NCBI GenBank assembly: GCA_902384935.1
Contig: CABMDO010000009.1
Coordinates: 74,983 to 138,982, forward strand
DNA: 64,000 nt
Origin: Candidatus Norongarragalina meridionalis
GTDB lineage: Archaea; Micrarchaeota; Micrarchaeia; Norongarragalinales; Norongarragalinaceae
Direction: 5' to 3'
Made by a program: the position numbers and the translations under genes. Numbering within the stretch: the first letter of the stretch is position 1; every line of letters begins with the position of its first letter. Shown here piece after piece: positions 1 through 64,000 of this stretch. The notes beneath the pieces were generated by a model. It had not been told where the DNA came from. It saw nothing but the letters and a program-made list of their open reading frames with translations, and made no database searches.

Positions 1-529
1 GTTACAGAATAGTGAAAATCGGTGTCAGGTAGGATTGTTAGAATTCCCGACGGAGAGTTTTGGAAAGTAAATAGTAGATTTATCGTCGTGAAAAAAAGAA
101 AAACAACAAAAATAAGCCATGGTTTAAAGGAGAAAAGAGAATGATAGTTAAACGACCTATTATGAAACAATAGAAACGCAACAAACAATAAAATCAACGA
201 GGAGCAAATCACGTTCAGGGCAGAAACACCCAGAATGAAAGCCAAAACAAAGGAAACCCAACTGGAAAAGAAAACGCCCAGTACTATGCCATAAAATAGC
301 TTATTTTCGGCAAAAAAAATGTTCGAGAGTGAAACTCCTAAAATAACTGCAGAAGCTAGAAACAAAAGTGCTAAGAACACTAGGGAAAGTAGATTTTTAA
401 GTTTAAATTAGCTAGTATTTTACATTGAAATGCGTTTTTAGACATACGAAGCACAAAAGCATACTGATTAAAAGGCGTATGCGACGAGAAACAATCCTAA
501 TGCAAAATGTGGCTAGCCAAAGACTGTTT

Positions 530-1657
530 TTAACTTCGGGACGCCCATTCGAGCGCAGAATGCCATGCCCTTCGGGCAGCAACGAATGAGGATGCGAGTG
601 AAACCGCTTCATCTTCCGAAGGCGTTATTTTCTCCGGTTTAATTGAAATAATTGCGTTGAACTCGTCTGCGAACCCCAGTTCCGCCGCAGTTTTCGAAAG
701 CGAGTGCTGCTCGTTTTTCTGCGCCAGGTAGGGAAGGAGGTATTCCTCATAAGCGACGGAAGCAGCTGTCTGGACATCGACGGGTTTTCCATCGAGCTTC
801 GCCACGACGCAGTACGCGAGCGCGGCGCCCTTGATTTCGTTTCTGAGGTTGTTCACAAGCGCGTTTTTCACGGGCGTCTTTTCGTGGAATACCAATGGCA
901 AGCGGGCGGCCGCTTCAGTTTTGTCGAGAGGGCTATAAACTGCGCCTTCGCCGAGATAGCGGGTGGCGAGAGAGCCAAACAGACCGTCTTCCAACCGGTA
1001 AGGGGAAGGAAGAAAGCAGTAGCGGCGAAGCGAATCTAACGAAACCCCGAGGTTTCCTCCGCTCGCTCTCGTGCTGGTTAGAACCTCGTTTATCTCCTTC
1101 GGCACGCCTGCAAAGAGCAATGAAAGGCGGCGCTTGCAATCCTCCGCGTCCGCGCCTTTCTGCCTTTCCCTCAGAACCGAAATCACCTGAAGCACGAGAT
1201 GCGCGGTTCCGCTCGCATGCTTCAGATATTTTCCGCAGACGATTTTCTTGCCTTCGGAGAAAAGGGTTTCGTATCTGGCGACGCAATCATTGGCAGGCAA
1301 GGTATCGTCATCAAAGAAAGCGGCGTCCGAACCGTCCTTCGCGCAAAGCAGCAGGCAAATGTTGCGGAATCCGCCGTAGCCGCCTGAAAAGAGGGAGGCA
1401 TAGGAGGAGGATGAAAGGGATGTCTCGGTTGCATGAAGCGCGTCAAGTTTGAGACGCGCAATGGTTGCTTCATTCTCCTCGTGTGTTTTTTCCGTGTCCA
1501 CGACTACGAAGCGCTTCGTCTGCGCCGAATAAGCAGTAAGGCACTTCTCCAGCTTCTCGGAGTCGTTGGAAATCACGCAAGCCCTGAGCACGAAGGGATT
1601 ATGCCCCCTTTTGTTTTTAAGAGGACATTTTTGCACTTTTCCGGAGCGCGAAGCCAA
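530..1657 (-). CDS. hypothetical protein, possible GT-A fold (family 2-like) glycosyltransferase
   Basis: 375-aa ORF. Motif GGFRNICLLLCAKDGSDAAFFDDDTLP resembles the GT2 ARN-G...A-G...fLDaDD block. An upstream VVVDTEKTHEEN segment is present. No other recognisable domain. Confidence 0.35.
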   Translation of the reverse strand: MASRSGKVQKCPLKNKRGHNPFVLRACVISNDSEKLEKCLTAYSAQTKRFVVVDTEKTHEENEATIARLKLDALHATETSLSSSSYASLFSGGYGGFRNICLLLCAKDGSDAAFFDDDTLPANDCVARYETLFSEGKKIVCGKYLKHASGTAHLVLQVISVLRERQKGADAEDCKRRLSLLFAGVPKEINEVLTSTRASGGNLGVSLDSLRRYCFLPSPYRLEDGLFGSLATRYLGEGAVYSPLDKTEAAARLPLVFHEKTPVKNALVNNLRNEIKGAALAYCVVAKLDGKPVDVQTAASVAYEEYLLPYLAQKNEQHSLSKTAAELGFADEFNAIISIKPEKITPSEDEAVSLASSFVAARRAWHSALEWASRS

Positions 1658-1705
1658 GGCGTCTTGATTGCCGATTATTAAAAACCGAAGAAGACAAAAC
1701 GGGTT

Positions 1706-2371
1706 ATGGGAACTGTTTCGGGTTTGCGCGCCTATTTCCGGAAGGCTGGCGCGACGAAGGCGGTCATCGGGCTCAGCGGAGGCATCGATTCGGCGCTCGC
1801 ATGCTTCCTCACCGCAAGGGCACTTGGCGCAAAAAACGTGACGGCGTACTATCTTCCCTATTTCGGGAACGGCGAGGAAAATTACGCGAAGACGGCGGCG
1901 AAATGGGCGGGCGTGCGACTGAAGAAAGCGAGCATTAGGAAGGCGGTTGACGCGGTTTGCGATGCGACGGGAACTAATGACAGAGTAGGTAGGGGAAACG
2001 TGATGGCTCGCGTCCGCATGGCATTGCTCTACGCATTTGCCAGGAAAAACAGGGCGCTGGTCGTCGGAACTGGAAACAAGAGCGAACTCCTTACGGGATA
2101 TTTCACCAAATACGGCGACGGCGGATGCGACGTCCTTCCATTGGGCGCGTTGTATAAAACGGAAGTAATGGCGCTGGCTAAGCGACTTGGAGCGCCAACT
2201 GCCATTTTGAAACGCAAACCTACTGCAGGACTTTGGAAAGGGCAGACGGACGAGGGCGAACTGGGAATGAGTTACGCGGAGTTGGACGCGCTACTTAGGA
2301 AGGGAGGACTGCGCAAACGCGTTTCTGCGACCGAACACAAAAGAAAACCGCCAGTTGTGATTAAATGCTGA
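1706..2371 (+). CDS. nadE: NH3-dependent NAD+ synthetase
   Basis: PP-loop motif GLSGGIDS and the conserved NadE core (VVGTGNKSEL, GYFTKYGDGG); 221 aa. Confidence 0.85.
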   Translation: MGTVSGLRAYFRKAGATKAVIGLSGGIDSALACFLTARALGAKNVTAYYLPYFGNGEENYAKTAAKWAGVRLKKASIRKAVDAVCDATGTNDRVGRGNVMARVRMALLYAFARKNRALVVGTGNKSELLTGYFTKYGDGGCDVLPLGALYKTEVMALAKRLGAPTAILKRKPTAGLWKGQTDEGELGMSYAELDALLRKGGLRKRVSATEHKRKPPVVIKC

Positions 2372-3174
2372 CCGACGACATGAAAAGGCGGCTGGAATCG
2401 TTCGTCGCGGACGATGTCGAGAAAGGCGACGTGACGGGCGCGCTTGTTCCGCTCCGCGAAATCAAGGCGAAAATCGTCACACGGGAAAAATGCACTCTCG
2501 CTGGAATTGAAGAGGTGGCGTTTATTTTTGAAAAGCACGGGCTTACTGTGAAGACGCTGAAGCGCGACGGCGAAAAGGCGAGGAAAAGCGATGCGATCAT
2601 GCGCATCTCAGGGCTAAATCGTTCTCTTTACGAAACCGAAAGAGTCGCGCTCAACATCATGTCGCGCATGTCGGGGATTGCCACCGCGTGCGCGGAAGCG
2701 GCGAGGCTCGCGGCGCCCGTGAAGGTGGCGGTGACAAGGAAAACCACTCCCGGCTTTTCGGTATTCGAAAAGAAAGCCGCGGTTTTGGGCGAGGCGCTGC
2801 CGCACCGCGCGGATTTGTCGGAGATGATTTTGCTAAAGAGGCAGCATCTGCGCGAAATGGGCGGAATAAGGAAGGCGGCGGTTGCCGTGCGGGAAAAGCA
2901 CGGCGTGTTCGAGGCGGAGGTTTCTTCGGTTGCGGAGGCGGTTGCCGCCGCGGAAGCGGGCGTGCCGATCATCATGCTCGACAACATGCCGATTAAGGAA
3001 GCTAAAAGGGCGGTAGCGGAAATAAGGAAGAAAGGAAACGCGGCAATTGAAATTTCAGGCGGCATCACTCCCGCGAATCTGAAAAAATACGCGGCACTGA
3101 AACCCGACTTCGTCTCCATGGGCTCGCTTACGAGGGACGCGCGCGGCGTAGATTTCTCGATGGTGACGGAATGA
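2365..3174 (+). CDS. nadC: nicotinate-nucleotide (quinolinate) pyrophosphorylase
   Basis: 269 aa with typical NadC/QPRTase blocks (DVTG, VAVTRKTTPG, IIMLDNM, EISGGIT). Overlaps the nadE stop by a few nt, so operon-coupled. Confidence 0.85.
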   Translation: MLTDDMKRRLESFVADDVEKGDVTGALVPLREIKAKIVTREKCTLAGIEEVAFIFEKHGLTVKTLKRDGEKARKSDAIMRISGLNRSLYETERVALNIMSRMSGIATACAEAARLAAPVKVAVTRKTTPGFSVFEKKAAVLGEALPHRADLSEMILLKRQHLREMGGIRKAAVAVREKHGVFEAEVSSVAEAVAAAEAGVPIIMLDNMPIKEAKRAVAEIRKKGNAAIEISGGITPANLKKYAALKPDFVSMGSLTRDARGVDFSMVTE

Positions 3175-3743
3175 GAATCGGGATACTCGGCGGTTCGTTC
3201 AACCCTCCGCACGACGGGCACGTCGCCGCTGCTAAGGCAGTTCTGCGAGCACGTCTTGTGGACGAGGTGTGGGTGATGCCGTGCTGGAGGCAGGCTGGAA
3301 AGAAGCTCGCTCCGTTCAGAACGAGGATGGAGATGGCGCGCATCGCGTTCGGCGGCATAAGAGGCGTCCGAGTCAGCGATTTCGAAGAGAAATACAACAG
3401 AACCGGAAAAACCATCGAGACGATTCGGGCATTAAAACGCAGTTATCCGCGCACTGCTTTCTCGTGGATTATCGGCTCGGATTTGCTGAATTCGCTGAAT
3501 TCCTGGGACGAGGCTGCGGCGCTGAAGAAAAGCCTGGATTTCGTCGTCGTGAAGCGCGGAAAGATGCCCGCGAAAAAACTGGCTGCGAATTTTGTCGTGT
3601 TGGATGCGAAAACTCCCGATGTGTCGAGCACCGAGATAAGGAGAAAACTCGCTAAGGCAGGTCGCGGGGCTCGCGTCCGGGGCGTATCGGCAGGTGTTTT
3701 ATCCCGCTGGTTAGGCTTCGCGAACGGGAAACGCGCCTCATGA
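3171..3743 (+). CDS. nadD: nicotinate-nucleotide adenylyltransferase, bacterial NadD type
   Basis: GGSFNPPHDGH nucleotidyltransferase motif and the SSTEIR motif near the C-terminus. The 3' end overlaps the convergent HD-GYP gene by ~90 nt. Confidence 0.75.
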   Translation: MRIGILGGSFNPPHDGHVAAAKAVLRARLVDEVWVMPCWRQAGKKLAPFRTRMEMARIAFGGIRGVRVSDFEEKYNRTGKTIETIRALKRSYPRTAFSWIIGSDLLNSLNSWDEAAALKKSLDFVVVKRGKMPAKKLAANFVVLDAKTPDVSSTEIRRKLAKAGRGARVRGVSAGVLSRWLGFANGKRAS

Positions 3744-4509
3744 AAAGATTGTTTTCTTCGCGCACGAGTTTTAAGAGCGCCTCGGTTACGCGCGGGTCGT
3801 AGCCGTGCGCGCCGTTTTTGGAAAGCAAATCGTCCATCTGTTCGCGGAGAGAGCGCCTTTTGATGTATCCGCCAGCCTTGCCTACCTGCCGCGTCCACAT
3901 CGCATGAAGAGAATCGGCGACCGCGAGAATTCGCGCGCCGAGCGGCGGGTGCTCGATTTCGTCGAAACCATGCGGATAGCCTTTCGGATAATGGTGGAAC
4001 AGAACTCCGTCGATGATTTGGGGTGGAAGCCCGGAATGGTACAGTTCCTTTGCAGACAGCGCCGCGTGCTTCTCCTTGGCGCGAATCAATTGCTCCTTGT
4101 CTTCCCGGTCTTCCCAATTTCCGGCATTATTGAGGAAAAGTTCCCGCATCTCCTCGGTGGAAACCTTGCCTATGTCGTGGATCCTGCCCATCGCGTACGC
4201 CCACGCGCCGCTATCGGCGGACAACAGCATAAGTTCCTCCGCGTCCTTTCCCTTGAAAAGCGATGGATTGTCGCGCTGCATCTCCGCAAGCTTGCAGGCG
4301 ATGCGCGCGGAAAGCGCCGCGACTCCCGTGGAGTGCCCATACTCGAGATGGTCGGGCGGGATACGGCGAAGTTGTTCCTGAATGCGTTCGGGAACGGACA
4401 GCTCGAATATGTCCTCCAAACCAGCCATGCCCTTGGCGCTGAAAACGCGAGTCAGAAGCGCGTGATCCCTGCGAGGGGAACCGCTCCTGCGCTCCCTGCG
4501 GAACTGCAT
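3652..4509 (-). CDS. HD-GYP domain phosphohydrolase
   Basis: HD motif RIHDIGK plus FHHYPKGYPHGF (HH...GYP.G), matching the HD-GYP signature. An alternative start MAGLEDIF lies near 4428. Confidence 0.6.
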   Translation of the reverse strand: MQFRRERRSGSPRRDHALLTRVFSAKGMAGLEDIFELSVPERIQEQLRRIPPDHLEYGHSTGVAALSARIACKLAEMQRDNPSLFKGKDAEELMLLSADSGAWAYAMGRIHDIGKVSTEEMRELFLNNAGNWEDREDKEQLIRAKEKHAALSAKELYHSGLPPQIIDGVLFHHYPKGYPHGFDEIEHPPLGARILAVADSLHAMWTRQVGKAGGYIKRRSLREQMDDLLSKNGAHGYDPRVTEALLKLVREENNLFMRRVSRSRSLTSGIKHLPIRPGREPRDLP

Positions 4510-4510
4510 C

Positions 4511-4729
4511 CTAGCGCCCCCTCCGTTTTATGCGCAGCCAGAACCAGCCGAAGAACGCGACGAACAATAACACGAAAGAAAGCAGCGCCCACGCGCCGTC
4601 GGTTTTCGAGAAGCCGCAGAGGCAGCCCTTCCAGAAATACATCCCTATCGCGGTTATGACGAGCGCGCCGAGCCCCGCCTTGAAGGACGCCTTCACCAGC
4701 GCGGGTGCGTCCCAATCCTCTAGCACCAT
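4511..4729 (-). CDS. small membrane protein
   Basis: Likely true start MVLEDWD (ATGGTGCTAG overlaps the stop of the upstream ORF). Two predicted TM helices. Confidence 0.4.
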   Translation of the reverse strand: MVLEDWDAPALVKASFKAGLGALVITAIGMYFWKGCLCGFSKTDGAWALLSFVLLFVAFFGWFWLRIKRRGR

Positions 4730-4908
4730 GACATCACCTTGTCGCGGCGGAAGTAGCGCACGAGAAGCGCGAGCCCCACCGCGATGAGCAGGAGCGCGAA
4801 CCACGGGAAATCGATGCGCGGAATCCAACCCATCTGCTTCCCTATTTCAAGCACGCCCCACGCGATGAAAAGTATCGCGACGAACAGCATGAACGTTCCG
4901 CGTGCCAT
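4720..4908 (-). CDS. small membrane protein
   Basis: 62 aa with two hydrophobic helices. Stop/start coupled to the neighbouring membrane ORFs. Confidence 0.4.
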   Translation of the reverse strand: MARGTFMLFVAILFIAWGVLEIGKQMGWIPRIDFPWFALLLIAVGLALLVRYFRRDKVMSWC

Positions 4909-4909
4909 T

Positions 4910-5356
4910 TTACCGCCTCCTCTTTGCTTTCGACGGACGCGCCGCGGCGAAACCCGCCACGCCGCACGCCGCAGCTACGCCTACAAAGGCAATCATGAGC
5001 TGGAAAATCGCGTATTCCGCGGATGCGCCGGGAAGCGCGAGCGCGTTGAAGCGCGAGTATCCTATTTTCCCCAGAACCGCCGAGGAAATCGGGTGCGCAA
5101 TCACGCAGGCGAGCCCGCCGAACACCAGCGTCATTCCCGCCGAAAACAGCCCGAAGGTTATCGCGTCCCCGGAACGCTTCGCCTCGACGTAAGCGAGCGC
5201 GGCGAGAATCGCGACGACAACGGCGCCCTCCGCCGCGAGGAAATAAAGCGCGGTGCGTCCGTATCCCTCGGTATAAACCACGTAGAGCATGAGCAGCGAC
5301 GCGAACCAGCCCGCAGCCTGAACCATCGCCGAAGCGGCGAGAAGCTTGTTGTCCAT
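4910..5356 (-). CDS. membrane protein (4 TM), hypothetical
   Basis: 148 aa, strongly hydrophobic. First gene of a three-ORF membrane operon. Confidence 0.45.
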   Translation of the reverse strand: MDNKLLAASAMVQAAGWFASLLMLYVVYTEGYGRTALYFLAAEGAVVVAILAALAYVEAKRSGDAITFGLFSAGMTLVFGGLACVIAHPISSAVLGKIGYSRFNALALPGASAEYAIFQLMIAFVGVAAACGVAGFAAARPSKAKRRR

Positions 5357-5405
5357 GAAAGTGTTTGGGTGAAAGAATTTTTAAACGCCGCGCACTAGGC
5401 TTTGC

Positions 5406-5849
5406 ATGGAAAAAAGGCTATACCGTTCGAAGAAGGACAGGATTCTTGGCGGGGTGTGCGGCGGAATCGCGGAGTATTTCGAAGTGGACCCAACGCTCGT
5501 GCGGCTGCTCTGGGTGCTGTTCGTGCTCGCAGGCGGCGCGGGAGTAATCGCGTACATAATCGCGTGGATAATAATGCCGCCGAATCCGAAGCAGAAAGGA
5601 GTCGACGAGGACTTCTCGCGCGCCGCGGAACGCCTCGGAAAAAGGATGGAACGCAGGAAAGAACGCGAAGAAGACGGCAAACACGGCCTGCTGATAGGCG
5701 GAATCATAGTTCTCGGCATCGGGCTCGTGTTTCTCGCGTCTAACTACGGCTGGTTCCCGGGATGGTGGAGCTGGGACAAGATGTGGCCGGTTATGCTGAT
5801 ACTCGTGGGCGTCGGGCTGCTTGCCGGATGGGTGGCGAAGCGTGACTAA
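5406..5849 (+). CDS. PspC domain protein
   Basis: N-terminal RSKKDRILGGVCGGIAEYFEVDPTLVRL is the canonical PspC domain. Followed by TM segments. Confidence 0.75.
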   Translation: MEKRLYRSKKDRILGGVCGGIAEYFEVDPTLVRLLWVLFVLAGGAGVIAYIIAWIIMPPNPKQKGVDEDFSRAAERLGKRMERRKEREEDGKHGLLIGGIIVLGIGLVFLASNYGWFPGWWSWDKMWPVMLILVGVGLLAGWVAKRD

Positions 5850-5862
5850 AATTACCAAAAGC

Positions 5863-6048
5863 ATGACGCTCGGCGACGTGGTGTCGCGCTATCCGAACGC
5901 CACGGGAGTTATGCTCAAACACGGCCTGCACTGCGCGGGCTGCCCCGGCGCAATGATGGAAACAGTCGAGATGGGCGCGGTTGCGCACGGCATGACCGCG
6001 GCGCAGCTGGCGAAGATGCTCAGGGAAATGAACGACGCCGAGAAGTGA
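5863..6048 (+). CDS. DUF1858 / hybrid-cluster-protein-associated redox disulfide domain protein
   Basis: MTLGDVVSRYPNATGVMLKHGLHCAGCPG matches the small CxxC DUF1858 family. Confidence 0.55.
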   Translation: MTLGDVVSRYPNATGVMLKHGLHCAGCPGAMMETVEMGAVAHGMTAAQLAKMLREMNDAEK

Positions 6049-6087
6049 AGGCGCTGTTTTTTAAGAGGAAACGCGCAGGATAAGTGT

Positions 6088-7803
6088 ATGGCAGCGCGCA
6101 TCAAATACGGCGGAAGCAGCCAGCGTGATCGCAGACTTATACGATACGGCGTTGATCTCGGCAGAAAGATAGCCGTGCGAAGGTTAATCGAACCGTCGCC
6201 AGCGCACATACTTTCGCTGGACTCGCAGGGAAGGATAATCGCCGCTTCCAAAAAGGCGGCGGAGCTTTTCGGCAGGGACTCCGCCAAACAACTCGAGGGT
6301 TTGCATTACACCGAACTTTTCCCGCACAGCCGCGACGAGCTTCTCACCGAGAGACACATCGGCGACAAGGACGGCTCCTCCACGAACTCGCTTCTCGTGA
6401 AGCGCAATTCCCCAGAAGGGCTCGTCGAATCGTACGTCCGAGTGAAACGGAACGGAAACGTTTTCAATTTGGCGTTAACCGACGTGGCGGACATGGTGAA
6501 GAGGAACCAGCTAATCACGGACATTTTCGGAATAAACAGGAAGATTAACACGGAAACGGATCTCGGCAAGGTCTTCGACGCCATAGCCCAGCATGCGGCG
6601 ACACACTTCGGGGTGCGCGCGGTTGTTACGAGATTCGACGGGGAAAAACTTGTCCCGTACGCCACGGCGGGGCCTGAGGAAACCGGAACCGGACCGATTC
6701 GGCTTTCCGACTTGGTGAAGAAGGGGCCGATACCGCTCGGCGAGGGAGTGATGGGCAGGGCTGCCGCGGAAGGAAAAACCGCCCGCGTCGAAGACGCCGA
6801 CGGCTACACCGGCGCCATCTTCCCGGGGATAGAAGACGAATACAATCTCGGCAATTCCGTCGGGGTGCCCCTGTTCGCCTATAACGGCGGCGGAAAGCGC
6901 ATACTCGTAGGTGTCATAGGGCTGTTCAAGGAAGTCGGCCAGGAAAAATTCCACGATTACCAGCTCGACCTCATGGACCACATAGCGGACAACGCGGCGA
7001 TAAAGATACGCAACGCCCAGCTGAACAAGAAGCTCGAGGAGATGGCTTACACCAACCCCGTCACGGGACTTTCCAACAGGAGGCGCTTCTTCGAGGAGCT
7101 GTCCAAGCATCTGGGCGTGGAGAGCATGGATACTGACGCGGCGAAACTGACGGAAAGAATCGGCACGGCGGGCATTCAACCGTTCACCGTCGTAAAGTTC
7201 GACGTGACGAACCTGCACGGCGCAAACGAGATAATCGGACACGACGCGGCGGACGTCCTGCTGAGGGACGTAATGGGCAAAACGCTGAGCAGCGTTTTCG
7301 GGCGGATGGGGCTCGGCAGGAAGGACGCGGTTTTGGCGCACGTCTACGGGGATGAATTCAACCTTTTGTTAAGAAATGCCGACGCGCACGTTGCCGAGGA
7401 ATTCGGAAAAACCGTGCGTGACGAGGTGGAAAGGCGCATATCCGAACAGTATCCAAAACTGAAGGATGCAGGAGTGGGAATCGACTACGCTCAAACAACT
7501 TACAATTACGCTGGCGCGAAGAACACCCCGAATGCGGTCAATCTCCTGCGATTCAAGCAACTGATAAGCGCGTACTCCAGAAAGGGCAGGCTGAAAACCA
7601 TCGGGCTCAGCGCGGGAGACGTCGTCGACATCTTGCTCAGGTATCCGGAGATACCGCTCGGAAAGGGAAAAGCGGAACGGAAAACCGCAGGCGGATGGTG
7701 GCCGCCGGGGGCTGCCCAGGAACTCGTCCGGCTCATCACGGAAGGCAAGTCTTCCAAGAACGCCATAGAAGAAATCGTAAAAAAATACCACATCAGGCGC
7801 TAG
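6088..7803 (+). CDS. PAS-GAF-GGDEF domain signalling protein with degenerate YGDEF motif
   Basis: The C-terminal ~170 aa match GGDEF: NPVTGLSNRRRFFEEL, FDVTNLHGANEIIGHDAADVLLRDV, VYGDEFNLLL, GVGIDYA. N-terminal PAS-like and GAF-like regions. Confidence 0.65.
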   Translation: MAARIKYGGSSQRDRRLIRYGVDLGRKIAVRRLIEPSPAHILSLDSQGRIIAASKKAAELFGRDSAKQLEGLHYTELFPHSRDELLTERHIGDKDGSSTNSLLVKRNSPEGLVESYVRVKRNGNVFNLALTDVADMVKRNQLITDIFGINRKINTETDLGKVFDAIAQHAATHFGVRAVVTRFDGEKLVPYATAGPEETGTGPIRLSDLVKKGPIPLGEGVMGRAAAEGKTARVEDADGYTGAIFPGIEDEYNLGNSVGVPLFAYNGGGKRILVGVIGLFKEVGQEKFHDYQLDLMDHIADNAAIKIRNAQLNKKLEEMAYTNPVTGLSNRRRFFEELSKHLGVESMDTDAAKLTERIGTAGIQPFTVVKFDVTNLHGANEIIGHDAADVLLRDVMGKTLSSVFGRMGLGRKDAVLAHVYGDEFNLLLRNADAHVAEEFGKTVRDEVERRISEQYPKLKDAGVGIDYAQTTYNYAGAKNTPNAVNLLRFKQLISAYSRKGRLKTIGLSAGDVVDILLRYPEIPLGKGKAERKTAGGWWPPGAAQELVRLITEGKSSKNAIEEIVKKYHIRR

Positions 7804-8270
7804 TGCACCGCCCTGTCGGCACTGACTTTTCGTTTGACTTTCCACGTCTCAACGAGTGAAACCCATTCCGCGCCTATATGCTTGAACGCCTCGCCGAATT
7901 TCGTAGAAAGCGTCAGCCGCATGCCGTGGCGCTTGTCCTTGTCGTCCTGTCCAGTCGGGTTTTCCCTCTCGCGGGAAAGCAATCCGACGCGCACGAGCTT
8001 CGGAATAACGAGGTTACGGAGCGTGGAATTCGGAATCTTGTGCTCCGCCTGCCACGCCGCAATTGCGTCGCCGTCCGCCTCCCCTTTCTCGGAAAGGAAG
8101 CGGATGAATTTGCATGCTATCTCGTACTGCGCAGCTTGCGCCTGTGGCGGGAATATCAGCTTCAGGACGTCTTCGGCTTCCCAGCGGGCGCTAACCGGCA
8201 TCGGGAGCGCCGAATACTCGAACCACAGCGACTTTTTCGACGGAATTCCACGAGAGGCGGGTTCAGGCAT
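7800..8270 (-). CDS. hypothetical protein, probable winged-helix
   Basis: Protein-like C-terminal 156 aa starting at MPEPASRG. The upstream part of the listed 264-aa ORF runs through a repeat-rich non-coding region and is probably not translated. Confidence 0.4.
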   Translation of the reverse strand: MPEPASRGIPSKKSLWFEYSALPMPVSARWEAEDVLKLIFPPQAQAAQYEIACKFIRFLSEKGEADGDAIAAWQAEHKIPNSTLRNLVIPKLVRVGLLSRERENPTGQDDKDKRHGMRLTLSTKFGEAFKHIGAEWVSLVETWKVKRKVSADRAVH

Positions 8271-9900
8271 GAACACATCATTATGGTGTAATATAAAAAG
8301 TTTGATGGGCGCGCCTTCCAGTGCTGGGTTGCGGTATAACGCAGGAAAGGAGGCGGCGCTTCTGGGAGATAATAAGTTCATACTTGTAAGAACCAAAATA
8401 GCCGAATAGGCAGGAAAACGGGCGAAAAACGGGAATACTGCCTCGTTCAGAAGGCTCCGGATGCCAAGGAATCGTACTTTTTTGAAAGAATAGGCAGGTT
8501 CTAGGTATTTTCGCAGGAAATAGGCATGTTTTTTGCAGGGCGTTCTGGAAAGCCCTGCTGAAACCGAGCGGAAAAGCACACTTCCGTTATTCATATCATA
8601 ATGGTGTGCGGTAACTAAAAATATGGCAAAAAAGCATGGTTGAAAGCGGTGCCGCTAAACGCGCACTCATAAAAAACGCGCTAAATAGCATTACGGTGTG
8701 TTGTGTTTTCGCTGAAAACGCCTTCAAAACAGCGCAGCGGTGTCACGCGATGCCGAAAATGCCTCTAAAGCGATACTTTCGGCACAAAGCAGGGCTTACC
8801 CCGGCTCAAGTGGCGCATTTTAGTGGCTGAATAACGCTACAATGTAACATAGGCATGTTGAGGCACTTGAGGACACCCCATTACGTTACACCATAAGGGA
8901 ATTTTGAAAAAGAGGTTTTATCATAATGGTATTTTTGGTTTGGAGTGATTTCGCAGCGTAAAAAAGGGGCGGTTTTCTCGAGGGTAATGGCCGCCTTGGA
9001 TCGACGTCGTTTCTTACGGGAATAACGGTGGCGCCAGGGCCTGCTTTTTCTGCTTTTTTCTGCTCAGCCGGCAGTTCATACCTGTAAGAACTTATAGCCG
9101 CCTTTGGCGCAAATCCTTCCAGTACGCAGGAAGCCGACGGTCGTTTTTGGCTATCAGGAAGCGCACGGCATCATCCACGCTCACGAAACGCTTCATTTTC
9201 ATCTGGAGCTCCCCAGCCAGGAGCGCCAAACGCTCGTACGTATCCTTTTTCACTCTTATAACGTTCGTCATGCGATTTACCTCGGTAACTTTGTTACTTT
9301 AGTATTCCAAAAATACTATGTTACACGCTATTTTTAACCTTTTCGGCTGGTGGGAATAGCGGAAGCGGGCTGGGTTCCTGCTCGGTGGTTGAAAACCTGG
9401 CTACAGCCGACGGAGCTGGCTGTAGAGGGGGCTAAAAATTGCTAAAAATCCTGCAGGAAACCCAGAAAGCTGCCTATTCCGGCCAAAAACAAGGAAACCG
9501 CACGCATAGGGAAGGGATGCCGGAAAGTACGCGGAGGATCGCCTGCGAGACAAAAACCACTCCGTGCCTAAAAAACCGCACTTTTTCTCAAAAAATGCCT
9601 ATTCTGAGCCAAAAACATTGCATTTTCGTGAAAAACATGGCAGAACAGGACACCCAGACGAAAACCTGCCTATAACGGCTATGGAAACGCGAGTGAAACC
9701 GCCAAAATCACTGCGGAAACGCCAAAAACTGCCCAATCTCTCGCAAAAAACGCGATTTTCGGCGATTTTCTGCGTTTTATGGAAAAACCGCGTGCTTCCA
9801 GGCTCAGGGCTAGAGTTTCCGCCCGTTCGAGAGAGGCCGCTATAAAAGCGGAAACGAGTTTCAAGCCAAAAAGATGCCCCTTGGCTGAAACCTGCCTAGT
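8270..9900. repeat. repeat-dense, largely non-coding island with iteron-like motifs
   Basis: AATAGGCAG at least 3 times on + (8.40-8.53 kb) and its complement CTGCCTAT/CTGCCTAG 4 times (9.47-9.89 kb). (C)ATAATGGTGT 4 times in both orientations. Periodic (G/C)AAAAAC and GGAAACG motifs in 9.44-9.86 kb. Confidence 0.5.
9093..9272 (-). CDS. small ribbon-helix-helix (CopG/antitoxin-like) DNA-binding protein
   Basis: 59-aa ORF MTNVIRVKKDTYERLALLAGELQMKMKRFVSVDDAVRFLIAKN. An AT-rich upstream region carries palindromes GTAACTTTGTTAC and TAGTATT..AATACTA. Confidence 0.45.
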
Positions 9901-10383
9901 CCTTGCGTCAAAAGCCTGTTTTGTCTCGGTAAAATCGTAATCGAGAAGTGGTATCAAACGCAGCGCCATAGAGGTAACGAAGGCGATTTGAGAGGGCACG
10001 CGAGCTGCGCGCATGGAGTGTGCGATGTCGGACGGCATCGTCGTAAGAAGAACGATCTTGGAGGCGTATAAAAGCGCGAGCAGCCGCAAAACGATTATGC
10101 AGCCGTTGGCAAAACCTGCCCACATGCCGTACGGCCAGAACAAAACCTGGAGCGTTACGAGAAAAACCGCGAGCAGGAAAAACCATTTTCCGGGACGCAG
10201 CGCCCTCGTAAGAGGCTCGTAAGAGGCTGAAAATGCGAGTATCTCCGCCAGAATCACAAGCGCAAGCACAAACAGGTTGGTCGTGGCGAAGGCAGCCAGG
10301 GAAACGAGCAGCGCGGCGGCAAGTTTCGCCAGCGCGTTCACCCCGTGCATCGGGCTTTTCCTTTGGGAATACCTGAAAATCAA
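9679..10383 (-). CDS. ecfT: ECF transporter transmembrane T component (CbiQ family)
   Basis: 234-aa polytopic membrane protein with the EcfT/CbiQ profile. Sits in an operon with two ABC ATPases. Confidence 0.7.
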   Translation of the reverse strand: MIFRYSQRKSPMHGVNALAKLAAALLVSLAAFATTNLFVLALVILAEILAFSASYEPLTRALRPGKWFFLLAVFLVTLQVLFWPYGMWAGFANGCIIVLRLLALLYASKIVLLTTMPSDIAHSMRAARVPSQIAFVTSMALRLIPLLDYDFTETKQAFDARTRQVSAKGHLFGLKLVSAFIAASLERAETLALSLEARGFSIKRRKSPKIAFFARDWAVFGVSAVILAVSLAFP

Positions 10384-10973
10384 GTCCGTTCACTTTTTCG
10401 CGCTATACCGCAACCGCCGATTATTTTACCTCTATGGAGCCGCATGTTTTTTGCCGCAAAAGAAACCGGGTTGTGCGTCAGGAGGATAACCGAGGGAACG
10501 CGGCGCAACGCCTTTGCAATCGCCTGCCTGCCGAACAAGTCCTGGGAAGCGAACGGTTCGTCGGCTATCAAAAGCGCCGGCTCGGAAGCAAGCGCGCAGC
10601 AGAACGCCAGCCTTTTGCGTTCGCCGTAGGACAACGTTGCACAATCGCGCCGCGGGTCCAGAAGCATGCTTTCAAGCGCCCGCTTCGCCGCGGCGGTTGA
10701 AACGGCGCCCAACCCCACCTCCTCGCGGACTGTTTCCTCGAAAAGCTGATGATTGGGGTTCTGGAAGACGTAGGTGGTGCTGCTCGGAACGCGGACTGCT
10801 CCCGCGGTGGGTTTGAGGATGCCCGCCATTATTTTGCCAAGCGTGGTTTTGCCGCAGCCGTTGTCTCCGTAGACGGCGGCTATGCCTCTGCCCAGCCTGA
10901 ATGAAGCACCAGACAGCACCTCGCGATCGTCGTAGGAGAAGCGCACATCGTCAATGGAAATCTCATAATTCAT
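10380..10973 (-). CDS. ecfA: ECF transporter ATPase component
   Basis: Walker A GDNGCGKTT, ABC signature LSYGERKRL, Walker B LLIADEP. Confidence 0.8.
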   Translation of the reverse strand: MNYEISIDDVRFSYDDREVLSGASFRLGRGIAAVYGDNGCGKTTLGKIMAGILKPTAGAVRVPSSTTYVFQNPNHQLFEETVREEVGLGAVSTAAAKRALESMLLDPRRDCATLSYGERKRLAFCCALASEPALLIADEPFASQDLFGRQAIAKALRRVPSVILLTHNPVSFAAKNMRLHRGKIIGGCGIARKSERT

Positions 10974-11676
10974 TAGGGGAAATCACGCCCAAGGAATGAA
11001 GCATGCTATGGTTGCTGAGGATGCGCTTTCCTTCCGTCGCAATTCTCCCGTTTTTCAGAAAGACGACGTCGTCAGCCAACTCCTCCAGCAACTTCGTATT
11101 CTGCTCCGCGCAGACAACGGTTTTCCCGCGCTTTTTCAGCCGCGCCAAAGCCCCATACAAGTCCCTTACGCCTCTTGAATCCAGGAAAGCCGAGGGTTCG
11201 TCGAGGATGAGAATCGGAGGCTCGGCTGCAAGAATCGAGGAAAGAAGCAGGCGCTGTATTTCCCCGCCCGACAGTTCGTTGGTTAGGCGGTCGCGAAGAG
11301 GAAGCACGCCCATCATTCTCATGGCGCGAACGGCGTTGCGCTTGGGCATTCCCAGATTGTCGGTGACGAACGCCGCCTCCTCTTCGGCGGTTACGGAAAC
11401 TATCTGCGCTTCCGCATCCTGAAAAAGAACGCCGACGGAACGGGCGAGTTCGTTCAGCGGCGGCAGGGGCTTGCCGTCAAGCAGAACCGCGCCGCCAACC
11501 TGCGCATCGATCGCTTGCGGGATTACTCCCGACAACGCAAGAGCCAGCGTGCTTTTGCCGGAACCGTTGGCGCCGCATAAGCCGAGAAACGAGCCGGAAG
11601 GGATACGCAGAGTAATGCCGCGCAGGGCGCGCCTGCCGTCGGCGTAGGTTACCGAAAGTCCTTCGCATTCGAGCAT
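10963..11676 (-). CDS. ecfA: ECF transporter ATPase component
   Basis: Walker A GANGSGKST, signature LSGGEIQRL, Walker B ILILDEPSAFLD. Confidence 0.8.
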   Translation of the reverse strand: MLECEGLSVTYADGRRALRGITLRIPSGSFLGLCGANGSGKSTLALALSGVIPQAIDAQVGGAVLLDGKPLPPLNELARSVGVLFQDAEAQIVSVTAEEEAAFVTDNLGMPKRNAVRAMRMMGVLPLRDRLTNELSGGEIQRLLLSSILAAEPPILILDEPSAFLDSRGVRDLYGALARLKKRGKTVVCAEQNTKLLEELADDVVFLKNGRIATEGKRILSNHSMLHSLGVISPNEL

Positions 11677-12204
11677 TTACTTCTCCCTGAAGCGCTTGAG
11701 CCGCGAAAACAGGAGCCACGCCGCGCCGATTTCGACGACTCCGAGCACCGCGTTCAGCAGGATTATCTGCGGCACGAGCGGCGTTATCATCGACGCGGGC
11801 CAGCCCGTGAACAGCGGAATCACGTAAAGGTTCAGGCTCGCCATCGCGACGGAACGGAAAATAATCGCGGGAATGGAAATAGCGGAAACAAAGGCGACGT
11901 CGTCCGGTTTTTTACGAAGCAGGGTGAGCCCCGCGAATACGATCAGCAGCATCGGGTACGTCGCCGCGAATTTCATGAACCCTCCGAGCCATCCCGAAGA
12001 GGAGAAGAACGCGAGGAGCAGCGAAGAGGATACGGAAACGAGCGTGGCGCACCGCAAGCCGTAAAGGAACAGCGCGAGCACCCAGAGCGCTCCCATGAAA
12101 TCCAGCTGCATTCCCCACGGAACCCGGAAGAAGGGCAGGAAGTTCGCGAGGAACGAAAGCGCCGTCAGCACCGCGGAGACAGCGAGGAGTTTTGATTCGC
12201 GCAT
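11677..12204 (-). CDS. ECF transporter substrate-specific S component (possibly riboflavin, RibU-like)
   Basis: 175-aa, ~6-TM small membrane protein at the head of the ecfAA'T operon and next to the riboflavin regulator RbkR. Confidence 0.5.
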   Translation of the reverse strand: MRESKLLAVSAVLTALSFLANFLPFFRVPWGMQLDFMGALWVLALFLYGLRCATLVSVSSSLLLAFFSSSGWLGGFMKFAATYPMLLIVFAGLTLLRKKPDDVAFVSAISIPAIIFRSVAMASLNLYVIPLFTGWPASMITPLVPQIILLNAVLGVVEIGAAWLLFSRLKRFREK

Positions 12205-12256
12205 AGCGAAGAAAATGGGCGCAACTGTTTAAAAGGGGATTTCCGCTGCCGCAGGG

Positions 12257-12868
12257 CTACTTATTTTCGAGTAACTGTACGGAAACGTCGCTTCCGTTCC
12301 TGAGGCGGAGCGAGCGGCGGAGGCGAACTGGAGCGATAATCTCGAGCACGTTGTTGCCGTAGTGCGTCCGTTCGGGAAGAACGATTGCGCCGCGGGACTT
12401 GCCTCCCACCAGGCACGGCAGGAGCGCGACGCCGCCGCACTGCACTCCGCGCGTTTCGAACGGAGGAATGCGTATCCCGCCCGAAAGCGAGTGCGGAACC
12501 TCGAGCTTGATGTTGAGCGTGCCCAGATACGGCTCGTATCCGAGCAAAGAGCGTATGCGCGGCGCGTAAAGCGGCATGAACCGCGCGCCGTCGCGGAATC
12601 CCGAGAAAACGACGCCGCGGAACTCCCTGCGCGACGACGGCTTCACCGCGTAGCGCGTAAGGGTCCGCAATCCGGAAGCGGTGATGGACAGTCCCTGGCG
12701 CCCGCGCTTCAGCTGCCCGTCCTTCTCGAGCTCGCGCACCCAGCGGGACACTGTTTGTTGCGACGCGCGCACGCGCTCCGCTATCGCGGTTGTGCTCGCG
12801 CGGACAGGCGCGGCTGCCGCGCCGTTCTCCGCGAGAAATAGAAGCACGTCGAGCGGCGAGGGCTTCAC
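12257..12868 (-). CDS. RbkR: winged-helix regulator fused to archaeal CTP-dependent riboflavin kinase
   Basis: HTH part (AERVRASQQTVSRWVRELEKDGQLKR) then MJ0056-type riboflavin kinase (GTLNIKLE, GIRIPPFETRG, PERTHYGNNVLEIIAP). Probable GTG start at 12868. The remaining 5' part of the listed 420-aa ORF is an Arg-rich run-on. Confidence 0.7.
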   Translation of the reverse strand: MKPSPLDVLLFLAENGAAAAPVRASTTAIAERVRASQQTVSRWVRELEKDGQLKRGRQGLSITASGLRTLTRYAVKPSSRREFRGVVFSGFRDGARFMPLYAPRIRSLLGYEPYLGTLNIKLEVPHSLSGGIRIPPFETRGVQCGGVALLPCLVGGKSRGAIVLPERTHYGNNVLEIIAPVRLRRSLRLRNGSDVSVQLLENK

Positions 12869-12895
12869 GAGGGAATTAGGAATAGGGTTAATAAG

Positions 12896-13288
12896 TTGTT
12901 TCGCCGCCGTATTCTCATGGACGCTTTTGCCGAAAAAATGAGCAAAATAGCATCGGTGCCGACCTACAACGCGATATTCGTGAGGGAACTCGCGAGAACC
13001 ATGCCCGCGGATCTGCGCGGGCCCGCGGAGAAATATTTCCAAAAGATGATTGCCAACACGAACAGCTATCTGCGGGTCGAACACATAACCGGCGCGCTTA
13101 GGAAAAACATCACATCGGAGCCGAATTACCTGAAGCGCAGGGCGCACTCCATGATGCTCGAACATATCGAAGGCATGCCAGGCTTCCAAAGGAATGTCGA
13201 ACTCGTTGTCAGGGGCAGCGTCGCGCGCGTTCGCGCGGGGTCGGAAAAGCCGGTGCGCAGGGTCCTGGGGCTCCGCGGAAGGGCATAA
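12896..13288 (+). CDS. hypothetical protein
   Basis: 130-aa ORF with balanced, protein-like composition. Probable start MDAFAEK at 12917. No recognised domain. Confidence 0.35.
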   Translation: MFRRRILMDAFAEKMSKIASVPTYNAIFVRELARTMPADLRGPAEKYFQKMIANTNSYLRVEHITGALRKNITSEPNYLKRRAHSMMLEHIEGMPGFQRNVELVVRGSVARVRAGSEKPVRRVLGLRGRA

Positions 13289-13303
13289 TCTTATTTTCCC
13301 GCT

Positions 13304-15979
13304 TTGCGTATTCTTCGCATGCCGCAGCTGCGCCCGGAAATAGCGCGCCTCGCGAAGGCGAAGGGCATTTCCGAGGAAACGGAGATTCAGAAGAAGGCGA
13401 TTCCGCTCATACTGGAGGGCAGGGACGTGCTCTGCGTCGCGCCGACTGGTTTCGGCAAGACGGAAGCCGCGGTGCTGCCCATTCTTTCGAAACTTCTTGA
13501 CGAACACGATGCCGGACACAAGGAGGGCATCCAGGCGCTTTACATCACGCCGCTGAAGGCGCTCAACCGCGACATGATAGAGCGGCTAACGTTCTTCTGC
13601 CACATGCTGGGCGTGCGCATCGCGGTGAGGCACGGCGACACGCCCTCTTCCGAACGCGCGAAGCAACGGGACAATCCGCCGCAGTTCCTCGTCACGACGC
13701 CCGAGACGCTGCAATCGTTGCTAGTGGCGCCGAAGCTTTGCGAGTCGCTCGTCAACGTCCGTTTCGTCGTTGTCGATGAAGTGCATGAGCTCGTGGAAAG
13801 CGAGCGCGGTTTGCAGCTCTCAATCGGGATGGAGAGATTGCGCGTCAAGGCGCCTTCGTTGCAGGTCATCGGATTAAGCGCTACGGTCGGGAGCAAGGAG
13901 GAAGTCGCGCGCTTTTTGTCGCCGAAATGCGTCGTCGTCGAAAGCGGGCTCGGGCGCGAACTGCACGTAACAGTTGAGAGCCCAGTGAAAGCGAAGGGTT
14001 TCGAGGAACTCGCGTTGAGTGTCGAGAGCAGGGCGCGACTTGAACGCGTCAAGGAACTGATAGAGACGCACCGCAGGACGCTGGTTTTCGTCAACACGCG
14101 GTACCACGCGGAATCGCTCGGCTCGCTGCTCGTGGACGCGCTCGCTGAAGGCGAAGCAGCGGTTCACCATTCGTCGCTCTCGAAGGAAGCGCGCGTCGAG
14201 ACGGAGAAGGAATTCAAGGATTCCGCGGGAAAGATACGCGGCGTGGTGTGCACGAGTTCGCTCGAATTGGGAATCGACATCGGCGAAATCGATTTGGTGG
14301 TGCAGTTCGTTTCGCCGCGGCAGGCTACCCGGCTGCTGCAGCGCGTCGGGCGCAGCGGGCATCGGAAGCACCTGATACCGAAGGGCATCGTAATCGCGGG
14401 TGACGCGCTCGACTGCATCGAAGCGGGCGTCGTCGCGCGCCGAGCGAAGAAGGGATTGCTCGAACGCGAGGGAATACGCAGGAACGCGCTCGACGTCGTC
14501 GGGCACCAAATCGCGGGCTTATGCCTCGATTTCGGGAAGATGCAGGCGGCGAAGGCATACGAAATAATCACGAAGGCGATGCCGTTCAGCTCGCTCGACT
14601 ACGATGCGTTTCTGGACGTGGTGCGCAGGACTTCGGAAGCAGGCATCATTCTTTTCGACGGACACGAGATTGCTGCTTCTCGGCGCACGCGGCTTTACTA
14701 CTACGAAAACGTTTCCACAATCCGCGACAAGAAACGGTACTTCGTCAAGGACGCGAACACGCGCAAGAACGTCGGCGTGCTCGACGAGGAATTCGTGAGC
14801 GAGTATCTTCGCGAGGGCGTCTCCTTCATCGCGCGCGGCAGGGCGTGGCGGGTTATGGCGGTAGGCGAGAAAGAGCTGGTGGTTGAGCCCACCCGCGATA
14901 TAGCGGCGGCGATTCCCGAATGGGCGGGCGAGGAAATACCCGTCGCTCCGGAGGTCGCGCAGGACGTTTCGAAGGTTTTCTCAGGCGCGGAGTTGCCGGA
15001 TTTGGACGCGGACGCGCGCAAGAAAGTAACGGCGTACGTCGAGGAGCAGAAGAAATTCTTCGTTCCCGCACCGGACGCCATTCACGTCGAAATGCGCGGC
15101 GAACTGTGCGTGATACACTGCTTCGCCGGCAACAAGGCGAACGAGGCGCTCGGGCGGCTGCTGGCAGCGGTTCTTTCGCACGGTGGAGGAAGCGCGCGCG
15201 TGAAGGCAAGCGCCTACGGCGTCGAGTTGGAGTTCGGGAAGCGCCCGGAACCGTCCCGTATAAAGGCGGCGCTCGATGATCTGAAGACGAAGGACCTTGC
15301 GAAGATTCTGGAAAAAATCATTCCGAACACGCAGCTTTTCCGTTTCAAGTTCGGCGGGGTTGCGAAGGCGTTCGGCATAATCTCGAAAAAGGCGGAGTGG
15401 AGGGATTTCTCGTTAAAGCGGCTGGCTGAAACAGAAAAGGGTTCCCCTGTTTGGAGGGAAGCGCTCGAAGAAGTGCTGTGGGACAACGCATCCGCATCCG
15501 ACGCGCAGGAAGTTTTGCGTAAATCGTCAATCGTGCTGCTCAACGAAAGGGATGCCTGGTCCCCTCTTGCTAAGGAGTTCTTCGAGCTGGGTTCGTTCGG
15601 GGATTTGATTACGCCCGCGGACGCGGCGGGCTCGAAGGTTCTGGAAGGGTTCAAGGAAACGCTGATGGCGAAACGCGCGCATCTGGAATGCGGGTTCTGC
15701 AAGCGCACGTTCTGGCGCTCGCTGAAGGACGCCGAGGAGAAAATAGTGTGCCCGTACTGCGGCTCCAACCAGGTGATGATTGAGGGGCAAAAGAAGACGA
15801 TGGCAGTAGTCGCTCACTACGGACGCCGCGGGTTGCTCGCGCTGAGCACGTTCGGCGTCGGGCCGGATACGGCGGCGCGCGTGCTTCGGAAGCAGCACGA
15901 GAGCGAGGAGGCGTTGCTGCTCGATCTTCTCGAAGCGCAGCGGAACTTCATCAGGACAAGGCAATACTGGCGGATTTAA
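13304..15979 (+). CDS. lhr: Lhr-family DEAD/DEAH-box ATP-dependent helicase with C-terminal zinc ribbon
   Basis: Walker A APTGFGKTE and DEAH box VVVDEVHEL, helicase C motifs, then a long Lhr-type C-terminal extension ending in CGFCKRTF...CPYCGS. Confidence 0.8.
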   Translation: MRILRMPQLRPEIARLAKAKGISEETEIQKKAIPLILEGRDVLCVAPTGFGKTEAAVLPILSKLLDEHDAGHKEGIQALYITPLKALNRDMIERLTFFCHMLGVRIAVRHGDTPSSERAKQRDNPPQFLVTTPETLQSLLVAPKLCESLVNVRFVVVDEVHELVESERGLQLSIGMERLRVKAPSLQVIGLSATVGSKEEVARFLSPKCVVVESGLGRELHVTVESPVKAKGFEELALSVESRARLERVKELIETHRRTLVFVNTRYHAESLGSLLVDALAEGEAAVHHSSLSKEARVETEKEFKDSAGKIRGVVCTSSLELGIDIGEIDLVVQFVSPRQATRLLQRVGRSGHRKHLIPKGIVIAGDALDCIEAGVVARRAKKGLLEREGIRRNALDVVGHQIAGLCLDFGKMQAAKAYEIITKAMPFSSLDYDAFLDVVRRTSEAGIILFDGHEIAASRRTRLYYYENVSTIRDKKRYFVKDANTRKNVGVLDEEFVSEYLREGVSFIARGRAWRVMAVGEKELVVEPTRDIAAAIPEWAGEEIPVAPEVAQDVSKVFSGAELPDLDADARKKVTAYVEEQKKFFVPAPDAIHVEMRGELCVIHCFAGNKANEALGRLLAAVLSHGGGSARVKASAYGVELEFGKRPEPSRIKAALDDLKTKDLAKILEKIIPNTQLFRFKFGGVAKAFGIISKKAEWRDFSLKRLAETEKGSPVWREALEEVLWDNASASDAQEVLRKSSIVLLNERDAWSPLAKEFFELGSFGDLITPADAAGSKVLEGFKETLMAKRAHLECGFCKRTFWRSLKDAEEKIVCPYCGSNQVMIEGQKKTMAVVAHYGRRGLLALSTFGVGPDTAARVLRKQHESEEALLLDLLEAQRNFIRTRQYWRI

Positions 15980-16004
15980 ATTTTCGGACGTTCCTGATTT
16001 TTCC

Positions 16005-17012
16005 ATGGAAGCGAGGCGGCCGTTCGGCAAAATGGAAAAAATGCTGAACAGCCCCCAGAACGCGGTAACGAATAGGGTTGCCGAGCTCATTCTTCAAAAA
16101 AGGGGCAAACCGCTTACTGAAAACCAGTCCGCGGCGCTGAAGAAAGCAATAGCCGGGATTTTCTCCGGAGCCGCGGTGCAGGCCGAGGAATTCCACAGGA
16201 AAAGCCCCGACGATTACGCCACGTTCAACCGGCACAGGAAATTCGTAATCGAGGGGGTGCGCGGCTACCTGCGCAAGAACAGCATCGCCAGTTTAGACCG
16301 CGTGCCCGCCAAGTGGGAGCTGCCGTATGCATCGCCATGGAAGCAGCCGAAGAAAAGCGGTGACGCCGCCGTCGATAAAACCGAACCCGAGGAACCCGCC
16401 AAGCACGAACTTGAGACGCTTCCGAAACCGCCCGAACGGGACGAGTCCGTTTTCCTCGAAAAGGTGCAGGAAGCCGCCGCGAAGAGGAACCCGAAACGCG
16501 TCGGAAGAACCGCGGTTACGATGGCTGCGATCGCAGCGACTGCCATCATGGGCGGAACGAAACCGGCAACCGGACACGCGACGTCGGAGAAAATCGCAAT
16601 CGCTGCCGAACTGCCGAACGCACCCGCAGAACTTCCGAAAACCGCCGTGCCTGAAAAACTTTCGATGGAAGCGCTGGCGTTCGAAGCCAAACTTTCGGGG
16701 GCGGAAACCAAAAATCTCGTGAAAACCCAGAATCCGAACATCGCACTGGCGATTTCGAAGTACAACGCCGCAACCGAGGCGCAGGACAGGGGAGACGGGG
16801 AAACCGCCAGGGCGCTCCTGATAGAAGCCCAGATACAGGCGGAAGCTGCGGCGATGGGTAGCGGTGAAGTGGCAATGAGCGAAAAGCAGGACAGGGAGTA
16901 CAGGAAAGCGCTGAACGCCGGCAAAACCGCCGAACGCCTCGGAAGGCATTATGCCATAACCGCGGCGGACCAGATGAAATCCCTGATAGCGAAAAGGCTG
17001 TCGCGGCTATAG
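16005..17012 (+). CDS. hypothetical protein with single TM segment
   Basis: 335 aa, charged with low-complexity stretches and one hydrophobic helix (TAVTMAAIAATAIMGG). No known domain. Confidence 0.4.
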   Translation: MEARRPFGKMEKMLNSPQNAVTNRVAELILQKRGKPLTENQSAALKKAIAGIFSGAAVQAEEFHRKSPDDYATFNRHRKFVIEGVRGYLRKNSIASLDRVPAKWELPYASPWKQPKKSGDAAVDKTEPEEPAKHELETLPKPPERDESVFLEKVQEAAAKRNPKRVGRTAVTMAAIAATAIMGGTKPATGHATSEKIAIAAELPNAPAELPKTAVPEKLSMEALAFEAKLSGAETKNLVKTQNPNIALAISKYNAATEAQDRGDGETARALLIEAQIQAEAAAMGSGEVAMSEKQDREYRKALNAGKTAERLGRHYAITAADQMKSLIAKRLSRL

Positions 17013-17053
17013 CGCCGCCCGCGTTGCGTGGAATTTAATAACCAGAAGTCCCC

Positions 17054-18190
17054 ATGTTTTTCTTGATGAAAGTGAAACCGGGACTTCGGAAGAGTATGGA
17101 AAGGGAGTTCCGCAACGAGGACCGGAAGCTCGAACGGGCTCAAAGCTTCATGGACGAGCCGCTGACGCGCAAAAGGATCGGAGAGCTCTTGGGAAAACCC
17201 CGGGGCGCCATCGGGAACGCCGAACTTTCCCAGAAGGAGCAGGACAGGGTGCTAGACGAAATACTCACCCAAAAGAGAACCGACGCGTTCATGGAAAAGC
17301 TCGGGAGGATTGCGGGGCAGAGCCTGACGACTTCGCGCGCGTTCTACGTCAGAAGGTTCTATTACAACAAAATCAAGCCCGCGGTATACAACGCGCAGAA
17401 GGAACACGGACTCAGCCTCGAAGAAACCGAGAAACTTCTCGATGCCATTGAAAACAGGGCCGCGGAATCGCACGCCAGGCAGTGGAAAGCCGGAAGAATC
17501 CAAAGCATGGGGTGGGCGCTGCGCAACAAATTCCGCAGGAAAACTCCCGAAGAGAAGCGCGACCGCACGTACCAAAAGCTGATGGCGAAAGCGGAAAGGA
17601 AAAACAAGGGTATGATCCGCGACAGCGCTGCCGCCGACATCACCAAGGTTATTCCTAGCCAGAAAAAAGCGCCTGAACCGAAAAAGGGAAAGACGCCGGG
17701 AAGATTCCGGAGATGGGTTACCGCACTTGCCGCAGTGGCGACGCTCGGGCTGGCTTCGCCTTCGGCGCCGGTTGAACAACAGCGCGAAACGCCAAAAACC
17801 GCGATGACGACGCAGGCGAAGCCCGCCGCAGAGAAGGTTCCGGACCGGAATTTGGAAAAGGGAAAAGGCGTTGTGCGCAGGTACGAGGACCTGGACTATC
17901 AGGCGCGACGCACGAACAACCAGACGCTCAGGGACGCGATAAGAGCGTACCAGTACGGCAACTATTCGAACGCGCGGACGCTTGCGCAGCACGTCACCAA
18001 AACCGGGCACATGCAGCTGAGCGATAAGGAAAAAGCGACGCTGAGTTCGGAGGCGGCGACGGGAAGGATACTGGGCGGCGGGGCGCGCGGCTCGAACGCG
18101 GAAATATCCGAAACCGCTTCCGACGAGGACATGGCGGTTGCGGCGATGCTCGTCCAGAAAAGCACGAACGCGATGGCGGAAAAGCGCTAG
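17054..18190 (+). CDS. hypothetical protein with single TM segment
   Basis: 378 aa, highly charged (K/R/E rich) with one hydrophobic helix (WVTALAAVATLGLA). No known domain. Confidence 0.4.
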   Translation: MFFLMKVKPGLRKSMEREFRNEDRKLERAQSFMDEPLTRKRIGELLGKPRGAIGNAELSQKEQDRVLDEILTQKRTDAFMEKLGRIAGQSLTTSRAFYVRRFYYNKIKPAVYNAQKEHGLSLEETEKLLDAIENRAAESHARQWKAGRIQSMGWALRNKFRRKTPEEKRDRTYQKLMAKAERKNKGMIRDSAAADITKVIPSQKKAPEPKKGKTPGRFRRWVTALAAVATLGLASPSAPVEQQRETPKTAMTTQAKPAAEKVPDRNLEKGKGVVRRYEDLDYQARRTNNQTLRDAIRAYQYGNYSNARTLAQHVTKTGHMQLSDKEKATLSSEAATGRILGGGARGSNAEISETASDEDMAVAAMLVQKSTNAMAEKR

Positions 18191-19662
18191 TGCCTGAAGT
18201 GCCTTATTCCCGTAAATACCATGGCGAGCTTGCGCCTGTCGCACGCGGCGATTGAGTCCGCGTCGCGCAACGAACCTCCGGGTTGGATTATCGCGGTTGC
18301 GCCCACCTTCGCCGCCAACTCAACGCAGTCTGGGAACGGGAAGAAGGCGTCAGACGCCATCACGCTGCCCTTCAGCTTCATGCCGGCGCGCTTCGCTTTT
18401 TCAACCGCTATATTCGCCGCATCGATGCGGCTCGTCTGCCCCGCGCCGACACCCAGCGCCTGGTGGTCGGAAGCGAAGACTATCGAGTTTGATTTCGCGT
18501 GCTTGGCGATTGCGAACGCGAATCTCATCGCGGACATCTCCTTCGCCGTGGGCTTGCGCTTCGTCGGATAGGCGAGCTTCTTCTCGTCCAGCACGATTCC
18601 GTCGGGCTCCTGCACAAGCAGGGCGTCGGAGAACACCGAACGCAACTGCCTGCACTGCTTCTGCTTCGCGAGCGACGTCGTGTCGATGACGCGCAGGTTC
18701 TTCTTTTTCGCGAAAAGTTCAAGCGCCTTCTTGTCGAATCCGGGCGCCATCACCACTTCGACGAACTGCGGCTCCATCGCCTTTGCTACCGAGGAATCGA
18801 TTCTGCGGTTGAAGGCGACGATTCCGCCGAACGCCGACAAGGCGTCGGTTTTGAGCGCGAGCTCATATGCGCGCTTGGGCGTTGGCGCAATGGCGACGCC
18901 GCACGGGTTCGTGTGCTTGACGATTACGCAGCACGGTTCGGAGAATTCGCGCGCAAGCGCGAGCGCCGCGCTCGCGTCGAGCAGGTTGTTGTAACTCAGT
19001 TGTTTGCCCGCGAGCGATTTGACGCACGCGCCGTACAACGCCGCTTTCTGGTGCGGGTTCTCGCCGTAGCGCAAATCCTGCGACTTAACCGTCGAGATGA
19101 GAAGCTGGTCCGCGCCGAAGTACGACGCGATGGCGGCGTCGTATGCGCTGGTAACCGCGAACGCCTGCTGCGCGAGTTTCAGGCGCGTGGAATTGTTCAG
19201 CGCGCCCCTGTTCGCCTTCAGCTCGTCAATCACCGCGGCGTACTGTTCGGGCCTGACGATTACCGCGACTCCCGCCCAGTTCTTGGCGGCTGCGCGGATA
19301 AGCGCAACTCCGCCGATGTCGATGTTTTCAAGCGAAGGCTCGTGCAGAAACGGGTAAAGATTTACTGCGACGATGTCGATTGGTTTGATGCCGTGCTTCC
19401 TTATCGTCGATTCGTCCTCGGCATTCCCGCGCCTGTGAAGTATGCCCGCGTGTATGTTCGGATGCAGCGTCTTGACGCGTCCGCCGAGCATCTCGGGAAA
19501 TCCCGTTACCTGGGAAACGTCCGTCACGGGAACGTTGTGTTCGCGGAGAAGCGATGCCGTGCCGCCTGTCGAGATTATTTCCACGCCGAGACCGCGAAGC
19601 GACTTCGCGAATTCTACCACTCCAGTCTTGTCATGGACGCTGATAAGAGCGCGACGAATCAT
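18187..19662 (-). CDS. purH: bifunctional AICAR transformylase / IMP cyclohydrolase
   Basis: MGS-like N-terminus ALISVHDKTGVVEFAKSL...ISTGGTA...GFPEMLGGRVKTLHPNIHAGIL plus the AICARFT domain. Start taken at MIRRALISV. Confidence 0.85.
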   Translation of the reverse strand: MIRRALISVHDKTGVVEFAKSLRGLGVEIISTGGTASLLREHNVPVTDVSQVTGFPEMLGGRVKTLHPNIHAGILHRRGNAEDESTIRKHGIKPIDIVAVNLYPFLHEPSLENIDIGGVALIRAAAKNWAGVAVIVRPEQYAAVIDELKANRGALNNSTRLKLAQQAFAVTSAYDAAIASYFGADQLLISTVKSQDLRYGENPHQKAALYGACVKSLAGKQLSYNNLLDASAALALAREFSEPCCVIVKHTNPCGVAIAPTPKRAYELALKTDALSAFGGIVAFNRRIDSSVAKAMEPQFVEVVMAPGFDKKALELFAKKKNLRVIDTTSLAKQKQCRQLRSVFSDALLVQEPDGIVLDEKKLAYPTKRKPTAKEMSAMRFAFAIAKHAKSNSIVFASDHQALGVGAGQTSRIDAANIAVEKAKRAGMKLKGSVMASDAFFPFPDCVELAAKVGATAIIQPGGSLRDADSIAACDRRKLAMVFTGIRHFRH

Positions 19663-19806
19663 TTTTTGCGCCTCCTCGGATTGTAGGTTTCGACGAAATC
19701 GTATTCCTTCTCGTCGGGCGGCTTGGATTCGCACGCCTCGGGCTCCTTCTTGCACACGATTCGAGGTTTCCCCGCCATATAGGCGATTAGAATAACGGCG
19801 GATAAT

Positions 19807-20286
19807 TTAAACGTTAACAATCCGCGGCCCGCTCTTCACTGGAAGCGCTCCGCCGTTCAATGCGTCGGGATGCGCGTCGAAGTAAACGGCCGCCTCCTTA
19901 TTCAGCGGGTCCTTCGTGTTCGGGTGCTCGAGAAGTTGTTTCAGCGCCTTCACGACGCTGAGAATCGTCTGCCCTTCCGCCCAGTTGTTGATAAGCTGGA
20001 TGCACACCTTGCCGTCCTTTTCGTGGATGTTCGGATGGAAAATGGGGGTGAGCCACGTGACGTCGATTCCGCCGGCATAGGGATATTCGCGCAGCAAGTC
20101 GATTTGGACGGAATGGGCGTCCCTGCGCATGACTGATTCTCCGTTCCGGTAAAGCCCCACTCCGCGCACACTGACCAGATAACGCGTACGCTCGGCGTTT
20201 ACTTCAAAGCGCTCGCCGCTTTTCTCCATCTCGGCGTACTCGCTGTCAAGCCGACGGCGCCATATCTGCTCGGGAAGCATCGGCAT
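19807..20286 (-). CDS. ubiquitin-conjugating enzyme E2-like protein (UBC fold)
   Basis: HPNIHEKDGKVCIQLI matches the UBC active-site motif HPN(I/V)xxxGx(I/V)C(L/I)xxL with a catalytic Cys. ~159 aa. Confidence 0.7.
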   Translation of the reverse strand: MPMLPEQIWRRRLDSEYAEMEKSGERFEVNAERTRYLVSVRGVGLYRNGESVMRRDAHSVQIDLLREYPYAGGIDVTWLTPIFHPNIHEKDGKVCIQLINNWAEGQTILSVVKALKQLLEHPNTKDPLNKEAAVYFDAHPDALNGGALPVKSGPRIVNV

Positions 20287-20295
20287 TGGAAACCC

Positions 20296-20538
20296 TCAGC
20301 CGCCAGTCGGATCCGGAATCAGGAGGAGTGAATCCCCTTCCTTTATGCCGGCGTCGGAAATCGTCAGTTCGGGGTTAAGGATTTTGTTGTCCTTCGTCGC
20401 AAGAACGAACCTGTCCTTGAGCTGCAGGCTCTCGGTAAGAACTTCGAGCACCGACGAGATGGTGAACGTCGGTTCGACGGCCACCACGATTTCCTTTCCA
20501 GACGTGGAATGAGTTACTGTAACGTTGAATTCTGCCAT
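20296..20538 (-). CDS. ubiquitin-like beta-grasp modifier ending in Gly-Gly
   Basis: 80-aa protein MAEFNVTVTH...SLLLIPDPTGG with a stop immediately after the C-terminal diglycine. Confidence 0.7.
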   Translation of the reverse strand: MAEFNVTVTHSTSGKEIVVAVEPTFTISSVLEVLTESLQLKDRFVLATKDNKILNPELTISDAGIKEGDSLLLIPDPTGG

Positions 20539-20587
20539 GTGGCACCACCAAAACGGTTTAAAGAGCACGGGCAATATAACCTTTTTC

Positions 20588-20995
20588 ATGGCATCCGGAC
20601 CGCGCATCGTGAAAAAGGACAGCGACGGCTTTGTCGAGATATCGATGGGCGGACACGAGGAGCAGAAGCCGCCTGCCGCCGAGGAGAAGAAGAACGCGAT
20701 GGAGGTTGCTCCCGAAGAAGTAGGGGAACGATTCGTCCGCGGCGAACTTCAAGAGATGCACAAACCGAAGATTGTTTCCGCCCGCGACGCATCGCCGCAG
20801 GACGCCGCCAGGGCGCAGAGAGCGGCTGCGTCCCGGGACATTACTCCCGTCACGGCAGGACCGCAGAATCCGATTGTCATGACTCAGGACGAGCGCGAGA
20901 AAGCCTCGGATCTCGCGCGCAAGATTTACCAGGAAAGGGAAGCGGAGAAGGAGAAGCGCCCGGCTCACCGCTTCAGGAAACTGCTCGGACTGTGA
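20588..20995 (+). CDS. hypothetical low-complexity/disordered protein
   Basis: 135 aa rich in A/E/K/R, no domains. Divergent from the Ub-like gene and directly upstream of the JAMM gene. Confidence 0.3.
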   Translation: MASGPRIVKKDSDGFVEISMGGHEEQKPPAAEEKKNAMEVAPEEVGERFVRGELQEMHKPKIVSARDASPQDAARAQRAAASRDITPVTAGPQNPIVMTQDEREKASDLARKIYQEREAEKEKRPAHRFRKLLGL

Positions 20996-21003
20996 TATAG
21001 GAT

Positions 21004-21468
21004 ATGGCGCAGTACGACGTCTACATCGACGAAGCGGCGGTGCGCAAAGCCGAAAAGCAGTTCCGCGACGCCGCCCGCAACGGAAAAGAGGCGATGGGGC
21101 TCCTTCTGGGAAACGTGTTTCATTCGGACGGAAGCGAATTCGTTCACGCAACCGACTATGTCACCGCGCCGAACGATTCAACCGCCGTCTCCGTGCGCTT
21201 CACTAGGCAGGCGTTCTCCGAACTGAGCGGAAAAATACGCGGCAAGGGGCTGATAGTTGCCTGGGCGCACTCGCACCCGGGATACGGCTGCTTCCTTTCC
21301 TCCACGGATATGGCGACGCAACATAGGTATTTCTCCGAAAAATTTCACTTCGCGCTCGTGATGGACCCTACGCGGCGCGAAGGAAGCGCAATGCTTAAGA
21401 GGGCGTTCCGCCTGAAGGACGGGGGCTACGAAGAGGTTTCGTTCGCGGTTGTGAGGAAACGTGGCTGA
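21004..21468 (+). CDS. JAMM/MPN+ metalloprotease (Rpn11-like deubiquitinase/isopeptidase)
   Basis: JAMM motif AHSHPGYGCFLSSTD (HxHx7Sx2D) with an upstream Glu. 154 aa. Confidence 0.75.
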   Translation: MAQYDVYIDEAAVRKAEKQFRDAARNGKEAMGLLLGNVFHSDGSEFVHATDYVTAPNDSTAVSVRFTRQAFSELSGKIRGKGLIVAWAHSHPGYGCFLSSTDMATQHRYFSEKFHFALVMDPTRREGSAMLKRAFRLKDGGYEEVSFAVVRKRG

Positions 21469-22219
21469 ATCCGAGACGCAGGCAACTGCGCCTGAAAAAA
21501 AACGCAAGGCACGCAAAAAAAACCTAGAGATAACGCTGTTCGACCGCTCGGTTGCGAAGGAGGTCATGAACGGCGTTTCGAGCGTCGCCTCCCTCAAAGA
21601 AAAATTCAAGTCCGTGGACGAAACGGAGTTCGACGCACGGCTCCGCGAGCTCTCCGCCGAAGGTTATTTCGCGCTCAACGGCGACGTGGTGAAGTTCGGA
21701 ATAAAGGGATTCAACGCGTTCGCTCCCAAACCGAAGAAGGAAAAGGCGAAAGCGGTTGCGCCCGCCGTGCAGGCAAAAACAAAGGAAGAAACGCAGGTTT
21801 CCCCTGCGGCGTCCATTGCTCCCGAATCTCCCGCGCAGAAGACCGATGAGCGCATGGATCTGGACGAGGCGTTCCGCAAGGGCGCGCCGTCGGGAACAGG
21901 CGACTCTTTCTTCGCCAAGCGAAGGAAGCAGCGCGAAGGCGCCGCCGCCGAAGCAGCGGCAGCCGCACCGATACAGCCGCTGAAGAACGGCGAGGAAGGC
22001 GCGTGCGAGCTGTGCAAGGCGCCTTTCAAGATATCAACAGGCGCCGAAAACAACCCGCGCTACGGGCACTGCTTCTGCGGCGCGGCGTACCACCAGGACT
22101 GCTACGAAACTTTGGCGGCTACTGGCGCGAACTGCGTCCGATGCGGAAAGAAAATCAAGCTCACTGTTGACAGGCGCACCGAGGAAGCGATGAAGGGCGT
22201 CAAGGACGCGTTCGACTAG
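21461..22219 (+). CDS. RING-type zinc-finger protein (candidate E3 ligase) with Lys-rich disordered N-terminus
   Basis: C-terminal CELC-x15-HCFC-x4-H-x2-C-x11-CVRC cross-brace Cys/His pattern. Start overlaps the JAMM stop. Confidence 0.55.
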   Translation: MAESETQATAPEKKRKARKKNLEITLFDRSVAKEVMNGVSSVASLKEKFKSVDETEFDARLRELSAEGYFALNGDVVKFGIKGFNAFAPKPKKEKAKAVAPAVQAKTKEETQVSPAASIAPESPAQKTDERMDLDEAFRKGAPSGTGDSFFAKRRKQREGAAAEAAAAAPIQPLKNGEEGACELCKAPFKISTGAENNPRYGHCFCGAAYHQDCYETLAATGANCVRCGKKIKLTVDRRTEEAMKGVKDAFD

Positions 22220-22974
22220 GAAGGGTGTACTGGGCAACCAGCGCGTTTTGGAATGCCGTACGTTTTTGCCTCGCCTTTTAATCCGTCGTAGAAAAGGAAC
22301 CTGTTTTCCAGCGTTTCCCCCTGATTGAACAGCATCTTCAGGAATTCGTTCGCCTGAATCGCCGCGACGATTGACGTCGTCGTGGGCAGCGCGGGCATCT
22401 TCGGATCCAGGAAGTCCAGGATTTCCCCGACGCACGAATACTTCTTCCACATGAGCTTGTAGTCGCGCGTGCTGATACCGCATTCTATGCAGGCAGACGG
22501 CGCGCGAACCGTTTGCACCCTGCCGTTGAACGCCGCGGTTCCTCCGTCAATGAGCGGAACCTTGCCATAGCATTGGGCGTTCAGGTGCAGCCTTGCGCCG
22601 AGGTTGTCGAGGCAGCCGAAGGCACAGTCGAAGGAAGAGAAAACGCCCTCGTCGACGTGCTCAATATGTTTGTCAATTACCGCGATTTCTGCTGCGGGCT
22701 CCAGACGCTTCGCCTCGCGCGCTACGACATCGGCTTTCTTCTTCCCGACGTCCGCCTCGGAGAAAAAAACGCATCGGTTAAGATTCGCGGGAACGATTTC
22801 GTCGTAATCAACGAGAGTGATTTTGCGGACGCCCAACTGCAGCAGGTTCTTTACGACTTCGTTGCCGAGGGCGCCTGCGCCGACGACTAGAACCCGCGCG
22901 CCGGCGACGCTCTCCTGCTTCCATCCCGCGACGCGTTTCTGCCTGTCGTGCCTGTCGGCGTCGATTGCTTCCAC
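22216..22974 (-). CDS. E1-like ubiquitin-activating enzyme (ThiF/MoeB/UBA fold)
   Basis: DRQKRVAGWKQES, nucleotide-binding loop VLVVGAGALGNEV, ITLVDYDEIVPANLNR, and CxxC pairs (CIECG). Confidence 0.75.
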   Translation of the reverse strand: MEAIDADRHDRQKRVAGWKQESVAGARVLVVGAGALGNEVVKNLLQLGVRKITLVDYDEIVPANLNRCVFFSEADVGKKKADVVAREAKRLEPAAEIAVIDKHIEHVDEGVFSSFDCAFGCLDNLGARLHLNAQCYGKVPLIDGGTAAFNGRVQTVRAPSACIECGISTRDYKLMWKKYSCVGEILDFLDPKMPALPTTTSIVAAIQANEFLKMLFNQGETLENRFLFYDGLKGEAKTYGIPKRAGCPVHPS

Positions 22975-23008
22975 GATGGGTTTAAGGAGCGTGCGGATAA
23001 AAGCATTT

Positions 23009-23734
23009 ATGCCGATTGTGTTTTACGGAAAGGACGATGCGGCGGGAAGGAATATCGTCTCCAAAATAAGGGGCGCGGAAATAAGGGAGCTGCCCGTGCA
23101 TCCGATACGCGCGGATTTGTCTGCATTTACTTCCGACCTCTTTGTTTTCGCCTCGACTCACCGCAGCGAAAGCGGGAAGCCCTGCCTCACCGTGCATCCT
23201 CCCGGAAACTGGGGAACCGCGGAAATGGGCGGAAACGAAAGGGAGGTGCAGCCCACGAGCGCGTTCGCCATCAAGGCGGCGTTCCTTTATTTGAAAGCGC
23301 ACCCCGTTCCTGGTTTCGACGTGTTCATGGAAGCAACTCATCACGGCCCCGGCAACCTCAATGCGCCCTGTTTTTTCATCGAAATAGGAAGCAGCGAGAA
23401 GGAATGGGGCAACGAAGAAGCGGGCGTTGCGGTTGCGGGAGCGATCGAAGCGGTGCTGGCGGGATGGAAAAAACCCGCGGGAAAGGTCGCGCTCGGTTTC
23501 GGCGGCACGCATTACTGCCCGTCGTTTTCGAAGATGGAAGCCGAAGGCTACGCGTTCTCGCACATCTGCCCGAAGTATGCGCTTGACAAGCTCGACGCGG
23601 ACATGCTGGCGCAGGCGGTTGCGAAAACAGCGGAAAAAGTGGAATGCGGGGTAATGGATGATTGCAGGGGCGAACAAAAAAGGAAGGTAGCGTTACTCCT
23701 GGAACAGGCGGGCATCCCGCTTGAAAAGCTTTAA
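23009..23734 (+). CDS. dtdA: D-aminoacyl-tRNA deacylase, archaeal type (DtdA)
   Basis: MPIVFYGKDDAAGRNI start, conserved archaeal DTD blocks (HPPGNWG, EATHHGP). 241 aa. Confidence 0.6.
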   Translation: MPIVFYGKDDAAGRNIVSKIRGAEIRELPVHPIRADLSAFTSDLFVFASTHRSESGKPCLTVHPPGNWGTAEMGGNEREVQPTSAFAIKAAFLYLKAHPVPGFDVFMEATHHGPGNLNAPCFFIEIGSSEKEWGNEEAGVAVAGAIEAVLAGWKKPAGKVALGFGGTHYCPSFSKMEAEGYAFSHICPKYALDKLDADMLAQAVAKTAEKVECGVMDDCRGEQKRKVALLLEQAGIPLEKL

Positions 23735-24079
23735 ATGCCGTTGCCCTCCGAGTTTACTCATATGCTCGCTGAACTTTCGGTCGCGATATTCGTACTCTGC
23801 TTCGACGCCTACGCTTACCAGCAGTACCGCAAGAGCCAGGAAACCGCCGAGCCGAAGCGCGACGTGGCGGAAGTGGCCAAGGTGCTTCGGGAAGAGGCGG
23901 ACAACGGCGGCGCATACGAGGAGACGATTGTCGGCGGCAGCGTGGAGATGCTCCGCGGCGAATTCGACGCCCTGCGCGAGGACTACGAGCGCAGGTTCGA
24001 CGATTTCGAGAGGAAGCTCGCCGGTGCGTCGGCGAAGGAACTGCCCAAGAACTACGACGGCGTCATTCTCAACGATTAG
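23735..24079 (+). CDS. hypothetical small protein with N-terminal TM helix
   Basis: 114 aa, N-terminal hydrophobic segment then an acidic coiled region. Confidence 0.35.
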   Translation: MPLPSEFTHMLAELSVAIFVLCFDAYAYQQYRKSQETAEPKRDVAEVAKVLREEADNGGAYEETIVGGSVEMLRGEFDALREDYERRFDDFERKLAGASAKELPKNYDGVILND

Positions 24080-25260
24080 AAGTCGCTCAGACGCCTCTGC
24101 CGCAAAACAGTGCTTTTCTTTTCGTACTCGATTATCGGGATGCGCAGCCGGCTCTTTATGTCCGCCAGCGCCTCCGCGAGCGTCGCGAACTTTCTCGGCG
24201 GGTTCTTGAACGCGTGCCTCACGTTCTCGCGCAGTTCCCACACGCCGACGGGCAGCTGGTATCCTTCGTAAATCTCGCGGAAAATGATGGCGCGGGCTTG
24301 GCGGTGCATGTCACGAAGGCCTTCTGCGACTCCGAACCTTCCGGCATAATAGCCGCCCCCCTCGCTCTCCGCATAGTCGCTCCTTCCCTGGTAAGGCTCG
24401 TATTCCTGCGCTATTCCGGCGCCGTCGGGCGTCCATACCGTTCCGGCCTGCCAAGCCTCGAACTGCTCGAATTCCCACGCGCCCGGAAGCAGGAGAATCT
24501 CGAAATGGTTGTACAGGTATTCGTTGGAGAAAACCGTGAATTCGGAAACCGACGGGAATTCCTTGATGTTCTTGATGTACAAATCGGCAATCATGCGATC
24601 CGCCGCAGTAATCGCCCAGCGCGTCGGCACGAGCTTCTTCTTCTCGCCGAGCAAGCCCGCGGAGAGTATTTTTTGGACATAGTAGTAGTCGAGTCCGGAG
24701 GAAAGCAACTCTGGAAGCGCGTCCCTTACTTTTATGCGTTCATTCGCGAACTCATCGACTCTCTTCGGAACAGTCGGGTTCCCAGCGAGCCGCAAGTCCT
24801 GCAGCGGCGCGGTCGGGCCCATCGGCTGCGACACGGGCGAGAAGGACATCTTGAAAGAGAGCGGCTTCGAAAAGCGCGCTTCGATGTCCACCGGCTTGGT
24901 TGACATTACCGCAGATTGTATCTCGCCGAGCATCGCGGATTGCTCGGAAACGCGCTGGCGGTGCATGCCCCGCGCGAGCGACGAACGGAAGCGGATTATA
25001 TCTTCGTAGGGAAGCCCGTACCACTCGGCAGGAGAATCGTAAAGCCGAGCGTCCATCCCCTCTTCCACGGCGATGAGCGGGCCTACCTGCACCGCAGGAT
25101 AGCCCTGCCAACCGACGAAAGCGTTTGGGGGCGAGGGTCCGAAAACCGAAGTCAGCGCCCTTCGCGCGATGGGAGCCTCGACGCGCAGCTTTTCAAGCAA
25201 GGGGCACGATGGAAGCCCGCACCAGAGGCGCCCTTTGCATGAGAGGCATTGACGCGACAT
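24076..25260 (-). CDS. nreA: archaeal DNA repair protein NreA (Nre family, DUF650/651)
   Basis: N-terminal CLSCKGRLWCGLPSCP zinc-ribbon signature of the Nre family. 394 aa. Confidence 0.65.
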   Translation of the reverse strand: MSRQCLSCKGRLWCGLPSCPLLEKLRVEAPIARRALTSVFGPSPPNAFVGWQGYPAVQVGPLIAVEEGMDARLYDSPAEWYGLPYEDIIRFRSSLARGMHRQRVSEQSAMLGEIQSAVMSTKPVDIEARFSKPLSFKMSFSPVSQPMGPTAPLQDLRLAGNPTVPKRVDEFANERIKVRDALPELLSSGLDYYYVQKILSAGLLGEKKKLVPTRWAITAADRMIADLYIKNIKEFPSVSEFTVFSNEYLYNHFEILLLPGAWEFEQFEAWQAGTVWTPDGAGIAQEYEPYQGRSDYAESEGGGYYAGRFGVAEGLRDMHRQARAIIFREIYEGYQLPVGVWELRENVRHAFKNPPRKFATLAEALADIKSRLRIPIIEYEKKSTVLRQRRLSDF

Positions 25261-25405
25261 CGCAAGGCAGAAGGAAGCGCAAGAATAAATAAATGATGCC
25301 TCTTACAACCCTCCGATGCTCCCCCTTACGACGTCTCCGACGTTCCATAGAAGGCGCTTACCGCCCTTCCGATATTTCGAAACCCTTTTAAATGCCCCTT
25401 AAGTA

Positions 25406-26563
25406 ATGAACCGCGAGATGGCAGACGCGTTCGAAGCAAAGGAGAAGCTCCTGAAGGAGCTCGGCTGGAGCGAAAACCCGTTCGTCAAGGACCTCCGCAC
25501 CAGCGATCCGGAGGGCTTCCGCAAGTATTACTGCCCCTTCGAGGCGCAGGGAATTCTCGAGCGTTTGGCGTTCGACGCAAAAGCGTGCCTGCTTTACGGC
25601 CCCAAGGGAGTCGGAAAAACCAGCGCGCTATACTACGTAATGTTTTCCCTGCCCGAAAACGAGTTTGAAACCTACTTCTTCAAGGAACCGCCGAAGAGCA
25701 TGACCGCTCTCGCGCTCGAAACCGGATTCGTTACCGAGGGCGGTTTCGTCGATTCGTTATTCGAACTTCTGGGAAAGAAGCGCGAACGCAAGGTTTCCCG
25801 CGCCGACGTGGTGCGCATGCTGAAGAAGCGCAACAAGAAAGTCGTGTTCTTCGTGGACGAGGCGCACTTGAACGAGGAAATGCAGATGGAGTGGAAGTAC
25901 CTCCTCGACGACGTGCCGAACCTGCGCATCGTGCTTAGCTCGCTGGGAAGCGACTTTCCGGATTCGCTCATGCATCTCATAGGGGAGGGCAACGTGCTCC
26001 AGCGCAGGGGATTCAACGACGAGGAGATGAAACGCATCATATCGCACCGTATTTCCGCGGTAGGCGGAAGCGGAATGCGTCCGTTCTCCGACTCTTATCT
26101 GAAGGGAATGCTTACTGAAAAGAATCTTCTGTCGCCGCGTTACGTGTTCGACGAACTGAATCTGCATCTGGCGTCAATAGCCGGCGGAAAGAACAGGCAG
26201 GCTATGTACGTCGGCGACTCCATCGTGGAAGCGGTGATGGCGGAAGGAAGCGAGGAAAAACTTTCGAAAAGCAACGCGGAATGGTGGGTGCAGTTGAGCC
26301 CGTCACAGCGCTCCATACTCGAACTTCTCATCAAGAACAGGGAAGGCATGACGCTCGCGGAAATAATGGACTCGACGAAACTGCAGGAGAACACGTCCTT
26401 CAACGCGCTCTACCAGCTGCGCGGCGAGGACGAGGCGGAGAAGAAGCGCAAACCTGAGGTTCCTTTCCCGCTGGTGGAAGTGGAAACGAAGCTCGTCGGA
26501 GGAAGGAAGCGCAATATTTATAGAGTAGAACCGAAGGTGCGCAGCATCTTCACCATGACGTGA
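25406..26563 (+). CDS. AAA+ ATPase with C-terminal winged helix (Orc1/Cdc6-like or Arch_ATPase family)
   Basis: Walker A LLYGPKGVGKTS, Walker B VVFFVDEAH, C-terminal wHTH (SQRSILELLIKNREGMTLAEI). Confidence 0.5.
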   Translation: MNREMADAFEAKEKLLKELGWSENPFVKDLRTSDPEGFRKYYCPFEAQGILERLAFDAKACLLYGPKGVGKTSALYYVMFSLPENEFETYFFKEPPKSMTALALETGFVTEGGFVDSLFELLGKKRERKVSRADVVRMLKKRNKKVVFFVDEAHLNEEMQMEWKYLLDDVPNLRIVLSSLGSDFPDSLMHLIGEGNVLQRRGFNDEEMKRIISHRISAVGGSGMRPFSDSYLKGMLTEKNLLSPRYVFDELNLHLASIAGGKNRQAMYVGDSIVEAVMAEGSEEKLSKSNAEWWVQLSPSQRSILELLIKNREGMTLAEIMDSTKLQENTSFNALYQLRGEDEAEKKRKPEVPFPLVEVETKLVGGRKRNIYRVEPKVRSIFTMT

Positions 26564-26764
26564 TGATATGGAAAAAACAGTATCTCAGGTTTTTGCGGAG
26601 CTCGCGGAAAGCGGTGCTTCGTTCAAGTTCAGCGGGCGCAACGGCCGCGTGTTGGTGCAGATTGACGGCCTGATGCACTCGTTCAGGAACTTGTAAGAAA
26701 GAAAAAAACAAACGGGAACGTTGGTGGGGACCTTCTGTTCCGTTTTACCGAGAGGTGGGTCGGC

Positions 26765-26968
26765 ATGAGAATGCTGTCATTGTTCGACATGGACGTGCTT
26801 CTTAGGAACGCGGGCGCGGAGCGCGTAGGAGAGGACGCGAGCCGCAAGCTCGGGGACATACTTGAGGACAGGGCGAAGGACGTGGTTTTCCGCGCGAAAA
26901 TATACGCGAGGCACGCGGGAAGGAACACCGTCACGCGCGAGGACATCATGCTCGCAGCGCAGACTTGA
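26765..26968 (+). CDS. archaeal histone (HMfB family)
   Basis: Histone-fold: LLRNAGAERVGEDASRKLGDILEDRAKDVVFRAKIYARHAGRNTVTREDIMLA aligns with HMfB. 67 aa. Confidence 0.8.
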   Translation: MRMLSLFDMDVLLRNAGAERVGEDASRKLGDILEDRAKDVVFRAKIYARHAGRNTVTREDIMLAAQT

Positions 26969-26992
26969 GCGATGTCGGCGTCCGAAAAAACG

Positions 26993-27451
26993 TCAATATT
27001 CAGCCGGCTGGTAGGCGTGGGCGGGCCGCAGCCTCCTGCCGAGAAGACTCGACAAGGAACGCCTGACTCTTGCTACGCCGGTCCGCTGTACGACGTTAAA
27101 CACCGAAACGGGCAGCAGCAGGTCTTGACCCGAAGGCGGGCCTATCACGACGAGGTGGTTTCCCGTGAGCATTTTCACTGGGTATTCTGGCTCGTTTCCT
27201 TCCAAACCACTGACGAAGGAATTTCGAACCTTGATTTTGCCGAGCACGCTTTCCAGATTGAGATCTCCGGAGTTTACCAGGAATTTCGTCCACATCAGCT
27301 TGTGCGTCCCGTTTGAAACCTGCTTCCGCATATGGGGCGGGAAATCCTCGATGTCCCGGGGTATGGAATTCAGGGCACCCAATTCAACGTTCCCGACGAC
27401 GTGCTTGCCGAAAGCTTCTACGACTTTTCTCATGAAAATACCTCCGCGCAC
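26993..27451 (-). CDS. hypothetical protein
   Basis: 152-aa ORF downstream of the DHH nuclease gene with protein-like composition. Probable start MRKVVEAF. No domain recognised. Confidence 0.3.
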   Translation of the reverse strand: MRGGIFMRKVVEAFGKHVVGNVELGALNSIPRDIEDFPPHMRKQVSNGTHKLMWTKFLVNSGDLNLESVLGKIKVRNSFVSGLEGNEPEYPVKMLTGNHLVVIGPPSGQDLLLPVSVFNVVQRTGVARVRRSLSSLLGRRLRPAHAYQPAEY

Positions 27452-27463
27452 CCGAATAAAACG

Positions 27464-28861
27464 CTATCGTAACTGAAGCTGCACCTCGATTACTTCCTTC
27501 GCCTTTTTCAGGAACAGCCGCTCGTTCTCCGCCGACGGCTTGAAGGAGCAGCCCGCCGCCACGTTGTGCCCGCCGCCGACGCCGCCGACTTCCGCGCCTG
27601 CCTTGCGCATCACTTCCCCCAAATCCAGCCCTTTTTCGATGAGCGCCTTGCATCCGCGGGAAGAAACCTTCGTGTTTCCCTCCTCATCGTTGCTGAAGGC
27701 TAGGATGGGTTTGTTGCGTTCGACCAAACCCGAATTGAAGTAGGCGCCTGCGACGGTTCCGATAACCGTATCGGGAATCTCTCCGCGTCCGTCTAAAAAG
27801 TAAAAGGCGCCTGCGTCGAAGGCGTGTTTGCGGGCGAAGAAAATGCCAGAGCGTATGGCGCGCCGGTGCTCGAGAAGAACTTCGTGGGCTGATTCGTACG
27901 CACCAGCTTCGCCCAGGCAGACGCTTATGCCCAACTCGGGCTTTCCGTGCCGTCCGCATGCGTTCAGAAGAGTGGAGAACTCGTATGCGTCGCGCAGTTC
28001 CGTCCCGTCCGGCTCCTTCAGGAATATGTAAACGTCTCCTATCATCGAGGCAGTTGCCTCGGCGCTTACGCCGTGCTCGTTGCAGTAGTTTATGAGCGCG
28101 GTTTGCAGTTCCTTTCTCCGCGCGGGAGGCAAATCGTAGTAGCGCACCCATTTCCCATCCTCCTTCAGTGAGATGCCGTGCTTGTGCAGGAAAAGCGCGC
28201 ACGCCTTGTCGTTGTTGGTCAAACCGGGAAGAAACGGTTCATCGCAATAAGCAAGGAACCACACCAGCGGTCGGGAAACGCGTCCGAACATCCTCAAATC
28301 GCGGGTACGCAACACTACTCCCGACTCGACCGAATCGCCGAGCATTATCGCATTCAAGCCGCGCAACCCCTCCTGATCCTGCATGTCACCTACCGCTCCG
28401 ACGATTCCCAGTTCCACGATTCGCGGGTTGTCGAGATGCTTGAAGCAGAAATACGCCGTTGACGCGGCTGACGCTTCAGTTGCGCCGTCGTATCCGAAGG
28501 CGTGCGGGTTCGCCTGAAGCAGGCCCGTCTGCGCGGACGGAGGGTGATGGTCGATTATGATTGCTTTGGGGAAATATTTCTCTACTAAATCCGCTTGCCC
28601 GGAGCCCAAATCGACGAATACGACGTTGCGCTCGGCGGGTATGGAGGAAAGCAGCTTATCGTCGACTCTTTTGATCGTTCTTACCTCGAACGCCCTGCCT
28701 TTTAGTTTCAGCGCGTTGGCTACGAGCGCGGTTGCGCTCAAACCGTCGGCGTCGTAATGCCCCATTACCAGCGGATTGTCGAGCGAAAGTATGGTGTCGC
28801 CCACTTCGCGGCAACGCTCGAAAAAGTCAGGTTCCCCGGCACCAAGCAGTTTCTGCATCAC
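27464..28861 (-). CDS. RecJ-like DHH/DHHA1 phosphoesterase (GAN/Cdc45-like nuclease)
   Basis: DHH motifs MGHYDADGLSA and IIIDHH. C-terminal DHHA1 GGGH (VGGVGGGHNVAAG). 465 aa. Confidence 0.75.
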   Translation of the reverse strand: MMQKLLGAGEPDFFERCREVGDTILSLDNPLVMGHYDADGLSATALVANALKLKGRAFEVRTIKRVDDKLLSSIPAERNVVFVDLGSGQADLVEKYFPKAIIIDHHPPSAQTGLLQANPHAFGYDGATEASAASTAYFCFKHLDNPRIVELGIVGAVGDMQDQEGLRGLNAIMLGDSVESGVVLRTRDLRMFGRVSRPLVWFLAYCDEPFLPGLTNNDKACALFLHKHGISLKEDGKWVRYYDLPPARRKELQTALINYCNEHGVSAEATASMIGDVYIFLKEPDGTELRDAYEFSTLLNACGRHGKPELGISVCLGEAGAYESAHEVLLEHRRAIRSGIFFARKHAFDAGAFYFLDGRGEIPDTVIGTVAGAYFNSGLVERNKPILAFSNDEEGNTKVSSRGCKALIEKGLDLGEVMRKAGAEVGGVGGGHNVAAGCSFKPSAENERLFLKKAKEVIEVQLQLR

Positions 28862-28908
28862 GGAAATTAGGCGCAGGGCTTTTATTTCGGTTGTGATTAA
28901 TCGCTTGG

Positions 28909-29172
28909 ATGTCCAGAATCTCCGAAAAGAATTTCCTTCGCGTAGCGGAGCAGGCGCTCCACGCGCTCTACGAGCGCTTCCCCGAACCCTTGAGCACCGC
29001 GGCGCTTGCGCAGGAAATAGCCCGCGACAACGAGTTCTGCCTGCGCGTGCTGGAATTCCTGGAAAAAAAGGGAATGGCGAAGAGGACGGGCAACCTCGCG
29101 CACCTTAAGCTCTGGACAATCACGCCCGCCGCCCGCAAGAAATACGATTCGGCATTACAGCAGCGCGGCTAA
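28909..29172 (+). CDS. hypothetical winged-helix protein
   Basis: 87 aa. LSTAALAQEIARDNEFCLRVLEFLEKKGMAKR resembles a wHTH. Confidence 0.35.
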   Translation: MSRISEKNFLRVAEQALHALYERFPEPLSTAALAQEIARDNEFCLRVLEFLEKKGMAKRTGNLAHLKLWTITPAARKKYDSALQQRG

Positions 29173-29535
29173 CTCCATGCCGGTATCGTAATCCGACTCC
29201 AGCAGCGAGAAGCCGCGCGGATTCTCGCGGAAAATCGTGAGCGGAAAGAAGCGCCATTCCCTGCGAGGTTTGCGCCACGCCACGTAAACGGGCATATTCG
29301 TCGCTGCCTGCCACTCCTGCATTATCTTGAACTTCGTCGTTTCGAGATGCGGCGCCTTGCGCCACGCCTTGCATTCGAGGGCGAACTTTTTAGTTGCGCC
29401 GAGGACGACCAAGTCGGGTGACACGCCGTCCACGCCGCTTCCGGACGCACGGACGACTCGGTAGCCATGCCCTTTTAATTCCGCGGACAGCAGTCGCTCC
29501 TGGTGCGCGCCCTTGTTGTACCGTCCGTTGCCCAT
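29155..29535 (-). CDS. hjc: Holliday junction resolvase Hjc
   Basis: GAHQERLLSAELKGHGYRVVRASGSG...DLVV...ECKA matches Hjc catalytic motifs. Start taken at MGNGRYNKG. Confidence 0.75.
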   Translation of the reverse strand: MGNGRYNKGAHQERLLSAELKGHGYRVVRASGSGVDGVSPDLVVLGATKKFALECKAWRKAPHLETTKFKIMQEWQAATNMPVYVAWRKPRREWRFFPLTIFRENPRGFSLLESDYDTGMELAALL

Positions 29536-30049
29536 GGAGGAAAAAAAGGCGCGGTTATTTAAAGCGCCTTTCCTCAGGGGTAATTGGTGATTGAGGATGG
29601 CTCCTGCGAGATTGCGCGTACGCTCTGTTCGTGGCCATGTAGTTATCATACCGCACCCGTTTAGAAAAGGAAGCCACATACTAGTGAGATTTCAACGAAA
29701 AACGTCTAATAGCGGAATGCTTCTTGCGTGGTCCCCCCGCGAAATTTATGGCGAATCACGCGGTAGCGCGTTTGGTAATGTTACAAAAGAAATTCCAAGG
29801 GGGCATGCGGCCGTTATTAGCGAAGGTAAGACTAGTGTCTACAAGCCGTTCAAACCCGCAGAAGAAGCTAAAATCCGACGTGCTTTGTATCGAAACCGCC
29901 CTGCAGGGTGGTCATTTCTGAAAGCGGGCGTCTCGCGTCGAAAAAACGAACTGAAAAAACGAAAATTGTTGGATGAACCGCTGAAAGGGCGTTATCCGGG
30001 TCCCAAAGCAATGAAACCGATAATTGCCTAAGGAAACGCTTATCGTCCA

Positions 30050-30517
30050 TTGTCGTTCTCGGCAACGCTTTTAAAAGCGGGCTGCGTAGTTATGCCAATG
30101 GAAACAGGAGTTAAGGCGGGGGACTGCATGAGACGGTCTCTTGTCACCATCAGCGAGGACGCCAGCATGTACGAGGCTGCCAGGGTCATGACCGAAGCGA
30201 AGGTCGGCGGTTTGCTCGTCACTGACTCCAAAAAGAAGATTTACGCGATAATGACGGACGATGACATCGTCCGGAAAGCCGTCGCTACGAAGAAGATGGA
30301 CTTGAAGGTCAAGGACATCGCAAGCAAGCCGCTCGTCGGGGTATCCGCAAGCGCGGACATAAACGAGGCGGCGAAGCTGATGGGACAAAAGAACATAAAG
30401 AGACTCGCGGTTTTCGATGCAGGAAAGATAGTCGGCATAATGTCCGAAAGGGACATAGTCCGAATCTCTCCCTCCTTATACGACCTGATAGCGGAGAAGG
30501 AGCACCTGAAGCAGTAA
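30050..30517 (+). CDS. CBS domain pair protein
   Basis: Two CBS repeats (VGGLLVTD, IKRLAVFDAGKIVGIMSERDI). Confidence 0.7.
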   Translation: MSFSATLLKAGCVVMPMETGVKAGDCMRRSLVTISEDASMYEAARVMTEAKVGGLLVTDSKKKIYAIMTDDDIVRKAVATKKMDLKVKDIASKPLVGVSASADINEAAKLMGQKNIKRLAVFDAGKIVGIMSERDIVRISPSLYDLIAEKEHLKQ

Positions 30518-30704
30518 CGGCGGTAATTTATTATTCGCCGCCGAAAGAAATCTGCGCCGGGCGCCGGATGACCCTCTGAGCCCCTGTTGGCTGCATTCCT
30601 TCGGGAATGCAGCGAGCAAGGGTTTTGAAGAAGGGAACAACAGGCGCGCGGCGCATTTCGCTGCACACGCCGCATTCCGCGGGAATGCGGCAAACAACTG
30701 CAAA

Positions 30705-31136
30705 ATGGACCCTCTTCGTAAGAAACAGGAAATCGGCAAGGTTTTCCATGCCTTGGATTCCACCGCGATACTAGTGGAAGGAAAGCGCGACGAAGCCGCG
30801 CTGCGTGCGGCGGGCGTAACTGCGCCCATAGTGCTCGCAGCCGGACGGAAAGCCGAACGTGTCGCCGAGGAAGCGCAGGCATTCGGGCTTCCTCTCGCGC
30901 TGCTCTTCGACTGGGATGTGGAAGGAGAAAGAAAAACAAGGGAATATGAGGAGTTGATGAAGGCGGACATCCGCCTCAGGAAAAAGATGAAGGTGTTGTT
31001 GGGTTTGAGGACGGTTGAGGAACTGGGTTTCCGGCTGTCCGAGCTTGAGAGAAAGGTGAATGAAAATGGGAAAGACTTACATAGATACGGTAAAGTACCT
31101 GGTAAAGGCGAACTTCGAGATAGACGGCATCGTTGA
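30705..31136 (+). CDS. small Toprim-domain protein (tentative)
   Basis: ILVEGKRDEAALRAAG...LLFDWDVEG resembles a minimal Toprim fold. The 3' end overlaps the dnaG start in another frame. Confidence 0.35.
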   Translation: MDPLRKKQEIGKVFHALDSTAILVEGKRDEAALRAAGVTAPIVLAAGRKAERVAEEAQAFGLPLALLFDWDVEGERKTREYEELMKADIRLRKKMKVLLGLRTVEELGFRLSELERKVNENGKDLHRYGKVPGKGELRDRRHR

Positions 31137-32367
31137 GAAGCCGGACATAGTCGGAGCGGTTTTCGGCCAGACGGAAGGTTTGCTCGGCGACGAGCTGGAT
31201 TTGCGCGAGTTGCAGAAGAACGGACGCATAGGGAGAATAGAAGTCGACGCGCAGGTGCGCAGCGGCAGGAGCTTCGGCACTATTCTCGTGCCGTCGAGCC
31301 TGGACATGGTGGAAACCAGCATCCTCGCGGCGGCTCTCGAGATTGTGGACCGCGTAGGTCCGTGCGAGGCGCGCATAACCGTCGAGAAAATAGAGGACAC
31401 GCGCAATCTTAAGAGAAAGCAGGTGCTGGACCGCGCGAAGGTTCTGCTCCGCTCGATGCTTACGAACGAGATTCCCGAAAGCAAGGAACTCAGCGATCTG
31501 GTGCGCGACGACGCGAAGGTGGCGGACGTAGGGACGTACGGCGTGGACAAGCTGCCCGCAGGCCCCGCTGTTGCCACGAGTGAAGCGATCATAGTCGTCG
31601 AAGGCAGGGCCGACGTAATCAACCTGCTGAAGAACGGCATCAAGAACGTCGTGGCAATCGGCGGAGCGAAAGTCGGGAAAACGGTCGCCGAACTCGGCAA
31701 GGAGAAGGAACTCACCGTGTTCCTCGACGGGGATCGCGGCGGGGACATCATCCTGAAGGAACTGGTTGAAGCCACCGACGTGGATTACGTGTGCCGCGCG
31801 CCTCCCGGAAAGGAAGTGGAGGAGCTTGCACGCAAGGAACTCATAAAATGCCTGCGCCGCAGGACGCCCATAGAGCAGGTCGTGGGATACGAGCACCTCG
31901 CGAAGGAGCGCGCGTCCCAGCCTGTTGAAAAATATCCCGAGAAGAGCGAGCGTCAGGATCGCGCAGATCGCGGAGTCCGCGAGGAACCGCGTCCGCAACC
32001 GCAGCAGCGCTTCGAAAGGGACGAATCTACCATCGAGCTGAGCGCGCCGGTCCCTCCCGTAAAGGAGGAAACTCCCGAGGAACGCGAGAAAAGCGAGACG
32101 CTTCGGAAGAGCCTTAAGGATTTGGAGGGCTCGTTGAAAGCTAGGTTGCTCGACAAAAGCGGGAACACCATGAGCGAGGTAATGATCCGCGAAATCATGA
32201 AGACGCTCGGGGAAACCGACGGCGTATGGGCGGTCGTGCTCGACGGAATCGTCACGCAGCGGCTCGTCGACTTGGCGGAGCAGAAGGGCGCGGAGTACGT
32301 CGTGGGAATACGCTCGGGCAACGTGACGCGCCGTCCCGCGGCGCTACGCATAGTGCTCGCGGAGTGA
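31060..32367 (+). CDS. dnaG: archaeal DNA primase DnaG (Toprim)
   Basis: N-terminus KYLVKANFEIDGIVEKPDIVGAVFGQTEGLLGDELDLRELQKNGRIGRIEV is archaeal DnaG. Toprim block IIVVEGRADVINL...FLDGDRGG. Confidence 0.85.
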   Translation: MKMGKTYIDTVKYLVKANFEIDGIVEKPDIVGAVFGQTEGLLGDELDLRELQKNGRIGRIEVDAQVRSGRSFGTILVPSSLDMVETSILAAALEIVDRVGPCEARITVEKIEDTRNLKRKQVLDRAKVLLRSMLTNEIPESKELSDLVRDDAKVADVGTYGVDKLPAGPAVATSEAIIVVEGRADVINLLKNGIKNVVAIGGAKVGKTVAELGKEKELTVFLDGDRGGDIILKELVEATDVDYVCRAPPGKEVEELARKELIKCLRRRTPIEQVVGYEHLAKERASQPVEKYPEKSERQDRADRGVREEPRPQPQQRFERDESTIELSAPVPPVKEETPEEREKSETLRKSLKDLEGSLKARLLDKSGNTMSEVMIREIMKTLGETDGVWAVVLDGIVTQRLVDLAEQKGAEYVVGIRSGNVTRRPAALRIVLAE

Positions 32368-32423
32368 AAAGGTATTTAAGCGAAAAAAGGCGCGTTAATA
32401 GAAGGAAGGGGGTTTGAGCAGGA

Positions 32424-33188
32424 ATGGGCACGTCGCTAGTATTCGCATCTGGCAAGGGCGGGGTAGGCAAGACGCAGACCGTGATCAACCTCGGAACCGC
32501 GCTTGCACAGCACGGGCACAACGTCACCATAGTCGAGGGCAACCTCATCACGCCCAACCTCGCGATTTATTTCGGCATTCCGCTCCACGCGAAGACGCTC
32601 AACGACATCATCCGCGGCGACGCGAGCATAGACGAGGCGACGTACGTCCACGAGGAAACCGGACTGCTCCTCATACCCGCGAACATACAGCTGCATGCGC
32701 ACAACGACATCTCGTCGCGCGCCCTGCGCAATACAATCCGCGACATCAAGAAGCACACGGATACCGTAATCGTCGATTGCGTTTCGAGCCTCGGCGACGA
32801 GGTAAGCGAAATCATAAAGTCCGCGGACAAGGCGGTAATAGTCACGAATCCCGAGCTTCCCGCAATGGCGGACGCCTACAAGACGATCCGCCTTACAAGG
32901 CACCTCGGAACGCAGGTCGCGGGCGTCGTCGTGACGCGCACCGGGCGCTTCAAGGGCGAACTGTCGGACGACGAAATCAACACGCTTCTCGAAGGCACGC
33001 AGGTTATCGGGAAAATCCCCGAGGACCATCGCGTGCCCATGGCGTCGTCGCGTTCGGAACCCGTCGTGCTCGCATACCCGCACTCCCGCGCGTCGCGCGC
33101 CTACAAGAGGCTCGCGTCGTCGATGCTCGGAAAAGAATACAGCGAGTTCGGGTTCGCGGAAGACGTGCTCAATAGCCTGCAGCCCTGA
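32424..33188 (+). CDS. minD: MinD/ParA-family P-loop ATPase
   Basis: Deviant Walker A SGKGGVGKT. 254 aa, MinD-like throughout. Confidence 0.75.
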   Translation: MGTSLVFASGKGGVGKTQTVINLGTALAQHGHNVTIVEGNLITPNLAIYFGIPLHAKTLNDIIRGDASIDEATYVHEETGLLLIPANIQLHAHNDISSRALRNTIRDIKKHTDTVIVDCVSSLGDEVSEIIKSADKAVIVTNPELPAMADAYKTIRLTRHLGTQVAGVVVTRTGRFKGELSDDEINTLLEGTQVIGKIPEDHRVPMASSRSEPVVLAYPHSRASRAYKRLASSMLGKEYSEFGFAEDVLNSLQP

Positions 33189-34752
33189 ATGCGCGCCGCA
33201 TTTTCGCAAGCACTTCTCCCGGGCTAGCGCCTAACACGAATATGGTCGCCTCTTTCCCGAACGCGCCCTTGTCGTATATAACGTCGGAAACGCCGCCGTG
33301 TTTTTTCACCGCCTGCAAGGCAAGCCAGGGCATCGACGCGCCTTCCGCAGACGCGACGGACTCGGGCTCCTCCTCGCTCCGCGATACTTCGGCGACGCTC
33401 ATGTTCGAACGCACGAACGCATCGAGCAACTGAGGAGAATATGCCACGTCAAGAGCCGAGCGCACGCCTTGCTTGGAAAGCGCTATGACTACGCCCGCGA
33501 CGTGGTGCGACGCTCCGTAAGCGGCGGCTCCGCGGAGCACGCGATTGATCCCGCGCCTCATCCGTCCCTCTATTGCGGCGACTTCCTTCGGTGACTTCGC
33601 TCCGGGTTTCGCGAAAACGAGATTCGACCCGATTTCGGGTATGCTTTCAAGAAAGCCGGCAGTGGCGCAAAGCGCAGCCGCAACATCTTCCACTTCGGTA
33701 AGCAGCGCATCGTTCCCTCCGGCCTGCTTCTTCAGATACTCCTCGAACGCTATCCAGAACGGGTCCGTGCCGGGATGCAGCGTCCTTTTTCCGTCAACGA
33801 ACAGGCCGCGCTTCTTCATTACTCGGCCTACGACGCTCGCCGGAATGTCCGCTTTTTTCAGCGCCTTTACGGTTGCCTCGCCTTCTCCCTTCCGCACGGT
33901 CGCAAGAAGCGTTCCTTCGCTGATGGCGATGAACGGATCGATTCCGAAGCATTCGCACGTTTTCGCAACCGCGTCCTGGACTATTACTTCTTCCTTTTCG
34001 ACGTCCATTCCGTATTTCAGGCACAGCTCGGACAATCCGCCCCATACTCCGCACTCCGTAGCGTCGTGCATCGCGGTTGCGGCGCCTGTTTTCGCCACCA
34101 CGGCTGCATCCTTCACGACGCTCATCTGGTAGAAAACCGACTGCGCCTTTTTCACGAGCTGTTTTCCGCAGCTGGCTTCGAGGAATTCGGGAAACTGGAC
34201 GGACATCAATCCGGTCGTCTCTATCGCCGGGCCTTTCGTCACTATTACTTCGTCGCCGGGGCGCATCGCCGAACGATCTACGAGTTTTTTCCGCGAACCG
34301 ACGCCGAACATCACGCCTCCGCCGACCATCGGATAGTTGCACCCCGCGTATCGTGCGGTATGCCCCGTAACAACGTTTACGCCCAGCTTCTTGCACTCGG
34401 AATCAACCGTTCGCCAGATGCGCTTCAGCACGTCGGCGGTTGTTTCGGGCGGAAGATTCAGGTCAACCGCGAAATAGCGCGGCGGGATTCCGCTTACTGC
34501 GACGTCGGAAGCGAGTATATGCACCGCGAACCACGCCGCCCGCTCCCAGCCAAGCGACGGGGAGATGAAGAACGGATCCGCGGAAAGCACAACCGCGTTG
34601 TTCCCGCATTCGAACGCCCCGAAATCCACGCCGTTTGTGGGCGGAACTATCACCGACTTGTCCTTGGCGCCGAGATGCGGATAAATCACCTTTCGGAAGA
34701 ATTCCGGCGGGATTTTCCCCAAAGAAGGAAGCTCGTCCATGCTAAACACCAA
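33169..34752 (-). CDS. AIR-synthase-related (PurM-like) protein fused to ThiN-like thiamine-phosphate synthase domain
   Basis: N-terminal PurM/HypE-like fold and a C-terminal ~180 aa resembling ThiN. Adjacent to thiL and thiC. Confidence 0.45.
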   Translation of the reverse strand: MVFSMDELPSLGKIPPEFFRKVIYPHLGAKDKSVIVPPTNGVDFGAFECGNNAVVLSADPFFISPSLGWERAAWFAVHILASDVAVSGIPPRYFAVDLNLPPETTADVLKRIWRTVDSECKKLGVNVVTGHTARYAGCNYPMVGGGVMFGVGSRKKLVDRSAMRPGDEVIVTKGPAIETTGLMSVQFPEFLEASCGKQLVKKAQSVFYQMSVVKDAAVVAKTGAATAMHDATECGVWGGLSELCLKYGMDVEKEEVIVQDAVAKTCECFGIDPFIAISEGTLLATVRKGEGEATVKALKKADIPASVVGRVMKKRGLFVDGKRTLHPGTDPFWIAFEEYLKKQAGGNDALLTEVEDVAAALCATAGFLESIPEIGSNLVFAKPGAKSPKEVAAIEGRMRRGINRVLRGAAAYGASHHVAGVVIALSKQGVRSALDVAYSPQLLDAFVRSNMSVAEVSRSEEEPESVASAEGASMPWLALQAVKKHGGVSDVIYDKGAFGKEATIFVLGASPGEVLAKMRRAFRAAGY

Positions 34753-34823
34753 CGCATTAATAACCGCTTTCAGTAATTCTGTAGGAACGCATTTATAGGT
34801 TTGCGACTTCGGCAGGCAGCGAT

Positions 34824-35711
34824 ATGCTCTCTGAACGCGACATCATTGACGTCATAAAGCGCAGCCTCGGCGCGCCTTCTTCGTTCGAGGACGCGGAGGA
34901 GCTGAAAGGCGGCGCCGTCTGCACGACCGACATGGTACTGGACTTCGACGACTTTCCGAAGGGCACGAAACCCTACTACAAAGGATGGACTGCTGTTTGC
35001 TCCTCGGTAAGCGACCTTGCGGCGGCAGGAGCGAAACCGCTTGGCGTCGTAGCGTCGTGGGCGATACCTAGAAGGATGGGGAGGCGCGAAATCGCCGAAA
35101 TAGCGAGAGGAATGCGCGACTGCGCGAAGGCGGCGAAAACCCGCGTCATCGGCGGGGACGTGAACGAAAGCGAACGCCTGATCTTATGCACCGCGGCGGC
35201 GGGGGATAAAAGGCGCGCATCAAGGAGCGGAGCAAAACCGGGCGACATTATTGCGGTAACTGGCAGGCTGGGAGCGAGCGCGGCTGGCTGGCTGGCTTTG
35301 AAAAAGGGACTGCGCGGGCATACGGCGGTAAAAAACAAATTCATGAAACCTCCAGTGCGCATAAACGAAATGCAGAAGATAGTCGGGTACGTCGATGCGG
35401 CTACGGACTTGAGCGACGGATTGCTAATCGGAATTTATAACATATGCGAGGAAAGCAGATGCGGAGCCGAAATAACGGGCGTGCCGATTGACAACGGCGT
35501 CGAAGCGGTTGCCCGCGCGCTCAGAAAAACTCCGTTCGATTTGGCGTGCATCGGTTCGGACTACGAACTGCTGCTGGCGATACCGAAGCAGAAGATAGCG
35601 GAAGCGAAAAAAAGGACGCGGCTGTACGAAATAGGCGTTTTTACCAAAGGAAAAGGCGTGCGCATGAACGGGAAGGTTCTGCAGCGCAGGGGATTCCAGC
35701 ATTTCCAGTGA
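34824..35711 (+). CDS. thiL: thiamine-monophosphate kinase
   Basis: PurM-superfamily ThiL pattern (CTTDMVLD, GWTAVCSSVSDLAAAGAKPLG, ATDLSDGL). Confidence 0.7.
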   Translation: MLSERDIIDVIKRSLGAPSSFEDAEELKGGAVCTTDMVLDFDDFPKGTKPYYKGWTAVCSSVSDLAAAGAKPLGVVASWAIPRRMGRREIAEIARGMRDCAKAAKTRVIGGDVNESERLILCTAAAGDKRRASRSGAKPGDIIAVTGRLGASAAGWLALKKGLRGHTAVKNKFMKPPVRINEMQKIVGYVDAATDLSDGLLIGIYNICEESRCGAEITGVPIDNGVEAVARALRKTPFDLACIGSDYELLLAIPKQKIAEAKKRTRLYEIGVFTKGKGVRMNGKVLQRRGFQHFQ

Positions 35712-35721
35712 GAGTGAAGAA

Positions 35722-36909
35722 ATGGAAACCAAACCGCTAGCAAGGAAGGAAGGAGTTAGCGAAAGCTTTTTGCGGAACGGCATTGCTTCCGGCAGCATCG
35801 TTGCGCTCGGAAACTGCGCAGTAGGTGCGGGCTTGCGCACTAAGACGAACGCCAACCTCGGATGCTCCGAAGGATTCTCCTCGTTGAAAACCGAGATGGA
35901 GAAGGCGGAAATCGCGGTGAAATACGGCGCCGACGCGCTGATGGATTTGAGTGTGGTCGACGTCGGGTTGCGCGCCAGATTGAAAAAATTCGGCGTGCCC
36001 GTAGGAACCGTTCCCGTTTACGACACGTTCGCGAAGAAGAATCCCGACGCCGACGACTTCTTCGGCGCGGTTGAGCGCCACTGCAAGGACGTGGACTTCG
36101 TAACGGTGCACTGCGGCGTCACAAGGAGCACGAGCGCGCTTGCAATGAAACGCCTAATCGGCATCGTCAGCAGGGGAGGGGCGCTCACTTCCCTTTGGAT
36201 GGCTAAGACCAAGCAGGAAAACCCGTTTTACGCGGAGTTCGACTATTTGCTGGAGATTCTAAAGGACAGCGGCGTCGCGCTCAGCCTCGGCGACGCTCTG
36301 CGGCCGGGTGCGCAGGCGGATGCCGACGACGCCGCGCAGGAGGCGGAACTTCGCATCAACGGCGCGCTTGTCAAGAGAGCGAGGAGAGCGGGGGTTGCCA
36401 TTTTCGTGGAAGGGCCGGGGCACATGCCGCTCGACAAAATCGCGCCGCACGTGAAGCACATGAAAAAGGTGTGCGGAAACGCGCCCTACTACGTGTTGGG
36501 GCCGCTTGTCACCGATTTGGGCGCGGGGCACGACCACATAACCGCCGCAATAGGCGGGGCGGTTGCGGGCGCCGCAGGCGCGGACTTCCTCTGTTATGTG
36601 ACGCCTTCGGAGCATCTTTCTTTCCCCGACAAGGAGGACGTGCGCGAGGGAGTCATTGCGGCGAGAATTGCGGCGCATGCGGCGGACATAGCGAAAGGCG
36701 TTCCGAACGCCCGCACACAGGACGACAGATTGTCGAAAGCGAGGGCGAATCTTGACTGGAAGACACAGTTCGCGCTCTCCTTCGACACGGACGCGTGCGT
36801 GCGCTATCGCAGGTCGCGACCTCCCGCGTGCGGGAACGTCTGCAGCATGTGCGGCGAGTTTTGCGCCGTGAAGGCTTTTCGGGAATCGAAGAAGGAGGCG
36901 GGAAAATGA
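35722..36909 (+). CDS. thiC: phosphomethylpyrimidine synthase
   Basis: Short archaeal ThiC with conserved blocks and the C-terminal CSMCGEFCA Fe-S cluster motif. Confidence 0.8.
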   Translation: METKPLARKEGVSESFLRNGIASGSIVALGNCAVGAGLRTKTNANLGCSEGFSSLKTEMEKAEIAVKYGADALMDLSVVDVGLRARLKKFGVPVGTVPVYDTFAKKNPDADDFFGAVERHCKDVDFVTVHCGVTRSTSALAMKRLIGIVSRGGALTSLWMAKTKQENPFYAEFDYLLEILKDSGVALSLGDALRPGAQADADDAAQEAELRINGALVKRARRAGVAIFVEGPGHMPLDKIAPHVKHMKKVCGNAPYYVLGPLVTDLGAGHDHITAAIGGAVAGAAGADFLCYVTPSEHLSFPDKEDVREGVIAARIAAHAADIAKGVPNARTQDDRLSKARANLDWKTQFALSFDTDACVRYRRSRPPACGNVCSMCGEFCAVKAFRESKKEAGK

Positions 36910-37217
36910 AAGGATACATGAAAATGGTGCACAGGCACAACCACGTCGCCTATGCCGGCATTCTGCCGCAGGGACTTGCGGTGGTGCATCTCAACCGCAA
37001 GCTTGCGCCTTCGGACATCACGTCCGCGGCGAAGTCGCTCGGACTGAAGGTTTCACAGCATCCGCCGAAGCGCAGCAGGCGGGTTGACGTGCGCGACTCG
37101 CGGGGCAACCTCGTTGCAACCGTTGTCGGCAACGACCTCGCGCTCCTGCCCGGCCATCCGAAGAACATGGAGCTTACCAAGGATTTCGTGAACGCGCTGC
37201 TCAAGGGGAAGCGTTAA
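36906..37217 (+). CDS. hypothetical protein
   Basis: 103-aa ORF whose ATG overlaps the thiC stop (ATGA). Confidence 0.3.
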   Translation: MKGYMKMVHRHNHVAYAGILPQGLAVVHLNRKLAPSDITSAAKSLGLKVSQHPPKRSRRVDVRDSRGNLVATVVGNDLALLPGHPKNMELTKDFVNALLKGKR

Positions 37218-37241
37218 TAATTTCCGAGAGGTAATTTAGTC

Positions 37242-38669
37242 GTGAAATTCAAGACAACCGCCGACATCCCCGTGCCTTCGGACCCGCTCGAGCAGGTAAT
37301 AGGGCAGGACGAGGCGGTTCGGGTTGCCAAGACGGCGTGCAGCCAGCGCCGGCATCTTCTCCTGGTAGGACCGCCGGGAATCGGCAAGAGCATGATAGCG
37401 CAGGCCATTGCGTACCGTTTGCCGAAACCCACGGAAGAGATAAGCGTCCTGCACAACCCCGAAAACCCCGAACGCCCCACGATCGAGGTGCGGAGTTCCA
37501 CGGAAATAGAGAAGGAGCGCAAACTCGTGAAAGCGGCGGAAGCTGCGAAACTCATCGACCCTTCGGAAGCGCCCGCCATGGTTGCGGAGCGCCTCGGCTT
37601 CAGGTGCAGGTTCTGCGGTTCGCCTTCGAAACACTCCGAACGCGCCTGCCCGAGCTGCGGACGCGAGAAAACCGACATGTTCTCGCCATATCCGAACATA
37701 TTCATCGGTGCGCGCCCCCAGGCATCGCCCGAACGCGTGCACACTACGCGAATCACCGACGGCGAGCGCGAGGAGGTGGTCATATACGAACGCACGGGCG
37801 AGAAAATCCGCGTGCTCGACCAGTCGGTTCTCGAGAAAATCGACGCGATAAAGCGCAAACTCCCGCGCCGCGTGATCGTCCCGCTTGAAAGGAAGACTTT
37901 CGTGACCGCATCTGGAGCGAGCGAGACGGAATTGCTGGGCGACGTGCGGCACGATCCGTACGGGGGGCACGCGCAGGTCGGAACTCTTCCGTACATGCGC
38001 GTCGTTCCGGGCGCGATACACGAAGCGCACCAGGGCGTCCTGTTCATAGACGAGTTGAGCGCGCTCGCTTACGTCCAGCGCTTCCTGCTGACTGCCATGC
38101 AGGAGAAGAAATTTCCGATTGTAGGGAGGAACCCGCAGAGCGCGGGCGCGTCGGTGCGCGTCGAGGAAGTGCCCTGCGACTTCGTGCTTGCGGCGGCATC
38201 GAACATAAACGACCTGAAGATGATCCTTCCGCCCTTGCGCTCGCGCATAGTCGGCAACGGCTACGAACTGCTTCTTGAAACGACTATGCCGGACACTCCT
38301 GCGAACCAGGAAAAGGTTGCCCGTTTCGTTGCGCAGGAAATCCGCAAGGACGGCAAGATTCCGCACGCTTCCGCCGCGGCTGTCGAACGCTTGATCGACG
38401 AGGCGCGCAAAAAAGCGAAGGAATTCGACAACACGGACAACGCGCTTTCATTGCGCTTCCGCGAACTCAGCGGCATAGTGCGGCTCGCTGGGGACAACGC
38501 CATAGGGAACGGCGAGAAAACAATCGAGGAAGGCAACGTGGAGGACGCGGCGCGCCGCGGACGCTCCATCGAACAGCAGTTGCGCGACAAATACGGCTCG
38601 CTCTGGAAAGCAGGGGAAAGCGAGAACGTCAGCGCGCCGAAGGACGCGAAGCGCAGCGAAATCAGCTAA
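37242..38669 (+). CDS. LonB-like AAA+ ATPase lacking protease domain, with Zn-ribbon insert
   Basis: LonB N-terminus (VIGQDEAVRV, LLLVGPPGIGKSM), Walker B VLFIDELS, GDVRHDPYGG. CRFCGSPS...CPSCGRE replaces the LonB TM hairpin. The ORF ends without a Ser-Lys protease domain. Confidence 0.6.
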   Translation: MKFKTTADIPVPSDPLEQVIGQDEAVRVAKTACSQRRHLLLVGPPGIGKSMIAQAIAYRLPKPTEEISVLHNPENPERPTIEVRSSTEIEKERKLVKAAEAAKLIDPSEAPAMVAERLGFRCRFCGSPSKHSERACPSCGREKTDMFSPYPNIFIGARPQASPERVHTTRITDGEREEVVIYERTGEKIRVLDQSVLEKIDAIKRKLPRRVIVPLERKTFVTASGASETELLGDVRHDPYGGHAQVGTLPYMRVVPGAIHEAHQGVLFIDELSALAYVQRFLLTAMQEKKFPIVGRNPQSAGASVRVEEVPCDFVLAAASNINDLKMILPPLRSRIVGNGYELLLETTMPDTPANQEKVARFVAQEIRKDGKIPHASAAAVERLIDEARKKAKEFDNTDNALSLRFRELSGIVRLAGDNAIGNGEKTIEEGNVEDAARRGRSIEQQLRDKYGSLWKAGESENVSAPKDAKRSEIS

Positions 38670-39184
38670 TCCTTGCTAGACAGATAGGTAGTTCTTTTTG
38701 TATCGTATATTGCAGAATTATCTTTAAACTTATGTCCGGATACGCCCACGGGCTTGGACCTAATTTGGGGGCGACAGTCATGATTATCTGAATGAAAATG
38801 CAAATGACATAAAATCTTGTGGCATAGAGGACATGCGGTTTTTTCAAATGCGTTAAGTTTCTTTTTACAAACGGAACATACGCCGTAGGTTTTCTGACGT
38901 TTCCTTGGTTTAGAGATAAGTTCCGGAGCAGAATGCACTTCGTGGAGGCGGTGCTCCGTACAGAAAAGTCCGTGACAGAATGAACATTTGAAGCCGCAGG
39001 TACCTCCAGCAGACGCGCCACAATATTCACAAATAGGCGCGCTATATTTTGCGGAGAAAACAGCAGATTTTGCAGGGGCTATGAAGTATTTTTCTAAAAA
39101 GCCCCGGTGATCTATAGAAACGACTCGATTATTCGACTGATGTTCTAACCCCAATCTGAGCTTAAGCCATCTCCAAAAGCCCAT
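38666..39184 (-). CDS. tandem AN1-type zinc-finger protein
   Basis: Two AN1 fingers: CEYCGASAGGTCGFKCSFCHGLFCTEHRLHEVH and CSVCKKKLNAFEKTACPLCHKILCHLHFHSDNHDC. Lies in an AT-rich (~42% GC) segment. Confidence 0.6.
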   Translation of the reverse strand: MGFWRWLKLRLGLEHQSNNRVVSIDHRGFLEKYFIAPAKSAVFSAKYSAPICEYCGASAGGTCGFKCSFCHGLFCTEHRLHEVHSAPELISKPRKRQKTYGVCSVCKKKLNAFEKTACPLCHKILCHLHFHSDNHDCRPQIRSKPVGVSGHKFKDNSAIYDTKRTTYLSSKD

Positions 39185-39188
39185 AAAA

Positions 39189-39704
39189 TCAATTTTCGCT
39201 TAGCACGTACGCGAACAGGCTTCCGACCTTCTGCGCGTTCCTGAGCATGAAATCCGTTCCGCCGCTTACGTATATCCTGTCGGAAACGCGCACGCAATCG
39301 CAGTTCGATATCTCGACAACCACCTGCGCGCCGGTGCAATTCGTCGTGTTTGCGTTGCAGTTGATGGTGGGCACTCCGTCCACTACGCCATAGACATAAA
39401 CCGTCTTGTTCGAAACGTAAAGCGAATGCGCCGCCTCCGCAGCCATTACCGCAACTGCGGAATTGCGCGGATCCGAAGCGTTGACGAGCCGCTCCTCCAC
39501 CACTATGGTATGCGAAGCGAGCGCCCCGGCGAGCTCCTCCTTCGCATTGCCGGCGAAAATGATGCGCAAACCGTCGATGGTGGTCTCCTTCTGCCCCGCG
39601 CCCTTGGACAGGAAGAACATTGCCGCGAAAACAACGGCGAATACGACGACGAGCAGGACTGTTTCGGTCCAGTTTTTCCCTTCTTTTTTCTTCTCCTCGC
39701 TCAT
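39189..39704 (-). CDS. membrane-anchored/secreted hypothetical protein
   Basis: Start MSEEKKKEGKNW then a TM helix and a Cys/Asn-rich domain. The 5' remainder of the listed 328-aa ORF is an Arg/Gly-rich run-on. Confidence 0.4.
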   Translation of the reverse strand: MSEEKKKEGKNWTETVLLVVVFAVVFAAMFFLSKGAGQKETTIDGLRIIFAGNAKEELAGALASHTIVVEERLVNASDPRNSAVAVMAAEAAHSLYVSNKTVYVYGVVDGVPTINCNANTTNCTGAQVVVEISNCDCVRVSDRIYVSGGTDFMLRNAQKVGSLFAYVLSEN

Positions 39705-40588
39705 ACCAGAACCTCCAAACCCTCTTCCGCCATAAGCGTATCCTTGAAAACCAGCCTCGCCTCCTTCAGGAGCGGGGAACGGTCCTCGTAGCGGTTGCTC
39801 GCGTGCGTGAGCAGGAGCTTCTTCGCCCCGGCTTTTTTCGCGCACTCCGCCGCTTCTTTCGCAGTGGAATGGAACTTCTCCTTCGCCATCTTTCCGTCCG
39901 CTTCCGCGAAACAGGCGTCGTGAATCAGCAGATCCGCGTCCTTCGCGGCGGCCTGCAACTCGGAACACGGCGCGGTGTCGCCGCTGTACGTGATTTTCTT
40001 GCCTGCCTGCTTGTAGGTGATGTCCTCGAGCCGCACGGTCTTTCCGTTGACGACGAGCTTGCCCTTTTTCTGAATTTCCGTGAACATCGGGCCCCTCAAA
40101 CCTTTGGATTTCGCCTTCGCCTCGTCGAAACGGATTTTTTCGCCTTCCTCGAGAACGTAGCCGAGCGCCTTGCACCCGTGCTTGACGGGAAAGGCGCGCA
40201 CGGAGAACAGCCGCTCGTCGAGAACCGTACCTTCGCGGGCTTCCTTGACGGAAATTGGAAAAGCGGGTGCGAGCTCCTTCAGCGAAAAAATCGTCTCCAT
40301 CATTTTCTTCGTCCCTGCGGGCCCCGTGATGAGCAGCTCATCCCTCCTGCCTATCATTCCGAGCGTCTGCACCAAGCCGAAAACGCCTAGAAAGTGGTCC
40401 GCGTGCAGATGCGAGATGAAAATCGCCCTTATCTGGCCGTAGTTCGCGCCGAATTTCATCATCTGCCGCTGCGCTCCTTCGCAGCAGTCGAACAGATAGG
40501 TCGCCCCGTATTTCACCGCGAACGAGCTGGGGACATGCCTGGGGCTGGGAAGGGAACCGCCGCTGCCCAACGCTACGAGGCGAATCAT
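39701..40588 (-). CDS. rnz: ribonuclease Z (tRNA 3' endonuclease)
   Basis: Metallo-beta-lactamase motif HLHADH. 295-aa short-form RNase Z. Confidence 0.75.
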   Translation of the reverse strand: MIRLVALGSGGSLPSPRHVPSSFAVKYGATYLFDCCEGAQRQMMKFGANYGQIRAIFISHLHADHFLGVFGLVQTLGMIGRRDELLITGPAGTKKMMETIFSLKELAPAFPISVKEAREGTVLDERLFSVRAFPVKHGCKALGYVLEEGEKIRFDEAKAKSKGLRGPMFTEIQKKGKLVVNGKTVRLEDITYKQAGKKITYSGDTAPCSELQAAAKDADLLIHDACFAEADGKMAKEKFHSTAKEAAECAKKAGAKKLLLTHASNRYEDRSPLLKEARLVFKDTLMAEEGLEVLV

Positions 40589-40623
40589 AAACCTTTTAAC
40601 GACGCCGAGCTTTTTAATGTATT

Positions 40624-41607
40624 ATGGCGAAGCGCAGGGCTGCGAAGCCGACGTTAAAAGCAAGAACCACCGCGGACCTAGCGGTGCCTACGCGGCTCGT
40701 CGACCAGGTGATCGGGCAGGAGAAGAGCGTCGACATCATAAAGAAAGCCGCGAAGCAGAAGCGCCACGTAATGCTCGTGGGCACGCCCGGCACTGGAAAG
40801 AGCATGCTCGCGCAGGCGATGGCGGAGCTACTGCCCGCGGAGAAGCTCGAGGACATACTTATCGAGGAGAATCCGGAAAACGAGAACATCCCGCGCGCGA
40901 AAACCGTGAAAGCGGGCGAGGGAAGGAAAATCGTCGACGAAATGCGCATGAAAACGCAGCTCGGCGGCAAGGACATGAACATCGTCTACGTGTTCTTCAT
41001 TTTCATCGCGTCGTTTTTCCTGCTCGCATACGGCAGGCAGCAGCTCGGCGACGTCATAACCGCCGCGATGCTCATCGGCCTGTTTCTCGTAGGCGGGGTG
41101 ATGATGCTCGGCTCGCAGCTGTCGCGCGGAAGGGCTGGCGCGGGTTACGAGTCGGTGAAGCTGCTAGTTGACAATTCCGGAAAAACAATAGCGCCGTTCA
41201 TCGACGCTACGGGCGCGCGCGCAGGAGCGCTGCTCGGCGACGTGAAGCACGACCCCTTCCAATCGTTCGACGGCGGAACTGTTGTTGACGGCGCGGACGA
41301 AAGCATGGAGAACCTCTGGAAGAAGATGGCTAGGAAACACGCCGCATTGATTGAGCGGAACGAGGAGGGGTACGAGGCAATAGTCCTGCCGAAGAACGAG
41401 CGCGTTTACGCGTACGGTTTGAAGGCGGGGCGCATAGTGCGCAGCAGAATCCGCATAATCAACCGCCGCCCGTACCGCGGAAAAGTAGTGCGCGTGAAAG
41501 CGGGCAGGCGCGCCATCACCACCACGCCGGAGCACGGATTCTATTCGAAACCTAAGAAAACCGCGAATTCCCTGCGCAAGGGGACGCCGCTCGTCGTAAG
41601 GAGGTAA
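40624..41607 (+). CDS. LonB N-terminal fragment (Walker A + TM hairpin) fused to intein N-fragment-like Hint module
   Basis: Aligns to LonB through LLGDVKHDPFQ, then diverges into ~114 aa: SFDGGTVVDG (intein block A-like with Ser1) ... AITTTPEHGFY (block B TxxH). Ends with no Walker B or protease domain. Confidence 0.5.
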   Translation: MAKRRAAKPTLKARTTADLAVPTRLVDQVIGQEKSVDIIKKAAKQKRHVMLVGTPGTGKSMLAQAMAELLPAEKLEDILIEENPENENIPRAKTVKAGEGRKIVDEMRMKTQLGGKDMNIVYVFFIFIASFFLLAYGRQQLGDVITAAMLIGLFLVGGVMMLGSQLSRGRAGAGYESVKLLVDNSGKTIAPFIDATGARAGALLGDVKHDPFQSFDGGTVVDGADESMENLWKKMARKHAALIERNEEGYEAIVLPKNERVYAYGLKAGRIVRSRIRIINRRPYRGKVVRVKAGRRAITTTPEHGFYSKPKKTANSLRKGTPLVVRR

Positions 41608-41611
41608 TTCT

Positions 41612-42073
41612 ATGGAGAAAACATTCGTGATGCTAAAACCGGATGCGGTTCAACGCGGCTTGGTCGGCGATATTACGTCGCGCTTCGAGCGCAAGGGATT
41701 GAGGCTCATCGCCACGAAGATGATATGGCTTAAGGACTCGCAACTGGACGAGCACTATTCGCAGTACCTCGGAAAGGACTTCTTCCCGAGATTGAAGGAG
41801 TTCATGGGCGCCTGCCCCGCGGTTGCGATGGTTTGGGAAGGGAAGGATGCGGTGAAGGTTGTGCGCGCCCTCTGCGGATTGACGAACGGGCGCGAGGCTG
41901 CGCCCGGCACAATACGCGGCGACTTCGGCATGAGCCTGCAGTGCAACCTCGTGCACGCGTCGGACGGCGTGGAAACCGCAAGCAAGGAGATAGCGCGCTT
42001 CTTCAACGGGAACGAGATATTCACGTACGGGGATTCCCTTTCGGAATTCCGCTACGCGAAGGACGAGCGTTAG
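41612..42073 (+). CDS. ndk: nucleoside diphosphate kinase
   Basis: ERTFVMLKPD, NLVHASD active-site His region. 153 aa. Confidence 0.85.
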   Translation: MEKTFVMLKPDAVQRGLVGDITSRFERKGLRLIATKMIWLKDSQLDEHYSQYLGKDFFPRLKEFMGACPAVAMVWEGKDAVKVVRALCGLTNGREAAPGTIRGDFGMSLQCNLVHASDGVETASKEIARFFNGNEIFTYGDSLSEFRYAKDER

Positions 42074-42645
42074 AAGTCGCCCAAGCCGAGCATTATGTTC
42101 TGGATTCCGCGCGTGAGCAGCAGCAGTCCCATTATTTTGGCAACGACGCCTATCAGGCGCTGCCCGAGCGCCTTCGTCAGGTATGAGGAATAGCGTATTA
42201 CCAGCCAGCTCGCGATTACCACGCCGAGTATGGCGAAGAATAGCGGAAGAAGCGGCGTATCCGCCGCTTGAAGAATTATCGCGGTGATGACTCCGGGGCC
42301 CGTGAGCATCGGCGTGCCTATGAGCACGGCGATTGCATCCTCGTCCGACGCTTCCACCTTCGTCAGCGATATGCCGAGGGACGTCTGGATTCCGAGTATG
42401 GAAAGGATTACTCCTCCAGCTATCCTGAACGCGGAAATCTTCAAGCCCATCACGTCGAGCAGGGGCTCTCCGATGAAGAGAAACGCCAGGGCGAGCCCGC
42501 CCGCGACAAGAGCGGCCTTGTCCGCGGCGTGCCTTCGCTGCGCCTCGGAAAAGTCCTTCGTGAGCGTAAGGAACGGCATCACGCTGGACAGGGGGTTCAT
42601 GATTACGAATAGGACTGCGAATGCGGTGAGAAACTGCTCGAACAT
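42070..42645 (-). CDS. MarC family (UPF0056) membrane protein
   Basis: 191-aa 6-TM protein with the MarC profile (MNPLSSVMPFLTL...). Confidence 0.6.
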   Translation of the reverse strand: MFEQFLTAFAVLFVIMNPLSSVMPFLTLTKDFSEAQRRHAADKAALVAGGLALAFLFIGEPLLDVMGLKISAFRIAGGVILSILGIQTSLGISLTKVEASDEDAIAVLIGTPMLTGPGVITAIILQAADTPLLPLFFAILGVVIASWLVIRYSSYLTKALGQRLIGVVAKIMGLLLLTRGIQNIMLGLGDF

Positions 42646-42674
42646 AAGCGGAGCAATATAGGGCGCAAAGGCTT

Positions 42675-43577
42675 TTATTCCAATATCTCGACGGCATCGA
42701 CTATGCCGTCGCCGTCCTCGTCGAAGCCCTGGACTACGTGCGCAAGAGACTCGTTATCGAACAGGTTTCCTTCGTCCATCGCCGCGGCTTTTTTGAGCAG
42801 GGCGAGCACGGCGACGCGCGTCGCATTATGCGTCGCACCGGCGAGCACGAGCATTTTCTTTCCGGCATGGAACGGGCTTTCCACAAGCTCGACCACGCCC
42901 ACTTCCTCGCCGTACGTCTTTCTGGACAGCGACGACTTAACCGCGAACGTTTTCTCGTCGAAGCGTATCGGAAGCGATTCGTTCGCCTCGGAAACGAGCA
43001 TGTTCACCTTGGGCCCGCCCACGAGCAGAAGATTGCCGTGTTTTTGGGCGTCGCGCACCTCGGTATCGAGCAGATAAAGGGGCGGCGCGAACGAAGCGAA
43101 GGAACCGAGAAGCATCGCCAGTTCTATTGCGGCATAATCCGAACCCCCCGCCCGGTATTTTCCGTGCGCGTCGGGCGAACCTACCACTATTTTCCCGTCG
43201 AGAAAGCCCGCGCCTACGAACGGCTTTAGCAAAGAGGGCGGCTTTTTCTTCTGCAGGGGCATCGGCTTCCAATCGTCGTTGAGCAGAACCACGAGCGCCT
43301 GCGCGGAAACCGAATATTTCTTCGCGAGTGCGCCGCCTTTCTCCGCGTACTCCGTTACCTTGACGAGCCCCGCGTCCTGAAGAACGCGGAAATGGTAGTA
43401 CGCGGTTTGCGCCTGCATGTGCAGTTGCTTCGCCACCTCGGCGGGGTATTTCGGCGCTTTCGCCAGCGAACGGAGAATTAGCAGCCGCTCCGGGGACAGC
43501 ACGGAAATCTCCGAATCGCCGACTATTTCCGCGTCCAACGCCTTTTCCTTCTCGAACACCTGCGCCATGCGAATCAC
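42675..43577 (-). CDS. winged-HTH (ArsR-like) transcriptional regulator with C-terminal domain
   Basis: N-terminal wHTH (RLLILRSLAKAPKYPAEVAKQLHMQAQTAYYHFRVLQDAGLV). C-terminal ~200 aa of unknown function. Confidence 0.45.
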   Translation of the reverse strand: MIRMAQVFEKEKALDAEIVGDSEISVLSPERLLILRSLAKAPKYPAEVAKQLHMQAQTAYYHFRVLQDAGLVKVTEYAEKGGALAKKYSVSAQALVVLLNDDWKPMPLQKKKPPSLLKPFVGAGFLDGKIVVGSPDAHGKYRAGGSDYAAIELAMLLGSFASFAPPLYLLDTEVRDAQKHGNLLLVGGPKVNMLVSEANESLPIRFDEKTFAVKSSLSRKTYGEEVGVVELVESPFHAGKKMLVLAGATHNATRVAVLALLKKAAAMDEGNLFDNESLAHVVQGFDEDGDGIVDAVEILE

Positions 43578-43736
43578 CGTTTTTAGCTGTTTTAATACTA
43601 GTATGGTAAATTTAATAATACCAACACCATTTTTATATGAAAAATGCTGAATCGGCGGCTCGGAGTCAGCCGGGTTTTGAACGGCGTTTATAATGGCGTT
43701 CCGCCCACAATCCTTCCTCGCCTTAGGGTGAAAAAT

Positions 43737-45512
43737 ATGTGCGGAATAATCGGGTACGTCGGCGTCAAAAGCGCCGGACCCATATTGCTGGACGGCTTGC
43801 GGAAGCTCGAATACCGGGGCTACGATTCAATAGGAATGGCCACGTTTGAGGGAAGCGGAATCACGCTGAAAAAGGACGCGGGAAGAATCGACGACGTCGC
43901 GAAACGCGAAAAATTCGGGGAAATGACCGGAAATGCGGGCATAGGGCACACGCGCTGGGCTACGCACGGAGGAGTTACGAAGGAAAACGCGCACCCGCAC
44001 GCGTCGTGCAACGGCGACATCGTCGTGGTGCACAACGGAATCATCGAAAACTATTCCGAACTCCGCACCGAGCTCGTAGAAAGGGGGCACTCCTTCCGCT
44101 CGCAGACCGACACCGAGGTAATCCCGCACATGCTCGAGGAGGAGATGCGGCGCGGCAACGGCGCGGAGCAGGCGGTACGCAATGTCGTCAAGCAATTGCA
44201 CGGCTCGTTCGCGCTTCTCGTGTTATGCTCGAAAGAACCCGATAAAATCGTCGCCGCCCGCCGTGAAAGCCCGCTCATCATAGGGCTCGGGAAACACGGA
44301 ACCTACGCCGCGAGCGACGCCACGCCTTTCCTCGGGCAGACGAAGCACGTCGCCTACCTCAACGACAACGAGATGGCGGTGCTCACAAGAGGCGGCGCCA
44401 CGTACTTCGACTTCAACGGCAATCCCATTCGCAAAGAAATCGCGGAAATAGCCTGGAAGGCGGAACAGGCGGACAAGGGGGAGCACGACTTCTTCATGAT
44501 AAAGGAAATCCTCGAGGAGCCTGCTGCGATGCGCAGCGCGCTCCTTCAGGACAAGAAGGCATTCACCGAGTTCGCGCAGGAAATCGCTTCCGCGAAGAAG
44601 GTGATGATAATCGCGTGCGGAACCGCCAGGCATTCCGCGATAATCGGGAAGCATCTGCTCGACCGCCTTGCGGGAAAGCAGGTGGAGGTGATGATCGCCT
44701 CCGAATTCTCGTATTTCGCGGACAACCTCACGCCGGAAACGCTCGTCGTATGCGTCTCGCAGAGCGGCGAAACCGCGGACGTGCTCGACGGAGTGCGCAA
44801 GGCGAAGGCGAAGGGGTGCCGCGTGCTTTCAATAGTGAACGTCGTCGGCTCGACGCTCGCACGGCTGAGCGACAGGGCAATCTACCTCAACTGCGGCCCC
44901 GAGGTGTGCGTCGCCGCTACGAAATCGTTCATCAACCAGGTTACCATTTTCTACCAGCTCGCCTACGCAATGAGGGGCGCGTTCGACGAGGGCGTCACGG
45001 AACTTACCAAGATAAGCGAACTGATGCTCGAGGCGTTCAAGCGCAACAACGAGAGGGCGAAGCAAATCGCGGAGCGTTTCGTCAAGAACGGCAACACATA
45101 CTACCTCGGCCGCGGCGTGAACTTCGCCATGGCACTGGAAGGCGCGCTGAAGATGAAGGAAATTTCCTATGTCCACGCAGAAGGAATGCCCGCAGGGGAA
45201 CTGAAGCACGGCACGCTCGCGCTCATCGAGCAGGGCACGCCGGTATTCCTGCTCAACCCGACGGATTACACGTATTACGACACGCTTTCCAACGGCTTGG
45301 AGACGAAGGCGCGCGGCGCGGTTCTCATAGGCGTGGGAAACAAGAACAACAAGGCGTACGACGAGTTCGTCGAGCTTCCGGAGGTGCCGGAGATTTTCTA
45401 TCCACTTCTCGAAGCGGTGCCGCTGCAGCTGATCGCATACTACGCCGCAGTTGCGCGCGGACGCGATCCGGACAAGCCGCGCAACCTCGCGAAATCGGTG
45501 ACGGTAAAATGA
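43737..45512 (+). CDS. glmS: glutamine--fructose-6-phosphate aminotransferase
   Basis: MCGIIGY N-terminal nucleophile, two SIS domains, C-terminal KPRNLAKSVTV. Confidence 0.9.
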   Translation: MCGIIGYVGVKSAGPILLDGLRKLEYRGYDSIGMATFEGSGITLKKDAGRIDDVAKREKFGEMTGNAGIGHTRWATHGGVTKENAHPHASCNGDIVVVHNGIIENYSELRTELVERGHSFRSQTDTEVIPHMLEEEMRRGNGAEQAVRNVVKQLHGSFALLVLCSKEPDKIVAARRESPLIIGLGKHGTYAASDATPFLGQTKHVAYLNDNEMAVLTRGGATYFDFNGNPIRKEIAEIAWKAEQADKGEHDFFMIKEILEEPAAMRSALLQDKKAFTEFAQEIASAKKVMIIACGTARHSAIIGKHLLDRLAGKQVEVMIASEFSYFADNLTPETLVVCVSQSGETADVLDGVRKAKAKGCRVLSIVNVVGSTLARLSDRAIYLNCGPEVCVAATKSFINQVTIFYQLAYAMRGAFDEGVTELTKISELMLEAFKRNNERAKQIAERFVKNGNTYYLGRGVNFAMALEGALKMKEISYVHAEGMPAGELKHGTLALIEQGTPVFLLNPTDYTYYDTLSNGLETKARGAVLIGVGNKNNKAYDEFVELPEVPEIFYPLLEAVPLQLIAYYAAVARGRDPDKPRNLAKSVTVK

Positions 45513-46126
45513 AATACTTCCTGTTCGACCTCGACGGAACAGTCCTGCATTCCAACGAGGCGCTCATACGCCTTTACAAGGACTGCTTCGCGCATTTCGG
45601 ATTGCCCGAACCCGCTGGCGAAGACGTGCTCAGATACAACGGCAATACCGCCGAAGATTGGGTGCCGCTGCTCGAACCGTCGGTGCGCAGGGAAAAAATA
45701 CCCGAAATCGTCGCATGGCTCCGCAATGCCTACGCGAATGAGTACATGCCGAAATACGGGAAGGCCGAGCCCGGCGCGGTTGAAATGCTTGAGGAATTGC
45801 GCGGAAGGGGAGCGAAACTGTGCGTCGTTACCAATCAGATGCGCACTGAGGCTACTTCTTCGTTGCGCGTCATGGGATTCAAATTCGACGAAGAGGTTTG
45901 CATGAAAGAAGGGCTAACCCCCAAGCCCGCGCCCGACTTGGTTTTTGAGGGAATGAAACGCTTGGACGCGAAAAAAGAGGAAACGCTTTTTGTGGGCGAC
46001 TCGTTTGCCGACGCCGGCGCCGGAAAAGCCGCAGGTGTTCGCACGGTACTCGTGCGCAGATTCTGGAACGCGGACATCGACGCGGAAAAAATCGACTCGC
46101 TGAAGGAGGTGCTGAAATTCCTATGA
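45509..46126 (+). CDS. HAD-superfamily phosphatase
   Basis: FDLDGTV motif I. Embedded in the glmS-glmU-glmM cluster. Confidence 0.6.
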   Translation: MKYFLFDLDGTVLHSNEALIRLYKDCFAHFGLPEPAGEDVLRYNGNTAEDWVPLLEPSVRREKIPEIVAWLRNAYANEYMPKYGKAEPGAVEMLEELRGRGAKLCVVTNQMRTEATSSLRVMGFKFDEEVCMKEGLTPKPAPDLVFEGMKRLDAKKEETLFVGDSFADAGAGKAAGVRTVLVRRFWNADIDAEKIDSLKEVLKFL

Positions 46127-47337
46127 ACACTTACGTGGTTCTCGCAGCCGGCAACGGGGTGCGGCTCTGGCCCATCACCGAGCACATACCGAAGGTCATG
46201 GTTCGCGTGCTCGGCAAGCCCATGCTCGAGTGGATTTGCGGGGGCATAGACAAGGACGCGGGAAAGATAATACTCGTCGTAGGCGCCAAGAAGGAAACCG
46301 TGGAGGAATGGGCGCATAACTCGCGGTTCCGCGACAAAATAATCCTCGTCGAGCAGACCGAGAGGCTCGGAACCGGGCACGCGCTCCTGCAGGCGGAGAA
46401 GCACATCGACGGCGACTTCGTCGTGATGAACGGCGACAACTTCTTCGGCATGGACGCGTTCAAGCGCATCGCCTCCGAAAAAGGATACTGGTGCTTCTCG
46501 AAAAAGGTGGAGGACAAGCGCCACTACGGCGTTTTCGAAACCGACAGCGGGCGCCTGAAATGGTTCGAGGAGAAACCCGCCGAAGGGGGGCCGGGACTGG
46601 CGAACCTGAACCTGATGCGGCTGCCTACGCAGTTTTTCGACTACCTGCGCAATCTCGAAAAGTCGCCGCGCGGCGAATTCGAGCTTCCCGACGCACTCTT
46701 TGCGTTCGCGAAGAAGAACGACGTCGCTGTGCACGAGCTCGAAACCTACTGGAACGACGTCGGCTTCTTCTGGAACCTGCTCGACGCCAACGCATACGCC
46801 GCGGAAAACCTCATGGACGAGAAGCGCGACGGCGAAATCGAGAAAGGCGCCATTGTTAAGGGCAAAATTCATCTCGGAATAGGCTCGATCATAAAGGCGG
46901 GCACGGTTGTGCAGGGCCCGTGCTACATCGGCGACAACTGCGTCGTCGGCCCCGAAGCGGTTCTCAGACCCGCAACTGTTCTAGAAGGCGACAACCACGT
47001 CGGCGTGCACGCCGACTTGAAGAACAGCCTGTTCATGCGCGGAGCGGACGCGCATTCCGCGTACGTGGGAGATTCCGTGGTATGTGGCGGCGTCAACCTC
47101 GGCGCAGGCACCCGCACCGCGAACCTCCGCTTCGACGAGGAGCCGGTTGACGTTTACTTCCGCGACAAGAAGGTTAATTCCGGAAAACGCAAGCTGGGCT
47201 GCGTCGTCGGCGCAGGAACGAAGACAGGAGTCAACACGTCGATAAACTGCGGCGTGCTCATAGGCGAGAACTGCCGCATATTCCCAGGCACCGTGGTAAA
47301 CAAGACGCTCGACAACGGCACCGTATGGAAGGGTTGA
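46123..47337 (+). CDS. glmU: bifunctional sugar-1-phosphate nucleotidyltransferase / acetyltransferase (archaeal GlmU-like)
   Basis: N-terminal NTP-transferase (LAAGNGVRLWP) and C-terminal left-handed beta-helix hexapeptide repeats. Confidence 0.7.
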   Translation: MNTYVVLAAGNGVRLWPITEHIPKVMVRVLGKPMLEWICGGIDKDAGKIILVVGAKKETVEEWAHNSRFRDKIILVEQTERLGTGHALLQAEKHIDGDFVVMNGDNFFGMDAFKRIASEKGYWCFSKKVEDKRHYGVFETDSGRLKWFEEKPAEGGPGLANLNLMRLPTQFFDYLRNLEKSPRGEFELPDALFAFAKKNDVAVHELETYWNDVGFFWNLLDANAYAAENLMDEKRDGEIEKGAIVKGKIHLGIGSIIKAGTVVQGPCYIGDNCVVGPEAVLRPATVLEGDNHVGVHADLKNSLFMRGADAHSAYVGDSVVCGGVNLGAGTRTANLRFDEEPVDVYFRDKKVNSGKRKLGCVVGAGTKTGVNTSINCGVLIGENCRIFPGTVVNKTLDNGTVWKG

Positions 47338-47338
47338 G

Positions 47339-48559
47339 ATGTTCAGAACCTACGACGTGCGCGGAATTTACGGGAAGGACATAACCGGGGAGAAATTCTG
47401 CAGCCTCGGAAAGGCGATGTCCGGCTATGCTAACGAGATAGTCGTAGGCATGGACTACCGCAGGCATAACGAGGAACTGGCTGCGGCTTTTCGGGCGGGT
47501 TTTGAGGGGGAAGTGCGCTACCTCGGAAGGGCGCCCACTCCCGCAATCGCGTTCCACTCCGAAAAACTGGGCGCCGCCCTTACCGCGTCCCACAATCCCG
47601 CGGAATACAACGGCTTGAAGCCGTTCCGCGAGCGCCGCTGTTTCTGGCCCGAGGAACTGAAGGAACTGGAAGGAAAAACTGAACCGTGCGGCTTGAAACC
47701 GCCGAAACCGCTTGAAGCGGACTCGGAACTGCATGACGGCTATGTTTCCGCGCTTCCCGAAGCAGGAGACGCGCTTTTCGACTTGTGCGGCGGCGCGGCG
47801 TGCGCGCTTAAGGACGTTTTTCCGCATCGAATCTTTGACGAACCAGATCCCGCTTATCAAAGGCACTCCGCCGAACCCAAGGACGAGACTCTTTCCGTGT
47901 TGAAGGAAAAATCGCACGAAAAGCTCGGCTTCGCGTTCGACGGCGACGGGGATCGCGTCGCGGTGTGCGACCGCGGCAAAGTCATCGATGGCGGAACCGT
48001 GATAGCGTTCATAGCCGAACGTTTTATGAAGAAGAACGACACGCTCGCGGTCACTCTCGATGTGTCCGACGAAGTCGTGCAATACCTGACGGACGCGGGA
48101 TTCGGCGTGGAAGTTTCCGCGGTTGGCGACGTTTTCGTCCTGCAGAAAGCGCTCCGGGAGGGTGCTGCGTTCGCGGGGGAGCGTTCGGGTCACTATTCCA
48201 TGATGAAGCACATGCCTTACTCGGACGGGATATACTTCGGGCTGCTTCTTTCGCAGGCGAAGGCGGGGGAAATCGCCGATTACGCTTCGCGGTTCAAGGC
48301 GGTTACGGAAATCGACGCGGTTTACGCCAAGGTGGACTTTGCGAAGCTCGAGGAAAAACTCCGCACGAAGGAACCTGAATGGATTTCGACGATAGACGGC
48401 ATCAAGGTGCGCTTCCCCGATTACTGCCTGCTTATCCGCGCTTCTAACACCGAACCGAAGGTGCGCGTTAACTCCGAAGCGAAGACGCACGAACTCGCGC
48501 TGCGCGGAATGCGGGAAGCGAAGGAATTAATTAACGCCTGCATCGTCAAGCAATCATGA
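47339..48559 (+). CDS. glmM: phosphoglucosamine/phosphohexose mutase
   Basis: Active site TASHNPAEYNG and metal-binding FDGDGDR of alpha-D-phosphohexomutases. Confidence 0.75.
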   Translation: MFRTYDVRGIYGKDITGEKFCSLGKAMSGYANEIVVGMDYRRHNEELAAAFRAGFEGEVRYLGRAPTPAIAFHSEKLGAALTASHNPAEYNGLKPFRERRCFWPEELKELEGKTEPCGLKPPKPLEADSELHDGYVSALPEAGDALFDLCGGAACALKDVFPHRIFDEPDPAYQRHSAEPKDETLSVLKEKSHEKLGFAFDGDGDRVAVCDRGKVIDGGTVIAFIAERFMKKNDTLAVTLDVSDEVVQYLTDAGFGVEVSAVGDVFVLQKALREGAAFAGERSGHYSMMKHMPYSDGIYFGLLLSQAKAGEIADYASRFKAVTEIDAVYAKVDFAKLEEKLRTKEPEWISTIDGIKVRFPDYCLLIRASNTEPKVRVNSEAKTHELALRGMREAKELINACIVKQS

Positions 48560-49329
48560 GGGAACCCGCGGTTGCCGGCTCGTTTTATCCTGGAGATTCC
48601 GAAGACGTAGAGGAGATGCTGGCGGCGTTCAGGGAGCGGGCGAAAGCGCCGAAGAAGAAAACCGATGCCGTTGTTGCGCCTCACGCGGGCTGGATTTACT
48701 CCGGAGCGACGGCGATGCACTCCTTCCTCGCGCTGGAAAAGAAGAAGACGTACGTAGTTCTCTCGCCGAACCACACGGGCGCGGGCGCGCCGATTGCGAT
48801 GAGCGCCGAAGACTGGGAAACGCCGTTGGGCACGGTGAAGAACGACAAGGCGCTTGCGAAGGAACTCGGCTTGCCGATAAGCGAAGCGGCGCACCAACGC
48901 GAGCATTCAGTCGAAGTGCAGCTTCCGTTCCTCCAGTTCCTGTTCGGCGATTTTTCCTTCGTTCCTATAACCATGATGGACCAGTCGTTGGAAGCGGCGA
49001 CAATGGTAGCGGAAAAACTCGCCGCGTCCAAAAAAGACTTTGCCGTAGTTGCCTCTTCGGATTTCACCCATTACGAGCCCGCAAAACAGGCGAAAGAAAA
49101 AGACGACAAGGTGATTGACGCTATCCTCAAGATGGACGCCGACTTGTTTTACCAGCGGCTGCAAGAAACGCACGCAACCGCCTGCGGTTTCGGCCCTATT
49201 GCCGCCGCCATGCTGTGGGCGAAGAAAAAGGGAAGGAAAAAAGGGGAATTGCTCGCGTTCTCGAACTCGGGCGACGTGTCGGGCGACTATGCAGCCGTGG
49301 TGGACTACGCCGCGATTGCGTTCCGTTAG
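48556..49329 (+). CDS. MEMO1-family protein (AmmeMemoRadiSam system protein B)
   Basis: AGSFYP, VAPHAGWIYSG, EHSVEVQLPFLQ motifs. Confidence 0.7.
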   Translation: MREPAVAGSFYPGDSEDVEEMLAAFRERAKAPKKKTDAVVAPHAGWIYSGATAMHSFLALEKKKTYVVLSPNHTGAGAPIAMSAEDWETPLGTVKNDKALAKELGLPISEAAHQREHSVEVQLPFLQFLFGDFSFVPITMMDQSLEAATMVAEKLAASKKDFAVVASSDFTHYEPAKQAKEKDDKVIDAILKMDADLFYQRLQETHATACGFGPIAAAMLWAKKKGRKKGELLAFSNSGDVSGDYAAVVDYAAIAFR

Positions 49330-49359
49330 GGAGTTAAATGGCGAAAATCTGGAGATACT

Positions 49360-49674
49360 ATGCGCGCTTCGAAGGAAGAAATCGAAACAACGAAAAGGAT
49401 CATCAAGAGCGCCCGCCTCCCGACGCCAGACTCCGGCGTGTTCGAACGCCCGCCGACACAGGCGGATATTCGGAATGCCCACCGCATAAACCACGTATAC
49501 GACTATGCTCTTGGGAAGAACAAGGTTCTAGGCGACGACATCCGAAGCCTGCTCCGCCACAGTGAAAAGGACGCCATAGAGCAATACCGACTGACAATCG
49601 CCGTTGCTAGGGGAACTAGAAAAAAACGGATAATAAAAACGATGCTGGAATACCTCGGCGGTCTGCGCCTCTGA
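49360..49674 (+). CDS. hypothetical protein
   Basis: 104-aa ORF with protein-like composition. No domain recognised. Confidence 0.3.
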   Translation: MRASKEEIETTKRIIKSARLPTPDSGVFERPPTQADIRNAHRINHVYDYALGKNKVLGDDIRSLLRHSEKDAIEQYRLTIAVARGTRKKRIIKTMLEYLGGLRL

Positions 49675-49688
49675 AGGAGAGCGAAAAC

Positions 49689-50672
49689 CTAGTCCGCCAA
49701 TCCGTCGGGGGTTACGCGGAACACGCATTCCCCGTCGGGAAGGTTCGGGGAATCAACGAGCTTCGCGATTCTCCTATCCTCCTTGCTTCTCCGCAAGTAA
49801 AGGCGATACGTCGAGGTGTGCGCTAGGACATGTCCGCCGATAGGCGTCGTCGGATCCCCGAACATCATGCCGGGATTGTCCATCACCTGGTTCGTGACGT
49901 AAATCGCGAGGTTGTTGTTGCGCGCGTATTTCAGCAGCAAATGGATATGCTTGTTCAGCTTGTGCTGCCTCTCGTTGAGCATCTCCCTTCCCAGGTAATC
50001 GCTCCTGAAAGTCGCGGTAAGCGAATCCACTATTATCAGGCGGATTTTTTTCTCGCGGATAAGGTTTTCCGCCTTCTCGGTGAGGAACATCTGGTGGTCG
50101 GAATTCATCGCCTGCGCGACGTGTATGTTGCTGAGGATCTTAGCGGGATCGAGGTCGCGCGCCTCCGCCATCTGCGAAATTCTCTCGGGACGGAACGTGC
50201 CTTCGGTGTCTATGAAAAGCACCGCTCCTTCGAGCCCGCCCTGCTCGCGGGGCAACTGCGCCGTGACGCAAAGCTGGAATCCGAGCTGCGACTTGCCGGA
50301 ACCGAATTTCCCGAAAGCCTCCGTAATCGCCTGCGTCTCGATTCCGCCGCCGATGAGCTTGTCCAGCTCTTCGGAGCCGGTAGTGATTTTTTCTATCTTC
50401 AGGCGCTGCTCCATTATCGCATTTCCCGTTTCGAAGCTCGCCTCGACCTGCTTGCGCGCCGCGGTTATCACCTTAAGCGCGGTGTCCTCGCTCATCTCTA
50501 TGGCAATCGCGAGCTCCTGCGGCATGCACGTCGCAAGGGTCTCCAGATTGTCATAATGGGTTTCCCGCAGCTTTTCCGCGGTTGCCCGCGATACGCCCAG
50601 CTGCGCCTCCAAATCGTCCGCTTCCGAAGCGGCAGAAGCCTCCTGTTTGGAGGCATTTTCGCCTTTTGCCAT
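49689..50672 (-). CDS. radA: DNA repair and recombination protein RadA
   Basis: HhH N-domain, Walker A GKFGSGKSQ, Walker B LIIVDS. 327 aa. Confidence 0.9.
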   Translation of the reverse strand: MAKGENASKQEASAASEADDLEAQLGVSRATAEKLRETHYDNLETLATCMPQELAIAIEMSEDTALKVITAARKQVEASFETGNAIMEQRLKIEKITTGSEELDKLIGGGIETQAITEAFGKFGSGKSQLGFQLCVTAQLPREQGGLEGAVLFIDTEGTFRPERISQMAEARDLDPAKILSNIHVAQAMNSDHQMFLTEKAENLIREKKIRLIIVDSLTATFRSDYLGREMLNERQHKLNKHIHLLLKYARNNNLAIYVTNQVMDNPGMMFGDPTTPIGGHVLAHTSTYRLYLRRSKEDRRIAKLVDSPNLPDGECVFRVTPDGLAD

Positions 50673-50790
50673 GCTATCTCCTCCGACGCGTTGATATTTC
50701 CGTTAAGGAAATTCCCACCAACGCCGATTATTCAGATGAAGGGATTACGGAGTCGGAATTAATAAGGAAACTGGGCGTGCTTGCCAGTGC

Positions 50791-51564
50791 TCACTTCTTC
50801 TTTTCCGGCTTGCGGATTAGCAGGAAAACTATGACCGCGGCGCCCACCATCAGGAGCATCACAGTAGGCAGCATGTCGGGCGGGCTCTGTTCGACTGCGG
50901 CAGGCGGCGAAGGCGAAACGCGGACGATTATCGGTTGATTCGGCCTCGACGAAGGAGTCGGAGTTGCGGTTGGTTTGGGCGAAGGCGATGGTTTGGTTGT
51001 CGGCGAAGGCGACGGCGCAACCGACGGGCAGGGCGCGAACTCGCAATTCGGTCCCGTTCTTCCCACGGACGAACCGTCGGGGCATATTTTCGCTTCCGCC
51101 GTGCATGCTACGGGCGAAGGAGACGGCAGCGTCGAGGGTGACGGCGTGAAAGGAGGGGCGAACGCTATCTGAGTCGCGACGTTCGCGGTCCAGCAGTCAC
51201 TGGAGTTCGTTACGTTGACGCCCGTAACGGTATGATTCTTCCATAGGCAGCAGTCCTGACCCTCGGTAGGCGCGACGAACTCGGTCTGCACCACGCCAAC
51301 GTAGCCGTCGCCGGGTATTGTGTCGGCTAAATTCCCGTCAATTGAAATCGCCATGTCGCCTGCCAAGGGGTTCTGAACGGCTATGTAAATCACTCCCATC
51401 TGCCCCCACGTGAGATTGTAGTAGCAGGACGTTACGTTCGAGCAGCTGCAGGGCGCGGGCGCGTCGGACTGGTTCCCGCACAGGATGTAGGGAACCGTAA
51501 GCGAGCCGCATGCGAAAACAAAAGGAACCGCCAGAAGCGCGAGCCAGAGCCAGCGGATTGCCAT
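50791..51564 (-). CDS. secreted surface (glyco)protein with Pro/Thr/Ser linker and C-terminal TM anchor
   Basis: Signal peptide, many N-glycosylation sequons, PSPSPTTKPSPSPKPTATPTPSS linker, C-terminal hydrophobic helix + KPEKKK. Confidence 0.55.
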   Translation of the reverse strand: MAIRWLWLALLAVPFVFACGSLTVPYILCGNQSDAPAPCSCSNVTSCYYNLTWGQMGVIYIAVQNPLAGDMAISIDGNLADTIPGDGYVGVVQTEFVAPTEGQDCCLWKNHTVTGVNVTNSSDCWTANVATQIAFAPPFTPSPSTLPSPSPVACTAEAKICPDGSSVGRTGPNCEFAPCPSVAPSPSPTTKPSPSPKPTATPTPSSRPNQPIIVRVSPSPPAAVEQSPPDMLPTVMLLMVGAAVIVFLLIRKPEKKK

Positions 51565-51643
51565 GAAGACAGTAGCGCCGCGATATTTAATAACACTAGG
51601 CGGAAAGGGGATTTTTAATCAGTGAATTCATATTACTGGGCAA

Positions 51644-51718
51644 GGGCCTATAGCTCAGCCTGGATAGAGCGGTTGGCTTCTAACCAAAAGGTCGAGGGTC
51701 CGAATCCCTCTAGGCCCG
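51644..51718 (+). tRNA. tRNA-Arg (anticodon TCT)
   Basis: Hand-folded cloverleaf: 7-bp acceptor stem, 4-bp D stem, anticodon loop CTTCTAA, 5-bp T stem with TCCGAAT loop. No encoded CCA. Upstream AT-rich TATA-like box. Confidence 0.75.
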
Positions 51719-51720
51719 TC

Positions 51721-52083
51721 TCACTTCTCGAAGCCGTAGGTTTCGCCGAAGGACTTGCCCCCGCGCTGCTTGCGGTCGCCGTATTTTATTTCCGCGAGAC
51801 GTCCCACGACGCGCGGCGACGCATCGATGTCGTCAATGTCCAGTTCCTTGTGTTTGGAAGGCGGCTTTTCGGAAATCATCTTCCGCACGAAGTAGAAGTC
51901 GGCGAAGAGCGTCACGATGAGCGCCAGCAGCGCCGCTAACGTGTTCGCGGAGATTCCGATTGCGTTGAACAGCGCGCCTCCGGCGCCTTCAAGCGCGCGC
52001 GTGCAAGCGTAATAGACGCCGAGCATGACGGCGAGCGTGATTACGAGGAACTGCGCGCCCTTCCAGAATGAATAGTCGACCAT
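51721..52083 (-). CDS. hypothetical membrane protein
   Basis: 120 aa with two hydrophobic helices. Confidence 0.35.
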   Translation of the reverse strand: MVDYSFWKGAQFLVITLAVMLGVYYACTRALEGAGGALFNAIGISANTLAALLALIVTLFADFYFVRKMISEKPPSKHKELDIDDIDASPRVVGRLAEIKYGDRKQRGGKSFGETYGFEK

Positions 52084-52090
52084 AAAAGCG

Positions 52091-52393
52091 TTAATCGTCG
52101 ATTCTGCTTTTAAGCCCGTGGATGCGGCTGAATTCGCGGAGCAACTTCGTCACCATCTTCTCGGCTGCCCGCTCGTTCGAGGCGATTACCGCGATGCGCT
52201 CGGGCTGTTTTTCCTTCTGGAAGAACTCTTTTAGAAGGTTTTCCCGGAAATAATGGATTACGACCGCAAGATACGTGCGCTTGCGGCGCGCTTTGATGAG
52301 GACGAACTGGAATTTCGGATACTTCTCGACGGAGACTGTGAACTTCTTCTCCTTCAGCTGCTTCGCGAGCCATTCCGTTACGAGATATTTCAC
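52091..52393 (-). CDS. hypothetical protein
   Basis: 100-aa basic protein. No domain recognised. Confidence 0.3.
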   Translation of the reverse strand: MKYLVTEWLAKQLKEKKFTVSVEKYPKFQFVLIKARRKRTYLAVVIHYFRENLLKEFFQKEKQPERIAVIASNERAAEKMVTKLLREFSRIHGLKSRIDD

Positions 52394-52397
52394 GAAA

Positions 52398-53636
52398 TCA
52401 CCTATAGAATTGGAAATCCTTGCAGAGGTCTATTACTTCCGCCTTGACGTTCGCGAGCATCGCTTCGTCGTTCCACTTTCCAACCGCTTTGACGATTAGA
52501 CGCCCCACTTCCTTCATCTCGGATTCTTTCATGCCGCGCGTCGTAAGAACGGGGGTTCCCAAGCGTATGCCCGACGGATCGAAGGGCTTGCGCTTGTCGA
52601 ACGGAATCATGTTTTTGTTTACCGTGATGTTCGCCTTGTCCAGCGCTATTTCAGCCTCCTTTCCGGAAACTCCCTTGTCGGAAAGGTCCACGAGAAGCAG
52701 ATGGTTGTCCGTTCCGCCCGTAACGAGGCGCAACCCGCCTGCCTGAAGCGCGTCGGCGAGCGCCTTCGCATTTTTCACGATCTGCTTTCCGTACGTCTTG
52801 AATTCGGGCTTGAGCGCCTCGCCGAAGCAAACCGCTTTCGCCGCGATGGTATGCTCGTGCGGCCCGCCCTGCAAACCGGGGAAAACCGCCTTGTCTATTG
52901 CCTGCCCGTACTGCTCCTTGCACATTATCATGCCGCCGCGCGGTCCGCGCAGCGTCTTGTGCGTAGTCGTGGTAACTACCTCGGTGAAGGGGAACGGCGA
53001 CTGGTGCACGCCCGCGACTATCAAGCCCGCGATGTGCGCGATGTCCGTCATAGAGATTGCTCCGCACTCCTGCGCGATTTCATGAATCTGTTTGAAATCG
53101 ATCTCGCGGGAATACGCGGTTGCGCCGGAAACGATGATTTTCGGTTTTTCCGCGAGCGCGGTTTTGCGCATGGCGTCGTAGTCTATTCTTTCGTCCTCTC
53201 TGGAAACGCCGTACTGGACGAACTTGTAAGCGCGGCCCGAAAAATTCACCGCGTGCCCGTGCGTCAGGTGCCCTCCTTCGGCGAGGGACATGCCCATAAC
53301 CTTGTCCCCGAACTGGAGAAGGGCGAAGTAAACCGCGATATTCGCGGGGCTGCCGGAATACGGCTGGACGTTGACGTGCTCCGCGCCGAACAGCTGTTTC
53401 GCGCGATTAATCGCGATTTCCTCGACTATGTCCGTGAACTCGTTCCCGCCGTAATAGCGCTTGTGCGGATATCCTTCGGAATATTTGTTCGTGAACACGG
53501 AGCCCATCGCCTCGAGCACGGGTTCGCTCACGAGATTTTCGGAGGGAATCATCTCGAGGACGTTCATCTGGCGATGAAGTTCCTGCTGTATGACGGAGTA
53601 AACCTCGGGATCGGCTTCTTTCAGCAAATCAATCAC
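52398..53636 (-). CDS. glyA: serine hydroxymethyltransferase
   Basis: PLP site [11 protein letters not shown]. Full-length SHMT similarity. Confidence 0.9.
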
Positions 53637-54333
53637 CCTTCAAGATGCAACCGGGAATGTTCTTCCAGCGCCCGCAGGACATTTTTCCTTCTAGGCAAAC
53701 GCCTTTCGAGACGCAGGACGGCCCCGCGTTTTCGAACATAATCGGCGCCCGCTCCTTGGAGAGGCGCATCATCTCCTCGGCGAGGCTGCGGATTTCCCAC
53801 TGTGCGCGCGCGCACGTCCTCGCCTCGAAGAAGTGCAGAAGCTCGCGGCCGTTCATCGTTATCACTATCTTCGTCTCGCACGCGTTCGGAAGCACGAAGC
53901 GGGCGTCTTCCTTATCGACGCCTGAATCGCAGAGCGAGGAATAAAGGGCTGCGGAAGCTGCCATGAAGTCGGCGAACTCGCGCTCCTTTCCTTTTGCTTT
54001 GATGCTGGCGGGCATTATGAAATCGAAATCTTTTGCTTTTACATAGCGCTGGCTCTGCTGGGAAAAGGAAGCGATGCGGTGGCGAACGAGCTGGTGCGTG
54101 CATGCGCGGGACAGTCCCTCCGCCGCGAACGTGAACGACGCATGCTCTAGAACCGAGTGGTGCCCGCTTTTCACGACCTGCCTGACGAGTTTCGCTACCT
54201 CGTCGTGGGAAAGCGACTCCATGAGTTCGGAAGCGCCCTTGGCGCTGTAGCATTGGCGCGCCGCAGCGGCAGCCGCGGAATCGGGATTCGGCGTATTGTA
54301 CAGAAGTTTCACGCTAAGGTGAGTTTCAGTCAT
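53629..54333 (-). CDS. thyX: FAD-dependent thymidylate synthase
   Basis: ThyX signature [14 protein letters not shown]. Start taken at MTETHLSV. Confidence 0.8.
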
Positions 54334-54385
54334 CCTAATCCCCGCAGTAAGAAGGTTTAACCTGCGAACGCATATAATAGTTGCC

Positions 54386-55630
54386 ATGGACTACGCAACT
54401 GCAGTGCGCTGGCTCGGCAAACTGCCCACTCCGAAGCAGTGGACTCTTGAGCGAATGAGGATACTTTGCGCGGCTGCGGGCGTGGTACCGCCGAAGAACG
54501 TCGTGCATATAACGGGAACGAACGGCAAGGGCTCCGTTGCGGCGTTGATCGCGGCGTCGCTTCCTGAAAAGGTCGGGTTGTACACGTCGCCGCACCTTGT
54601 GGCGGTGAGGGAACGCATAAGGATAAACGGGAACGACGTCGGCGAGAAGGTTTTCGCGAAGGCGGTTTCCGAAATCGCCGATGCGACGAAAAAAATGCGC
54701 GAGAAACCGTCTTATTTCGAGGTTCTCACCGCCGTTGCGTTCAAGATTTTCCAGGACGAGAAGGTGGACTGGGCGGTTCTCGAAGTCGGGCTGGGCGGAA
54801 GGCTGGACGCCACCAACGTGGCGGACGCCCGCGTCGCCGTGATAACGAACGTCGGCTTGGAACACACGGAGCTTCTCGGTAAAACCGTCCAGGAAATCGC
54901 GCACGAAAAATCCGGAATAATCAAAAGCGGCTGCGTAGTCGTCACCGCCTGCGACGGACGGGCGCTGCGCGAGATAGATACCAAAGCAAGAAGGGAGCAC
55001 GCGCGCATAATCGCTCTCGGAAAGCAGTTCGAAATCGCGAACGTGAAGGTGAAGGAGGACGGAACTTCCTTCGAGGTGCTCACGCGCGGAGGAAGAATCC
55101 CGCTGAAAACTCGGCTCATAGGCAGTTTCCAGGCGAGGAACGCCGCGCTCGCAGCGGTAGTGCTCCGCGAACTCGGTTTTGAATGGCCCATGATAAGGAA
55201 CGGGCTGCTGAAGGCGCGCTGGGAAGGAAGGATGGATTTGCGCGACGGCGTGCTTCTCGACGGCAGCCACAACTACGACGGCGCGGTTGCCATGAGGGAA
55301 GCCTTGGCGGAGTTGTGGCCCGGCGCCCGCTATGCGATAGTGTTCGGGGTGATGAAGGACAAGAACTGGCGCGCGATGATAGCGACGCTCGCGCCCATCG
55401 CCGACGTTTTCGTTGCTACGCAACCGAAACTGGAGCGTTCGCTCGGCGCTAACATAATCGCGAAGGAAGCCAAGAATTACTGCGGAAACGTATTTGCCGT
55501 GCGCGACGTGCGCGCTGCTATTGAATTCGCGAAAAAGAAGTCAAAAGGAAAAAAAGTGGTCGCGTGCGGTTCGCTTTTCCTTATCGGAGAAGCGCTTTCC
55601 GCACGCGTCGAACTCGAGGAAAAGCGTTAA
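54386..55630 (+). CDS. folC: folylpolyglutamate synthase / dihydrofolate synthase (Mur ligase family)
   Basis: P-loop ITGTNGKGS and FolC-type Mur ligase domains. Confidence 0.75.
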   Translation: MDYATAVRWLGKLPTPKQWTLERMRILCAAAGVVPPKNVVHITGTNGKGSVAALIAASLPEKVGLYTSPHLVAVRERIRINGNDVGEKVFAKAVSEIADATKKMREKPSYFEVLTAVAFKIFQDEKVDWAVLEVGLGGRLDATNVADARVAVITNVGLEHTELLGKTVQEIAHEKSGIIKSGCVVVTACDGRALREIDTKARREHARIIALGKQFEIANVKVKEDGTSFEVLTRGGRIPLKTRLIGSFQARNAALAAVVLRELGFEWPMIRNGLLKARWEGRMDLRDGVLLDGSHNYDGAVAMREALAELWPGARYAIVFGVMKDKNWRAMIATLAPIADVFVATQPKLERSLGANIIAKEAKNYCGNVFAVRDVRAAIEFAKKKSKGKKVVACGSLFLIGEALSARVELEEKR

Positions 55631-55974
55631 CCCTGTTCGGGCGTCTCTTCCGCTCCGCCTTCTTCCGGAGTCGCGGCTGCCGCACCTGCGGAACCTACTT
55701 TCTCCCCTATAGCGAAGCGCCTGCGGACATCCTTGATGCGGATTCTGCAGCTCTCGCCCTTGGACGCGCCCGCGATGAAGATTATGAAACCTTCAACCTT
55801 CGCGATTCCGTCGCCCTTCTGCGCGACGTCGGTTATCTGGACGTCGTACTCTTCGCCCGGGCGCACGGGGGCTTCCCTCTGCTCGAAACCGCCGCCGTAT
55901 CCGCCGCGGTCTCCTCCGCCTCTGTCTCCGCCGCGGTCTCCTCCGCCTCTGTCTCTATATCCCATTTCATTCAC
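55627..55974 (-). CDS. TRAM-domain nucleic-acid-binding protein with N-terminal RGG/DRGG repeats
   Basis: N-terminal RDRGGGDRGGDRGGGDRGGYGGG then a TRAM OB-fold (YDVQITDVAQKGDGIAKVEGFIIFIAGASKGESCRIRI). Confidence 0.6.
   Translation of the reverse strand: MNEMGYRDRGGGDRGGDRGGGDRGGYGGGFEQREAPVRPGEEYDVQITDVAQKGDGIAKVEGFIIFIAGASKGESCRIRIKDVRRRFAIGEKVGSAGAAAATPEEGGAEETPEQG
55901..55954. repeat. perfect 27-bp tandem duplication (2 copies) encoding the DRGGGDRGG repeat
   Basis: CCGCCGCGGTCTCCTCCGCCTCTGTCT occurs twice back-to-back. Confidence 0.8.
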
Positions 55975-56080
55975 CTATGCGGGATGCTGAAGCGTGATGC
56001 AGAAGAATACGCCCTAAGCACATCTTCAAACAGTCGCCCTGCAACCCTGCAATTATTTTGGCGCGCAACTTTATAAACGT

Positions 56081-56482
56081 TCAGACTACTTCGAGCGCTA
56101 CCTGCTTGCCCTTCGAATCGAATGCGTTGGCGCTTTCAAAAGGAGGGCACGCTATCAGATGGAAGGGAAGCGAGCGCGAAAAGAACTGCAAATCGCCGGC
56201 AGATGGCGACGCGGGCGGATAGGGATGCGAGTGAAAGGAGGCGAAGGCGCCGACGTTCGCGGGGATGTGGAAATCCGAATACGAGGAGAATCCGTTGCCG
56301 TACGTGCTGAAAGGCGCGATCAGCAGTTCGGTAAGAAGCGCGCCGTCCTTCTCCTTTTTCCCGCGCAGTATTCCGATGAACTCGTCGGGATACGTGTGCT
56401 TCGCCGCCTCGAGGGCGCTTTCCAGCGCGGCGCGTTTTATGCGGACGGTTACCACAGGACTACCTCCGCCTCGTGCATCCAT
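56081..56482 (-). CDS. second JAMM/MPN+ domain metalloprotease
   Basis: FHSHPYPPASPSAGD JAMM motif (HxHx7Sx2D) with an upstream Glu (YPDEFIGIL). N-terminal limit uncertain. Overlaps the upstream membrane ORF by ~30 nt. Confidence 0.55.
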   Translation of the reverse strand: MDARGGGSPVVTVRIKRAALESALEAAKHTYPDEFIGILRGKKEKDGALLTELLIAPFSTYGNGFSSYSDFHIPANVGAFASFHSHPYPPASPSAGDLQFFSRSLPFHLIACPPFESANAFDSKGKQVALEVV

Positions 56483-56934
56483 ATCAGAATCACCACTCCC
56501 GCGTCGACGAACCAGAGAACCACGTGCGCGACGTCCATCAGCGACGGCGCAGAGAAACCGACGTAAAGCGTGACGAACATGCGCAGGAGGTTGAACCCGA
56601 GAAGGAACGGAGTCCATATCAAGAACGCCCGCACGCGGCGTTTTTCCTCGACAGGCGTCGCCCACAGCAGCGCGAGCAGCAGGAACACCATCATCAGGCC
56701 CGTGCAGTCGGCGACTATCTCGAAGGGAAAGCCCTCGACGAAAAGAAGGGCTGCGTTCTGCGAAACCGCGAACCCGCCGGTTCGGAACATGGCGGCTTCG
56801 ACCGAAGCGACCGCATTCGTCGCTAATCCGATGTCGACGACGTGAATCAGGATATACGGGATTCCGAAGAGTAGCGCGAACTTAAGGACGAACTCGATTG
56901 GCGACGGTTTTTTCACGCGTGTTACCACGGGACT
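56449..56934 (-). CDS. polytopic membrane protein, possibly short archaeosortase/exosortase-family
   Basis: ~160 aa, 4-5 TM. IVADCTGLMMV ... NLLRMF resembles the exosortase Cys...NxxR catalytic region. Probable GTG start overlapping the carS stop. Confidence 0.3.
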   Translation of the reverse strand, partial: SPVVTRVKKPSPIEFVLKFALLFGIPYILIHVVDIGLATNAVASVEAAMFRTGGFAVSQNAALLFVEGFPFEIVADCTGLMMVFLLLALLWATPVEEKRRVRAFLIWTPFLLGFNLLRMFVTLYVGFSAPSLMDVAHVVLWFVDAGVVILIWMHEAEVVLW

Positions 56935-57449
56935 TTTTTCAGGCGCAGGCGATGCGCTATCACGTTGAAAAGATAGTGGAGCAGTATCGTCAGCACGAGT
57001 ATGAGCGCGAGCCCGTCCCATCCGAGCGCTTCGAACAGCGGCGGATAGACGAGCCACGCGAGGAACAGCCCGACGAGGATGAACGGCATCTGGTCTATGA
57101 CGAAGGACGACTCGCCGTCCTTTATGCCGAGCCTGCGCTTCAGGAAGCTGCCGAGCAAATCCCCGGCCATCGCACCGAACGCCATCGCGCCCACGAGCCA
57201 CATCTTCGTCGCGAACGACGCGTCGGGAAGATAGAGCCCGCTGAATAGGAGAACTGTCACCGCGCCCGCGGCTATTCCGAATGCGACGCCGCTGAGGAAC
57301 CCCTGAATCGTCTTTCCGTCGCCGAACAGCCGTCTTCCGTCGATGAACTTCCTGCCTCCGTCGATGCGCGGCCCGCCTCCGAACACCACGGGAACGCTGT
57401 TGGCGACGTAGGCGGGAAAAACAAGCAGGAGCAGGCCGAGAAGGTCCAT
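56922..57449 (-). CDS. carS: CDP-archaeol synthase
   Basis: PAYVANSVPVVFGGGPRIDGGRKFIDGRRLFGDGKTIQGF matches the CarS (DUF46) signature. 175 aa. Confidence 0.75.
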   Translation of the reverse strand: MDLLGLLLLVFPAYVANSVPVVFGGGPRIDGGRKFIDGRRLFGDGKTIQGFLSGVAFGIAAGAVTVLLFSGLYLPDASFATKMWLVGAMAFGAMAGDLLGSFLKRRLGIKDGESSFVIDQMPFILVGLFLAWLVYPPLFEALGWDGLALILVLTILLHYLFNVIAHRLRLKKVPW

Positions 57450-57483
57450 TGAGTTAATAAATCACCGGCGAGATATAAAAAGC

Positions 57484-58371
57484 ATGAAGCTTTCCCGTCC
57501 TCTCGTTTCGCTGATAGGTGTTTTCGCGCTTGCGCTGCTGCTGATAATCATCGTCGCGAATTCGGGGCTCGGAATGGGCGGCGGATGCGTCGGCGTGGTG
57601 CGCGTCGTCGGGGACATGACGTACGAAAAGGCGGGCATGTTCGGCGGAGGCGGCGTAACCGCGCAGGGGATTTCCGACGAAATCGCGAAGGCGGACGGCG
57701 ACGAGAACGTGAAGGCGATTTTCGTCGAGATAAACAGCGGCGGGGGAAGCGCCGCCGCGGCGAAGGAGATTTACGACGCGATCGCCGCTTCGAAGAAGCC
57801 TACGGTTGCATACCTCGAGGAAATGGCGGCGTCCGGGGGATACTACGCGGCGAGCGCGACGGATTACATAATAGCGAATCCGAACGCGATCACGGGGAAC
57901 ATCGGCGCGCGCATGGAAATCACGAATTATGAGGGGCTTTTCGAAAAGCTCGGCATAAGCACGGAAACGATAAAACGCGGGGAAATGAAGGACATCGGCA
58001 GCCCCACCAGGAATATGACGCCCGAGGAACGCGCCCTGCTGCAGCAGATAATCGACGAATCCTACATGAACTTCAGGCAGGATTTGGAAGCGGGACGGAA
58101 GGGGAGGCTCACCGCCGAATACGAAAAATCCAAGGACGCGAGGATTCTCTCGCCGCGCATGGCGCTGGGCATGGGGCTGATAGACGGAATAGGGAACCGC
58201 GAATTCGCCCTGAACAAGACGCGCGAGCTCGGCGCAATCGAGGGAACGGAAATATGCGACATGGCGCCGCCGAAGACGCTCGCCGACGTTTTCAGCGAAC
58301 TGAGCGCGTCGATAGGAAACGGAATCGCGTCTTCCGCGACGAACGGCGGCACCAGTTTGGACTACAAATAG
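57484..58371 (+). CDS. sppA: signal peptide peptidase SppA (S49 family)
   Basis: N-terminal TM, ClpP/crotonase fold blocks (INSGGGSAAAA, MAASGGYY). Confidence 0.75.
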   Translation: MKLSRPLVSLIGVFALALLLIIIVANSGLGMGGGCVGVVRVVGDMTYEKAGMFGGGGVTAQGISDEIAKADGDENVKAIFVEINSGGGSAAAAKEIYDAIAASKKPTVAYLEEMAASGGYYAASATDYIIANPNAITGNIGARMEITNYEGLFEKLGISTETIKRGEMKDIGSPTRNMTPEERALLQQIIDESYMNFRQDLEAGRKGRLTAEYEKSKDARILSPRMALGMGLIDGIGNREFALNKTRELGAIEGTEICDMAPPKTLADVFSELSASIGNGIASSATNGGTSLDYK

Positions 58372-58427
58372 GTTTAAATTGCGCGGCGCAGAACTTTCCC
58401 CAACGCAAAAAAAGAGGCGAGACCCAC

Positions 58428-58595
58428 ATGACCGTTGTCGGCGACGATTTCATACTGAATTGCAGGAACTGCTTCTCGAAGCACGGCTACGGCGTGAGGC
58501 TGAAGGCGAACGGCGGCACGATGATGTGCCCGCAGTGCCGCGAGGAATACGTAGTCAAGAGAGGATTCCTCGAGAATGTGACAGCCAGGCGTTAG
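58428..58595 (+). CDS. small zinc-ribbon protein
   Basis: 55 aa with CRNC...CPQC. Confidence 0.35.
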   Translation: MTVVGDDFILNCRNCFSKHGYGVRLKANGGTMMCPQCREEYVVKRGFLENVTARR

Positions 58596-59283
58596 CGGCG
58601 GAATAATAGCGGAACTTTTTCTCGTCATCCTTGAATTCGCCCGAGTGAACTGTTCGTCGCATGCTTTTTCCCCTCTGATAGAGGACGCGGTGCTTGCAGT
58701 GCAGCAATTCGTGATAGACCACGTACTCGACGACGAATTCCGGAACGCGCGGATTGTCTAGAGTCTTATTGATTACGATTTGCGAGAACGCGGAATCGTG
58801 GAAACCGAGAACGCGCGAACCGCGATGCGAAGACCAGACAACCGAGGGGGAAGGAATACCCGTGAAAATCTCGGCGTATTCGGTTCTGACGCGCGCCATT
58901 ATTTCCATCAGGTCGTACGCAGTTCCTCTCGCGTTTTCCTCCCGTTTTCTGCCCCGCCCCCTGCGCAGCGCATCGTGCAGATGCGAAACGCTTTCGCGCG
59001 AAACGAATTCGCGGTATTCGTCGACGTAAGGCGAGGAGATTTTCCTGCGGTAGATTTTCGACAGCAGCGAGAGCGCGAGCCCGACGAGAACGTCCCTCGA
59101 AGCCACGGCATAGCCGTCGCTCACCGACGCAAAAACATTTCCACTGCGCAGGCGCACGCTCGCGCCGAGCCCGGCGCGCCTGCGGAATCGCGCGTCGACG
59201 TGCGCATTTTCGCCGAGAATCGCCATTGCGGAGCAAAAAGCTTCCTGCAGCGCGGAGTTTTCCACGGAAAAAAAACCGCGCAA
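58555..59283 (-). CDS. DUF45/YgjP-like metal-dependent hydrolase (HExxH)
   Basis: WSSHRGSRVLGFH...INKTLDNPRVPEFVVEYVVYHELLH parallels the DUF45 WGSC...YVVvHELaHL block. TATA-like box ~25 nt upstream of the start. Confidence 0.45.
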   Translation of the reverse strand: MRGFFSVENSALQEAFCSAMAILGENAHVDARFRRRAGLGASVRLRSGNVFASVSDGYAVASRDVLVGLALSLLSKIYRRKISSPYVDEYREFVSRESVSHLHDALRRGRGRKREENARGTAYDLMEIMARVRTEYAEIFTGIPSPSVVWSSHRGSRVLGFHDSAFSQIVINKTLDNPRVPEFVVEYVVYHELLHCKHRVLYQRGKSMRRTVHSGEFKDDEKKFRYYSAANAWLSHSRGILS

Positions 59284-59299
59284 ACAAATATATACTCCG

Positions 59300-59640
59300 C
59301 TTGAATCATGAATTCATCACTTAACGGGGTGAAAACACATGGCAAAGAAAAAGAAGAAGAAGAAGAAATAATTCCGTTAAAGCGGAACGGAAATCGTAGT
59401 CTTGATTTTTCCCTCCCCTGTTTTTAGAAATTTTTGGAAAAGCTTAAATACTTCTTTTGTTTGATGAATTCGCCCTCACAAGGGCGGTGAAAACAATAAT
59501 GATGAAGAAGAAGAAGAAGAAATAAAGCAGATTTGTCCGCTGACGAATTCTGAAACTGTTGCCTTGATTCTCTTTCTTCTTTTTTATTTTTCGTCTCCCG
59601 CATGACGCATCCCCGAGATGCGTCGAACGGGGGTTCTTTC
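59300..59640. repeat. duplicated ~70-bp element with poly-lysine micro-ORFs and flanking hairpins
   Basis: Two copies of ATGAATTC-N10-13-GG(G/C)GGTGAAAACA-ATG-(AAG)n-AAATAA, encoding MAKKKKKKKK* (59339..59371) and MMKKKKKK* (59499..59525). Hairpins CGCCCTcacaaGGGCG and GACGCATCcccgaGATGCGTC. Confidence 0.5.
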
Positions 59641-59687
59641 TCCGTTTTCTGCAAGGTTTATATCGCGGAAGTTCCCGATATTATCTT

Positions 59688-61925
59688 ATGCCCGAATTCG
59701 CGGAACTACCGGAAACTATGCGGAAAATCCGCGTGCCCAGGGACCTCCACGAGTATCTTGACAGGATAGAGGATGCGGCAGGCGGGAACAGCACCGAGGC
59801 AATAGTAAACACGTCACTGCTTAGCGAATACGGCCCCGCGTCGACGCTGCATTTCCTCAGGCTCATCAAAAGCGCCAGAACCGTGCAGGGCGTGGAAGCC
59901 GCCGCCTCGCAGGCTACCATCATGCTCAAGCAGCTGAAGGAACTAAAGGAAATGGGCTTCAAAGACAAAACGCTCAGGGAACTTTATGCTCCGGTTTACA
60001 GGGAATACTTCGGAAGGGAGTCCACTTCCAAGGACAGGATCGAGAAATACATCGACAGGACGTTCGGCTTCATCGAGAGCAGGGACCCGCAGGTGCTATC
60101 GCTCACCGTGGACCAGTTGTACAGCAGGGCGTTCGGCGGAATCGCGGACGCTTTCGGGAGGGAAAACACGCGCGACGAAGCGCGCGCGCGGCTCGCAATA
60201 ACCCTGTCCGAGGCGGGGCTGCTGCCCGAAATGATTCAGAGCGGAATCGCGACAAACGGAATAGTCCGCGCCATGGAGCTCGCCGCAAAGAAAACTGGAA
60301 TCGGCATGACCGAAACCGTGCGCAACGAGGAGGGCGAAATCGAGGACAGACATCTTACCGGAAGGAAAATCGCTTCGATCCTGCTGAAGACGTCGCAGGC
60401 GCTGCCTGACCCGAGGAAACGCCTGATAATCGCCCTCAGGGTTTTCGAGAGCGGAGAAGAAGCGGCGAGAGCATTGGGCGAAACCGCCCTGAACGAGACG
60501 CTCGAAGACGAAAACAGCGTCATGGACGCGATCGGTTTGCTTAGGCAGACGGAAACTGAAGACAGCAGTAACCTTCTGTCGAACAGGATACGCAGCTCAT
60601 TCTCGAAACTCGAGGGGGAAGGGCGCGGCGAAACGCTGCGCAGGGCGATGGATGCGCTCGGCGAACTGGCGACTTCGGAAGTAAGCGGAGCGGTTCCGAA
60701 CGCAACGGCAGCCGCGGACACTATACGGAGCATAGTTCTCAAGGACGGGAAATACGTCTGGACCCACGACGAGGTACCACCAAAACGCAGGAAATTTCTG
60801 GGTTTGAAGTTAGGAAAGCATAAAACGCCGCCTAAGGCGATAGATTACCTTTTCAGCGCAATGGGAATACACGGAAACAACGAGACTTTCGCGAAAACCG
60901 CGTCGAACATATTGCGCGAGATGCCGGTCGAGGAGCTCATGCGCAGGGAAAGGTTCGAAGAATACGTTTATCCGATGCTCTCGACAATCGAAAGCAGGGC
61001 GAACTCCGATGAGCGAAAGGAACTCCTCAGGAAGTTCGGCAGGATACTCGCGCACGGGGACTTCCACAAGGGAATCGGGCGCTTCCTCACGAGCAGGCGC
61101 GGCGCGGAAACGACCAAGAGCATAGTGCACACGCTCAGCGATGTCGCCACGAAACCCAACGAAACGCCGACAAATGTGATGTGGTCGGTCGGGCTCATTC
61201 GCAGGGTAATGCTGAAGGCGCCGCGCATGCCCATGGACCCGACGACGAAGAAGAAGATAACGGACGCCATCACCGCGGGCATGACGAACAAGTCCGGCCC
61301 CGTGCACGTGCTCTCTTACAAGACCACCTACGACCTGGAATCCAAGATTCCGAAACTTAAATGGCTGAGCCACGACGTCGTGCCGAACTACAACAAGTTC
61401 GTGGAGATAACCCGGATAAATCCCCTGAGGCAGAAGATAGACGATCTGGAAGCCGAGATGCTGCTCAAGAAAAGGCGCATGGAAGAATTGGGCCCGGAGG
61501 CGGACGAAGCGAAGCTGCTGCGCGCCGAAAAGGAAACTCTCACCAAAAGGCTGCAGGAGACGCGCCAGATGCTGGCGGAGGAACACCAGGGGCATGCCGT
61601 CCTGCTGCAGATACTCGCGGGATTGAAGAAGCGCAAACTGTTTTCGCACACGGAAACGCCGACACTGAGCGAGGAAGGGAAAAAGCTCATCGACGACGAA
61701 CTGAGAATGCACGTGGAAGAGCTCGGAAGCGACATAATAAGGCAGGCGCACGAATACGTGAGAACCCAGCAGGGCAGGGAACTGAAGCTCAAGGAAATTC
61801 AGGAAGAACTCAGGGCGATGCAAGCGGTGCTCGCCGCCGCGCCGAAACCGTCGCGGAGGATTCCGCGCGGGGAAATCGCAGGTCTTAGGAAAGAACTGGA
61901 AGACCTTCTGAAAATCATCGGCTGA
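59688..61925 (+). CDS. large hypothetical protein with C-terminal coiled coil
   Basis: 745-aa ORF with balanced composition and no recognisable catalytic motif. The C-terminal ~150 aa are heptad-like and charged (KIDDLEAEMLLKKRRMEELG...). Confidence 0.5.
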   Translation: MPEFAELPETMRKIRVPRDLHEYLDRIEDAAGGNSTEAIVNTSLLSEYGPASTLHFLRLIKSARTVQGVEAAASQATIMLKQLKELKEMGFKDKTLRELYAPVYREYFGRESTSKDRIEKYIDRTFGFIESRDPQVLSLTVDQLYSRAFGGIADAFGRENTRDEARARLAITLSEAGLLPEMIQSGIATNGIVRAMELAAKKTGIGMTETVRNEEGEIEDRHLTGRKIASILLKTSQALPDPRKRLIIALRVFESGEEAARALGETALNETLEDENSVMDAIGLLRQTETEDSSNLLSNRIRSSFSKLEGEGRGETLRRAMDALGELATSEVSGAVPNATAAADTIRSIVLKDGKYVWTHDEVPPKRRKFLGLKLGKHKTPPKAIDYLFSAMGIHGNNETFAKTASNILREMPVEELMRRERFEEYVYPMLSTIESRANSDERKELLRKFGRILAHGDFHKGIGRFLTSRRGAETTKSIVHTLSDVATKPNETPTNVMWSVGLIRRVMLKAPRMPMDPTTKKKITDAITAGMTNKSGPVHVLSYKTTYDLESKIPKLKWLSHDVVPNYNKFVEITRINPLRQKIDDLEAEMLLKKRRMEELGPEADEAKLLRAEKETLTKRLQETRQMLAEEHQGHAVLLQILAGLKKRKLFSHTETPTLSEEGKKLIDDELRMHVEELGSDIIRQAHEYVRTQQGRELKLKEIQEELRAMQAVLAAAPKPSRRIPRGEIAGLRKELEDLLKIIG

Positions 61926-61962
61926 GCGGAACGGATTAATAAGCGGTTTGCGTAATACTTAC

Positions 61963-62240
61963 GGGGACGGCGGGTTGCACGGCTGTCGGTATCCTCCCGT
62001 CAAACGGAGGAGGCTGAGGAAGTTCCGCCCACCATTTGCGAGAGCAAAGTGTTAGATGCGCAAGCATCCCCGTCTAAGACGGGAGCGTGGAACAGAAACG
62101 AACCGCGCCGAGAGCAGGATGACGAACAGGACGTTTCTCGGAATGCGGATGAAACGCGCCGCGCTTGGTGCAAGTGCTTTACGCACGCTAAGTCGAATGC
62201 CGTGGACAACAGAAGGCGGGCTACGGACTCGCCGTCCCAC
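61963..62240 (+). ncRNA. rnpB: probable RNase P RNA (archaeal type A)
   Basis: ~278 nt between CDSs. Ends pair (GGGGACGGCG/CGCCGTCCC, P1), P3-like hairpin CCUCCCgucaaaCGGAGG. AGGAAGUUCCGCCCACC resembles the CR-I/P4 5' strand AGGAAAGUCCGGGCUCC. ACAGAAGGCGGGCUACGG resembles the P4 3' strand ACAGAAnnCGGCUUA. CCGCCC/GGCGGG can form P4. Confidence 0.55.
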
Positions 62241-62270
62241 TCATATTTTAATAGCGGAAGCGTTCTTTCT

Positions 62271-64000
62271 GCATGGCGCCCGACTCGATGCTCGCCGGGC
62301 GAGCATCCAACAAGGACGAGCTGCGTAAGGAATTCTCGAAGGAGTACAGGCAGCACTACGAGGTTCCGCTCTTCAAAAAGGAGGGTTTTTCGCGCTTCGT
62401 CTGCAAGAAATGCGGCAAGGGCTATTGGGCGCTTGAGGAAGGAGCGGACTGCGGCGATTCGTCGCACCGCGAATACTCGTTCTTCCGCGAGAAGCCGCGG
62501 CAGATGGGCTACGCCGAGTTCTGGAAGAAATTTGCCGACTTCTGGAAGAAGAATGGACACGAAGTCATACCGCGTTACCCCGTGCTGAGCAGGTGGCGCG
62601 ACGATTTGTATTTCACGATCGCGAGCATCGTCGACTTCCAGAGGCTTGAAGCGGGGCGAATCGTCTTCGAATATCCGACGAGCCCGCTGATGGTGCCGCA
62701 AATCTGCCTGCGCTTCCCCGACATCGCCAACATCGGCGTCACCGGAAGGCACATGTCGTGCTTCATGATGGCGGGGCAGCATTCTTTCGGAAAGGAGGGA
62801 TACTGGCGCGACAGGTGCTTGGAGCTTAACTACGGCTGCCTGAAGGACGTGCTCGGAATAGACAAGAAGAAGCTGACGTACACCGAGGACGTTTGGAACA
62901 TGCCGGACTTCAGCGCGTTCGGGCCGTGCATCGAGTCCTTCGCCGACGGCTCGGAGCTTGTGAACAGCGTATTCATGCAGTTCTATCTCGACGGAACGCA
63001 GAAGAAAGAGCTGCCGACGCGGGTAATCGACGTGGGCTGGGGTTTCGAACGGTTGCTGTGGTATTACACCGGCGCGCGGACGATATACGATGCGTCGTTC
63101 CCGAGGGAAATCGAATTCATGAAGAAGGGAGCGGGAGTGCACGACACCCCGCTTTTCTCCCGCTATGCCGCGCTCAGCGCCGGGCTTGACGTGGAATCGG
63201 TGCACGACCTGCGCGAGGAGCGCGAAAAAATCGCGAAGAAGCTCGGAATAACGCTGAAGGAGATGGAGGACACGATTGCGCCGACGCAGGGCATTTACGC
63301 TATCGCCGATCACTCGCGCACGCTGCTGTTCGCGCTTACCGACGGCGCGCTTCCTTCGAACACCGCGGGCGGCTATAATTTGCGCGTCCTCGCTCGCCGA
63401 GCGTTCTCGTTCATGGACGAGTACGGTTTTGATTTCGATCTGATGCGCATCATGGAGATGCACGCCGAGGATTTGGCGCCGCTTTTCCCGGAACTTTCCG
63501 AGGGCTTGGATTCGGCGCAGAGGATAATGGACGAGGAAAGGCGGAAATACGCGGAAAGCATGGTGAAGGCGAGGCGCATCGCGGGCGAAATAGTGGCGAA
63601 AGGCGGCGAGATAAACGCCGAAAAGATGGCGACGCTCTACGAGAGCAACGGCGTCACTCCGGAGATTCTCGAGAAAGCCGCGCTGCAGGCCGGAAAGCCC
63701 ATCCGCGTCTCGACGGATTTCTACGGGAAGCTGACGAACAAACACATCATGGAAAAGCAGGAGAAGGAAAAGGTGGAAATCGACGCACCGGCGACGGAAT
63801 TGCGCTACTACGAAACCGACAAGCTCGAAGGAGACGCCAAGATCGTCGCCGTCGGCAAGGACTGGGTTGCTCTTGACGGAACGCTCTTCTATCCGGAAGG
63901 CGGCGGGCAAACCGCGGATCACGGCTGGATAAACGACGCGGGCGTCAAAGACGCGCAGAAAAAAGGGGGAGTCGTCCTACATTATGTCGGGCAGCATTCG
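62271..64000 (+). CDS. alaS: alanine--tRNA ligase (archaeal type), 3' partial at window end
   Basis: Hand translation: MAPDSMLAGRASNKDELRKEF...RWRDDLYFTIASIVDFQ...GVTGRHMSCFMMAGQHSFG...WGFERLLWYY matches the archaeal AlaRS N-terminal catalytic domain. Open to the window end, hence absent from the ORF track. Confidence 0.75.

What the first reader, a model, noticed from the sequence alone, without database searches (positions are those of the whole stretch)
19807..22974. Compact eukaryote-like ubiquitin conjugation system: E1, E2, GG-terminated Ub-like protein, RING finger and JAMM isopeptidase
Six contiguous ORFs encode every step of a Ub cycle:
- A ThiF/UBA-fold E1 with its nucleotide-binding loop and CxxC pairs.
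- A UBC-fold E2 with HPNIHEKDGKVCIQLI.
- An 80-aa beta-grasp protein whose mature C-terminus is Gly-Gly directly followed by the stop.
- A RING-like C4HC3-type finger protein with a Lys-rich tail.
- A JAMM/MPN+ protease (AHSHPGYGCFLSSTD).
Such operons are rare in archaea, reported for Caldiarchaeum and Asgard lineages. The set also has a divergent disordered 135-aa ORF and gene order E2-Ub | X-JAMM-RING | E1.
Basis: partly seen in the sequence, partly recalled or inferred. Interest (0 to 1): 0.85.

Follow-up and report, generated by a model that had tools for sequence, protein, structure and literature searches.

The report
Complete ubiquitin-type tagging system in Micrarchaeota
A tiny-genome DPANN archaeon (Candidatus Norongarragalina meridionalis, Micrarchaeia) packs a complete ubiquitin-like tagging kit into 3.2 kb, plus a conserved disordered partner protein, and the kit recurs across its phylum, which the papers I could search do not list among archaea with such systems.

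Summary
Window 19807-22974 holds six tightly packed genes in three transcription units: Ubl→E2 (−), X→JAMM→RING-like (+) and E1 (−).

- **Well-supported parts:** the HMM, solved-structure and fold evidence supports a UBC-fold E2 with HPN and Cys95. It also supports an 80-aa ubiquitin-fold protein ending GG-stop, an Rpn11-like MPN+ protease and a ThiF-fold E1.
- **E1:** it is minimal at 252 aa, with no Cys domain and no ubiquitin-fold domain.
- **Putative E3:** it is a winged-helix domain joined to a C4HC3 cross-brace finger. The RING assignment rests on weak but consistent matches.
- **Source:** the window comes from Ca. Norongarragalina meridionalis (Micrarchaeia, DPANN).
- **Distribution:** the same six-gene block recurs in about 20 related metagenome loci. 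The nearest outside relatives are Asgard JAMM-E1-E2 operons.

**New points:**
- ORF X is a conserved positional ortholog, although its sequence is almost unalignable.
- X carries the motif P-[RK]-[IV]-[IVL], which also ends every E2 ortholog, and it has a basic-hydrophobic C-terminus.
- Asgard-type E2s end in acidic SIM-like tails instead. Tail charge is opposite to Ubl charge in both lineages, which suggests that the tail docks on the Ubl.

Sulfur-carrier and anti-phage readings are poorly supported. I found no paper describing this system in Micrarchaeota. I rate it a new variant of a known kind.

The parts
19807..20286 (-). E2: a UBC-fold ubiquitin-conjugating enzyme of 159 aa. Key residues are loop-4 P69-Y70, H84-P85-N86 and catalytic Cys95, followed by a conserved C-terminal tail.
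   Evidence: Pfam UQ_con 6.8e-18. The best solved relatives are eukaryotic E2s, starting with UBE2H at 2.8e-11. Invariant residues come from 36 orthologs, with true numbering. The deposited name is 'Ubiquitin-conjugating enzyme', VVB67161.1.
19816..19830 (-). E2 C-terminal tail motif G-P-R-I-V (aa 153-157). The family consensus is [KRG]-P-[RK]-[IV]-[IV].
   Evidence: The Pro is invariant and [RK][IV][IV] is conserved in 36 E2 orthologs. The motif is rare in the window: 16 hits in 83,100 six-frame residues.
20296..20538 (-). Ubiquitin-like modifier of 80 aa with a beta-grasp fold. It is made in mature form, ending P-D-P-T-G-G then stop. K15, K41 and K52 are conserved.
   Evidence: AF2 model pLDDT 90.7. 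Foldseek top hits are Caldiarchaeum ubiquitin (TM 0.86), SUMO, ubiquitin and NEDD8. All 120 homolog clusters carry P[DE]P[TS]GG, and 95 of them stop right after GG.
20539..20587 (.). A 49-bp divergent intergenic region between the Ubl and X start codons. It holds two A/T-rich TATA-like elements (TTTAAAG and AATATAA) and is the presumed bidirectional promoter region.
   Evidence: Sequence. Orthologous loci have 47-128 bp spacers with two A/T-rich boxes. Promoter function is inferred, not tested.
20588..20995 (+). ORF X: a 135-aa disordered protein that is conserved by position. Its features are P[RK][IV][IVL] motifs at aa 5-8 and 60-63, DGFVEI at aa 13-18, RDITP at aa 83-87, and a basic-hydrophobic C-terminus HRFRKLLGL at aa 127-135.
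   Evidence: A gene in the same position and on the same strand is present in related loci. Of 20 positional orthologs, 15 carry the motif and 17 carry the basic-hydrophobic tail. It has no family hit. It finds only itself among 1.84 billion representatives. It is deposited as 'Uncharacterised protein', VVB67164.1.
21004..21468 (+). JAMM/MPN+ metalloprotease of 154 aa, Rpn11-like. Catalytic residues are E29, H89-x-H91, S99 and D102.
   Evidence: Pfam JAB 3.7e-11. Solved relatives are Rpn11 at 2.6e-13, CSN5 at 8.5e-12 and the Caldiarchaeum Rpn11 homolog at 2.9e-8. The motif is conserved in 24 orthologs.
21461..22219 (+). Putative E3 of 252 aa. It has an N-terminal winged helix (about aa 20-90), a disordered Lys/Ala/Pro-rich linker, a C4HC3 cross-brace finger (C182, C185, C204, C206, H211, C214, C225, C228) and a C-terminal helix. 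Its start overlaps the JAMM stop by 8 bp.
22216..22974 (-). Minimal E1 of 252 aa: a single ThiF-type adenylation domain. Features are GAGALGNE (aa 32-39), NLNRC (aa 64-68), a Zn site at C162, C165, C247 and H250, and crossover-loop Cys181. It has no Cys domain and no ubiquitin-fold domain. It is convergent with the finger gene, and the two overlap by 4 bp.
   Evidence: Pfam ThiF 4.2e-49. It falls below every NCBIfam MoeB, ThiF and UbaA cut-off. Solved relatives are Uba1 at 1e-26, SAE2 at 1e-25 and MoeB at 2.4e-21. Cys and His residues are invariant in 17 orthologs.

Best explanation
This is a chromosomal, housekeeping-type ubiquitin-like protein conjugation module of a Micrarchaeia (DPANN) archaeon.

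**Inferred cycle**
1. The 80-aa Ubl is made ready to use, with a free Gly-Gly end.
2. The minimal E1, probably a MoeB-like homodimer, adenylates Gly80 and takes the Ubl as a thioester on loop Cys181.
3. The Ubl passes to Cys95 of the UBC-fold E2.
4. The winged-helix/C4HC3-finger protein acts as a RING-type E3 and stimulates transfer to lysines of targets. Targets may be DNA- or chromatin-associated, given the MarR-like winged helix and its basic flanks.
5. The Rpn11-like JAMM protease removes the Ubl again. In relatives whose Ubl carries a C-terminal extension, it also matures the precursor.

**The tail motif and X**
The E1 has no ubiquitin-fold domain to recruit the E2. I propose that the conserved C-terminal E2 tail, P-[RK]-[IV]-[IV], supplies a docking contact, most likely as a SIM-like beta-strand on the acidic Ubl. 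X is co-transcribed with JAMM and the E3 and carries one or two copies of the same motif plus a basic-hydrophobic C-terminus. I read X as a disordered adaptor, receptor or preferred substrate that uses the same docking site and may be tethered to the membrane.

**Shown and inferred**
- Shown here: folds, catalytic motifs, gene linkage, conservation, motif sharing and charge complementarity.
- Inferred: every chemical step, the E3 role, the docking partner of the motif and membrane binding by X.
For: **Domain identities and catalytic residues**
- establish the domains and catalytic motifs.
- The Ubl has a ubiquitin fold. Its best fold match is the Caldiarchaeum ubiquitin that has been shown to be conjugated in vitro (PMC5654768).

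**Gene linkage**
- The six-gene block keeps the same order and orientation in about 20 loci with E2 identity of 45-66%.
- In some of these loci the flanking genes differ.
- Gene spacings fit operons. Ubl-E2 are 9 bp apart, X-JAMM are 8 bp apart, and JAMM and the finger gene overlap by 8 bp.

**Conservation gradient**
- Across 14 genomes the median identity to the window proteins is Ubl 72.5%, E1 61.7%, E2 53.5%, JAMM 48.4%, finger protein 35.5% and X 18.1%.

**Need for a processing protease**
- 25 of 120 Ubl homolog clusters have C-terminal extensions after GG, so they need processing.

**E2-E3 contact residues**
- The loop-4 Pro-Tyr, which was shown to be needed for E3 contact in Caldiarchaeum (PMC5654768), is invariant here as P69-Y70.
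- The finger has an invariant Leu between its first two Cys residues.

**Motif sharing**
- All 36 E2 orthologs end in the tail motif.
- 15 of 20 X orthologs carry it, 9 of them twice.
- The background rate is 1.9e-4 per residue in the window, which predicts about 0.03 copies in X.
- The window's own variant, SGPRIV, occurs in both its E2 and its X.

**Charge test**
- Micrarchaeota Ubl has median net charge -7 and its E2 tail +3.
- Asgard-type Ubl has median net charge 0 and its E2 tail -7.
- E1 and JAMM net charges shift in the non-complementary direction.
Against: - There is no biochemical evidence for this system.
- The RING assignment is weak. No Pfam RING model reaches its threshold. Foldseek E-values are 0.025-0.2 on a finger modelled at pLDDT 50-77.
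- The C4HC3 spacing also fits PHD-type fingers. A winged helix plus a zinc finger could simply be a transcription factor.
- The E1 lacks the Cys domain and UFD, so E1-to-E2 transfer cannot work exactly as in eukaryotes or Caldiarchaeum.
- The docking partner of the motif was not tested directly. The charge argument rests on only two lineages.
- My hydrophobic-moment calculation did not single out the X C-terminus. Its moments of 0.45-0.76 are similar to the maxima elsewhere in X.
- In some Micrarchaeota genomes the E2 sits apart from the other genes (L040, L044, L047).
Confidence: 0.78

Rival explanations
1. The system is an E1-E2-Ubl-JAMM conjugation system, but the winged-helix/zinc-finger protein is not an E3. 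It would be a DNA-binding transcription factor, for example the regulator of this divergent gene cluster, and conjugation would be E3-independent or use an E3 encoded elsewhere.
Against: All top finger-domain fold hits are RING E3s, and all profile hits in the PDB are RING-H2 E3s. Prok-RING_1 and zf-RING_2 are the most consistent Pfam matches across members. The gene is translationally coupled to JAMM and is always in the block. The Caldiarchaeum and Asgard clusters also encode small RING proteins (PMC5654768, PMC6043591).
Confidence: 0.2
2. The system is a sulfur-carrier or SAMP-type system. The GG protein would be a MoaD/ThiS/SAMP-like sulfur carrier activated by a MoeB/ThiF/UbaA-type E1, with E2-independent conjugation at most.
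For: The deposited record names the E1 'SAMP-activating enzyme E1'. Some sources name Ubl homologs 'molybdopterin converting factor small subunit'. The E1 has the MoeB-like single-domain architecture with a Zn site and loop Cys. ThiC and a ThiL/ThiN fusion lie 10-13 kb away.
Against: The E1 is far below the curated cut-offs of all MoeB, ThiF and UbaA models. The Ubl matches ThiS at only 13.9 bits against a cut-off of 22.5. Its model matches ubiquitin, SUMO and NEDD8 rather than ThiS or MoaD in the top 50. A catalytic E2, a JAMM and a RING-like protein are invariably linked to it. The immediate neighbours are PurH, DTD2, Nre and Lhr. ThiC, ThiN and ThiL do not use ThiS (established pathway knowledge) and are not near the block in other genomes.
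Confidence: 0.04
3. The system is an anti-virus defence island of the Bil, Bub or CBASS Cap2/Cap3 kind that conjugates a Ubl to viral proteins.
For: Bacterial E1/E2/JAB/Ubl operons act in defence (PMC10557695, listed). The E1 half matches PADLOC E1-E2 and BilD models at 1e-8 to 1e-15, and the JAMM weakly matches JAB models. NCBIfam gives weak hits to the 6A-MBL cap2_3 model.
Against: The matches are to the generic adenylation and JAB domains only. The E2, Ubl, X and finger protein have no PADLOC hit. E1 and E2 are separate genes. The block is present across Micrarchaeota, with partly conserved housekeeping neighbours and an extremely conserved Ubl. It is not patchy like defence islands. GC content equals that of the surroundings. 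No effector gene is present.
Confidence: 0.05

Closest known systems
Candidatus Caldiarchaeum subterraneum (Aigarchaeota) ubiquitin / E1 / E2 / small RING finger / Rpn11 cluster (Nunoura 2011, PMC3082918; Hennell James 2017, PMC5654768; Fuchs 2018, PMC6043591)
   Same: Both have a ubiquitin-fold GG modifier. CsUb is the best fold match of the Ubl here, at TM 0.86. Both also have a UBC E2 with HPN, a catalytic Cys and the loop-4 Pro-Tyr, a RING-type finger and an Rpn11-like JAMM, all clustered. The Caldiarchaeum E2 has a flexible C-terminal tail that is auto-ubiquitylated on a lysine, and the E2 here also has a conserved tail.
   Different: [quoted passage not shown] The E1 here is a single 252-aa adenylation domain.
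- CsUb is made as a precursor with 9 extra residues, whereas this Ubl ends at GG.
- The E3 here carries a winged helix and a long linker instead of being a small RING protein.
- Caldiarchaeum has no X-like gene reported.
- The gene order and strand arrangement differ.
- The JAMM here scores higher against yeast Rpn11 (53.7 bits) than against CsRpn11 (37.3 bits).
Asgard (Promethearchaeota/Lokiarchaeia-type) ubiquitin modifier gene clusters
   Same: These are the nearest relatives found outside Micrarchaeota. Scores are E2 67-86 bits, E1 about 174-190 bits and JAMM 48-65 bits, and one cluster is named E2 [Promethearchaeota archaeon]. Their E1 is also small, about 294 aa. Their Ubl ends in GG. 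Their E2 also has a conserved hydrophobic C-terminal tail.
   Different: - The operon is JAMM>E1>E2 with a convergent Ubl.
- phmmer with the window proteins detected no X and no winged-helix/finger gene next to it.
- The E2 tail is acidic, (D/E)n-[IV]4-DD, rather than basic.
- The Ubl is neutral rather than strongly acidic.
Eukaryotic ubiquitin, SUMO and NEDD8 cascades
   Same: The fold and catalytic motifs of every enzyme match. The E2's best solved relatives are eukaryotic E2s, the E1's are Uba1 and SAE2, and the JAMM's are Rpn11 and CSN5. The Ubl shares 28-30% identity with ubiquitin in structural alignment. The modifier is the most conserved component and the E3 and adaptor are the least conserved.
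   Different: Each component has a single copy. The E1 has no Cys domain or UFD. No proteasome-lid context is known. The genes are organised as operons.
UFM1 system (UBA5 / UFC1), from my own knowledge of the field, not tested here
   Same: It has a minimal homodimeric E1 without a Cys domain or UFD. In that system short linear motifs in disordered tails recruit the Ubl and the E2. This is the same logic I propose for the E2 tail here.
   Different: In UFM1 the motifs sit on the E1 tail, whereas here they sit on the E2 tail and on X. UFC1 lacks the HPN motif, whereas this E2 has it. There is no sequence relationship beyond the superfamily.
Haloferax SAMP / UbaA / HvJAMM1 and Sulfolobus Urm1 systems
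   Same: These are archaeal systems with a single-domain E1, a GG-ended beta-grasp modifier and a JAMM that removes it.
   Different: Those systems have no E2 and no RING, and they double as sulfur carriers. The E1 here scores 98 bits against the SAMP-E1 model cut-off of 450.
Bacterial Ub/E1/E2/RING/JAB operons (Prok-RING families) and Bil/CBASS defence systems
   Same: The component list is the same. Prok-RING_1 is the most consistent, though sub-threshold, Pfam match of the finger. A distant relative, L010, has a YukD-E1-?-E2-JAB-Prok-RING_1 operon.
   Different: E2 identity to these is only about 35-38% with E 1e-4 to 1e-8. They form unidirectional operons, are often on mobile or defence islands, and have no X.

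Membership tests
Archaeal/eukaryote-type ubiquitin conjugation cascade (Ub + E1 + E2 + RING E3 + JAMM DUB) | Beta-grasp ubiquitin-fold modifier with a C-terminal Gly-Gly | tested here: met
   The AF2 model has pLDDT 90.7. Top fold hits are CsUb, SUMO, ubiquitin and NEDD8. GG-stop occurs in 95 of 120 homolog clusters and the PDPTGG motif in all 120.
Archaeal/eukaryote-type ubiquitin conjugation cascade (Ub + E1 + E2 + RING E3 + JAMM DUB) | UBC-fold E2 with an HPN motif and a catalytic Cys (that is, not a UEV) | tested here: met
   UQ_con scores 65 bits against a cut-off of 27, while UEV scores only 15.6 bits. H84-P85-N86 and C95 are invariant in 36 orthologs.
Archaeal/eukaryote-type ubiquitin conjugation cascade (Ub + E1 + E2 + RING E3 + JAMM DUB) | E1 adenylation domain with a nucleotide-binding loop and a catalytic Cys | tested here: met
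   ThiF 4e-49. GAGALGNE, NLNRC and invariant C181 in the crossover loop are present. That C181 forms the thioester is inferred.
Archaeal/eukaryote-type ubiquitin conjugation cascade (Ub + E1 + E2 + RING E3 + JAMM DUB) | Canonical E1 architecture with a separate Cys domain and a C-terminal ubiquitin-fold domain that recruits the E2 | tested here: not met
   The protein is 252 aa, and the ThiF model covers residues 19-248. Orthologs are 248-295 aa. The Caldiarchaeum E1 has both domains.
Archaeal/eukaryote-type ubiquitin conjugation cascade (Ub + E1 + E2 + RING E3 + JAMM DUB) | RING cross-brace zinc finger that binds the E2 | tested here: inconclusive
   Eight ligands are invariant with C4HC3 spacing. 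Foldseek top hits are RINGs, but at E 0.025-0.2 on a moderate-confidence model. Only sub-threshold Pfam and PDB profile hits exist, though they are consistently RING-H2 or Prok-RING_1.
Archaeal/eukaryote-type ubiquitin conjugation cascade (Ub + E1 + E2 + RING E3 + JAMM DUB) | MPN+ JAMM motif E...HxH-x7-S-x2-D | tested here: met
   E29, H89, H91, S99 and D102 are present and conserved in 24 orthologs. The best solved relatives are Rpn11 and CSN5.
Archaeal/eukaryote-type ubiquitin conjugation cascade (Ub + E1 + E2 + RING E3 + JAMM DUB) | ATP-dependent thioester cascade and isopeptide formation on target lysines | not testable with these tools
   This needs biochemistry or proteomics.
MoeB/ThiF-MoaD/ThiS sulfur-carrier pair, or SAMP/UbaA | The E1 reaches the curated equivalog score of MoeB, ThiF or SAMP-E1 | tested here: not met
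   It scores 95-101 bits against cut-offs of 266-450.
MoeB/ThiF-MoaD/ThiS sulfur-carrier pair, or SAMP/UbaA | The small protein belongs to the ThiS/MoaD family and sits next to Moco or thiazole biosynthesis genes | tested here: not met
   ThiS scores 13.9 bits against a cut-off of 22.5, and MoaD scores 13.4 against 94. The neighbours are PurH, DTD2, Nre and Lhr. ThiC and ThiN/ThiL lie 10-13 kb away and are not conserved near the block.
Anti-phage Ubl systems (Bil, CBASS Cap2/Cap3, 6A-MBL) | Specific match of the component set to defence-system models, E1-E2 fusion or Bil architecture, and an effector | tested here: not met
   PADLOC hits only the generic adenylation and JAB domains. The E2, Ubl, X and finger have no hit. 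E1 and E2 are separate genes. No effector is present.

The most novel reading that the evidence does not exclude
Micrarchaeota, and in a charge-inverted form Asgard archaea, run a ubiquitin cascade in which a minimal MoeB-sized E1 lacks any E2-recruiting domain. A short linear motif at the E2 C-terminus docks on the Ubl in a SIM-like manner and takes over recruitment and positioning. That motif is basic P-[RK]-[IV]-[IV] in Micrarchaeota and acidic-IIII-DD in Asgard. The same motif defines a lineage-specific, membrane-tethered disordered hub, X, that couples the DUB and E3 to the pathway. This would be an ancestral, motif-based wiring of ubiquitin systems that predates the UFD. It would also place a complete E1-E2-E3-DUB system in DPANN, outside the Asgard/TACK groups where such systems are currently discussed.
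Probability: 0.25. Interest if true: 0.85.

Novelty: new variant of a known kind. Interest (0 to 1): 0.62.

Why it matters
- **Current picture.** In the papers I could read, complete eukaryote-like ubiquitin operons in archaea are attributed to Aigarchaeota (Caldiarchaeum) and Asgard archaea, with partial toolkits in a few other lineages (PMC6043591, PMC5654768, PMC4327156, PMC4571572). They are used as evidence for where the eukaryotic system came from.
- **Wider distribution.** A complete, strongly conserved set throughout Micrarchaeota widens that distribution. These are DPANN archaea with genomes of about 1 Mb. The finding raises the question of ancient inheritance versus transfer between Asgard-like and DPANN lineages.
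- **Likely importance to the cell.** Keeping six genes for this in a 0.93-Mb genome argues that the pathway matters to the organism.
- **A minimal system to reconstitute.** The system is about the smallest imaginable: an 80-aa Ubl already mature, a 252-aa E1, a 159-aa E2 and a 154-aa DUB.
- **A concrete hypothesis.** The shared E2-tail/X motif gives a testable answer to how an E1 without a UFD hands over to its E2.

Tried and rejected
- **Exact look-ups.** An exact look-up of the E2 in the assembly index found nothing. Three look-ups failed because I trimmed the start codon instead of the stop codon on minus-strand references. They worked when corrected. For the same reason residue numbers printed for alignments A2 and A4 are one less than the true numbers.
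- **Genome-collection scan.** A scan with the E1 found only one short contig.
- **Literature.** Searches for Micrarchaeota or DPANN together with ubiquitin returned no description of such a system. Neither the paper describing this genome nor a 2025 comparative paper on Micrarchaeota mentions ubiquitin. The Hennell James supplement does not mention Micrarchaeota, ARMAN or DPANN.
- **Exhaustive search with X.** The HMMER search with X alone returned only itself, so X orthologs had to be defined by position and motifs.
- **Hydrophobic moment.** The analysis of the X C-terminus did not discriminate. Membrane targeting stays an inference from the basic-hydrophobic pattern.
- **Rejected readings.**
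  - UEV: the catalytic Cys and HPN are present.
  - Spurious X ORF: its position and motifs are conserved.
  - Eukaryotic contamination: the genes are organised as operons, the window carries an archaeal RNase P RNA, and the block occurs in many assemblies.
  - The 103-aa version of the Ubl and the 156/163-aa versions of X: orthologs and the deposited record use the shorter starts.

Full report
**1. What is there**

- **E2 (19807-20286, minus).** It matches Pfam UQ_con at 6.8e-18. UEV scores only 15.6 bits against a cut-off of 27.
- **E1 (22216-22974, minus).** It matches ThiF at 4e-49.
- **JAMM (21004-21468, plus).** It matches JAB at 3.7e-11.
- **GG protein (20296-20538, minus; 80 aa).** It gives only near-threshold hits to Rad60-SLD, YukD and ubiquitin, and a much weaker hit to ThiS.
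- **X (20588-20995, plus) and the finger protein (21461-22219, plus).** Neither has a Pfam, NCBIfam or PADLOC family.

Spacings are operon-like:
- The Ubl stop and the E2 start are 9 bp apart.
- The X stop and the JAMM start are 8 bp apart.
- JAMM and the finger gene overlap by 8 bp.
- The finger gene and the convergent E1 overlap by 4 bp.

Ubl and X diverge from a 49-bp spacer that holds two A/T-rich TATA-like elements. Orthologous loci have similar spacers of 47-128 bp. Promoter function is inferred.

**2. Source organism**

- The window carries an archaeal RNase P RNA.
- The finger protein, X, JAMM, E2, Ubl and E1 are each 100% identical to proteins of Candidatus Norongarragalina meridionalis.
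- This organism is a Micrarchaeia (DPANN) metagenome-assembled genome of 0.93 Mb and 57.5% GC (PMC8561730).
- The deposited names are:
  - E2: 'Ubiquitin-conjugating enzyme'.
  - JAMM: 'JAB1/Mov34/MPN/PAD-1 ubiquitin protease'.
  - E1: 'SAMP-activating enzyme E1'.
  - Ubl, X and the finger protein: 'Uncharacterised protein'.

**3. Each component**

*E2*
- P69-Y70, H84-P85-N86, C95, W102 and P122-N123 are invariant in 36 orthologs (true numbering).
- Its best solved relatives are catalytic eukaryotic E2s such as UBE2H, Pex4 and UBE2A/B.
- The loop-4 Pro-Tyr is the pair shown to be required for E3 contact in the Caldiarchaeum enzyme (PMC5654768).

*E1*
- It is a single adenylation domain.
- C162, C165, C247 and H250 are invariant and form a MoeB-like zinc site.
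- C181 is invariant and lies in the short crossover loop.
- It scores below every curated MoeB, ThiF and SAMP-E1 cut-off.
- It scores higher against Uba1 (1e-26) and SAE2 (1e-25) than against E. coli MoeB (2.4e-21).
- It has no Cys domain and no C-terminal ubiquitin-fold domain. The Caldiarchaeum E1 has both.

*JAMM*
- It has the full MPN+ motif: E29, H89, H91, S99 and D102.
- Its best solved relatives are Rpn11 (2.6e-13) and CSN5 (8.5e-12), ahead of the Caldiarchaeum Rpn11 homolog (2.9e-8).

*Ubl*
- 120 homolog clusters are 68-100% identical, and all contain P[DE]P[TS]GG.
- 95 of them end right after GG. The other 25 have extensions of 1-38 residues.
- K15, K41 and K52 are at least 93% conserved.
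- The AlphaFold model has pLDDT 90.7.
- It matches Caldiarchaeum ubiquitin best (TM 0.86), then SUMO, ubiquitin (28-30% identity) and NEDD8.
- No ThiS or MoaD appears among the top 50 hits.

*Finger protein*
- All eight ligands are invariant in 23 orthologs: C182, C185, C204, C206, H211, C214, C225 and C228.
- In the model the winged helix (residues 20-90) has pLDDT about 94, the linker is disordered and the finger has pLDDT 50-77.
- Foldseek's best finger hits are RING E3s, namely TRIM32, RNF4, RNF24, HRD1 and Pirh2, at E 0.025-0.25.
- A profile of the finger hits only RING-H2 proteins such as AMFR and Pirh2, at E 0.1-0.3.
- Prok-RING_1 is matched sub-threshold by 17 of 17 members and zf-RING_2 by 15 of 17.
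- I therefore call the protein a putative RING-type E3 with a DNA-binding-type winged helix. I keep 'transcription factor' as a live rival.

**4. Conservation of the block**

- The arrangement E1 | finger<-JAMM<-X | Ubl->E2 recurs in loci from long contigs of other Micrarchaeota.
- It also recurs in about 20 of the metagenome loci whose E2 is 45-66% identical.
- The flanking genes are sometimes the same (DTD2, Nre and Lhr in L005) and sometimes different (L006/L007).
- Median identity to the window proteins in the same 14 genomes is as follows:

| Component | Median identity |
|---|---|
| Ubl | 72.5% |
| E1 | 61.7% |
| E2 | 53.5% |
| JAMM | 48.4% |
| Finger protein | 35.5% |
| X | 18.1% |

- In a few genomes the E2 is separate from the rest (L040, L044, L047).
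- More than 500 metagenome stretches encode relatives of this E2.

**5. ORF X and the shared motif**

X alone finds nothing but itself among 1.84 billion representative proteins. Even so, a gene in the same place and on the same strand is present in the related loci. These positional orthologs are 69-330 aa and rich in E, K, P, Q, A and S. They share four features:
- a P-[RKH]-[IV]-[IVL] motif near the N-terminus, often with a second copy;
- in some, a DGF-x-E-[IV] motif;
- an [RK]-D-[IV]-[LT]-P motif;
- a basic-hydrophobic C-terminus, for example HRFRKLLGL, KGFLSRLKGAFFK or GFFGKLKRMMGLR.

Of 20 unique orthologs, 15 have the first motif and 17 have the tail.

The same motif ends every E2 ortholog, and its Pro is invariant. 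In the window the motif occurs 16 times in 83,100 six-frame residues. Three of those are the E2 tail and the two copies in X. The window's unusual variant SGPRIV is present in both its E2 and its X.

**6. Relatives outside Micrarchaeota**

- The next E2 family is 30-35% identical and lies in JAMM>E1>E2 operons.
- One of its clusters is named E2 of a Promethearchaeota (Asgard) archaeon.
- A convergent Ubl of 85-91 aa ending ...LWAKV[IV]GG follows the E2.
- These E2s end in an acidic run followed by four Ile/Val and DD, for example EDDDDDIIIIDD. From my knowledge of SUMO-interacting motifs, this is the textbook form of a SIM.
- Net charges are complementary in both lineages:

| Lineage | Ubl median net charge | E2 tail median net charge |
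|---|---|---|
| Micrarchaeota | -7 (n=120) | +3 (n=36) |
| Asgard-type | 0 (n=25) | -7 (n=30) |

- E1 and JAMM net charges shift in the opposite, non-complementary direction.
- This is weak evidence, from two lineages only, that the E2 tail contacts the Ubl.
- A third group (L083-L089) has GP[RK]IL near the E2 C-terminus.
- In bit scores, the window's E2, E1 and JAMM are closer to these archaeal operons than to any solved eukaryotic protein.

**7. Rivals**

*Sulfur carrier*
- This reading is rejected on the E1 scores and on the Ubl fold.
- The obligate linkage to an E2, a JAMM and a finger protein also argues against it.
- The neighbours are PurH, DTD2, Nre, Lhr, a RecJ-like protein and an AAA ATPase.
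- ThiC and a ThiL/ThiN fusion lie 10-13 kb away. They do not use ThiS and are not near the block elsewhere.

*Defence island*
- PADLOC matches only generic adenylation and JAB domains.
- The block is lineage-wide with a highly conserved Ubl.
- Its GC content matches the surroundings.

*Transcription-factor reading of the finger protein*
- This remains possible at about 0.2.

**8. Literature**

- The papers I could read attribute complete E1/E2/RING/Ub/JAMM sets to Aigarchaeota and Asgard archaea.
- They report partial toolkits in some Crenarchaeota and one euryarchaeote, and related operons in some bacteria.
- Searches combining Micrarchaeota or DPANN with ubiquitin gave no description of this system.
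- The genome paper and a 2025 comparative study of 163 Micrarchaeota genomes do not contain the word ubiquitin.
- Subscription-only papers were not searchable, so prior mention cannot be excluded.

**9. Verdict**

- The system is a new variant of the known archaeal eukaryote-like ubiquitin operons, in a lineage where the searchable literature does not report it.
- Its distinguishing features are a minimal E1, a winged-helix/RING-like E3 and a sixth conserved gene whose product shares a short linear motif with the E2 tail.
- All chemistry is inferred from homology.

Noticed in passing
L011 2649-4382 (also L012, L039): In a Micrarchaeota relative the JAMM gene carries an intein. The product is 577 aa, with Pfam Intein_splicing and LAGLIDADG_3. 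The intein is inserted inside the catalytic HxH motif (...GWCH|CLPPSE...IISHN|SHPSYGCF...). In that locus the E1 is not adjacent, and the Ubl has a GGQAR extension.
   Followed up: partly
L053-L082, e.g. L056 4471-6861 and L068 4560-6916: These Asgard-type (Promethearchaeota) loci have JAMM>E1>E2 operons followed by a convergent Ubl ending in GG. Their E2s end in an acidic run plus IIII/VIIV plus DD, which is a SIM-like tail. The tail charge (median -7) and Ubl charge (median 0) are the inverse of the Micrarchaeota pair (+3 and -7).
   Followed up: partly
L083, L087, L089 (E2 C-termini); L092: A third group of archaeal E2s sits in E1..Ubl-E2-JAMM loci of unknown lineage. These E2s also carry GP[RK]IL or PKVV close to the C-terminus, so the basic tail motif is not confined to Micrarchaeota.
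   Followed up: no
window 13304-15979 (+), 24076-25260 (-), 27464-28861 (-): An Lhr-type helicase, an Nre protein and a RecJ/GAN-like DHH protein surround the cluster. Lhr and Nre are also next to it in L005, and Lhr is next to it in L011. Together with the winged helix on the putative E3, this hints at a DNA-repair or chromatin link. It may also be plain synteny.
   Followed up: partly
window 16005-17012 (+) and 17054-18190 (+): Two adjacent Lys/Ala/Glu-rich proteins of 335 and 378 aa have no Pfam family. They lie between the Lhr helicase and PurH. Similar unannotated genes sit beside PurH in L002.
   Followed up: no
window 6088-7803 (+): A PAS-GAF-GGDEF protein is encoded here. The GGDEF match is partial, at 2e-9. 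A diguanylate-cyclase-type domain is unusual in an archaeon with a reduced genome.
   Followed up: no
window 33169-34752 (-) and 35722-36909 (+): Thiamine genes are present: a ThiL-like AIR-synthase domain fused to ThiN, and ThiC. They lie 10-13 kb from the cluster. They are not adjacent and do not use ThiS.
   Followed up: yes
L040, L044, L047, L050 (contigs up to 1.2 Mb): In some Micrarchaeota genomes the E2 (45-50% identical) stands alone, with no Ubl, JAMM or finger gene within 6 kb. A finger-protein homolog (P0124) is on the same 1.2-Mb contig as L044, so the block is split in these genomes.
   Followed up: no
window 61967-62235 (+) and 62000-63922 (-): The archaeal RNase P RNA (121 bits) overlaps the 3' end of a 640-aa ORF on the opposite strand. 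That part of the ORF is probably not coding.
   Followed up: no

What the first reader, a model, noticed from the sequence alone, without database searches (positions are those of the whole stretch)
37242..38669. LonB-like AAA+ ATPase without protease domain, TM hairpin replaced by a zinc ribbon
The protein carries the LonB N-terminal and AAA+ modules (Walker A/B, GDVRHDP block) but terminates before any Ser-Lys protease domain. A CxxC...CxxC insert sits where LonB normally has its membrane anchor. This suggests a soluble Lon-derived unfoldase or regulator. It lies ~2 kb from the split-intein-like LonB fragment and next to an AN1 zinc-finger gene.
Basis: seen in the sequence. Interest (0 to 1): 0.5.

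Follow-up and report, generated by a model that had tools for sequence, protein, structure and literature searches.

The report
Protease-less, zinc-ribbon Lon-like ATPase
This gene encodes a soluble relative of the archaeal membrane protease LonB that keeps the ATP-driven motor, has lost both the membrane anchor and the protease, and belongs to an old, widespread, unstudied archaeal family that may feed proteins to a separate protease such as the proteasome.

Summary
ORF 37242-38669 (+) encodes 475 aa with a complete LonB-type AAA+ module: Walker A/B, Tyr pore loop, sensor 1, Arg finger and sensor 2. It has no transmembrane segment and no Ser-Lys protease domain, and no such domain occurs anywhere in the window. 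A CxxC-10-CxxC zinc ribbon sits where LonB carries its membrane hairpin.

It is not a truncation or a one-off. More than 200 full-length relatives of about 440-520 aa have the same architecture. They occur in Micrarchaeota, Thermoplasmatota (T. acidophilum Q9HLX6, "Putative lon protease homolog"), Aciduliprofundum, Altiarchaeales, Korarchaeota and Thorarchaeota. I found no functional study.

Two features are new here. Outside Micrarchaeota, 114 of 115 members end in an HbYX-type motif (small or hydrophobic, Tyr/Phe, any residue), the docking signal of proteasomal ATPases. Micrarchaeota, including this protein (…SEIS), end in [E/D]-[I/V]-x instead. Also, dnaG lies directly upstream on the same strand in 40 of 41 non-Micrarchaeota loci; here it is 4.9 kb upstream.

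My best reading is a ClpX-like soluble unfoldase that hands substrates to a separate peptidase, probably the 20S proteasome in relatives; the partner in Micrarchaeota is uncertain. The AN1 neighbour is not conserved.

The parts
37242..38669 (+). Gene for the 475-aa protease-less, zinc-ribbon LonB-like AAA+ ATPase (GTG start, TAA stop)
   Evidence: homologues start at the same MKFK.. position
37368..37391 (+). Walker A, GPPGIGKS (residues 43-50)
   Evidence: G46, G48, K49 and S50 invariant in 121 sequences
37551..37889 (+). Insertion between Walker A and B (residues ~104-216) in place of the LonB membrane anchor. It holds a short helix, the zinc ribbon, a flexible linker, a 3-stranded beta-meander and a helix.
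37605..37658 (+). C4 zinc ribbon, CRFC-x10-CPSC (C122, C125, C136, C139)
   Evidence: some homologues carry precomputed zinc-ribbon Pfam hits (PF12172, PF13248)
37734..37751 (+). Conserved RVHTTR motif at the start of the beta-meander of the insert (residues 165-170)
   Evidence: R165 invariant in the 20-sequence alignment and nearly invariant (>=90%) in 121 sequences, T168 and T169 nearly invariant; function unknown
37938..37970 (+). Pore-loop-1 block, GDVRHDPYGGH (residues 233-243). Tyr240 aligns with the Phe of LonB 'DPFQS'.
   Evidence: HDP[YFW] present in 64 of 64 family proteins
38034..38054 (+). Walker B, GVLFIDE (residues 265-271)
38193..38267 (+). Sensor 1 (N321 in AASNIND) and the arginine-finger block LRSRIVGNGYE (R333/R335)
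   Evidence: invariant N321, S334 and R335
38445..38474 (+). Sensor 2 region, LSLRFRELSG (R407 invariant)
38616..38666 (+). Low-confidence, variable C-terminal tail ending in the lineage-conserved terminal motif ...KRSEIS ([E/D]-[I/V]-x)
   Evidence: pLDDT 48-55; terminal motif statistics
36906..37217 (+). Small 103-aa ORF 24 nt upstream on the same strand, probably co-transcribed. It is conserved upstream of the ATPase in 8 Micrarchaeota loci. No family or structure match.
31060..32367 (+). Archaeal dnaG, the family's conserved upstream neighbour. Here it is displaced 4.9 kb by minD/parA-like and thiN/thiL/thiC genes.
   Evidence: NF003108 E=3e-151

Best explanation
The gene encodes a soluble, catalytically competent AAA+ motor. 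By homology with LonB it is presumably a hexamer. It belongs to an ancient archaeal paralogue family of LonB, named 'Putative lon protease homolog' in Swiss-Prot (T. acidophilum Q9HLX6).

Shown: the LonB AAA+ core is complete. The membrane hairpin between Walker A and B is replaced by a C4 zinc ribbon plus a small beta-meander/helix module. The protease domain is absent. The protein ends in a flexible tail with a lineage-conserved terminal tripeptide.

Inferred mechanism: six zinc-ribbon modules crown the entry face of the ring and recognise substrates or adaptors, as the N-terminal zinc-binding domain does in ClpX. ATP hydrolysis drives the Tyr240 pore loops to unfold and thread polypeptides. 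In LonB the protease sits on the exit face; here the C-terminal tails project from that face and dock onto a separate, self-compartmentalised peptidase. In Thermoplasmatota, Altiarchaeales, Korarchaeota and Thorarchaeota relatives the tail ends in an HbYX-type motif, so there the most likely partner is the 20S proteasome. In Micrarchaeota, including this protein (…SEIS), the motif is [E/D]-[I/V]-x, so the partner is less certain.

My estimates: active soluble unfoldase or remodeller ~0.8; proteasome docking for the family ~0.4; proteasome docking for this protein ~0.25.
For: The LonB-type AAA+ module is complete, with all catalytic and pore-loop residues invariant or nearly so across 121 homologues and 64 locus-derived proteins. 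The AF2 model has pLDDT 88.5, and its best structural match is TonLonB 3k1j (E=8e-39). There is no TM segment and no protease domain in the gene, downstream of it or anywhere in the window. All ORFs recovered from the related loci stop 226-263 aa after the SETELLGD motif (three of these ORFs are cut by a contig end), too few residues for a ~200-aa protease domain. The zinc ribbon is invariant and persists in 37-48%-identical members from Korarchaeota, Thorarchaeota and Anstonellales. The C-terminus is conserved: 114 of 115 proteins in the Thermoplasmatota set and 43 of 43 non-Micrarchaeota locus proteins have a small or hydrophobic residue at -3 and Tyr/Phe at -2. That is exactly the HbYX assignment rule used by Forouzan et al. 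2012 (PMC3493965). About 0.93% of archaeal proteins carry the motif (PMC11475706). TM-bearing LonBs lack it. PAN is absent from Thermoplasmata and Korarchaeota (PMC3493965), two lineages that have this family. The tail is variable and modelled with low confidence, as docking tails are. In an NJ tree the zinc-ribbon, protease-less proteins separate from the TM-bearing LonBs, which cluster together.
Against: No biochemical datum exists for any member in the literature I could search. The window protein itself fails the HbYX rule, with E at -3 and I at -2. Only 4 of 102 proteins in the Micrarchaeota-dominated set pass it. Thorarchaeota have the family too, and I could not show that they lack PAN, so the link to PAN absence is only partial. 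The strongest genomic association is with dnaG, not with proteasome genes. Hexamer formation, zinc binding and the position of the insert on the ring are inferred from homology, not computed.
Confidence: 0.5

Rival explanations
1. It is a nucleic-acid-directed motor or RNP/DNA-protein remodeller that works with DnaG (the archaeal exosome cap or primase). On this reading the basic zinc ribbon binds RNA or DNA and the ring translocates nucleic acid or strips proteins from it, by analogy with RuvB, a member of the same HCLR clade, or with primase-helicase pairs.
For: dnaG lies at most 500 nt upstream on the same strand in 40 of 41 evaluable non-Micrarchaeota loci (median gap 74 nt) and in 10 of 28 Micrarchaeota loci. 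The linkage extends to Thorarchaeota, where the order is Toprim-OsmC-ATPase-Pelota. An hjc resolvase gene lies further upstream in ~52 loci. The zinc ribbon is Arg-rich (ERLGFRCRRCG consensus). RuvB, MCM and ComM appear among the weaker sequence and structure hits.
Against: The same weak RuvB/MCM/Mg-chelatase hits are given by the true LonB fragment in this window. The pore loop keeps the aromatic residue typical of polypeptide translocases (HDP[Y/F/W] in 64 of 64). The AAA+ region is about 46% identical to true LonB proteases. A conserved extreme C-terminal HbYX-type motif has no known role in nucleic-acid motors. The insert as a whole is not strongly basic (21 K+R against 18 D+E).
Confidence: 0.2
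2. It is a stand-alone chaperone, or a regulator or partner of the membrane LonB. For example, it might form mixed rings with LonB or hand substrates to it. In DPANN that LonB is encoded as a split, intein-bearing gene nearby.
For: It has the same AAA+ type as LonB. The LonB N-fragment lies 2 kb downstream here and in L002, L003 and L013, in the order ATPase, RNase Z, LonB-N.
Against: The adjacency is seen in only a few Micrarchaeota. It is absent in the Thermoplasmatota, Thorarchaeota and Anstonellales loci, where the family is equally conserved. This reading also does not explain the conserved terminal tripeptide.
Confidence: 0.12
3. It is a truncated or decaying lonB pseudogene, or an assembly artefact.
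For: On its own, the gene looks like a LonB cut short before the protease domain.
Against: More than 200 full-length homologues from several phyla share the same ends, insert and invariant catalytic residues. No protease remnant is found in any frame of the window.
Confidence: 0.01

Closest known systems
Archaeal LonB protease (TIGR00764; MEROPS S16.005; T. onnurineus LonB, PDB 3k1j/4zpx)
   Same: It shares the N-terminal helix and the whole AAA+ module with LonB: Walker A/B, the long GDVRHDP pore-loop-1 block, sensor 1, Arg finger and sensor 2. The AAA+ region is ~46% identical, and LonB is the best sequence and structure match. Like LonB, it has an insertion of more than 100 aa between Walker A and B.
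   Different: The insertion holds a C4 zinc ribbon plus a beta-meander instead of a TM hairpin. There is no Ser-Lys protease domain. The score falls below the TIGR00764 cutoff (356.6 against 516.6). In an NJ tree the family separates from the LonBs.
'Putative lon protease homolog' / 'Protease La homolog type 2' (T. acidophilum Q9HLX6, T. volcanium P58275, P. torridus Q6L1E9, A. boonei ADD09201)
   Same: The window protein is collinear over its full length with Thermoplasmatota-type members of this family (53-59% identity in related loci). It has the same length class, zinc ribbon, motifs and lack of a protease. It is a member of this catalogued but uncharacterised family.
   Different: Those members end in an HbYX-type tripeptide (SYE, IYN, GYQ) and lie directly downstream of dnaG. 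The window protein ends in SEIS, and its dnaG is 4.9 kb away.
ClpX
   Same: The two are alike in function only. Both are HCLR-clade AAA+ unfoldases with no protease of their own. ClpX has a C4 zinc-binding domain on the entry side for substrate and adaptor recognition and docks onto a separate peptidase ring. These ClpX properties are from my own knowledge, not tested here.
   Different: The zinc module here is an internal insertion, not N-terminal. There is no IGF loop. Docking would be through a C-terminal tail. It is not a ClpX homologue beyond the shared clade.
HbYX-bearing proteasomal ATPases (PAN, Cdc48/VAT, AMA)
   Same: Relatives outside Micrarchaeota carry a flexible tail ending in small/hydrophobic-Tyr/Phe-X, the rule used to predict proteasomal ATPases (PMC3493965). 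The family occurs in PAN-less Thermoplasmata and Korarchaeota.
   Different: Its AAA+ module is of the Lon type, not the classical AAA clade. Forouzan et al. surveyed classical AAA proteins, and the word Lon does not occur in the main text of their paper. The window protein lacks the motif. No binding data exist.
LonC (M. taiwanensis MtaLonC, PDB 4fw9)
   Same: It is the second-best structural match (E~1e-13 to 1e-14). It is also a Lon relative with a non-membrane insertion between Walker A and B.
   Different: LonC keeps the protease domain and has a degenerate, inactive ATPase (abstract listed). Here the situation is reversed: the ATPase motifs are intact and the protease is missing.

Membership tests
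LonB protease (TIGR00764 / MEROPS S16.005) | LonB-type AAA+ module (Walker A/B, pore-loop-1 block, sensor 1, Arg finger, sensor 2) | tested here: met
LonB protease (TIGR00764 / MEROPS S16.005) | Membrane-anchoring domain with a TM hairpin inserted between Walker A and B (definition in PMC9569914) | tested here: not met
   The maximum KD19 hydropathy is 1.25 and falls at Walker A. The insert holds a zinc ribbon instead.
LonB protease (TIGR00764 / MEROPS S16.005) | C-terminal B-type Ser-Lys protease domain | tested here: not met
   The profile match ends at position ~403 of 608. The 3k1j alignment ends at chain residue 386. tblastn with protease domains gives E>=1 across the window.
LonB protease (TIGR00764 / MEROPS S16.005) | Score at or above the curated TIGR00764 cutoff (516.6 bits) | tested here: not met
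   356.6 bits
Protease-less zinc-ribbon LonB paralogues ('Putative lon protease homolog', Q9HLX6 family) | Protein of ~440-520 aa that ends shortly after the AAA+ alpha-subdomain, with full-length collinear homology to other members | tested here: met
   53-59% identity over residues ~3-470 to Thermoplasmatota, DHVE2 and Altiarchaeales loci; ORF ends compared; NJ clustering
Protease-less zinc-ribbon LonB paralogues ('Putative lon protease homolog', Q9HLX6 family) | CxxC-x10-CxxC zinc ribbon in the Walker A/B insertion | tested here: met
   C122, C125, C136 and C139; present in 64 of 64 and 121 of 121 sequences. Metal binding itself cannot be tested with these tools.
Protease-less zinc-ribbon LonB paralogues ('Putative lon protease homolog', Q9HLX6 family) | dnaG immediately upstream on the same strand | tested here: inconclusive
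   In the window dnaG is on the same strand but 4.9 kb upstream, separated by minD-like and thi genes. The arrangement holds in 40 of 41 other loci and 10 of 28 Micrarchaeota loci.
HbYX proteasomal ATPases (PAN/Cdc48/AMA type) | C-terminal HbYX (small or hydrophobic at -3, Tyr/Phe at -2; rule of PMC3493965) | tested here: not met
   The window protein ends in S-E-I-S. The feature is met in 114 of 115 Thermoplasmatota-set relatives and in only 4 of 102 of the Micrarchaeota-dominated set.
HbYX proteasomal ATPases (PAN/Cdc48/AMA type) | Classical-clade AAA domain | tested here: not met
   The PAN, Cdc48-type and PF00004 models match only the Walker A stretch (residues ~37-70), whereas the LonB model covers the whole module.
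HbYX proteasomal ATPases (PAN/Cdc48/AMA type) | Binds the 20S alpha-ring and opens the gate | not testable with these tools
   This needs biochemistry or complex modelling.
LonC | Degenerate ATPase motifs together with a retained protease domain | tested here: not met
   Walker A/B are intact and there is no protease domain.

The most novel reading that the evidence does not exclude
The Q9HLX6-type family, including this gene, is a previously unrecognised class of proteasome-activating unfoldase derived from Lon rather than from classical AAA proteins. It would recognise substrates through a zinc ribbon, dock on the 20S proteasome by an HbYX tail, and be genomically coupled to the exosome subunit DnaG. 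That would make a second exosome-proteasome link beside the known psmA-rrp superoperon. In Micrarchaeota the tail has been re-tuned to E-[I/V]-x, either for a changed alpha-ring pocket or for a different peptidase partner.
Probability: 0.3. Interest if true: 0.8.

Novelty: new variant of a known kind. Interest (0 to 1): 0.55.

Why it matters
Current classifications describe every Lon as a single chain that holds both an ATPase and a protease (PMC9569914). This family breaks that rule across several archaeal phyla, yet it has sat in databases as "putative lon protease homolog" or "ATP-binding protein" with no study that I could find. If the HbYX-type tail really docks on the 20S proteasome, archaea that lack PAN, notably Thermoplasma, the classic proteasome model organism, would have a second, Lon-derived gatekeeper beside Cdc48/VAT. 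The test is easy, because T. acidophilum 20S and Q9HLX6 are standard recombinant targets. The near-universal dnaG linkage also points to an unexplored connection between RNA or DNA metabolism and regulated proteolysis.

Tried and rejected
- **Truncation or pseudogene:** rejected, because architecture and ORF ends are conserved in the related loci and no protease remnant exists in the window.
- **Functional link to the AN1 zinc-finger neighbour:** rejected. tblastn with the AN1 protein finds no copy in any of 80 related loci.
- **Small upstream ORF (36906-37217):** no Pfam, NCBIfam or PDB-profile match.
- **Literature searches:** LonB+Micrarchaeota, a protease-less Lon in Thermoplasma, LonB+zinc ribbon, HbYX+LonB, Ta0098/Q9HLX6 and 'Lon-like ATPase' returned nothing on this family. 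Only open-access full text was searched.
- **Exact look-up of the window protein:** the encoding-contig collection has no record of it.
- **AFDB fold search:** the library was unavailable.
- **Cdc48/PAN or proteasome genes in the fetched Micrarchaeota loci:** I looked for them to compare C-termini. Only one Cdc48 turned up, in a DHVE2 locus, and it ends in YYS.
Full report
**The observation**

The ORF at 37242-38669 (+) is real: GTG start, 475 aa, TAA stop. A GAGGT ribosome-binding-like box lies 9 nt upstream. The window is archaeal, with an archaeal RNase P RNA at 61967-62235. The closest homologues are from Micrarchaeota, at 89-94% identity.

NCBIfam's LonB model TIGR00764 matches at E=2.7e-106. 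It covers only profile positions ~1-403 of 608 and scores below the curated cutoff (356.6 against 516.6 bits). The best solved relative is T. onnurineus LonB (3k1j, E=3.7e-88). It aligns in two blocks, query 2-103 and query 217-451, and the alignment ends before the protease domain.

All AAA+ motifs were located:
- Walker A, residues 43-50
- pore-loop block GDVRHDPYGGH, 233-243
- Walker B GVLFIDE, 265-271
- sensor 1, N321
- LRSRIVGNGYE, 332-342
- sensor 2, R407

The 113 residues between the two LonB-like blocks contain CRFC-x10-CPSC (122-139) and no hydrophobic segment. The maximum 19-residue hydropathy is 1.25, against 2.47 for the neighbouring LonB fragment. tblastn with three LonB protease domains finds nothing in any frame of the 64-kb window (E>=1).

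The convergent downstream gene (38666-39184, -) has two AN1 zinc fingers. The LonB N-fragment with an intein-N block starts 1955 nt downstream.

**A family, not an accident**

The first homology search returned 120 proteins of 462-545 aa at 54-94% identity, nearly all from Micrarchaeota or Norongarragalinales. In a 121-sequence alignment the four Cys, the Walker residues, N321, R335, R407 and much of the pore-loop block are invariant.

A scan of one genome per species found relatives in these lineages at 53-59% identity:
- Thermoplasmata
- Methanomassiliicoccales
- DHVE2 (Aciduliprofundum)
- Altiarchaeales
- E-plasma

In every related locus where the ORF could be read, it stops 226-263 aa after the SETELLGD motif. 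That leaves no room for a ~200-aa protease domain.

An exhaustive search of 50%-identity representatives shows about ten further full-length, collinear clusters at 37-59% identity. They come from Anstonellales, Korarchaeota, Thorarchaeota and unnamed sources, and all carry the zinc ribbon.

Cultured organisms have the protein too:
- T. acidophilum Q9HLX6/CAC11246 and T. volcanium P58275, both named 'Putative lon protease homolog'
- Picrophilus torridus Q6L1E9, 'Protease La homolog type 2'
- Aciduliprofundum boonei ADD09201

A rough NJ tree separates the zinc-ribbon, protease-less proteins from the TM-bearing LonBs, which cluster together. A protease-domain-based survey counted only one Lon in T. 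acidophilum (PMC2605481). That agrees with the paralogue lacking the protease domain.

Reviews define Lons as single chains with both domains, and LonB by its membrane anchor between Walker A and B (PMC9569914). This protein is therefore a LonB relative but not a LonB. Six literature searches found no study of the family.

**Structure**

AlphaFold2 with the 121-sequence alignment gives pLDDT 88.5. Foldseek ranks TonLonB first (E=8e-39) and MtaLonC second (~1e-14). MCM, ComM, RuvBL and sigma-54 activators follow at ~1e-7, which is typical for AAA+ modules of this kind.

**The C-terminal motif**

Reading the ends of the family proteins gave an unexpected regularity. All 43 complete non-Micrarchaeota proteins from the loci end with Tyr or Phe at the penultimate position, preceded by G, A, S or M: GYQ, GYR, GYE, GYG, MFH, AYH, SYQ and so on. 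In the larger Thermoplasmatota set 114 of 115 do so. T. acidophilum ends in SYE, Picrophilus in IYN and A. boonei in GYQ. The Korarchaeota member ends in YFA and the Thorarchaeota member in YFF.

This is exactly the operational definition of the HbYX proteasome-docking motif used by Forouzan et al. [quoted passage not shown] About 0.93% of archaeal proteins carry the motif (PMC11475706), and the TM-bearing LonBs lack it. Forouzan et al. surveyed classical AAA proteins, and the word Lon does not occur in the main text of either paper. They also report that PAN is absent from all Thermoplasmata and from Korarchaeota.

The Micrarchaeota members behave differently. All 21 from the loci, and 89 of 102 in the larger set, end in [E/D]-[I/V/L/Y/F]-x, typically KEIS or KEVS. 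Only 4 of 102 fit HbYX. The window protein ends in KRSEIS. The terminal tripeptide is therefore conserved in this lineage as well, but it is a different one.

**Genomic context**

Clustering the neighbours of 73 related loci showed an archaeal dnaG directly upstream on the same strand. It lies at most 500 nt away in 40 of 41 evaluable non-Micrarchaeota loci, with a median gap of 74 nt, and in 10 of 28 Micrarchaeota loci. In Thorarchaeota the order is Toprim-OsmC-ATPase-Pelota. Anstonellales lack the linkage.

In the window, dnaG (31060-32367; NF003108, E=3e-151) is 4.9 kb upstream. It is separated from the ATPase by a minD/parA-like gene and by thiN-, thiL- and thiC-like genes. An hjc resolvase gene lies further upstream, here at 29155-29679 (-).

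A 103-aa ORF (36906-37217) ends 24 nt before the ATPase start. It recurs upstream of the ATPase in eight Micrarchaeota loci and matches no known family or structure.

The AN1 gene is not found in any related locus. The order ATPase, RNase Z, split LonB-N recurs only in L002, L003 and L013.

**Interpretation**

Shown:
- an intact LonB-type ATPase with a conserved aromatic pore loop
- loss of the membrane anchor and the protease
- an invariant C4 zinc ribbon in the insertion
- a flexible tail with a lineage-conserved terminal motif
- deep conservation across archaeal phyla

Inferred: the protein forms a soluble hexameric unfoldase. The zinc-ribbon modules sit on the entry face, where LonB's membrane hairpins emerge. 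The C-terminal tails leave from the exit face, where LonB's protease is attached, which is the right geometry for docking on a separate peptidase. Functionally this resembles ClpX: a zinc-binding recognition domain, an HCLR-clade motor and a separate peptidase.

For the HbYX-bearing relatives the obvious candidate partner is the 20S proteasome. For this Micrarchaeota protein the partner of the E-I-x tail remains open.

The main rival is a role with DnaG in RNA or DNA metabolism. It rests on the very strong gene linkage and the Arg-rich zinc ribbon. It is weakened by the polypeptide-type pore loop and by the C-terminal motif. The two ideas are not exclusive. Genomic coupling of exosome and proteasome genes has a precedent in the archaeal psmA-rrp4-rrp41-rrp42 superoperon (my own knowledge; Koonin et al. 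2001).

**Verdict**

The gene is a new member of a catalogued but unstudied variant of the Lon family. That family's near-universal HbYX-type tail outside Micrarchaeota and its dnaG linkage appear not to have been noted before, and both are directly testable. I score interest at 0.55. The architecture will surprise few specialists, because Swiss-Prot has listed the homologues for years. The proteasome-docking prediction would be a real addition to archaeal proteostasis if it holds, but for now it rests on sequence evidence alone, and the window protein itself does not carry the motif.

Noticed in passing
window 40624-41607 (+): This ORF is a LonB N-terminal fragment: Walker A, TM hairpin and GDVKHDPFQ, followed by an intein-N-like block (TIGR01445, E=3e-5) and then a stop. 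ndk follows directly. More than 100 cluster-level relatives of 320-420 aa exist in Micrarchaeota, Diapherotrites and Iainarchaeota, so this looks like a DPANN-wide naturally split LonB. The C-terminal half (Walker B and protease) is not in this window.
   Followed up: partly
window 36906-37217 (+): A 103-aa ORF ends 24 nt upstream of the ATPase. It is conserved in the same position in 8 Micrarchaeota loci (L001, L002, L003, L005, L013, L015, L020 and the window). It has no Pfam, NCBIfam or PDB-profile match and could be a lineage-specific partner or adaptor.
   Followed up: partly
window 31060-32367 (+), 29155-29679 (-): dnaG and hjc form a conserved neighbourhood with the Lon-like ATPase across Thermoplasmatota, Altiarchaeales, Micrarchaeota and Thorarchaeota. 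In this genome a 4.9-kb block of minD/parA-like, thiN-fusion, thiL-like and thiC genes (32424-36909) has been inserted between dnaG and the ATPase.
   Followed up: yes
P0127, P0131 (metagenomic relatives, 442-443 aa): These are degenerate paralogues of the family. They keep the zinc ribbon and insert but have lost the Walker B Asp-Glu (GVLYISD, GALYLPD), the HDPY pore loop and the C-terminal tail. They may be inactive regulatory subunits.
   Followed up: no
window 38666-39184 (-): A 172-aa protein with two AN1-type zinc fingers converges on the ATPase gene and overlaps its stop codon. It is not conserved next to the ATPase in any of 80 related loci.
   Followed up: yes
window 6088-7803 (+): A 571-aa protein has PAS, GAF and GGDEF (diguanylate cyclase, E=2e-9) domains. 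I recall GGDEF signalling proteins being uncommon in archaea.
   Followed up: no
window 59688-61925 (+) and 62000-63922 (-): Two long ORFs of 745 and 640 aa have no Pfam match. The second overlaps the archaeal RNase P RNA gene (61967-62235, +) on the opposite strand, so its 3' part may not be coding.
   Followed up: no
window 16001-18000 and 60001-62000: These two stretches have unusually high AT skew (0.38 and 0.31) compared with the rest of the window.
   Followed up: no
L032 10146-12422 (-), a DHVE2 locus: A Cdc48-type double-AAA protein lies 3 kb from the Lon-like ATPase and ends in the canonical HbYX tripeptide YYS. The Lon-like ATPase of the same organism ends in GYQ.
   Followed up: no

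Follow-up and report, generated by a model that had tools for sequence, protein, structure and literature searches.

The AN1 zinc-finger gene at positions 38666–39184 (minus strand) of the window, that is, of the whole 64,000-nucleotide stretch of DNA analysed here from Candidatus Norongarragalina meridionalis (Micrarchaeota, DPANN), is well supported as a laterally acquired accessory gene that occupies a gene-sized slot between two conserved host genes. By sequence comparison, its product is one of the small, basic proteins with several AN1 fingers that make up a rare archaeal family. We lean towards the view that this is an archaeal-family AN1 accessory gene, acquired laterally, whose fingers would be recognition modules and whose product would act as an adaptor or a regulator. 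AN1 fingers are familiar from eukaryotic proteasome and p97 biology; archaeal AN1 fingers are, to our knowledge, annotated and functionally blank. Work by Burroughs, Iyer and Aravind from 2011 on prokaryotic binuclear treble-clef fingers reportedly discusses prokaryotic AN1 fingers, and our literature search on archaeal AN1 proteins or Norongarragalina ubiquitin-like systems found no paper. With regard to the prokaryotic roots of the ubiquitin–proteasome network, the family is of use for its putatively ligand-swapped finger, its repeated JAMM fusion and its character as AT-rich, horizontally moving cargo. For the window itself, the outcome is mostly corrective: the gene was acquired as an accessory, in a slot that resembles a cassette site.

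The AN1 gene and its variable slot

An AN1-domain protein of 172 aa, claimed in an earlier note on this DNA, is real: its gene is a single intact ORF, its sequence is 100% identical to the NCBI entry 'AN1-like Zinc finger [Candidatus Norongarragalina meridionalis]', and a Pfam search, the check that the note had suggested, matched zf-AN1 (PF01428) over two stretches with 33.6 bits (E 4.3e-8), above the gathering cutoff of 27.9. The start codon was confirmed because the N-terminus is conserved in the family. The core Cys/His pattern of AN1 occurred twice in the six-frame translation of the window and not once in 200 shuffles. The sole other Pfam match of the protein, to DUF5679, was sub-threshold (E 0.079; 13.6 bits, with the cutoff at 27), profile searches of NCBIfam, PADLOC and PHROGs gave no match, a word-index homologue search returned only the protein itself, and a look-up of contigs by its exact sequence gave no entry. 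Its single-sequence AlphaFold model, with a pLDDT of 41, is uninformative.

The GC content of the gene is 0.430 (43.0%) against 0.573 for the window, and its GC3 is 0.399 against 0.739 ± 0.034 in 29 Pfam-supported host genes, corresponding to z scores relative to these genes of about −10 for GC3, −12 for GC and −6.9 for CAI. Of its 12 Cys codons, 10 are TGT, a codon that makes up 4% of the Cys codons of host genes. The dip in GC (0.40–0.47 in 200-bp windows) matches the boundaries of the gene, which bears out the low-GC island described earlier, and the comparison of GC and codon usage with the host places the gene far from the host norm.

Lateral acquisition, which had been suggested from base composition, is now supported by synteny as well. 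Between 36001 and 42360, the 534-bp stretch at 38668–39201 is the only one without similarity to the congeneric genome L001. In blastn comparisons, the left flank (36001–38667) corresponds to L001 2648–5308 at 82% and the right flank (39202–42360) to L001 6182–9319 at 80%, and collinearity breaks exactly where the two flanking genes end. The L001 slot (5309–6181; GC about 0.40) holds no AN1 gene and instead carries an unrelated gene for a Doc-like toxin (Pfam Fic, 29.1 bits; phrog_577, E 1.5e-19). Because the congeneric genome has a different low-GC gene at the syntenic position, lateral acquisition or cassette turnover is supported, and the slot neatly illustrates the allelic replacement of cargo among DPANN genomes of one genus. 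The contig of a second relative, L002, stops 57 bp short of the slot. Searched for repeats, the slot showed no att-like sequences, TSD or notable direct or inverted flanking repeats; no mobility gene was found within 5 kb of it, and the only tRNA in the window lies at 51644. A weak tblastn match in L067 (E 0.84) was rejected as an AN1 relative, as it lies inside an unrelated SepF-like ORF.

On one side, the AN1 gene is convergent with a gene for a 475-aa LonB-like AAA+ ATPase (37242–38669, plus strand), the two stop codons overlapping by 4 bp. The ATPase matches Pfam AAA families and positions 170–403 of the NCBIfam LonB model (356.6 bits, below the cutoff of 516.6), has neither a TM segment nor a protease domain, and is conserved (48–58% identity) in Micrarchaeota, Thermoplasmata and Altiarchaeales, where no AN1 gene adjoins it. 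The earlier note had placed the AN1 gene beside a Lon-like unfoldase; the position is correct, but the adjacency is not conserved and is functionally uninformative, because the Doc toxin fills the slot in the sister genome and none of 80 loci encoding this ATPase has an AN1 gene near it. On the other side, a co-directional gene for a 171-aa protein with an N-terminal TM helix (39189–39704, minus strand) has its stop 4 nt ahead of the AN1 ATG. This protein gave no match in Pfam or NCBIfam; its gene is conserved in L001, where the Doc gene comes next, and is itself preceded by an RNase Z-like gene of the RNase Z-type MBL class (39701–40588, minus strand).

The genes of the archaeal relatives described below are likewise AT-shifted, with GC3 0.10–0.28 below that of host genes in all five loci tested, and their neighbours include an integrase with hypothetical genes, a ParE/MazE/RHH cluster, a DDE transposase and, as judged by eye, an apparent RelE/ParE-type toxin–antitoxin pair. 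The AN1 gene could be read as cargo of an archaeal mobile or conflict gene pool (defence, anti-defence or addiction-type) with no housekeeping role, in which the fingers, together with the JAB domain of some relatives, would target host or invader proteins. We consider this somewhat unlikely, since neither PADLOC nor PHROGs has a match for the AN1 proteins, a search of IMG/VR with family alignments found no loci, phage and plasmid collections were negative in tblastn, no partner gene is conserved, and mobility genes are absent from the slot in the window. The search with family alignments found no loci in metagenome contigs either.

An archaeal multi-AN1 family and its JAB/JAMM fusions

An exhaustive search of 1.84 billion representatives gave 31 matches at E ≤ 1e-3, four of them at E ≤ 1e-10. 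The nearest relatives (E 5e-21 to 1e-7) belong to a small family marked by a helix at the N-terminus, a variant finger and a C-terminal tail of its own, delineated here as the window protein and P0002–P0005, P0007–P0010, P0012, P0014, P0016 and P0027; a word-index search with the family alignment returned three proteins only. The family layout runs from an N-terminal MGFxxWxK helix through one to four variant AN1 fingers and one canonical C6H2 finger to either a Y-x-DGT tail or a JAB/JAMM domain. Of the five longer contigs bearing the family, three or more hold archaea-specific genes, and the archaeal markers in its neighbourhoods comprise rpoH with split rpoB, aS21, aEF-1beta, GatD/E and OapB/C.

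The N-terminal family motif of the window protein, MGFWRWLKLRLGLE (residues 2–14; 39143–39181, minus strand), is predicted by AF2 models to form a short helix. The N-terminus MGFWRWLKLRLG aligns with MGFLSWIKNLLG and MGFFDWIKRLLN and conforms to MG(F/L)xxW/F(I/L)K, and the motif MGF(F/L/W)xW(I/L)Kx(L)L is common to P0002, P0003, P0009, P0010, P0008, P0004 and P0027. At the other end, the family tail GHKFKDNSAIYDTKRTTYLSSKD (38669–38737, minus strand) follows the consensus Y-x-D-G-T-x-(I/V)-x-D-x-x-R-x-x-Y, with FKDNSAIYDTKRTTY (compare YKDGTIVWDYSRN, YKDGTKISDTSQR and YPDGTKIIDLRRP in relatives) conforming to Y/F-x-D-(G/N)-(T/S)-x-(I/V)-x-D-x-x-R. The penultimate Tyr of two family tails (…GYV and …GYT) was considered as an HbYX proteasome-docking motif, an idea that was dropped, as neither the window protein nor the majority of members conserves the motif.

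The two fingers had been described as complete AN1 fingers of the pattern C-x2-C-x9-12-C-x1-2-C-x4-C-x2-H-x5-H-x-C, which is correct for finger 2 but not for finger 1. Finger 2 (38774–38878, minus strand), with the ligands C103, C106, C118, C121, C126, H129, H135 and C137, is a canonical C6H2 finger that matches the full pattern by regex. Finger 1 (38933–39031, minus strand; Pfam stretch 52–85 and regex) is the variant C52-x2-C55-x11-C67-x2-C70-x4-C75-x2-H78-x2-H81-x2-H84, which retains seven of the eight ligands and ends H-S-A, with Ala86 at the position of the last Cys; the remaining 15 ligand positions of the two fingers are all retained. This arrangement fits the family rule of internal fingers of the form C-x2-H-x2-H-x2/3-H without the final Cys, followed by a terminal canonical finger. 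The internal fingers of about 13 relatives carry HRLH-x2-H without the final Cys, in contrast to the HRLP-x2-H-x-C of canonical AN1 fingers, and the combination of missing Cys and extra His is kept in internal fingers of relatives that are 30–50% identical. In the alignments, the extra His (H81 in finger 1) is nearly invariant across the family, and it may serve as a substitute ligand for the lost Cys. The ligand columns of finger 2 are invariant in the family alignment except for H129 and H135, the latter being nearly invariant. Finger 1 is 51% identical to the canonical archaeal finger CDFCGKPFGGDLPFSCKFCGGKFCTEHRLPESHEC.

P0010, P0016 and P0027 are AN1-AN1-JAB/JAMM fusions, in which a JAB domain replaces the C-terminal tail. 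By sequence, the JAB match of the fused domain is sub-threshold (below the Pfam cutoffs); Foldseek with this domain gave no match at E ≤ 1e-3, phmmer of it against PDB sequences gave nothing useful, and a homologue search with the JAB-domain alignment had no return. Its strongest structural matches are Ubl-specific JAMM enzymes. The fusions would partly rescue a link to Ubl-type deconjugation, to which they lend independent though indirect support. Archaeal JAMM/MPN+ Ubl-deconjugating enzymes (P. furiosus JAMM1 and the Caldiarchaeum Rpn11 homologue) are comparable to these three proteins only, the window protein being without a JAB domain. We know of no characterised JAMM enzyme fused to AN1 fingers, and the AN1–JAMM fusions offer a concrete, testable handle.

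Further matches of the fused domain are to RadC-like JAB and to a 'DNA repair protein' PHROG, and RadC-type JAB domains occur in DNA-repair and mobile-element settings too. Together with the JGI name of P0016, 'predicted nucleic acid binding AN1-type Zn finger protein', and the basic character of the family throughout (pI 8.6–9.8; 9.4 for the window protein), these matches would speak for a zinc-finger protein that binds nucleic acid, as a regulator or as an accessory in DNA/RNA repair, in line with the old COG annotation. Such a role seems quite improbable in view of the JAMM enzymes among the best structural matches, and specific nucleic-acid binding by an AN1 domain was not found in the literature searched, in which characterised AN1 domains mediate protein contacts (PMC5035049).

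Known AN1 systems and the ubiquitin-like cluster

COG3582 members are widespread in archaea. Those compared here (such as P0017, P0021 and P0025) have the same binuclear finger as the window protein, and both groups consist of small proteins with one to several fingers that are often membrane-tethered; TM segments are present in P0017, P0013, P0006 and P0020. However, COG3582-type fingers end in HRLP-x2-H-x-C, whereas the internal finger of the window protein has HRLH-x2-H and no Cys, and only the small family of the window protein has the MGFxxWxK N-terminus, the Y-x-DGT tail and the JAB fusions.

A tandem AN1 pair in a small protein is also characteristic of ZFAND1/Cuz1 and ZFAND2A/B (AIRAP, AIRAPL), which in eukaryotes serve the proteasome and Cdc48/p97 as adaptors (PMC5035049, PMC11047754). 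In AN1, a conserved aromatic residue directly precedes the penultimate zinc-binding Cys (Phe38 in Cuz1; PMC5035049), and this Phe is present in finger 1 (F74-C75) and replaced by Leu in finger 2 (L125-C126). In contrast, the (L/R)DFLP motif that marks the LDFLP subfamily is absent from both fingers, the sequence after the first Cys dyad being CEYCGASAGGTCGFKC in finger 1 and CSVCKKKLNAFEKTAC in finger 2; finger 1 is without its last Cys; and no Pfam match to the UBL of Cuz1/ZFAND1 or the UIM of ZFAND2A/B was found in the window protein, whose tail is of the Y-x-DGT type. Among the A20/AN1 proteins (ZNF216/ZFAND5, ZFAND6 and plant SAPs), the AN1 domain of ZNF216/ZFAND5 (1wfl and 7qxw; mouse ZNF216 and human ZFAND5) aligns to finger 2, whereas the termini differ: the window protein gave no Pfam match to the zf-A20 finger and begins with a Cys-free helix and a linker. 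Eukaryotic AN1 domains scored far below the family relatives (E ≥ 0.005 in the PDB). The protein can therefore be called eukaryote-like, as in the earlier note, at the level of the domain superfamily only, the nearest relatives lying in archaeal contigs and having family-specific termini, and a eukaryotic origin of the gene is not supported by these comparisons.

The window also contains a full Ubl/E2/JAB/RING-like/E1 cluster (19807–22974), with E2 at 19807–20286, Ubl at 20296–20538, JAB at 21004–21468 and the RING-like protein at 21461–22219. This cluster invites the reading that a ZFAND/SAP-like gene was taken from a eukaryote and works with the host ubiquitin-like system and the Lon-like unfoldase. 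The tandem AN1 layout shared with ZFAND1/2A/2B, the low GC of the gene and the binding of eukaryotic AN1 proteins to the proteasome and p97 agree with it. We regard this reading as highly improbable, since similarity to eukaryotic AN1 domains reaches only E 0.005–0.05, the best relatives lie in archaeal contigs and have their own termini, LDFLP, UBL, UIM and A20 are all missing from the window protein, and the Lon adjacency is not conserved. Nor does the gene lie near the ubiquitin system, as had been stated: the cluster is 15.7 kb away and separated from it by about 15 unrelated genes. The LonB-like ATPase and the Ub operon should not be taken for functional partners of the AN1 gene. Finally, that the gene is a decaying, non-functional remnant drifting towards AT, as Ala86 at the eighth-ligand position, the very poor codon adaptation and the lack of an orthologue in the sister genome might suggest, is scarcely credible given an ORF intact over 172 codons at 43% GC (random chance about 3e-5 by a hand calculation from base composition), the retention of every other zinc ligand, the conservation of the missing-Cys/extra-His state in relatives and the retention of both the N- and C-terminal family motifs.

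A possible role of the fingers

For the archaeal-family accessory gene favoured here, we tentatively propose the following scenario, which taken as a whole is possible rather than probable. The variant finger would keep two zinc ions, the extra His standing in for the lost Cys, and the AN1 fingers would be protein–protein recognition modules. In the fused relatives, the fingers may guide the JAMM isopeptidase towards conjugates of the Ubl type or towards a proteolytic or unfolding machine; the stand-alone form in the window may do likewise in trans, being then an adaptor or a regulator, perhaps one located at the membrane. We regard the adjacency to the LonB-like ATPase as incidental. Against this scenario, no conserved gene neighbourhood links the stand-alone protein with a partner, E1, E2 and Ubl genes were found in none of the family loci, and the sub-threshold JAB match is that of paralogous fusions and not of the window protein. 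A more far-reaching proposal, which we consider unlikely, is that the family corresponds in prokaryotes to the ZFAND adaptors of eukaryotes. AN1 fingers would already have served archaea as recognition modules that couple a JAMM isopeptidase with Ubl-tagged proteins or with AAA+/proteasome machines, the JAMM domain being fused in P0010, P0016 and P0027 and acting in trans for stand-alone forms. The acquired copy would then plug into the host's own E1-E2-RING-JAMM ubiquitin-like system, and HRLH-x2-H would represent a functional, previously undescribed C5H3 variant of AN1.

With respect to a location at the membrane, the N-terminal segment is a possible peripheral membrane-targeting helix. Its hydrophobic moment is the maximum of the protein in four of seven members; the window copy is not among these, and its segment is not strongly amphipathic (muH 0.25). 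In P0012, two TM helices replace the N-terminal motif.

Identity and composition of the AN1 gene

The source of the window is the Micrarchaeote (DPANN) MAG Candidatus Norongarragalina meridionalis LFW-144_1, which comprises 0.93 Mb with 57.5% GC (PMC8561730). The 172-aa product of the ORF at 38666-39184 (-) was 100% identical to the NCBI protein 'AN1-like Zinc finger' from the same organism and is a zf-AN1 member by score, the Pfam check asked for in the earlier note giving 33.6 bits in two stretches, above the cutoff of 27.9. Six-frame translation of the window contained two matches to the AN1 core Cys/His pattern, both of them inside this ORF, and 200 shuffles contained none. Of the two AN1 fingers that the earlier note regarded as complete, only finger 2 (38774-38878, -) has the full C6H2 pattern (C103...H135-D-C137); finger 1 (38933-39031, -; C52-x2-C55-x11-C67-x2-C70-x4-C75-x2-H78-x5-H84-S-A86) lacks the eighth ligand. 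Decay was rejected as the reason for the missing Cys, as every internal finger of the relatives has the same ending, C-x2-H-x2-H-x2/3-H without the final Cys, in which the extra His (H81 in the window) is nearly invariant. Canonical archaeal AN1 fingers, to one of which finger 1 is 51% identical, end instead in HRLP-x2-H-x-C. Comparison of the two endings thus pairs a Pro-to-His gain with the Cys loss, and together these would constitute a ligand swap in the variant finger.

The AN1 gene differed from the 29 Pfam-supported genes of the window in GC (0.430 vs 0.586 ± 0.013; z −12), GC3 (0.399 vs 0.739 ± 0.034; z −10), and CAI (0.384 vs 0.700 ± 0.046; z −6.9). Furthermore, TGT accounted for 10 of its 12 Cys codons, compared to 4% of Cys in host genes, and the GC dip coincided with the gene. 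The compositional anomaly is thus fully confirmed. Three more low-GC islands (1-870, 8190-9760, and 59069-59888; 519-bp windows below 47% GC, minimum 35%) contain only short or unassigned ORFs, such as a 59-aa ORF at 9092-9271 without a Pfam match, and may be further foreign or intergenic cargo.

The variable slot and the Lon-related genes

The synteny scan, with the LonB-like ATPase (37242-38669, +) as query and one genome per species, returned two close and 78 distant relatives. The congeneric MAG CG08_land_8_20_14_0_20_59_11 (locus L001) showed 80-82% nucleotide identity to window positions 36001-38667 and 39202-42360, and nucleotide alignment detected no similarity in it to the intervening slot, 38668-39201. 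Its counterpart interval (5309-6181) has a GC of ~0.40, compared to roughly 60% for the contig, and holds a gene that is unlike the AN1 gene, lies on the same strand, and starts 4 nt past the same upstream stop codon. By its matches to Pfam Fic (29.1 bits) and phrog_577 (E 1.5e-19), this gene (5553-6158, -) encodes a Doc-like toxin; a small 55-aa ORF follows it. The interval resembles a toxin-antitoxin-type cassette with the gene order reversed. In the second close relative, the contig stops 57 bp short of the slot. Neither att-like nor target-duplication repeats flank the slot, nor does any tRNA or mobility gene, and the simplest mechanism would be exchange by homologous recombination within the conserved flanks.

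None of the 80 ATPase loci scanned had a nearby AN1 gene. Considering also the Doc-like toxin gene in the L001 slot, the adjacency to a Lon-like unfoldase, to which the earlier note drew attention, is incidental. The proposed lateral acquisition was upheld by the foreign composition of the AN1 gene and by the different gene in L001. The AN1 gene is genuine, accessory, and laterally acquired, and it occupies a cassette-like slot; the genes beside it give no evidence on its function.

The LonB-like AAA+ ATPase has neither a TM segment nor a protease domain, carries a CxxC...CxxC zinc-ribbon insert (CRFCGSPSKHSERACPSCG), and is conserved in Micrarchaeota, Thermoplasmata, DHVE2, and Altiarchaeales (48-58% identity). 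Between thiC and this gene lies a small conserved ORF of about 103 aa from MKGYMKMVH... (window 36795-37217, +; L001 3553-3864), without a Pfam or NCBIfam match. In the LonB gene (window 40624-41607, +; L001 7595-8563), the stop falls within an intein, and the 327-aa product comprises LonB model positions 2-197 (Walker A and TM hairpin) and an intein N-terminal splicing region (TIGR01445, 24.8 bits, cutoff 24.5). This truncated LonB is followed by ndk, an arrangement kept in L001; the intein starts with Cys there (FQS|CYGG) and with Phe in the window (FQS|FDGG). No C-terminal half was seen within the window. Two readings are possible: a split intein/split LonB, or a LonB that has become a pseudogene.

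An archaeal multi-AN1 family and its JAB/JAMM fusions

Among 1.84 billion representative proteins searched exhaustively with phmmer, only 31 hits reached E ≤ 1e-3, and four of them E ≤ 1e-10. About a dozen (P0002-P0005, P0007-P0010, P0012, P0014, P0016, and P0027) share the whole architecture at 30-49% identity: an N-terminal helix, MG(F/L)xxW(I/L)KxLL, replaced by two TM helices in P0012; one to four variant AN1 fingers; a single canonical terminal finger; and the tail Y-x-DGT-x-(I/V)-x-D-x-x-R. All members are basic (pI 8.6-9.8). In four of seven members, the window copy not being among them, the helical hydrophobic moment of the protein peaks at the N-terminal 11-mer; as a lead, we presume a likeness to MinD/FtsA-type membrane-targeting helices. 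Directly 3' of the five-finger member P0005, a second Cys/His-rich gene (L091 2690-3010), AN1-like by eye, suggests local duplication.

The closest solved structures are eukaryotic AN1 domains (ZFAND1, ZNF216, ZFAND5, and Cuz1), matched at only E 0.005-0.05. The protein lacks the LDFLP motif, UBL, UIM, and A20 finger that define the eukaryotic LDFLP, UBL/UIM, and A20 types (PMC5035049). Its affinity is archaeal, not eukaryotic, and the description 'eukaryote-like' was sustained only at the level of the domain superfamily. At least three of five longer contexts of family genes are clearly archaeal (rpoH with split rpoB; aS21 with aEF-1beta and GatD/E; OapB/OapC). COG3582 is the long-standing annotation of archaeal AN1 proteins, and the JGI name of P0016 follows that wording.

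In P0010, P0016, and P0027, the tail is swapped for a ~130-aa domain with E...H-x-H-x7-S-x2-D. Sequence profiles gave sub-threshold yet consistent matches (Prok-JAB, E 0.016 and 0.084; RadC-JAB, E 7.5e-4; PADLOC JAB, E 1e-3), and all motif residues fell in register when hhalign aligned the domain with the JAB protein of the window. Among these profile matches was also phrog_5556 (E 7.6e-6), annotated only as 'tail protein', and such tail proteins presumably carry a JAB-type domain. The AF2 model of P0016 on the family alignment had a pLDDT of 72.5, and Foldseek ranks 2-50 were nearly all MPN/JAMM, none at E ≤ 1e-3. We accept the domain as a predicted JAB/JAMM fold with putative activity. These AN1-AN1-JAB/JAMM fusions come from uncultured archaea (L081 7884-8780; L087 8001-8765; protein P0027), the L087 gene lying within a hypothetical-gene run, with an integrase-like gene 2.6 kb upstream. 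We know of no described AN1-JAMM fusion. The ligand-swapped internal finger, terminal motifs, JAMM fusions, and consistent AT shift appear undescribed.

Possible function, mobility and the ubiquitin cluster

The fusion, present in three of about 13 members, ties AN1 fingers to putative cleavage of Ubl-like conjugates by a JAMM domain, and does not show the partner of the stand-alone window protein. Since the AN1 proteins characterised so far serve the proteasome and Cdc48/p97 as adaptors (PMC5035049, PMC11047754), an adaptor function is a reasonable but unproven analogy. The likeliest function, proposed tentatively, may be that of a zinc-finger recognition or adaptor protein tied to JAMM/Ubl-type processing.

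No E1, E2, or Ubl genes and no conserved neighbour were found at the family loci examined. Accessory content recurred around family genes: an integrase and then hypothetical genes (L087), a ParE/RHH/MazE cluster (L090), RelA_SpoT and a DDE transposase (L089), a RelE/ParE-type pair by eye only (L081), and a retropepsin-like protease (L085). GC3 of the family gene was well under that of host genes in all five loci compared (L081, 0.47 vs 0.71; L085, 0.33 vs 0.61; L087, 0.40 vs 0.60; L089, 0.43 vs 0.53; L090, 0.52 vs 0.67). Considering this low GC3 and the accessory neighbours, the whole family behaves like AT-rich archaeal cargo moving horizontally. Searches of IMG/VR and of phage and plasmid collections gave no carrier, and the AN1 proteins matched no PADLOC or PHROG family. 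The main alternative, that the AN1 gene is cargo of a mobile or conflict gene pool, is unlikely and somewhat less probable than the recognition or adaptor role.

The 130-aa retropepsin-like aspartic protease (L085 7555-7947; L086 335-727; weak Asp_protease_2/gag-asp matches), reminiscent of Ddi1-type proteases, is encoded 54 nt upstream of the three-finger member P0004 and co-directionally, in a single genomic context from two samples.

Elsewhere, the window of this Micrarchaeote holds a complete eukaryote-like ubiquitin cluster (19807-22974), of which we found no report for this lineage in the literature searched. It comprises an E2 (UQ_con; 19807-20286, -), a Ubl with a GG end (20296-20538, -), a JAB/MPN protein (21004-21468, +), a protein of 252 aa whose C-terminus carries a RING-like Cys/His cluster and which matched no family (21461-22219, +), and a ThiF-type E1 (22216-22974, -), and resembles the Caldiarchaeum operon.
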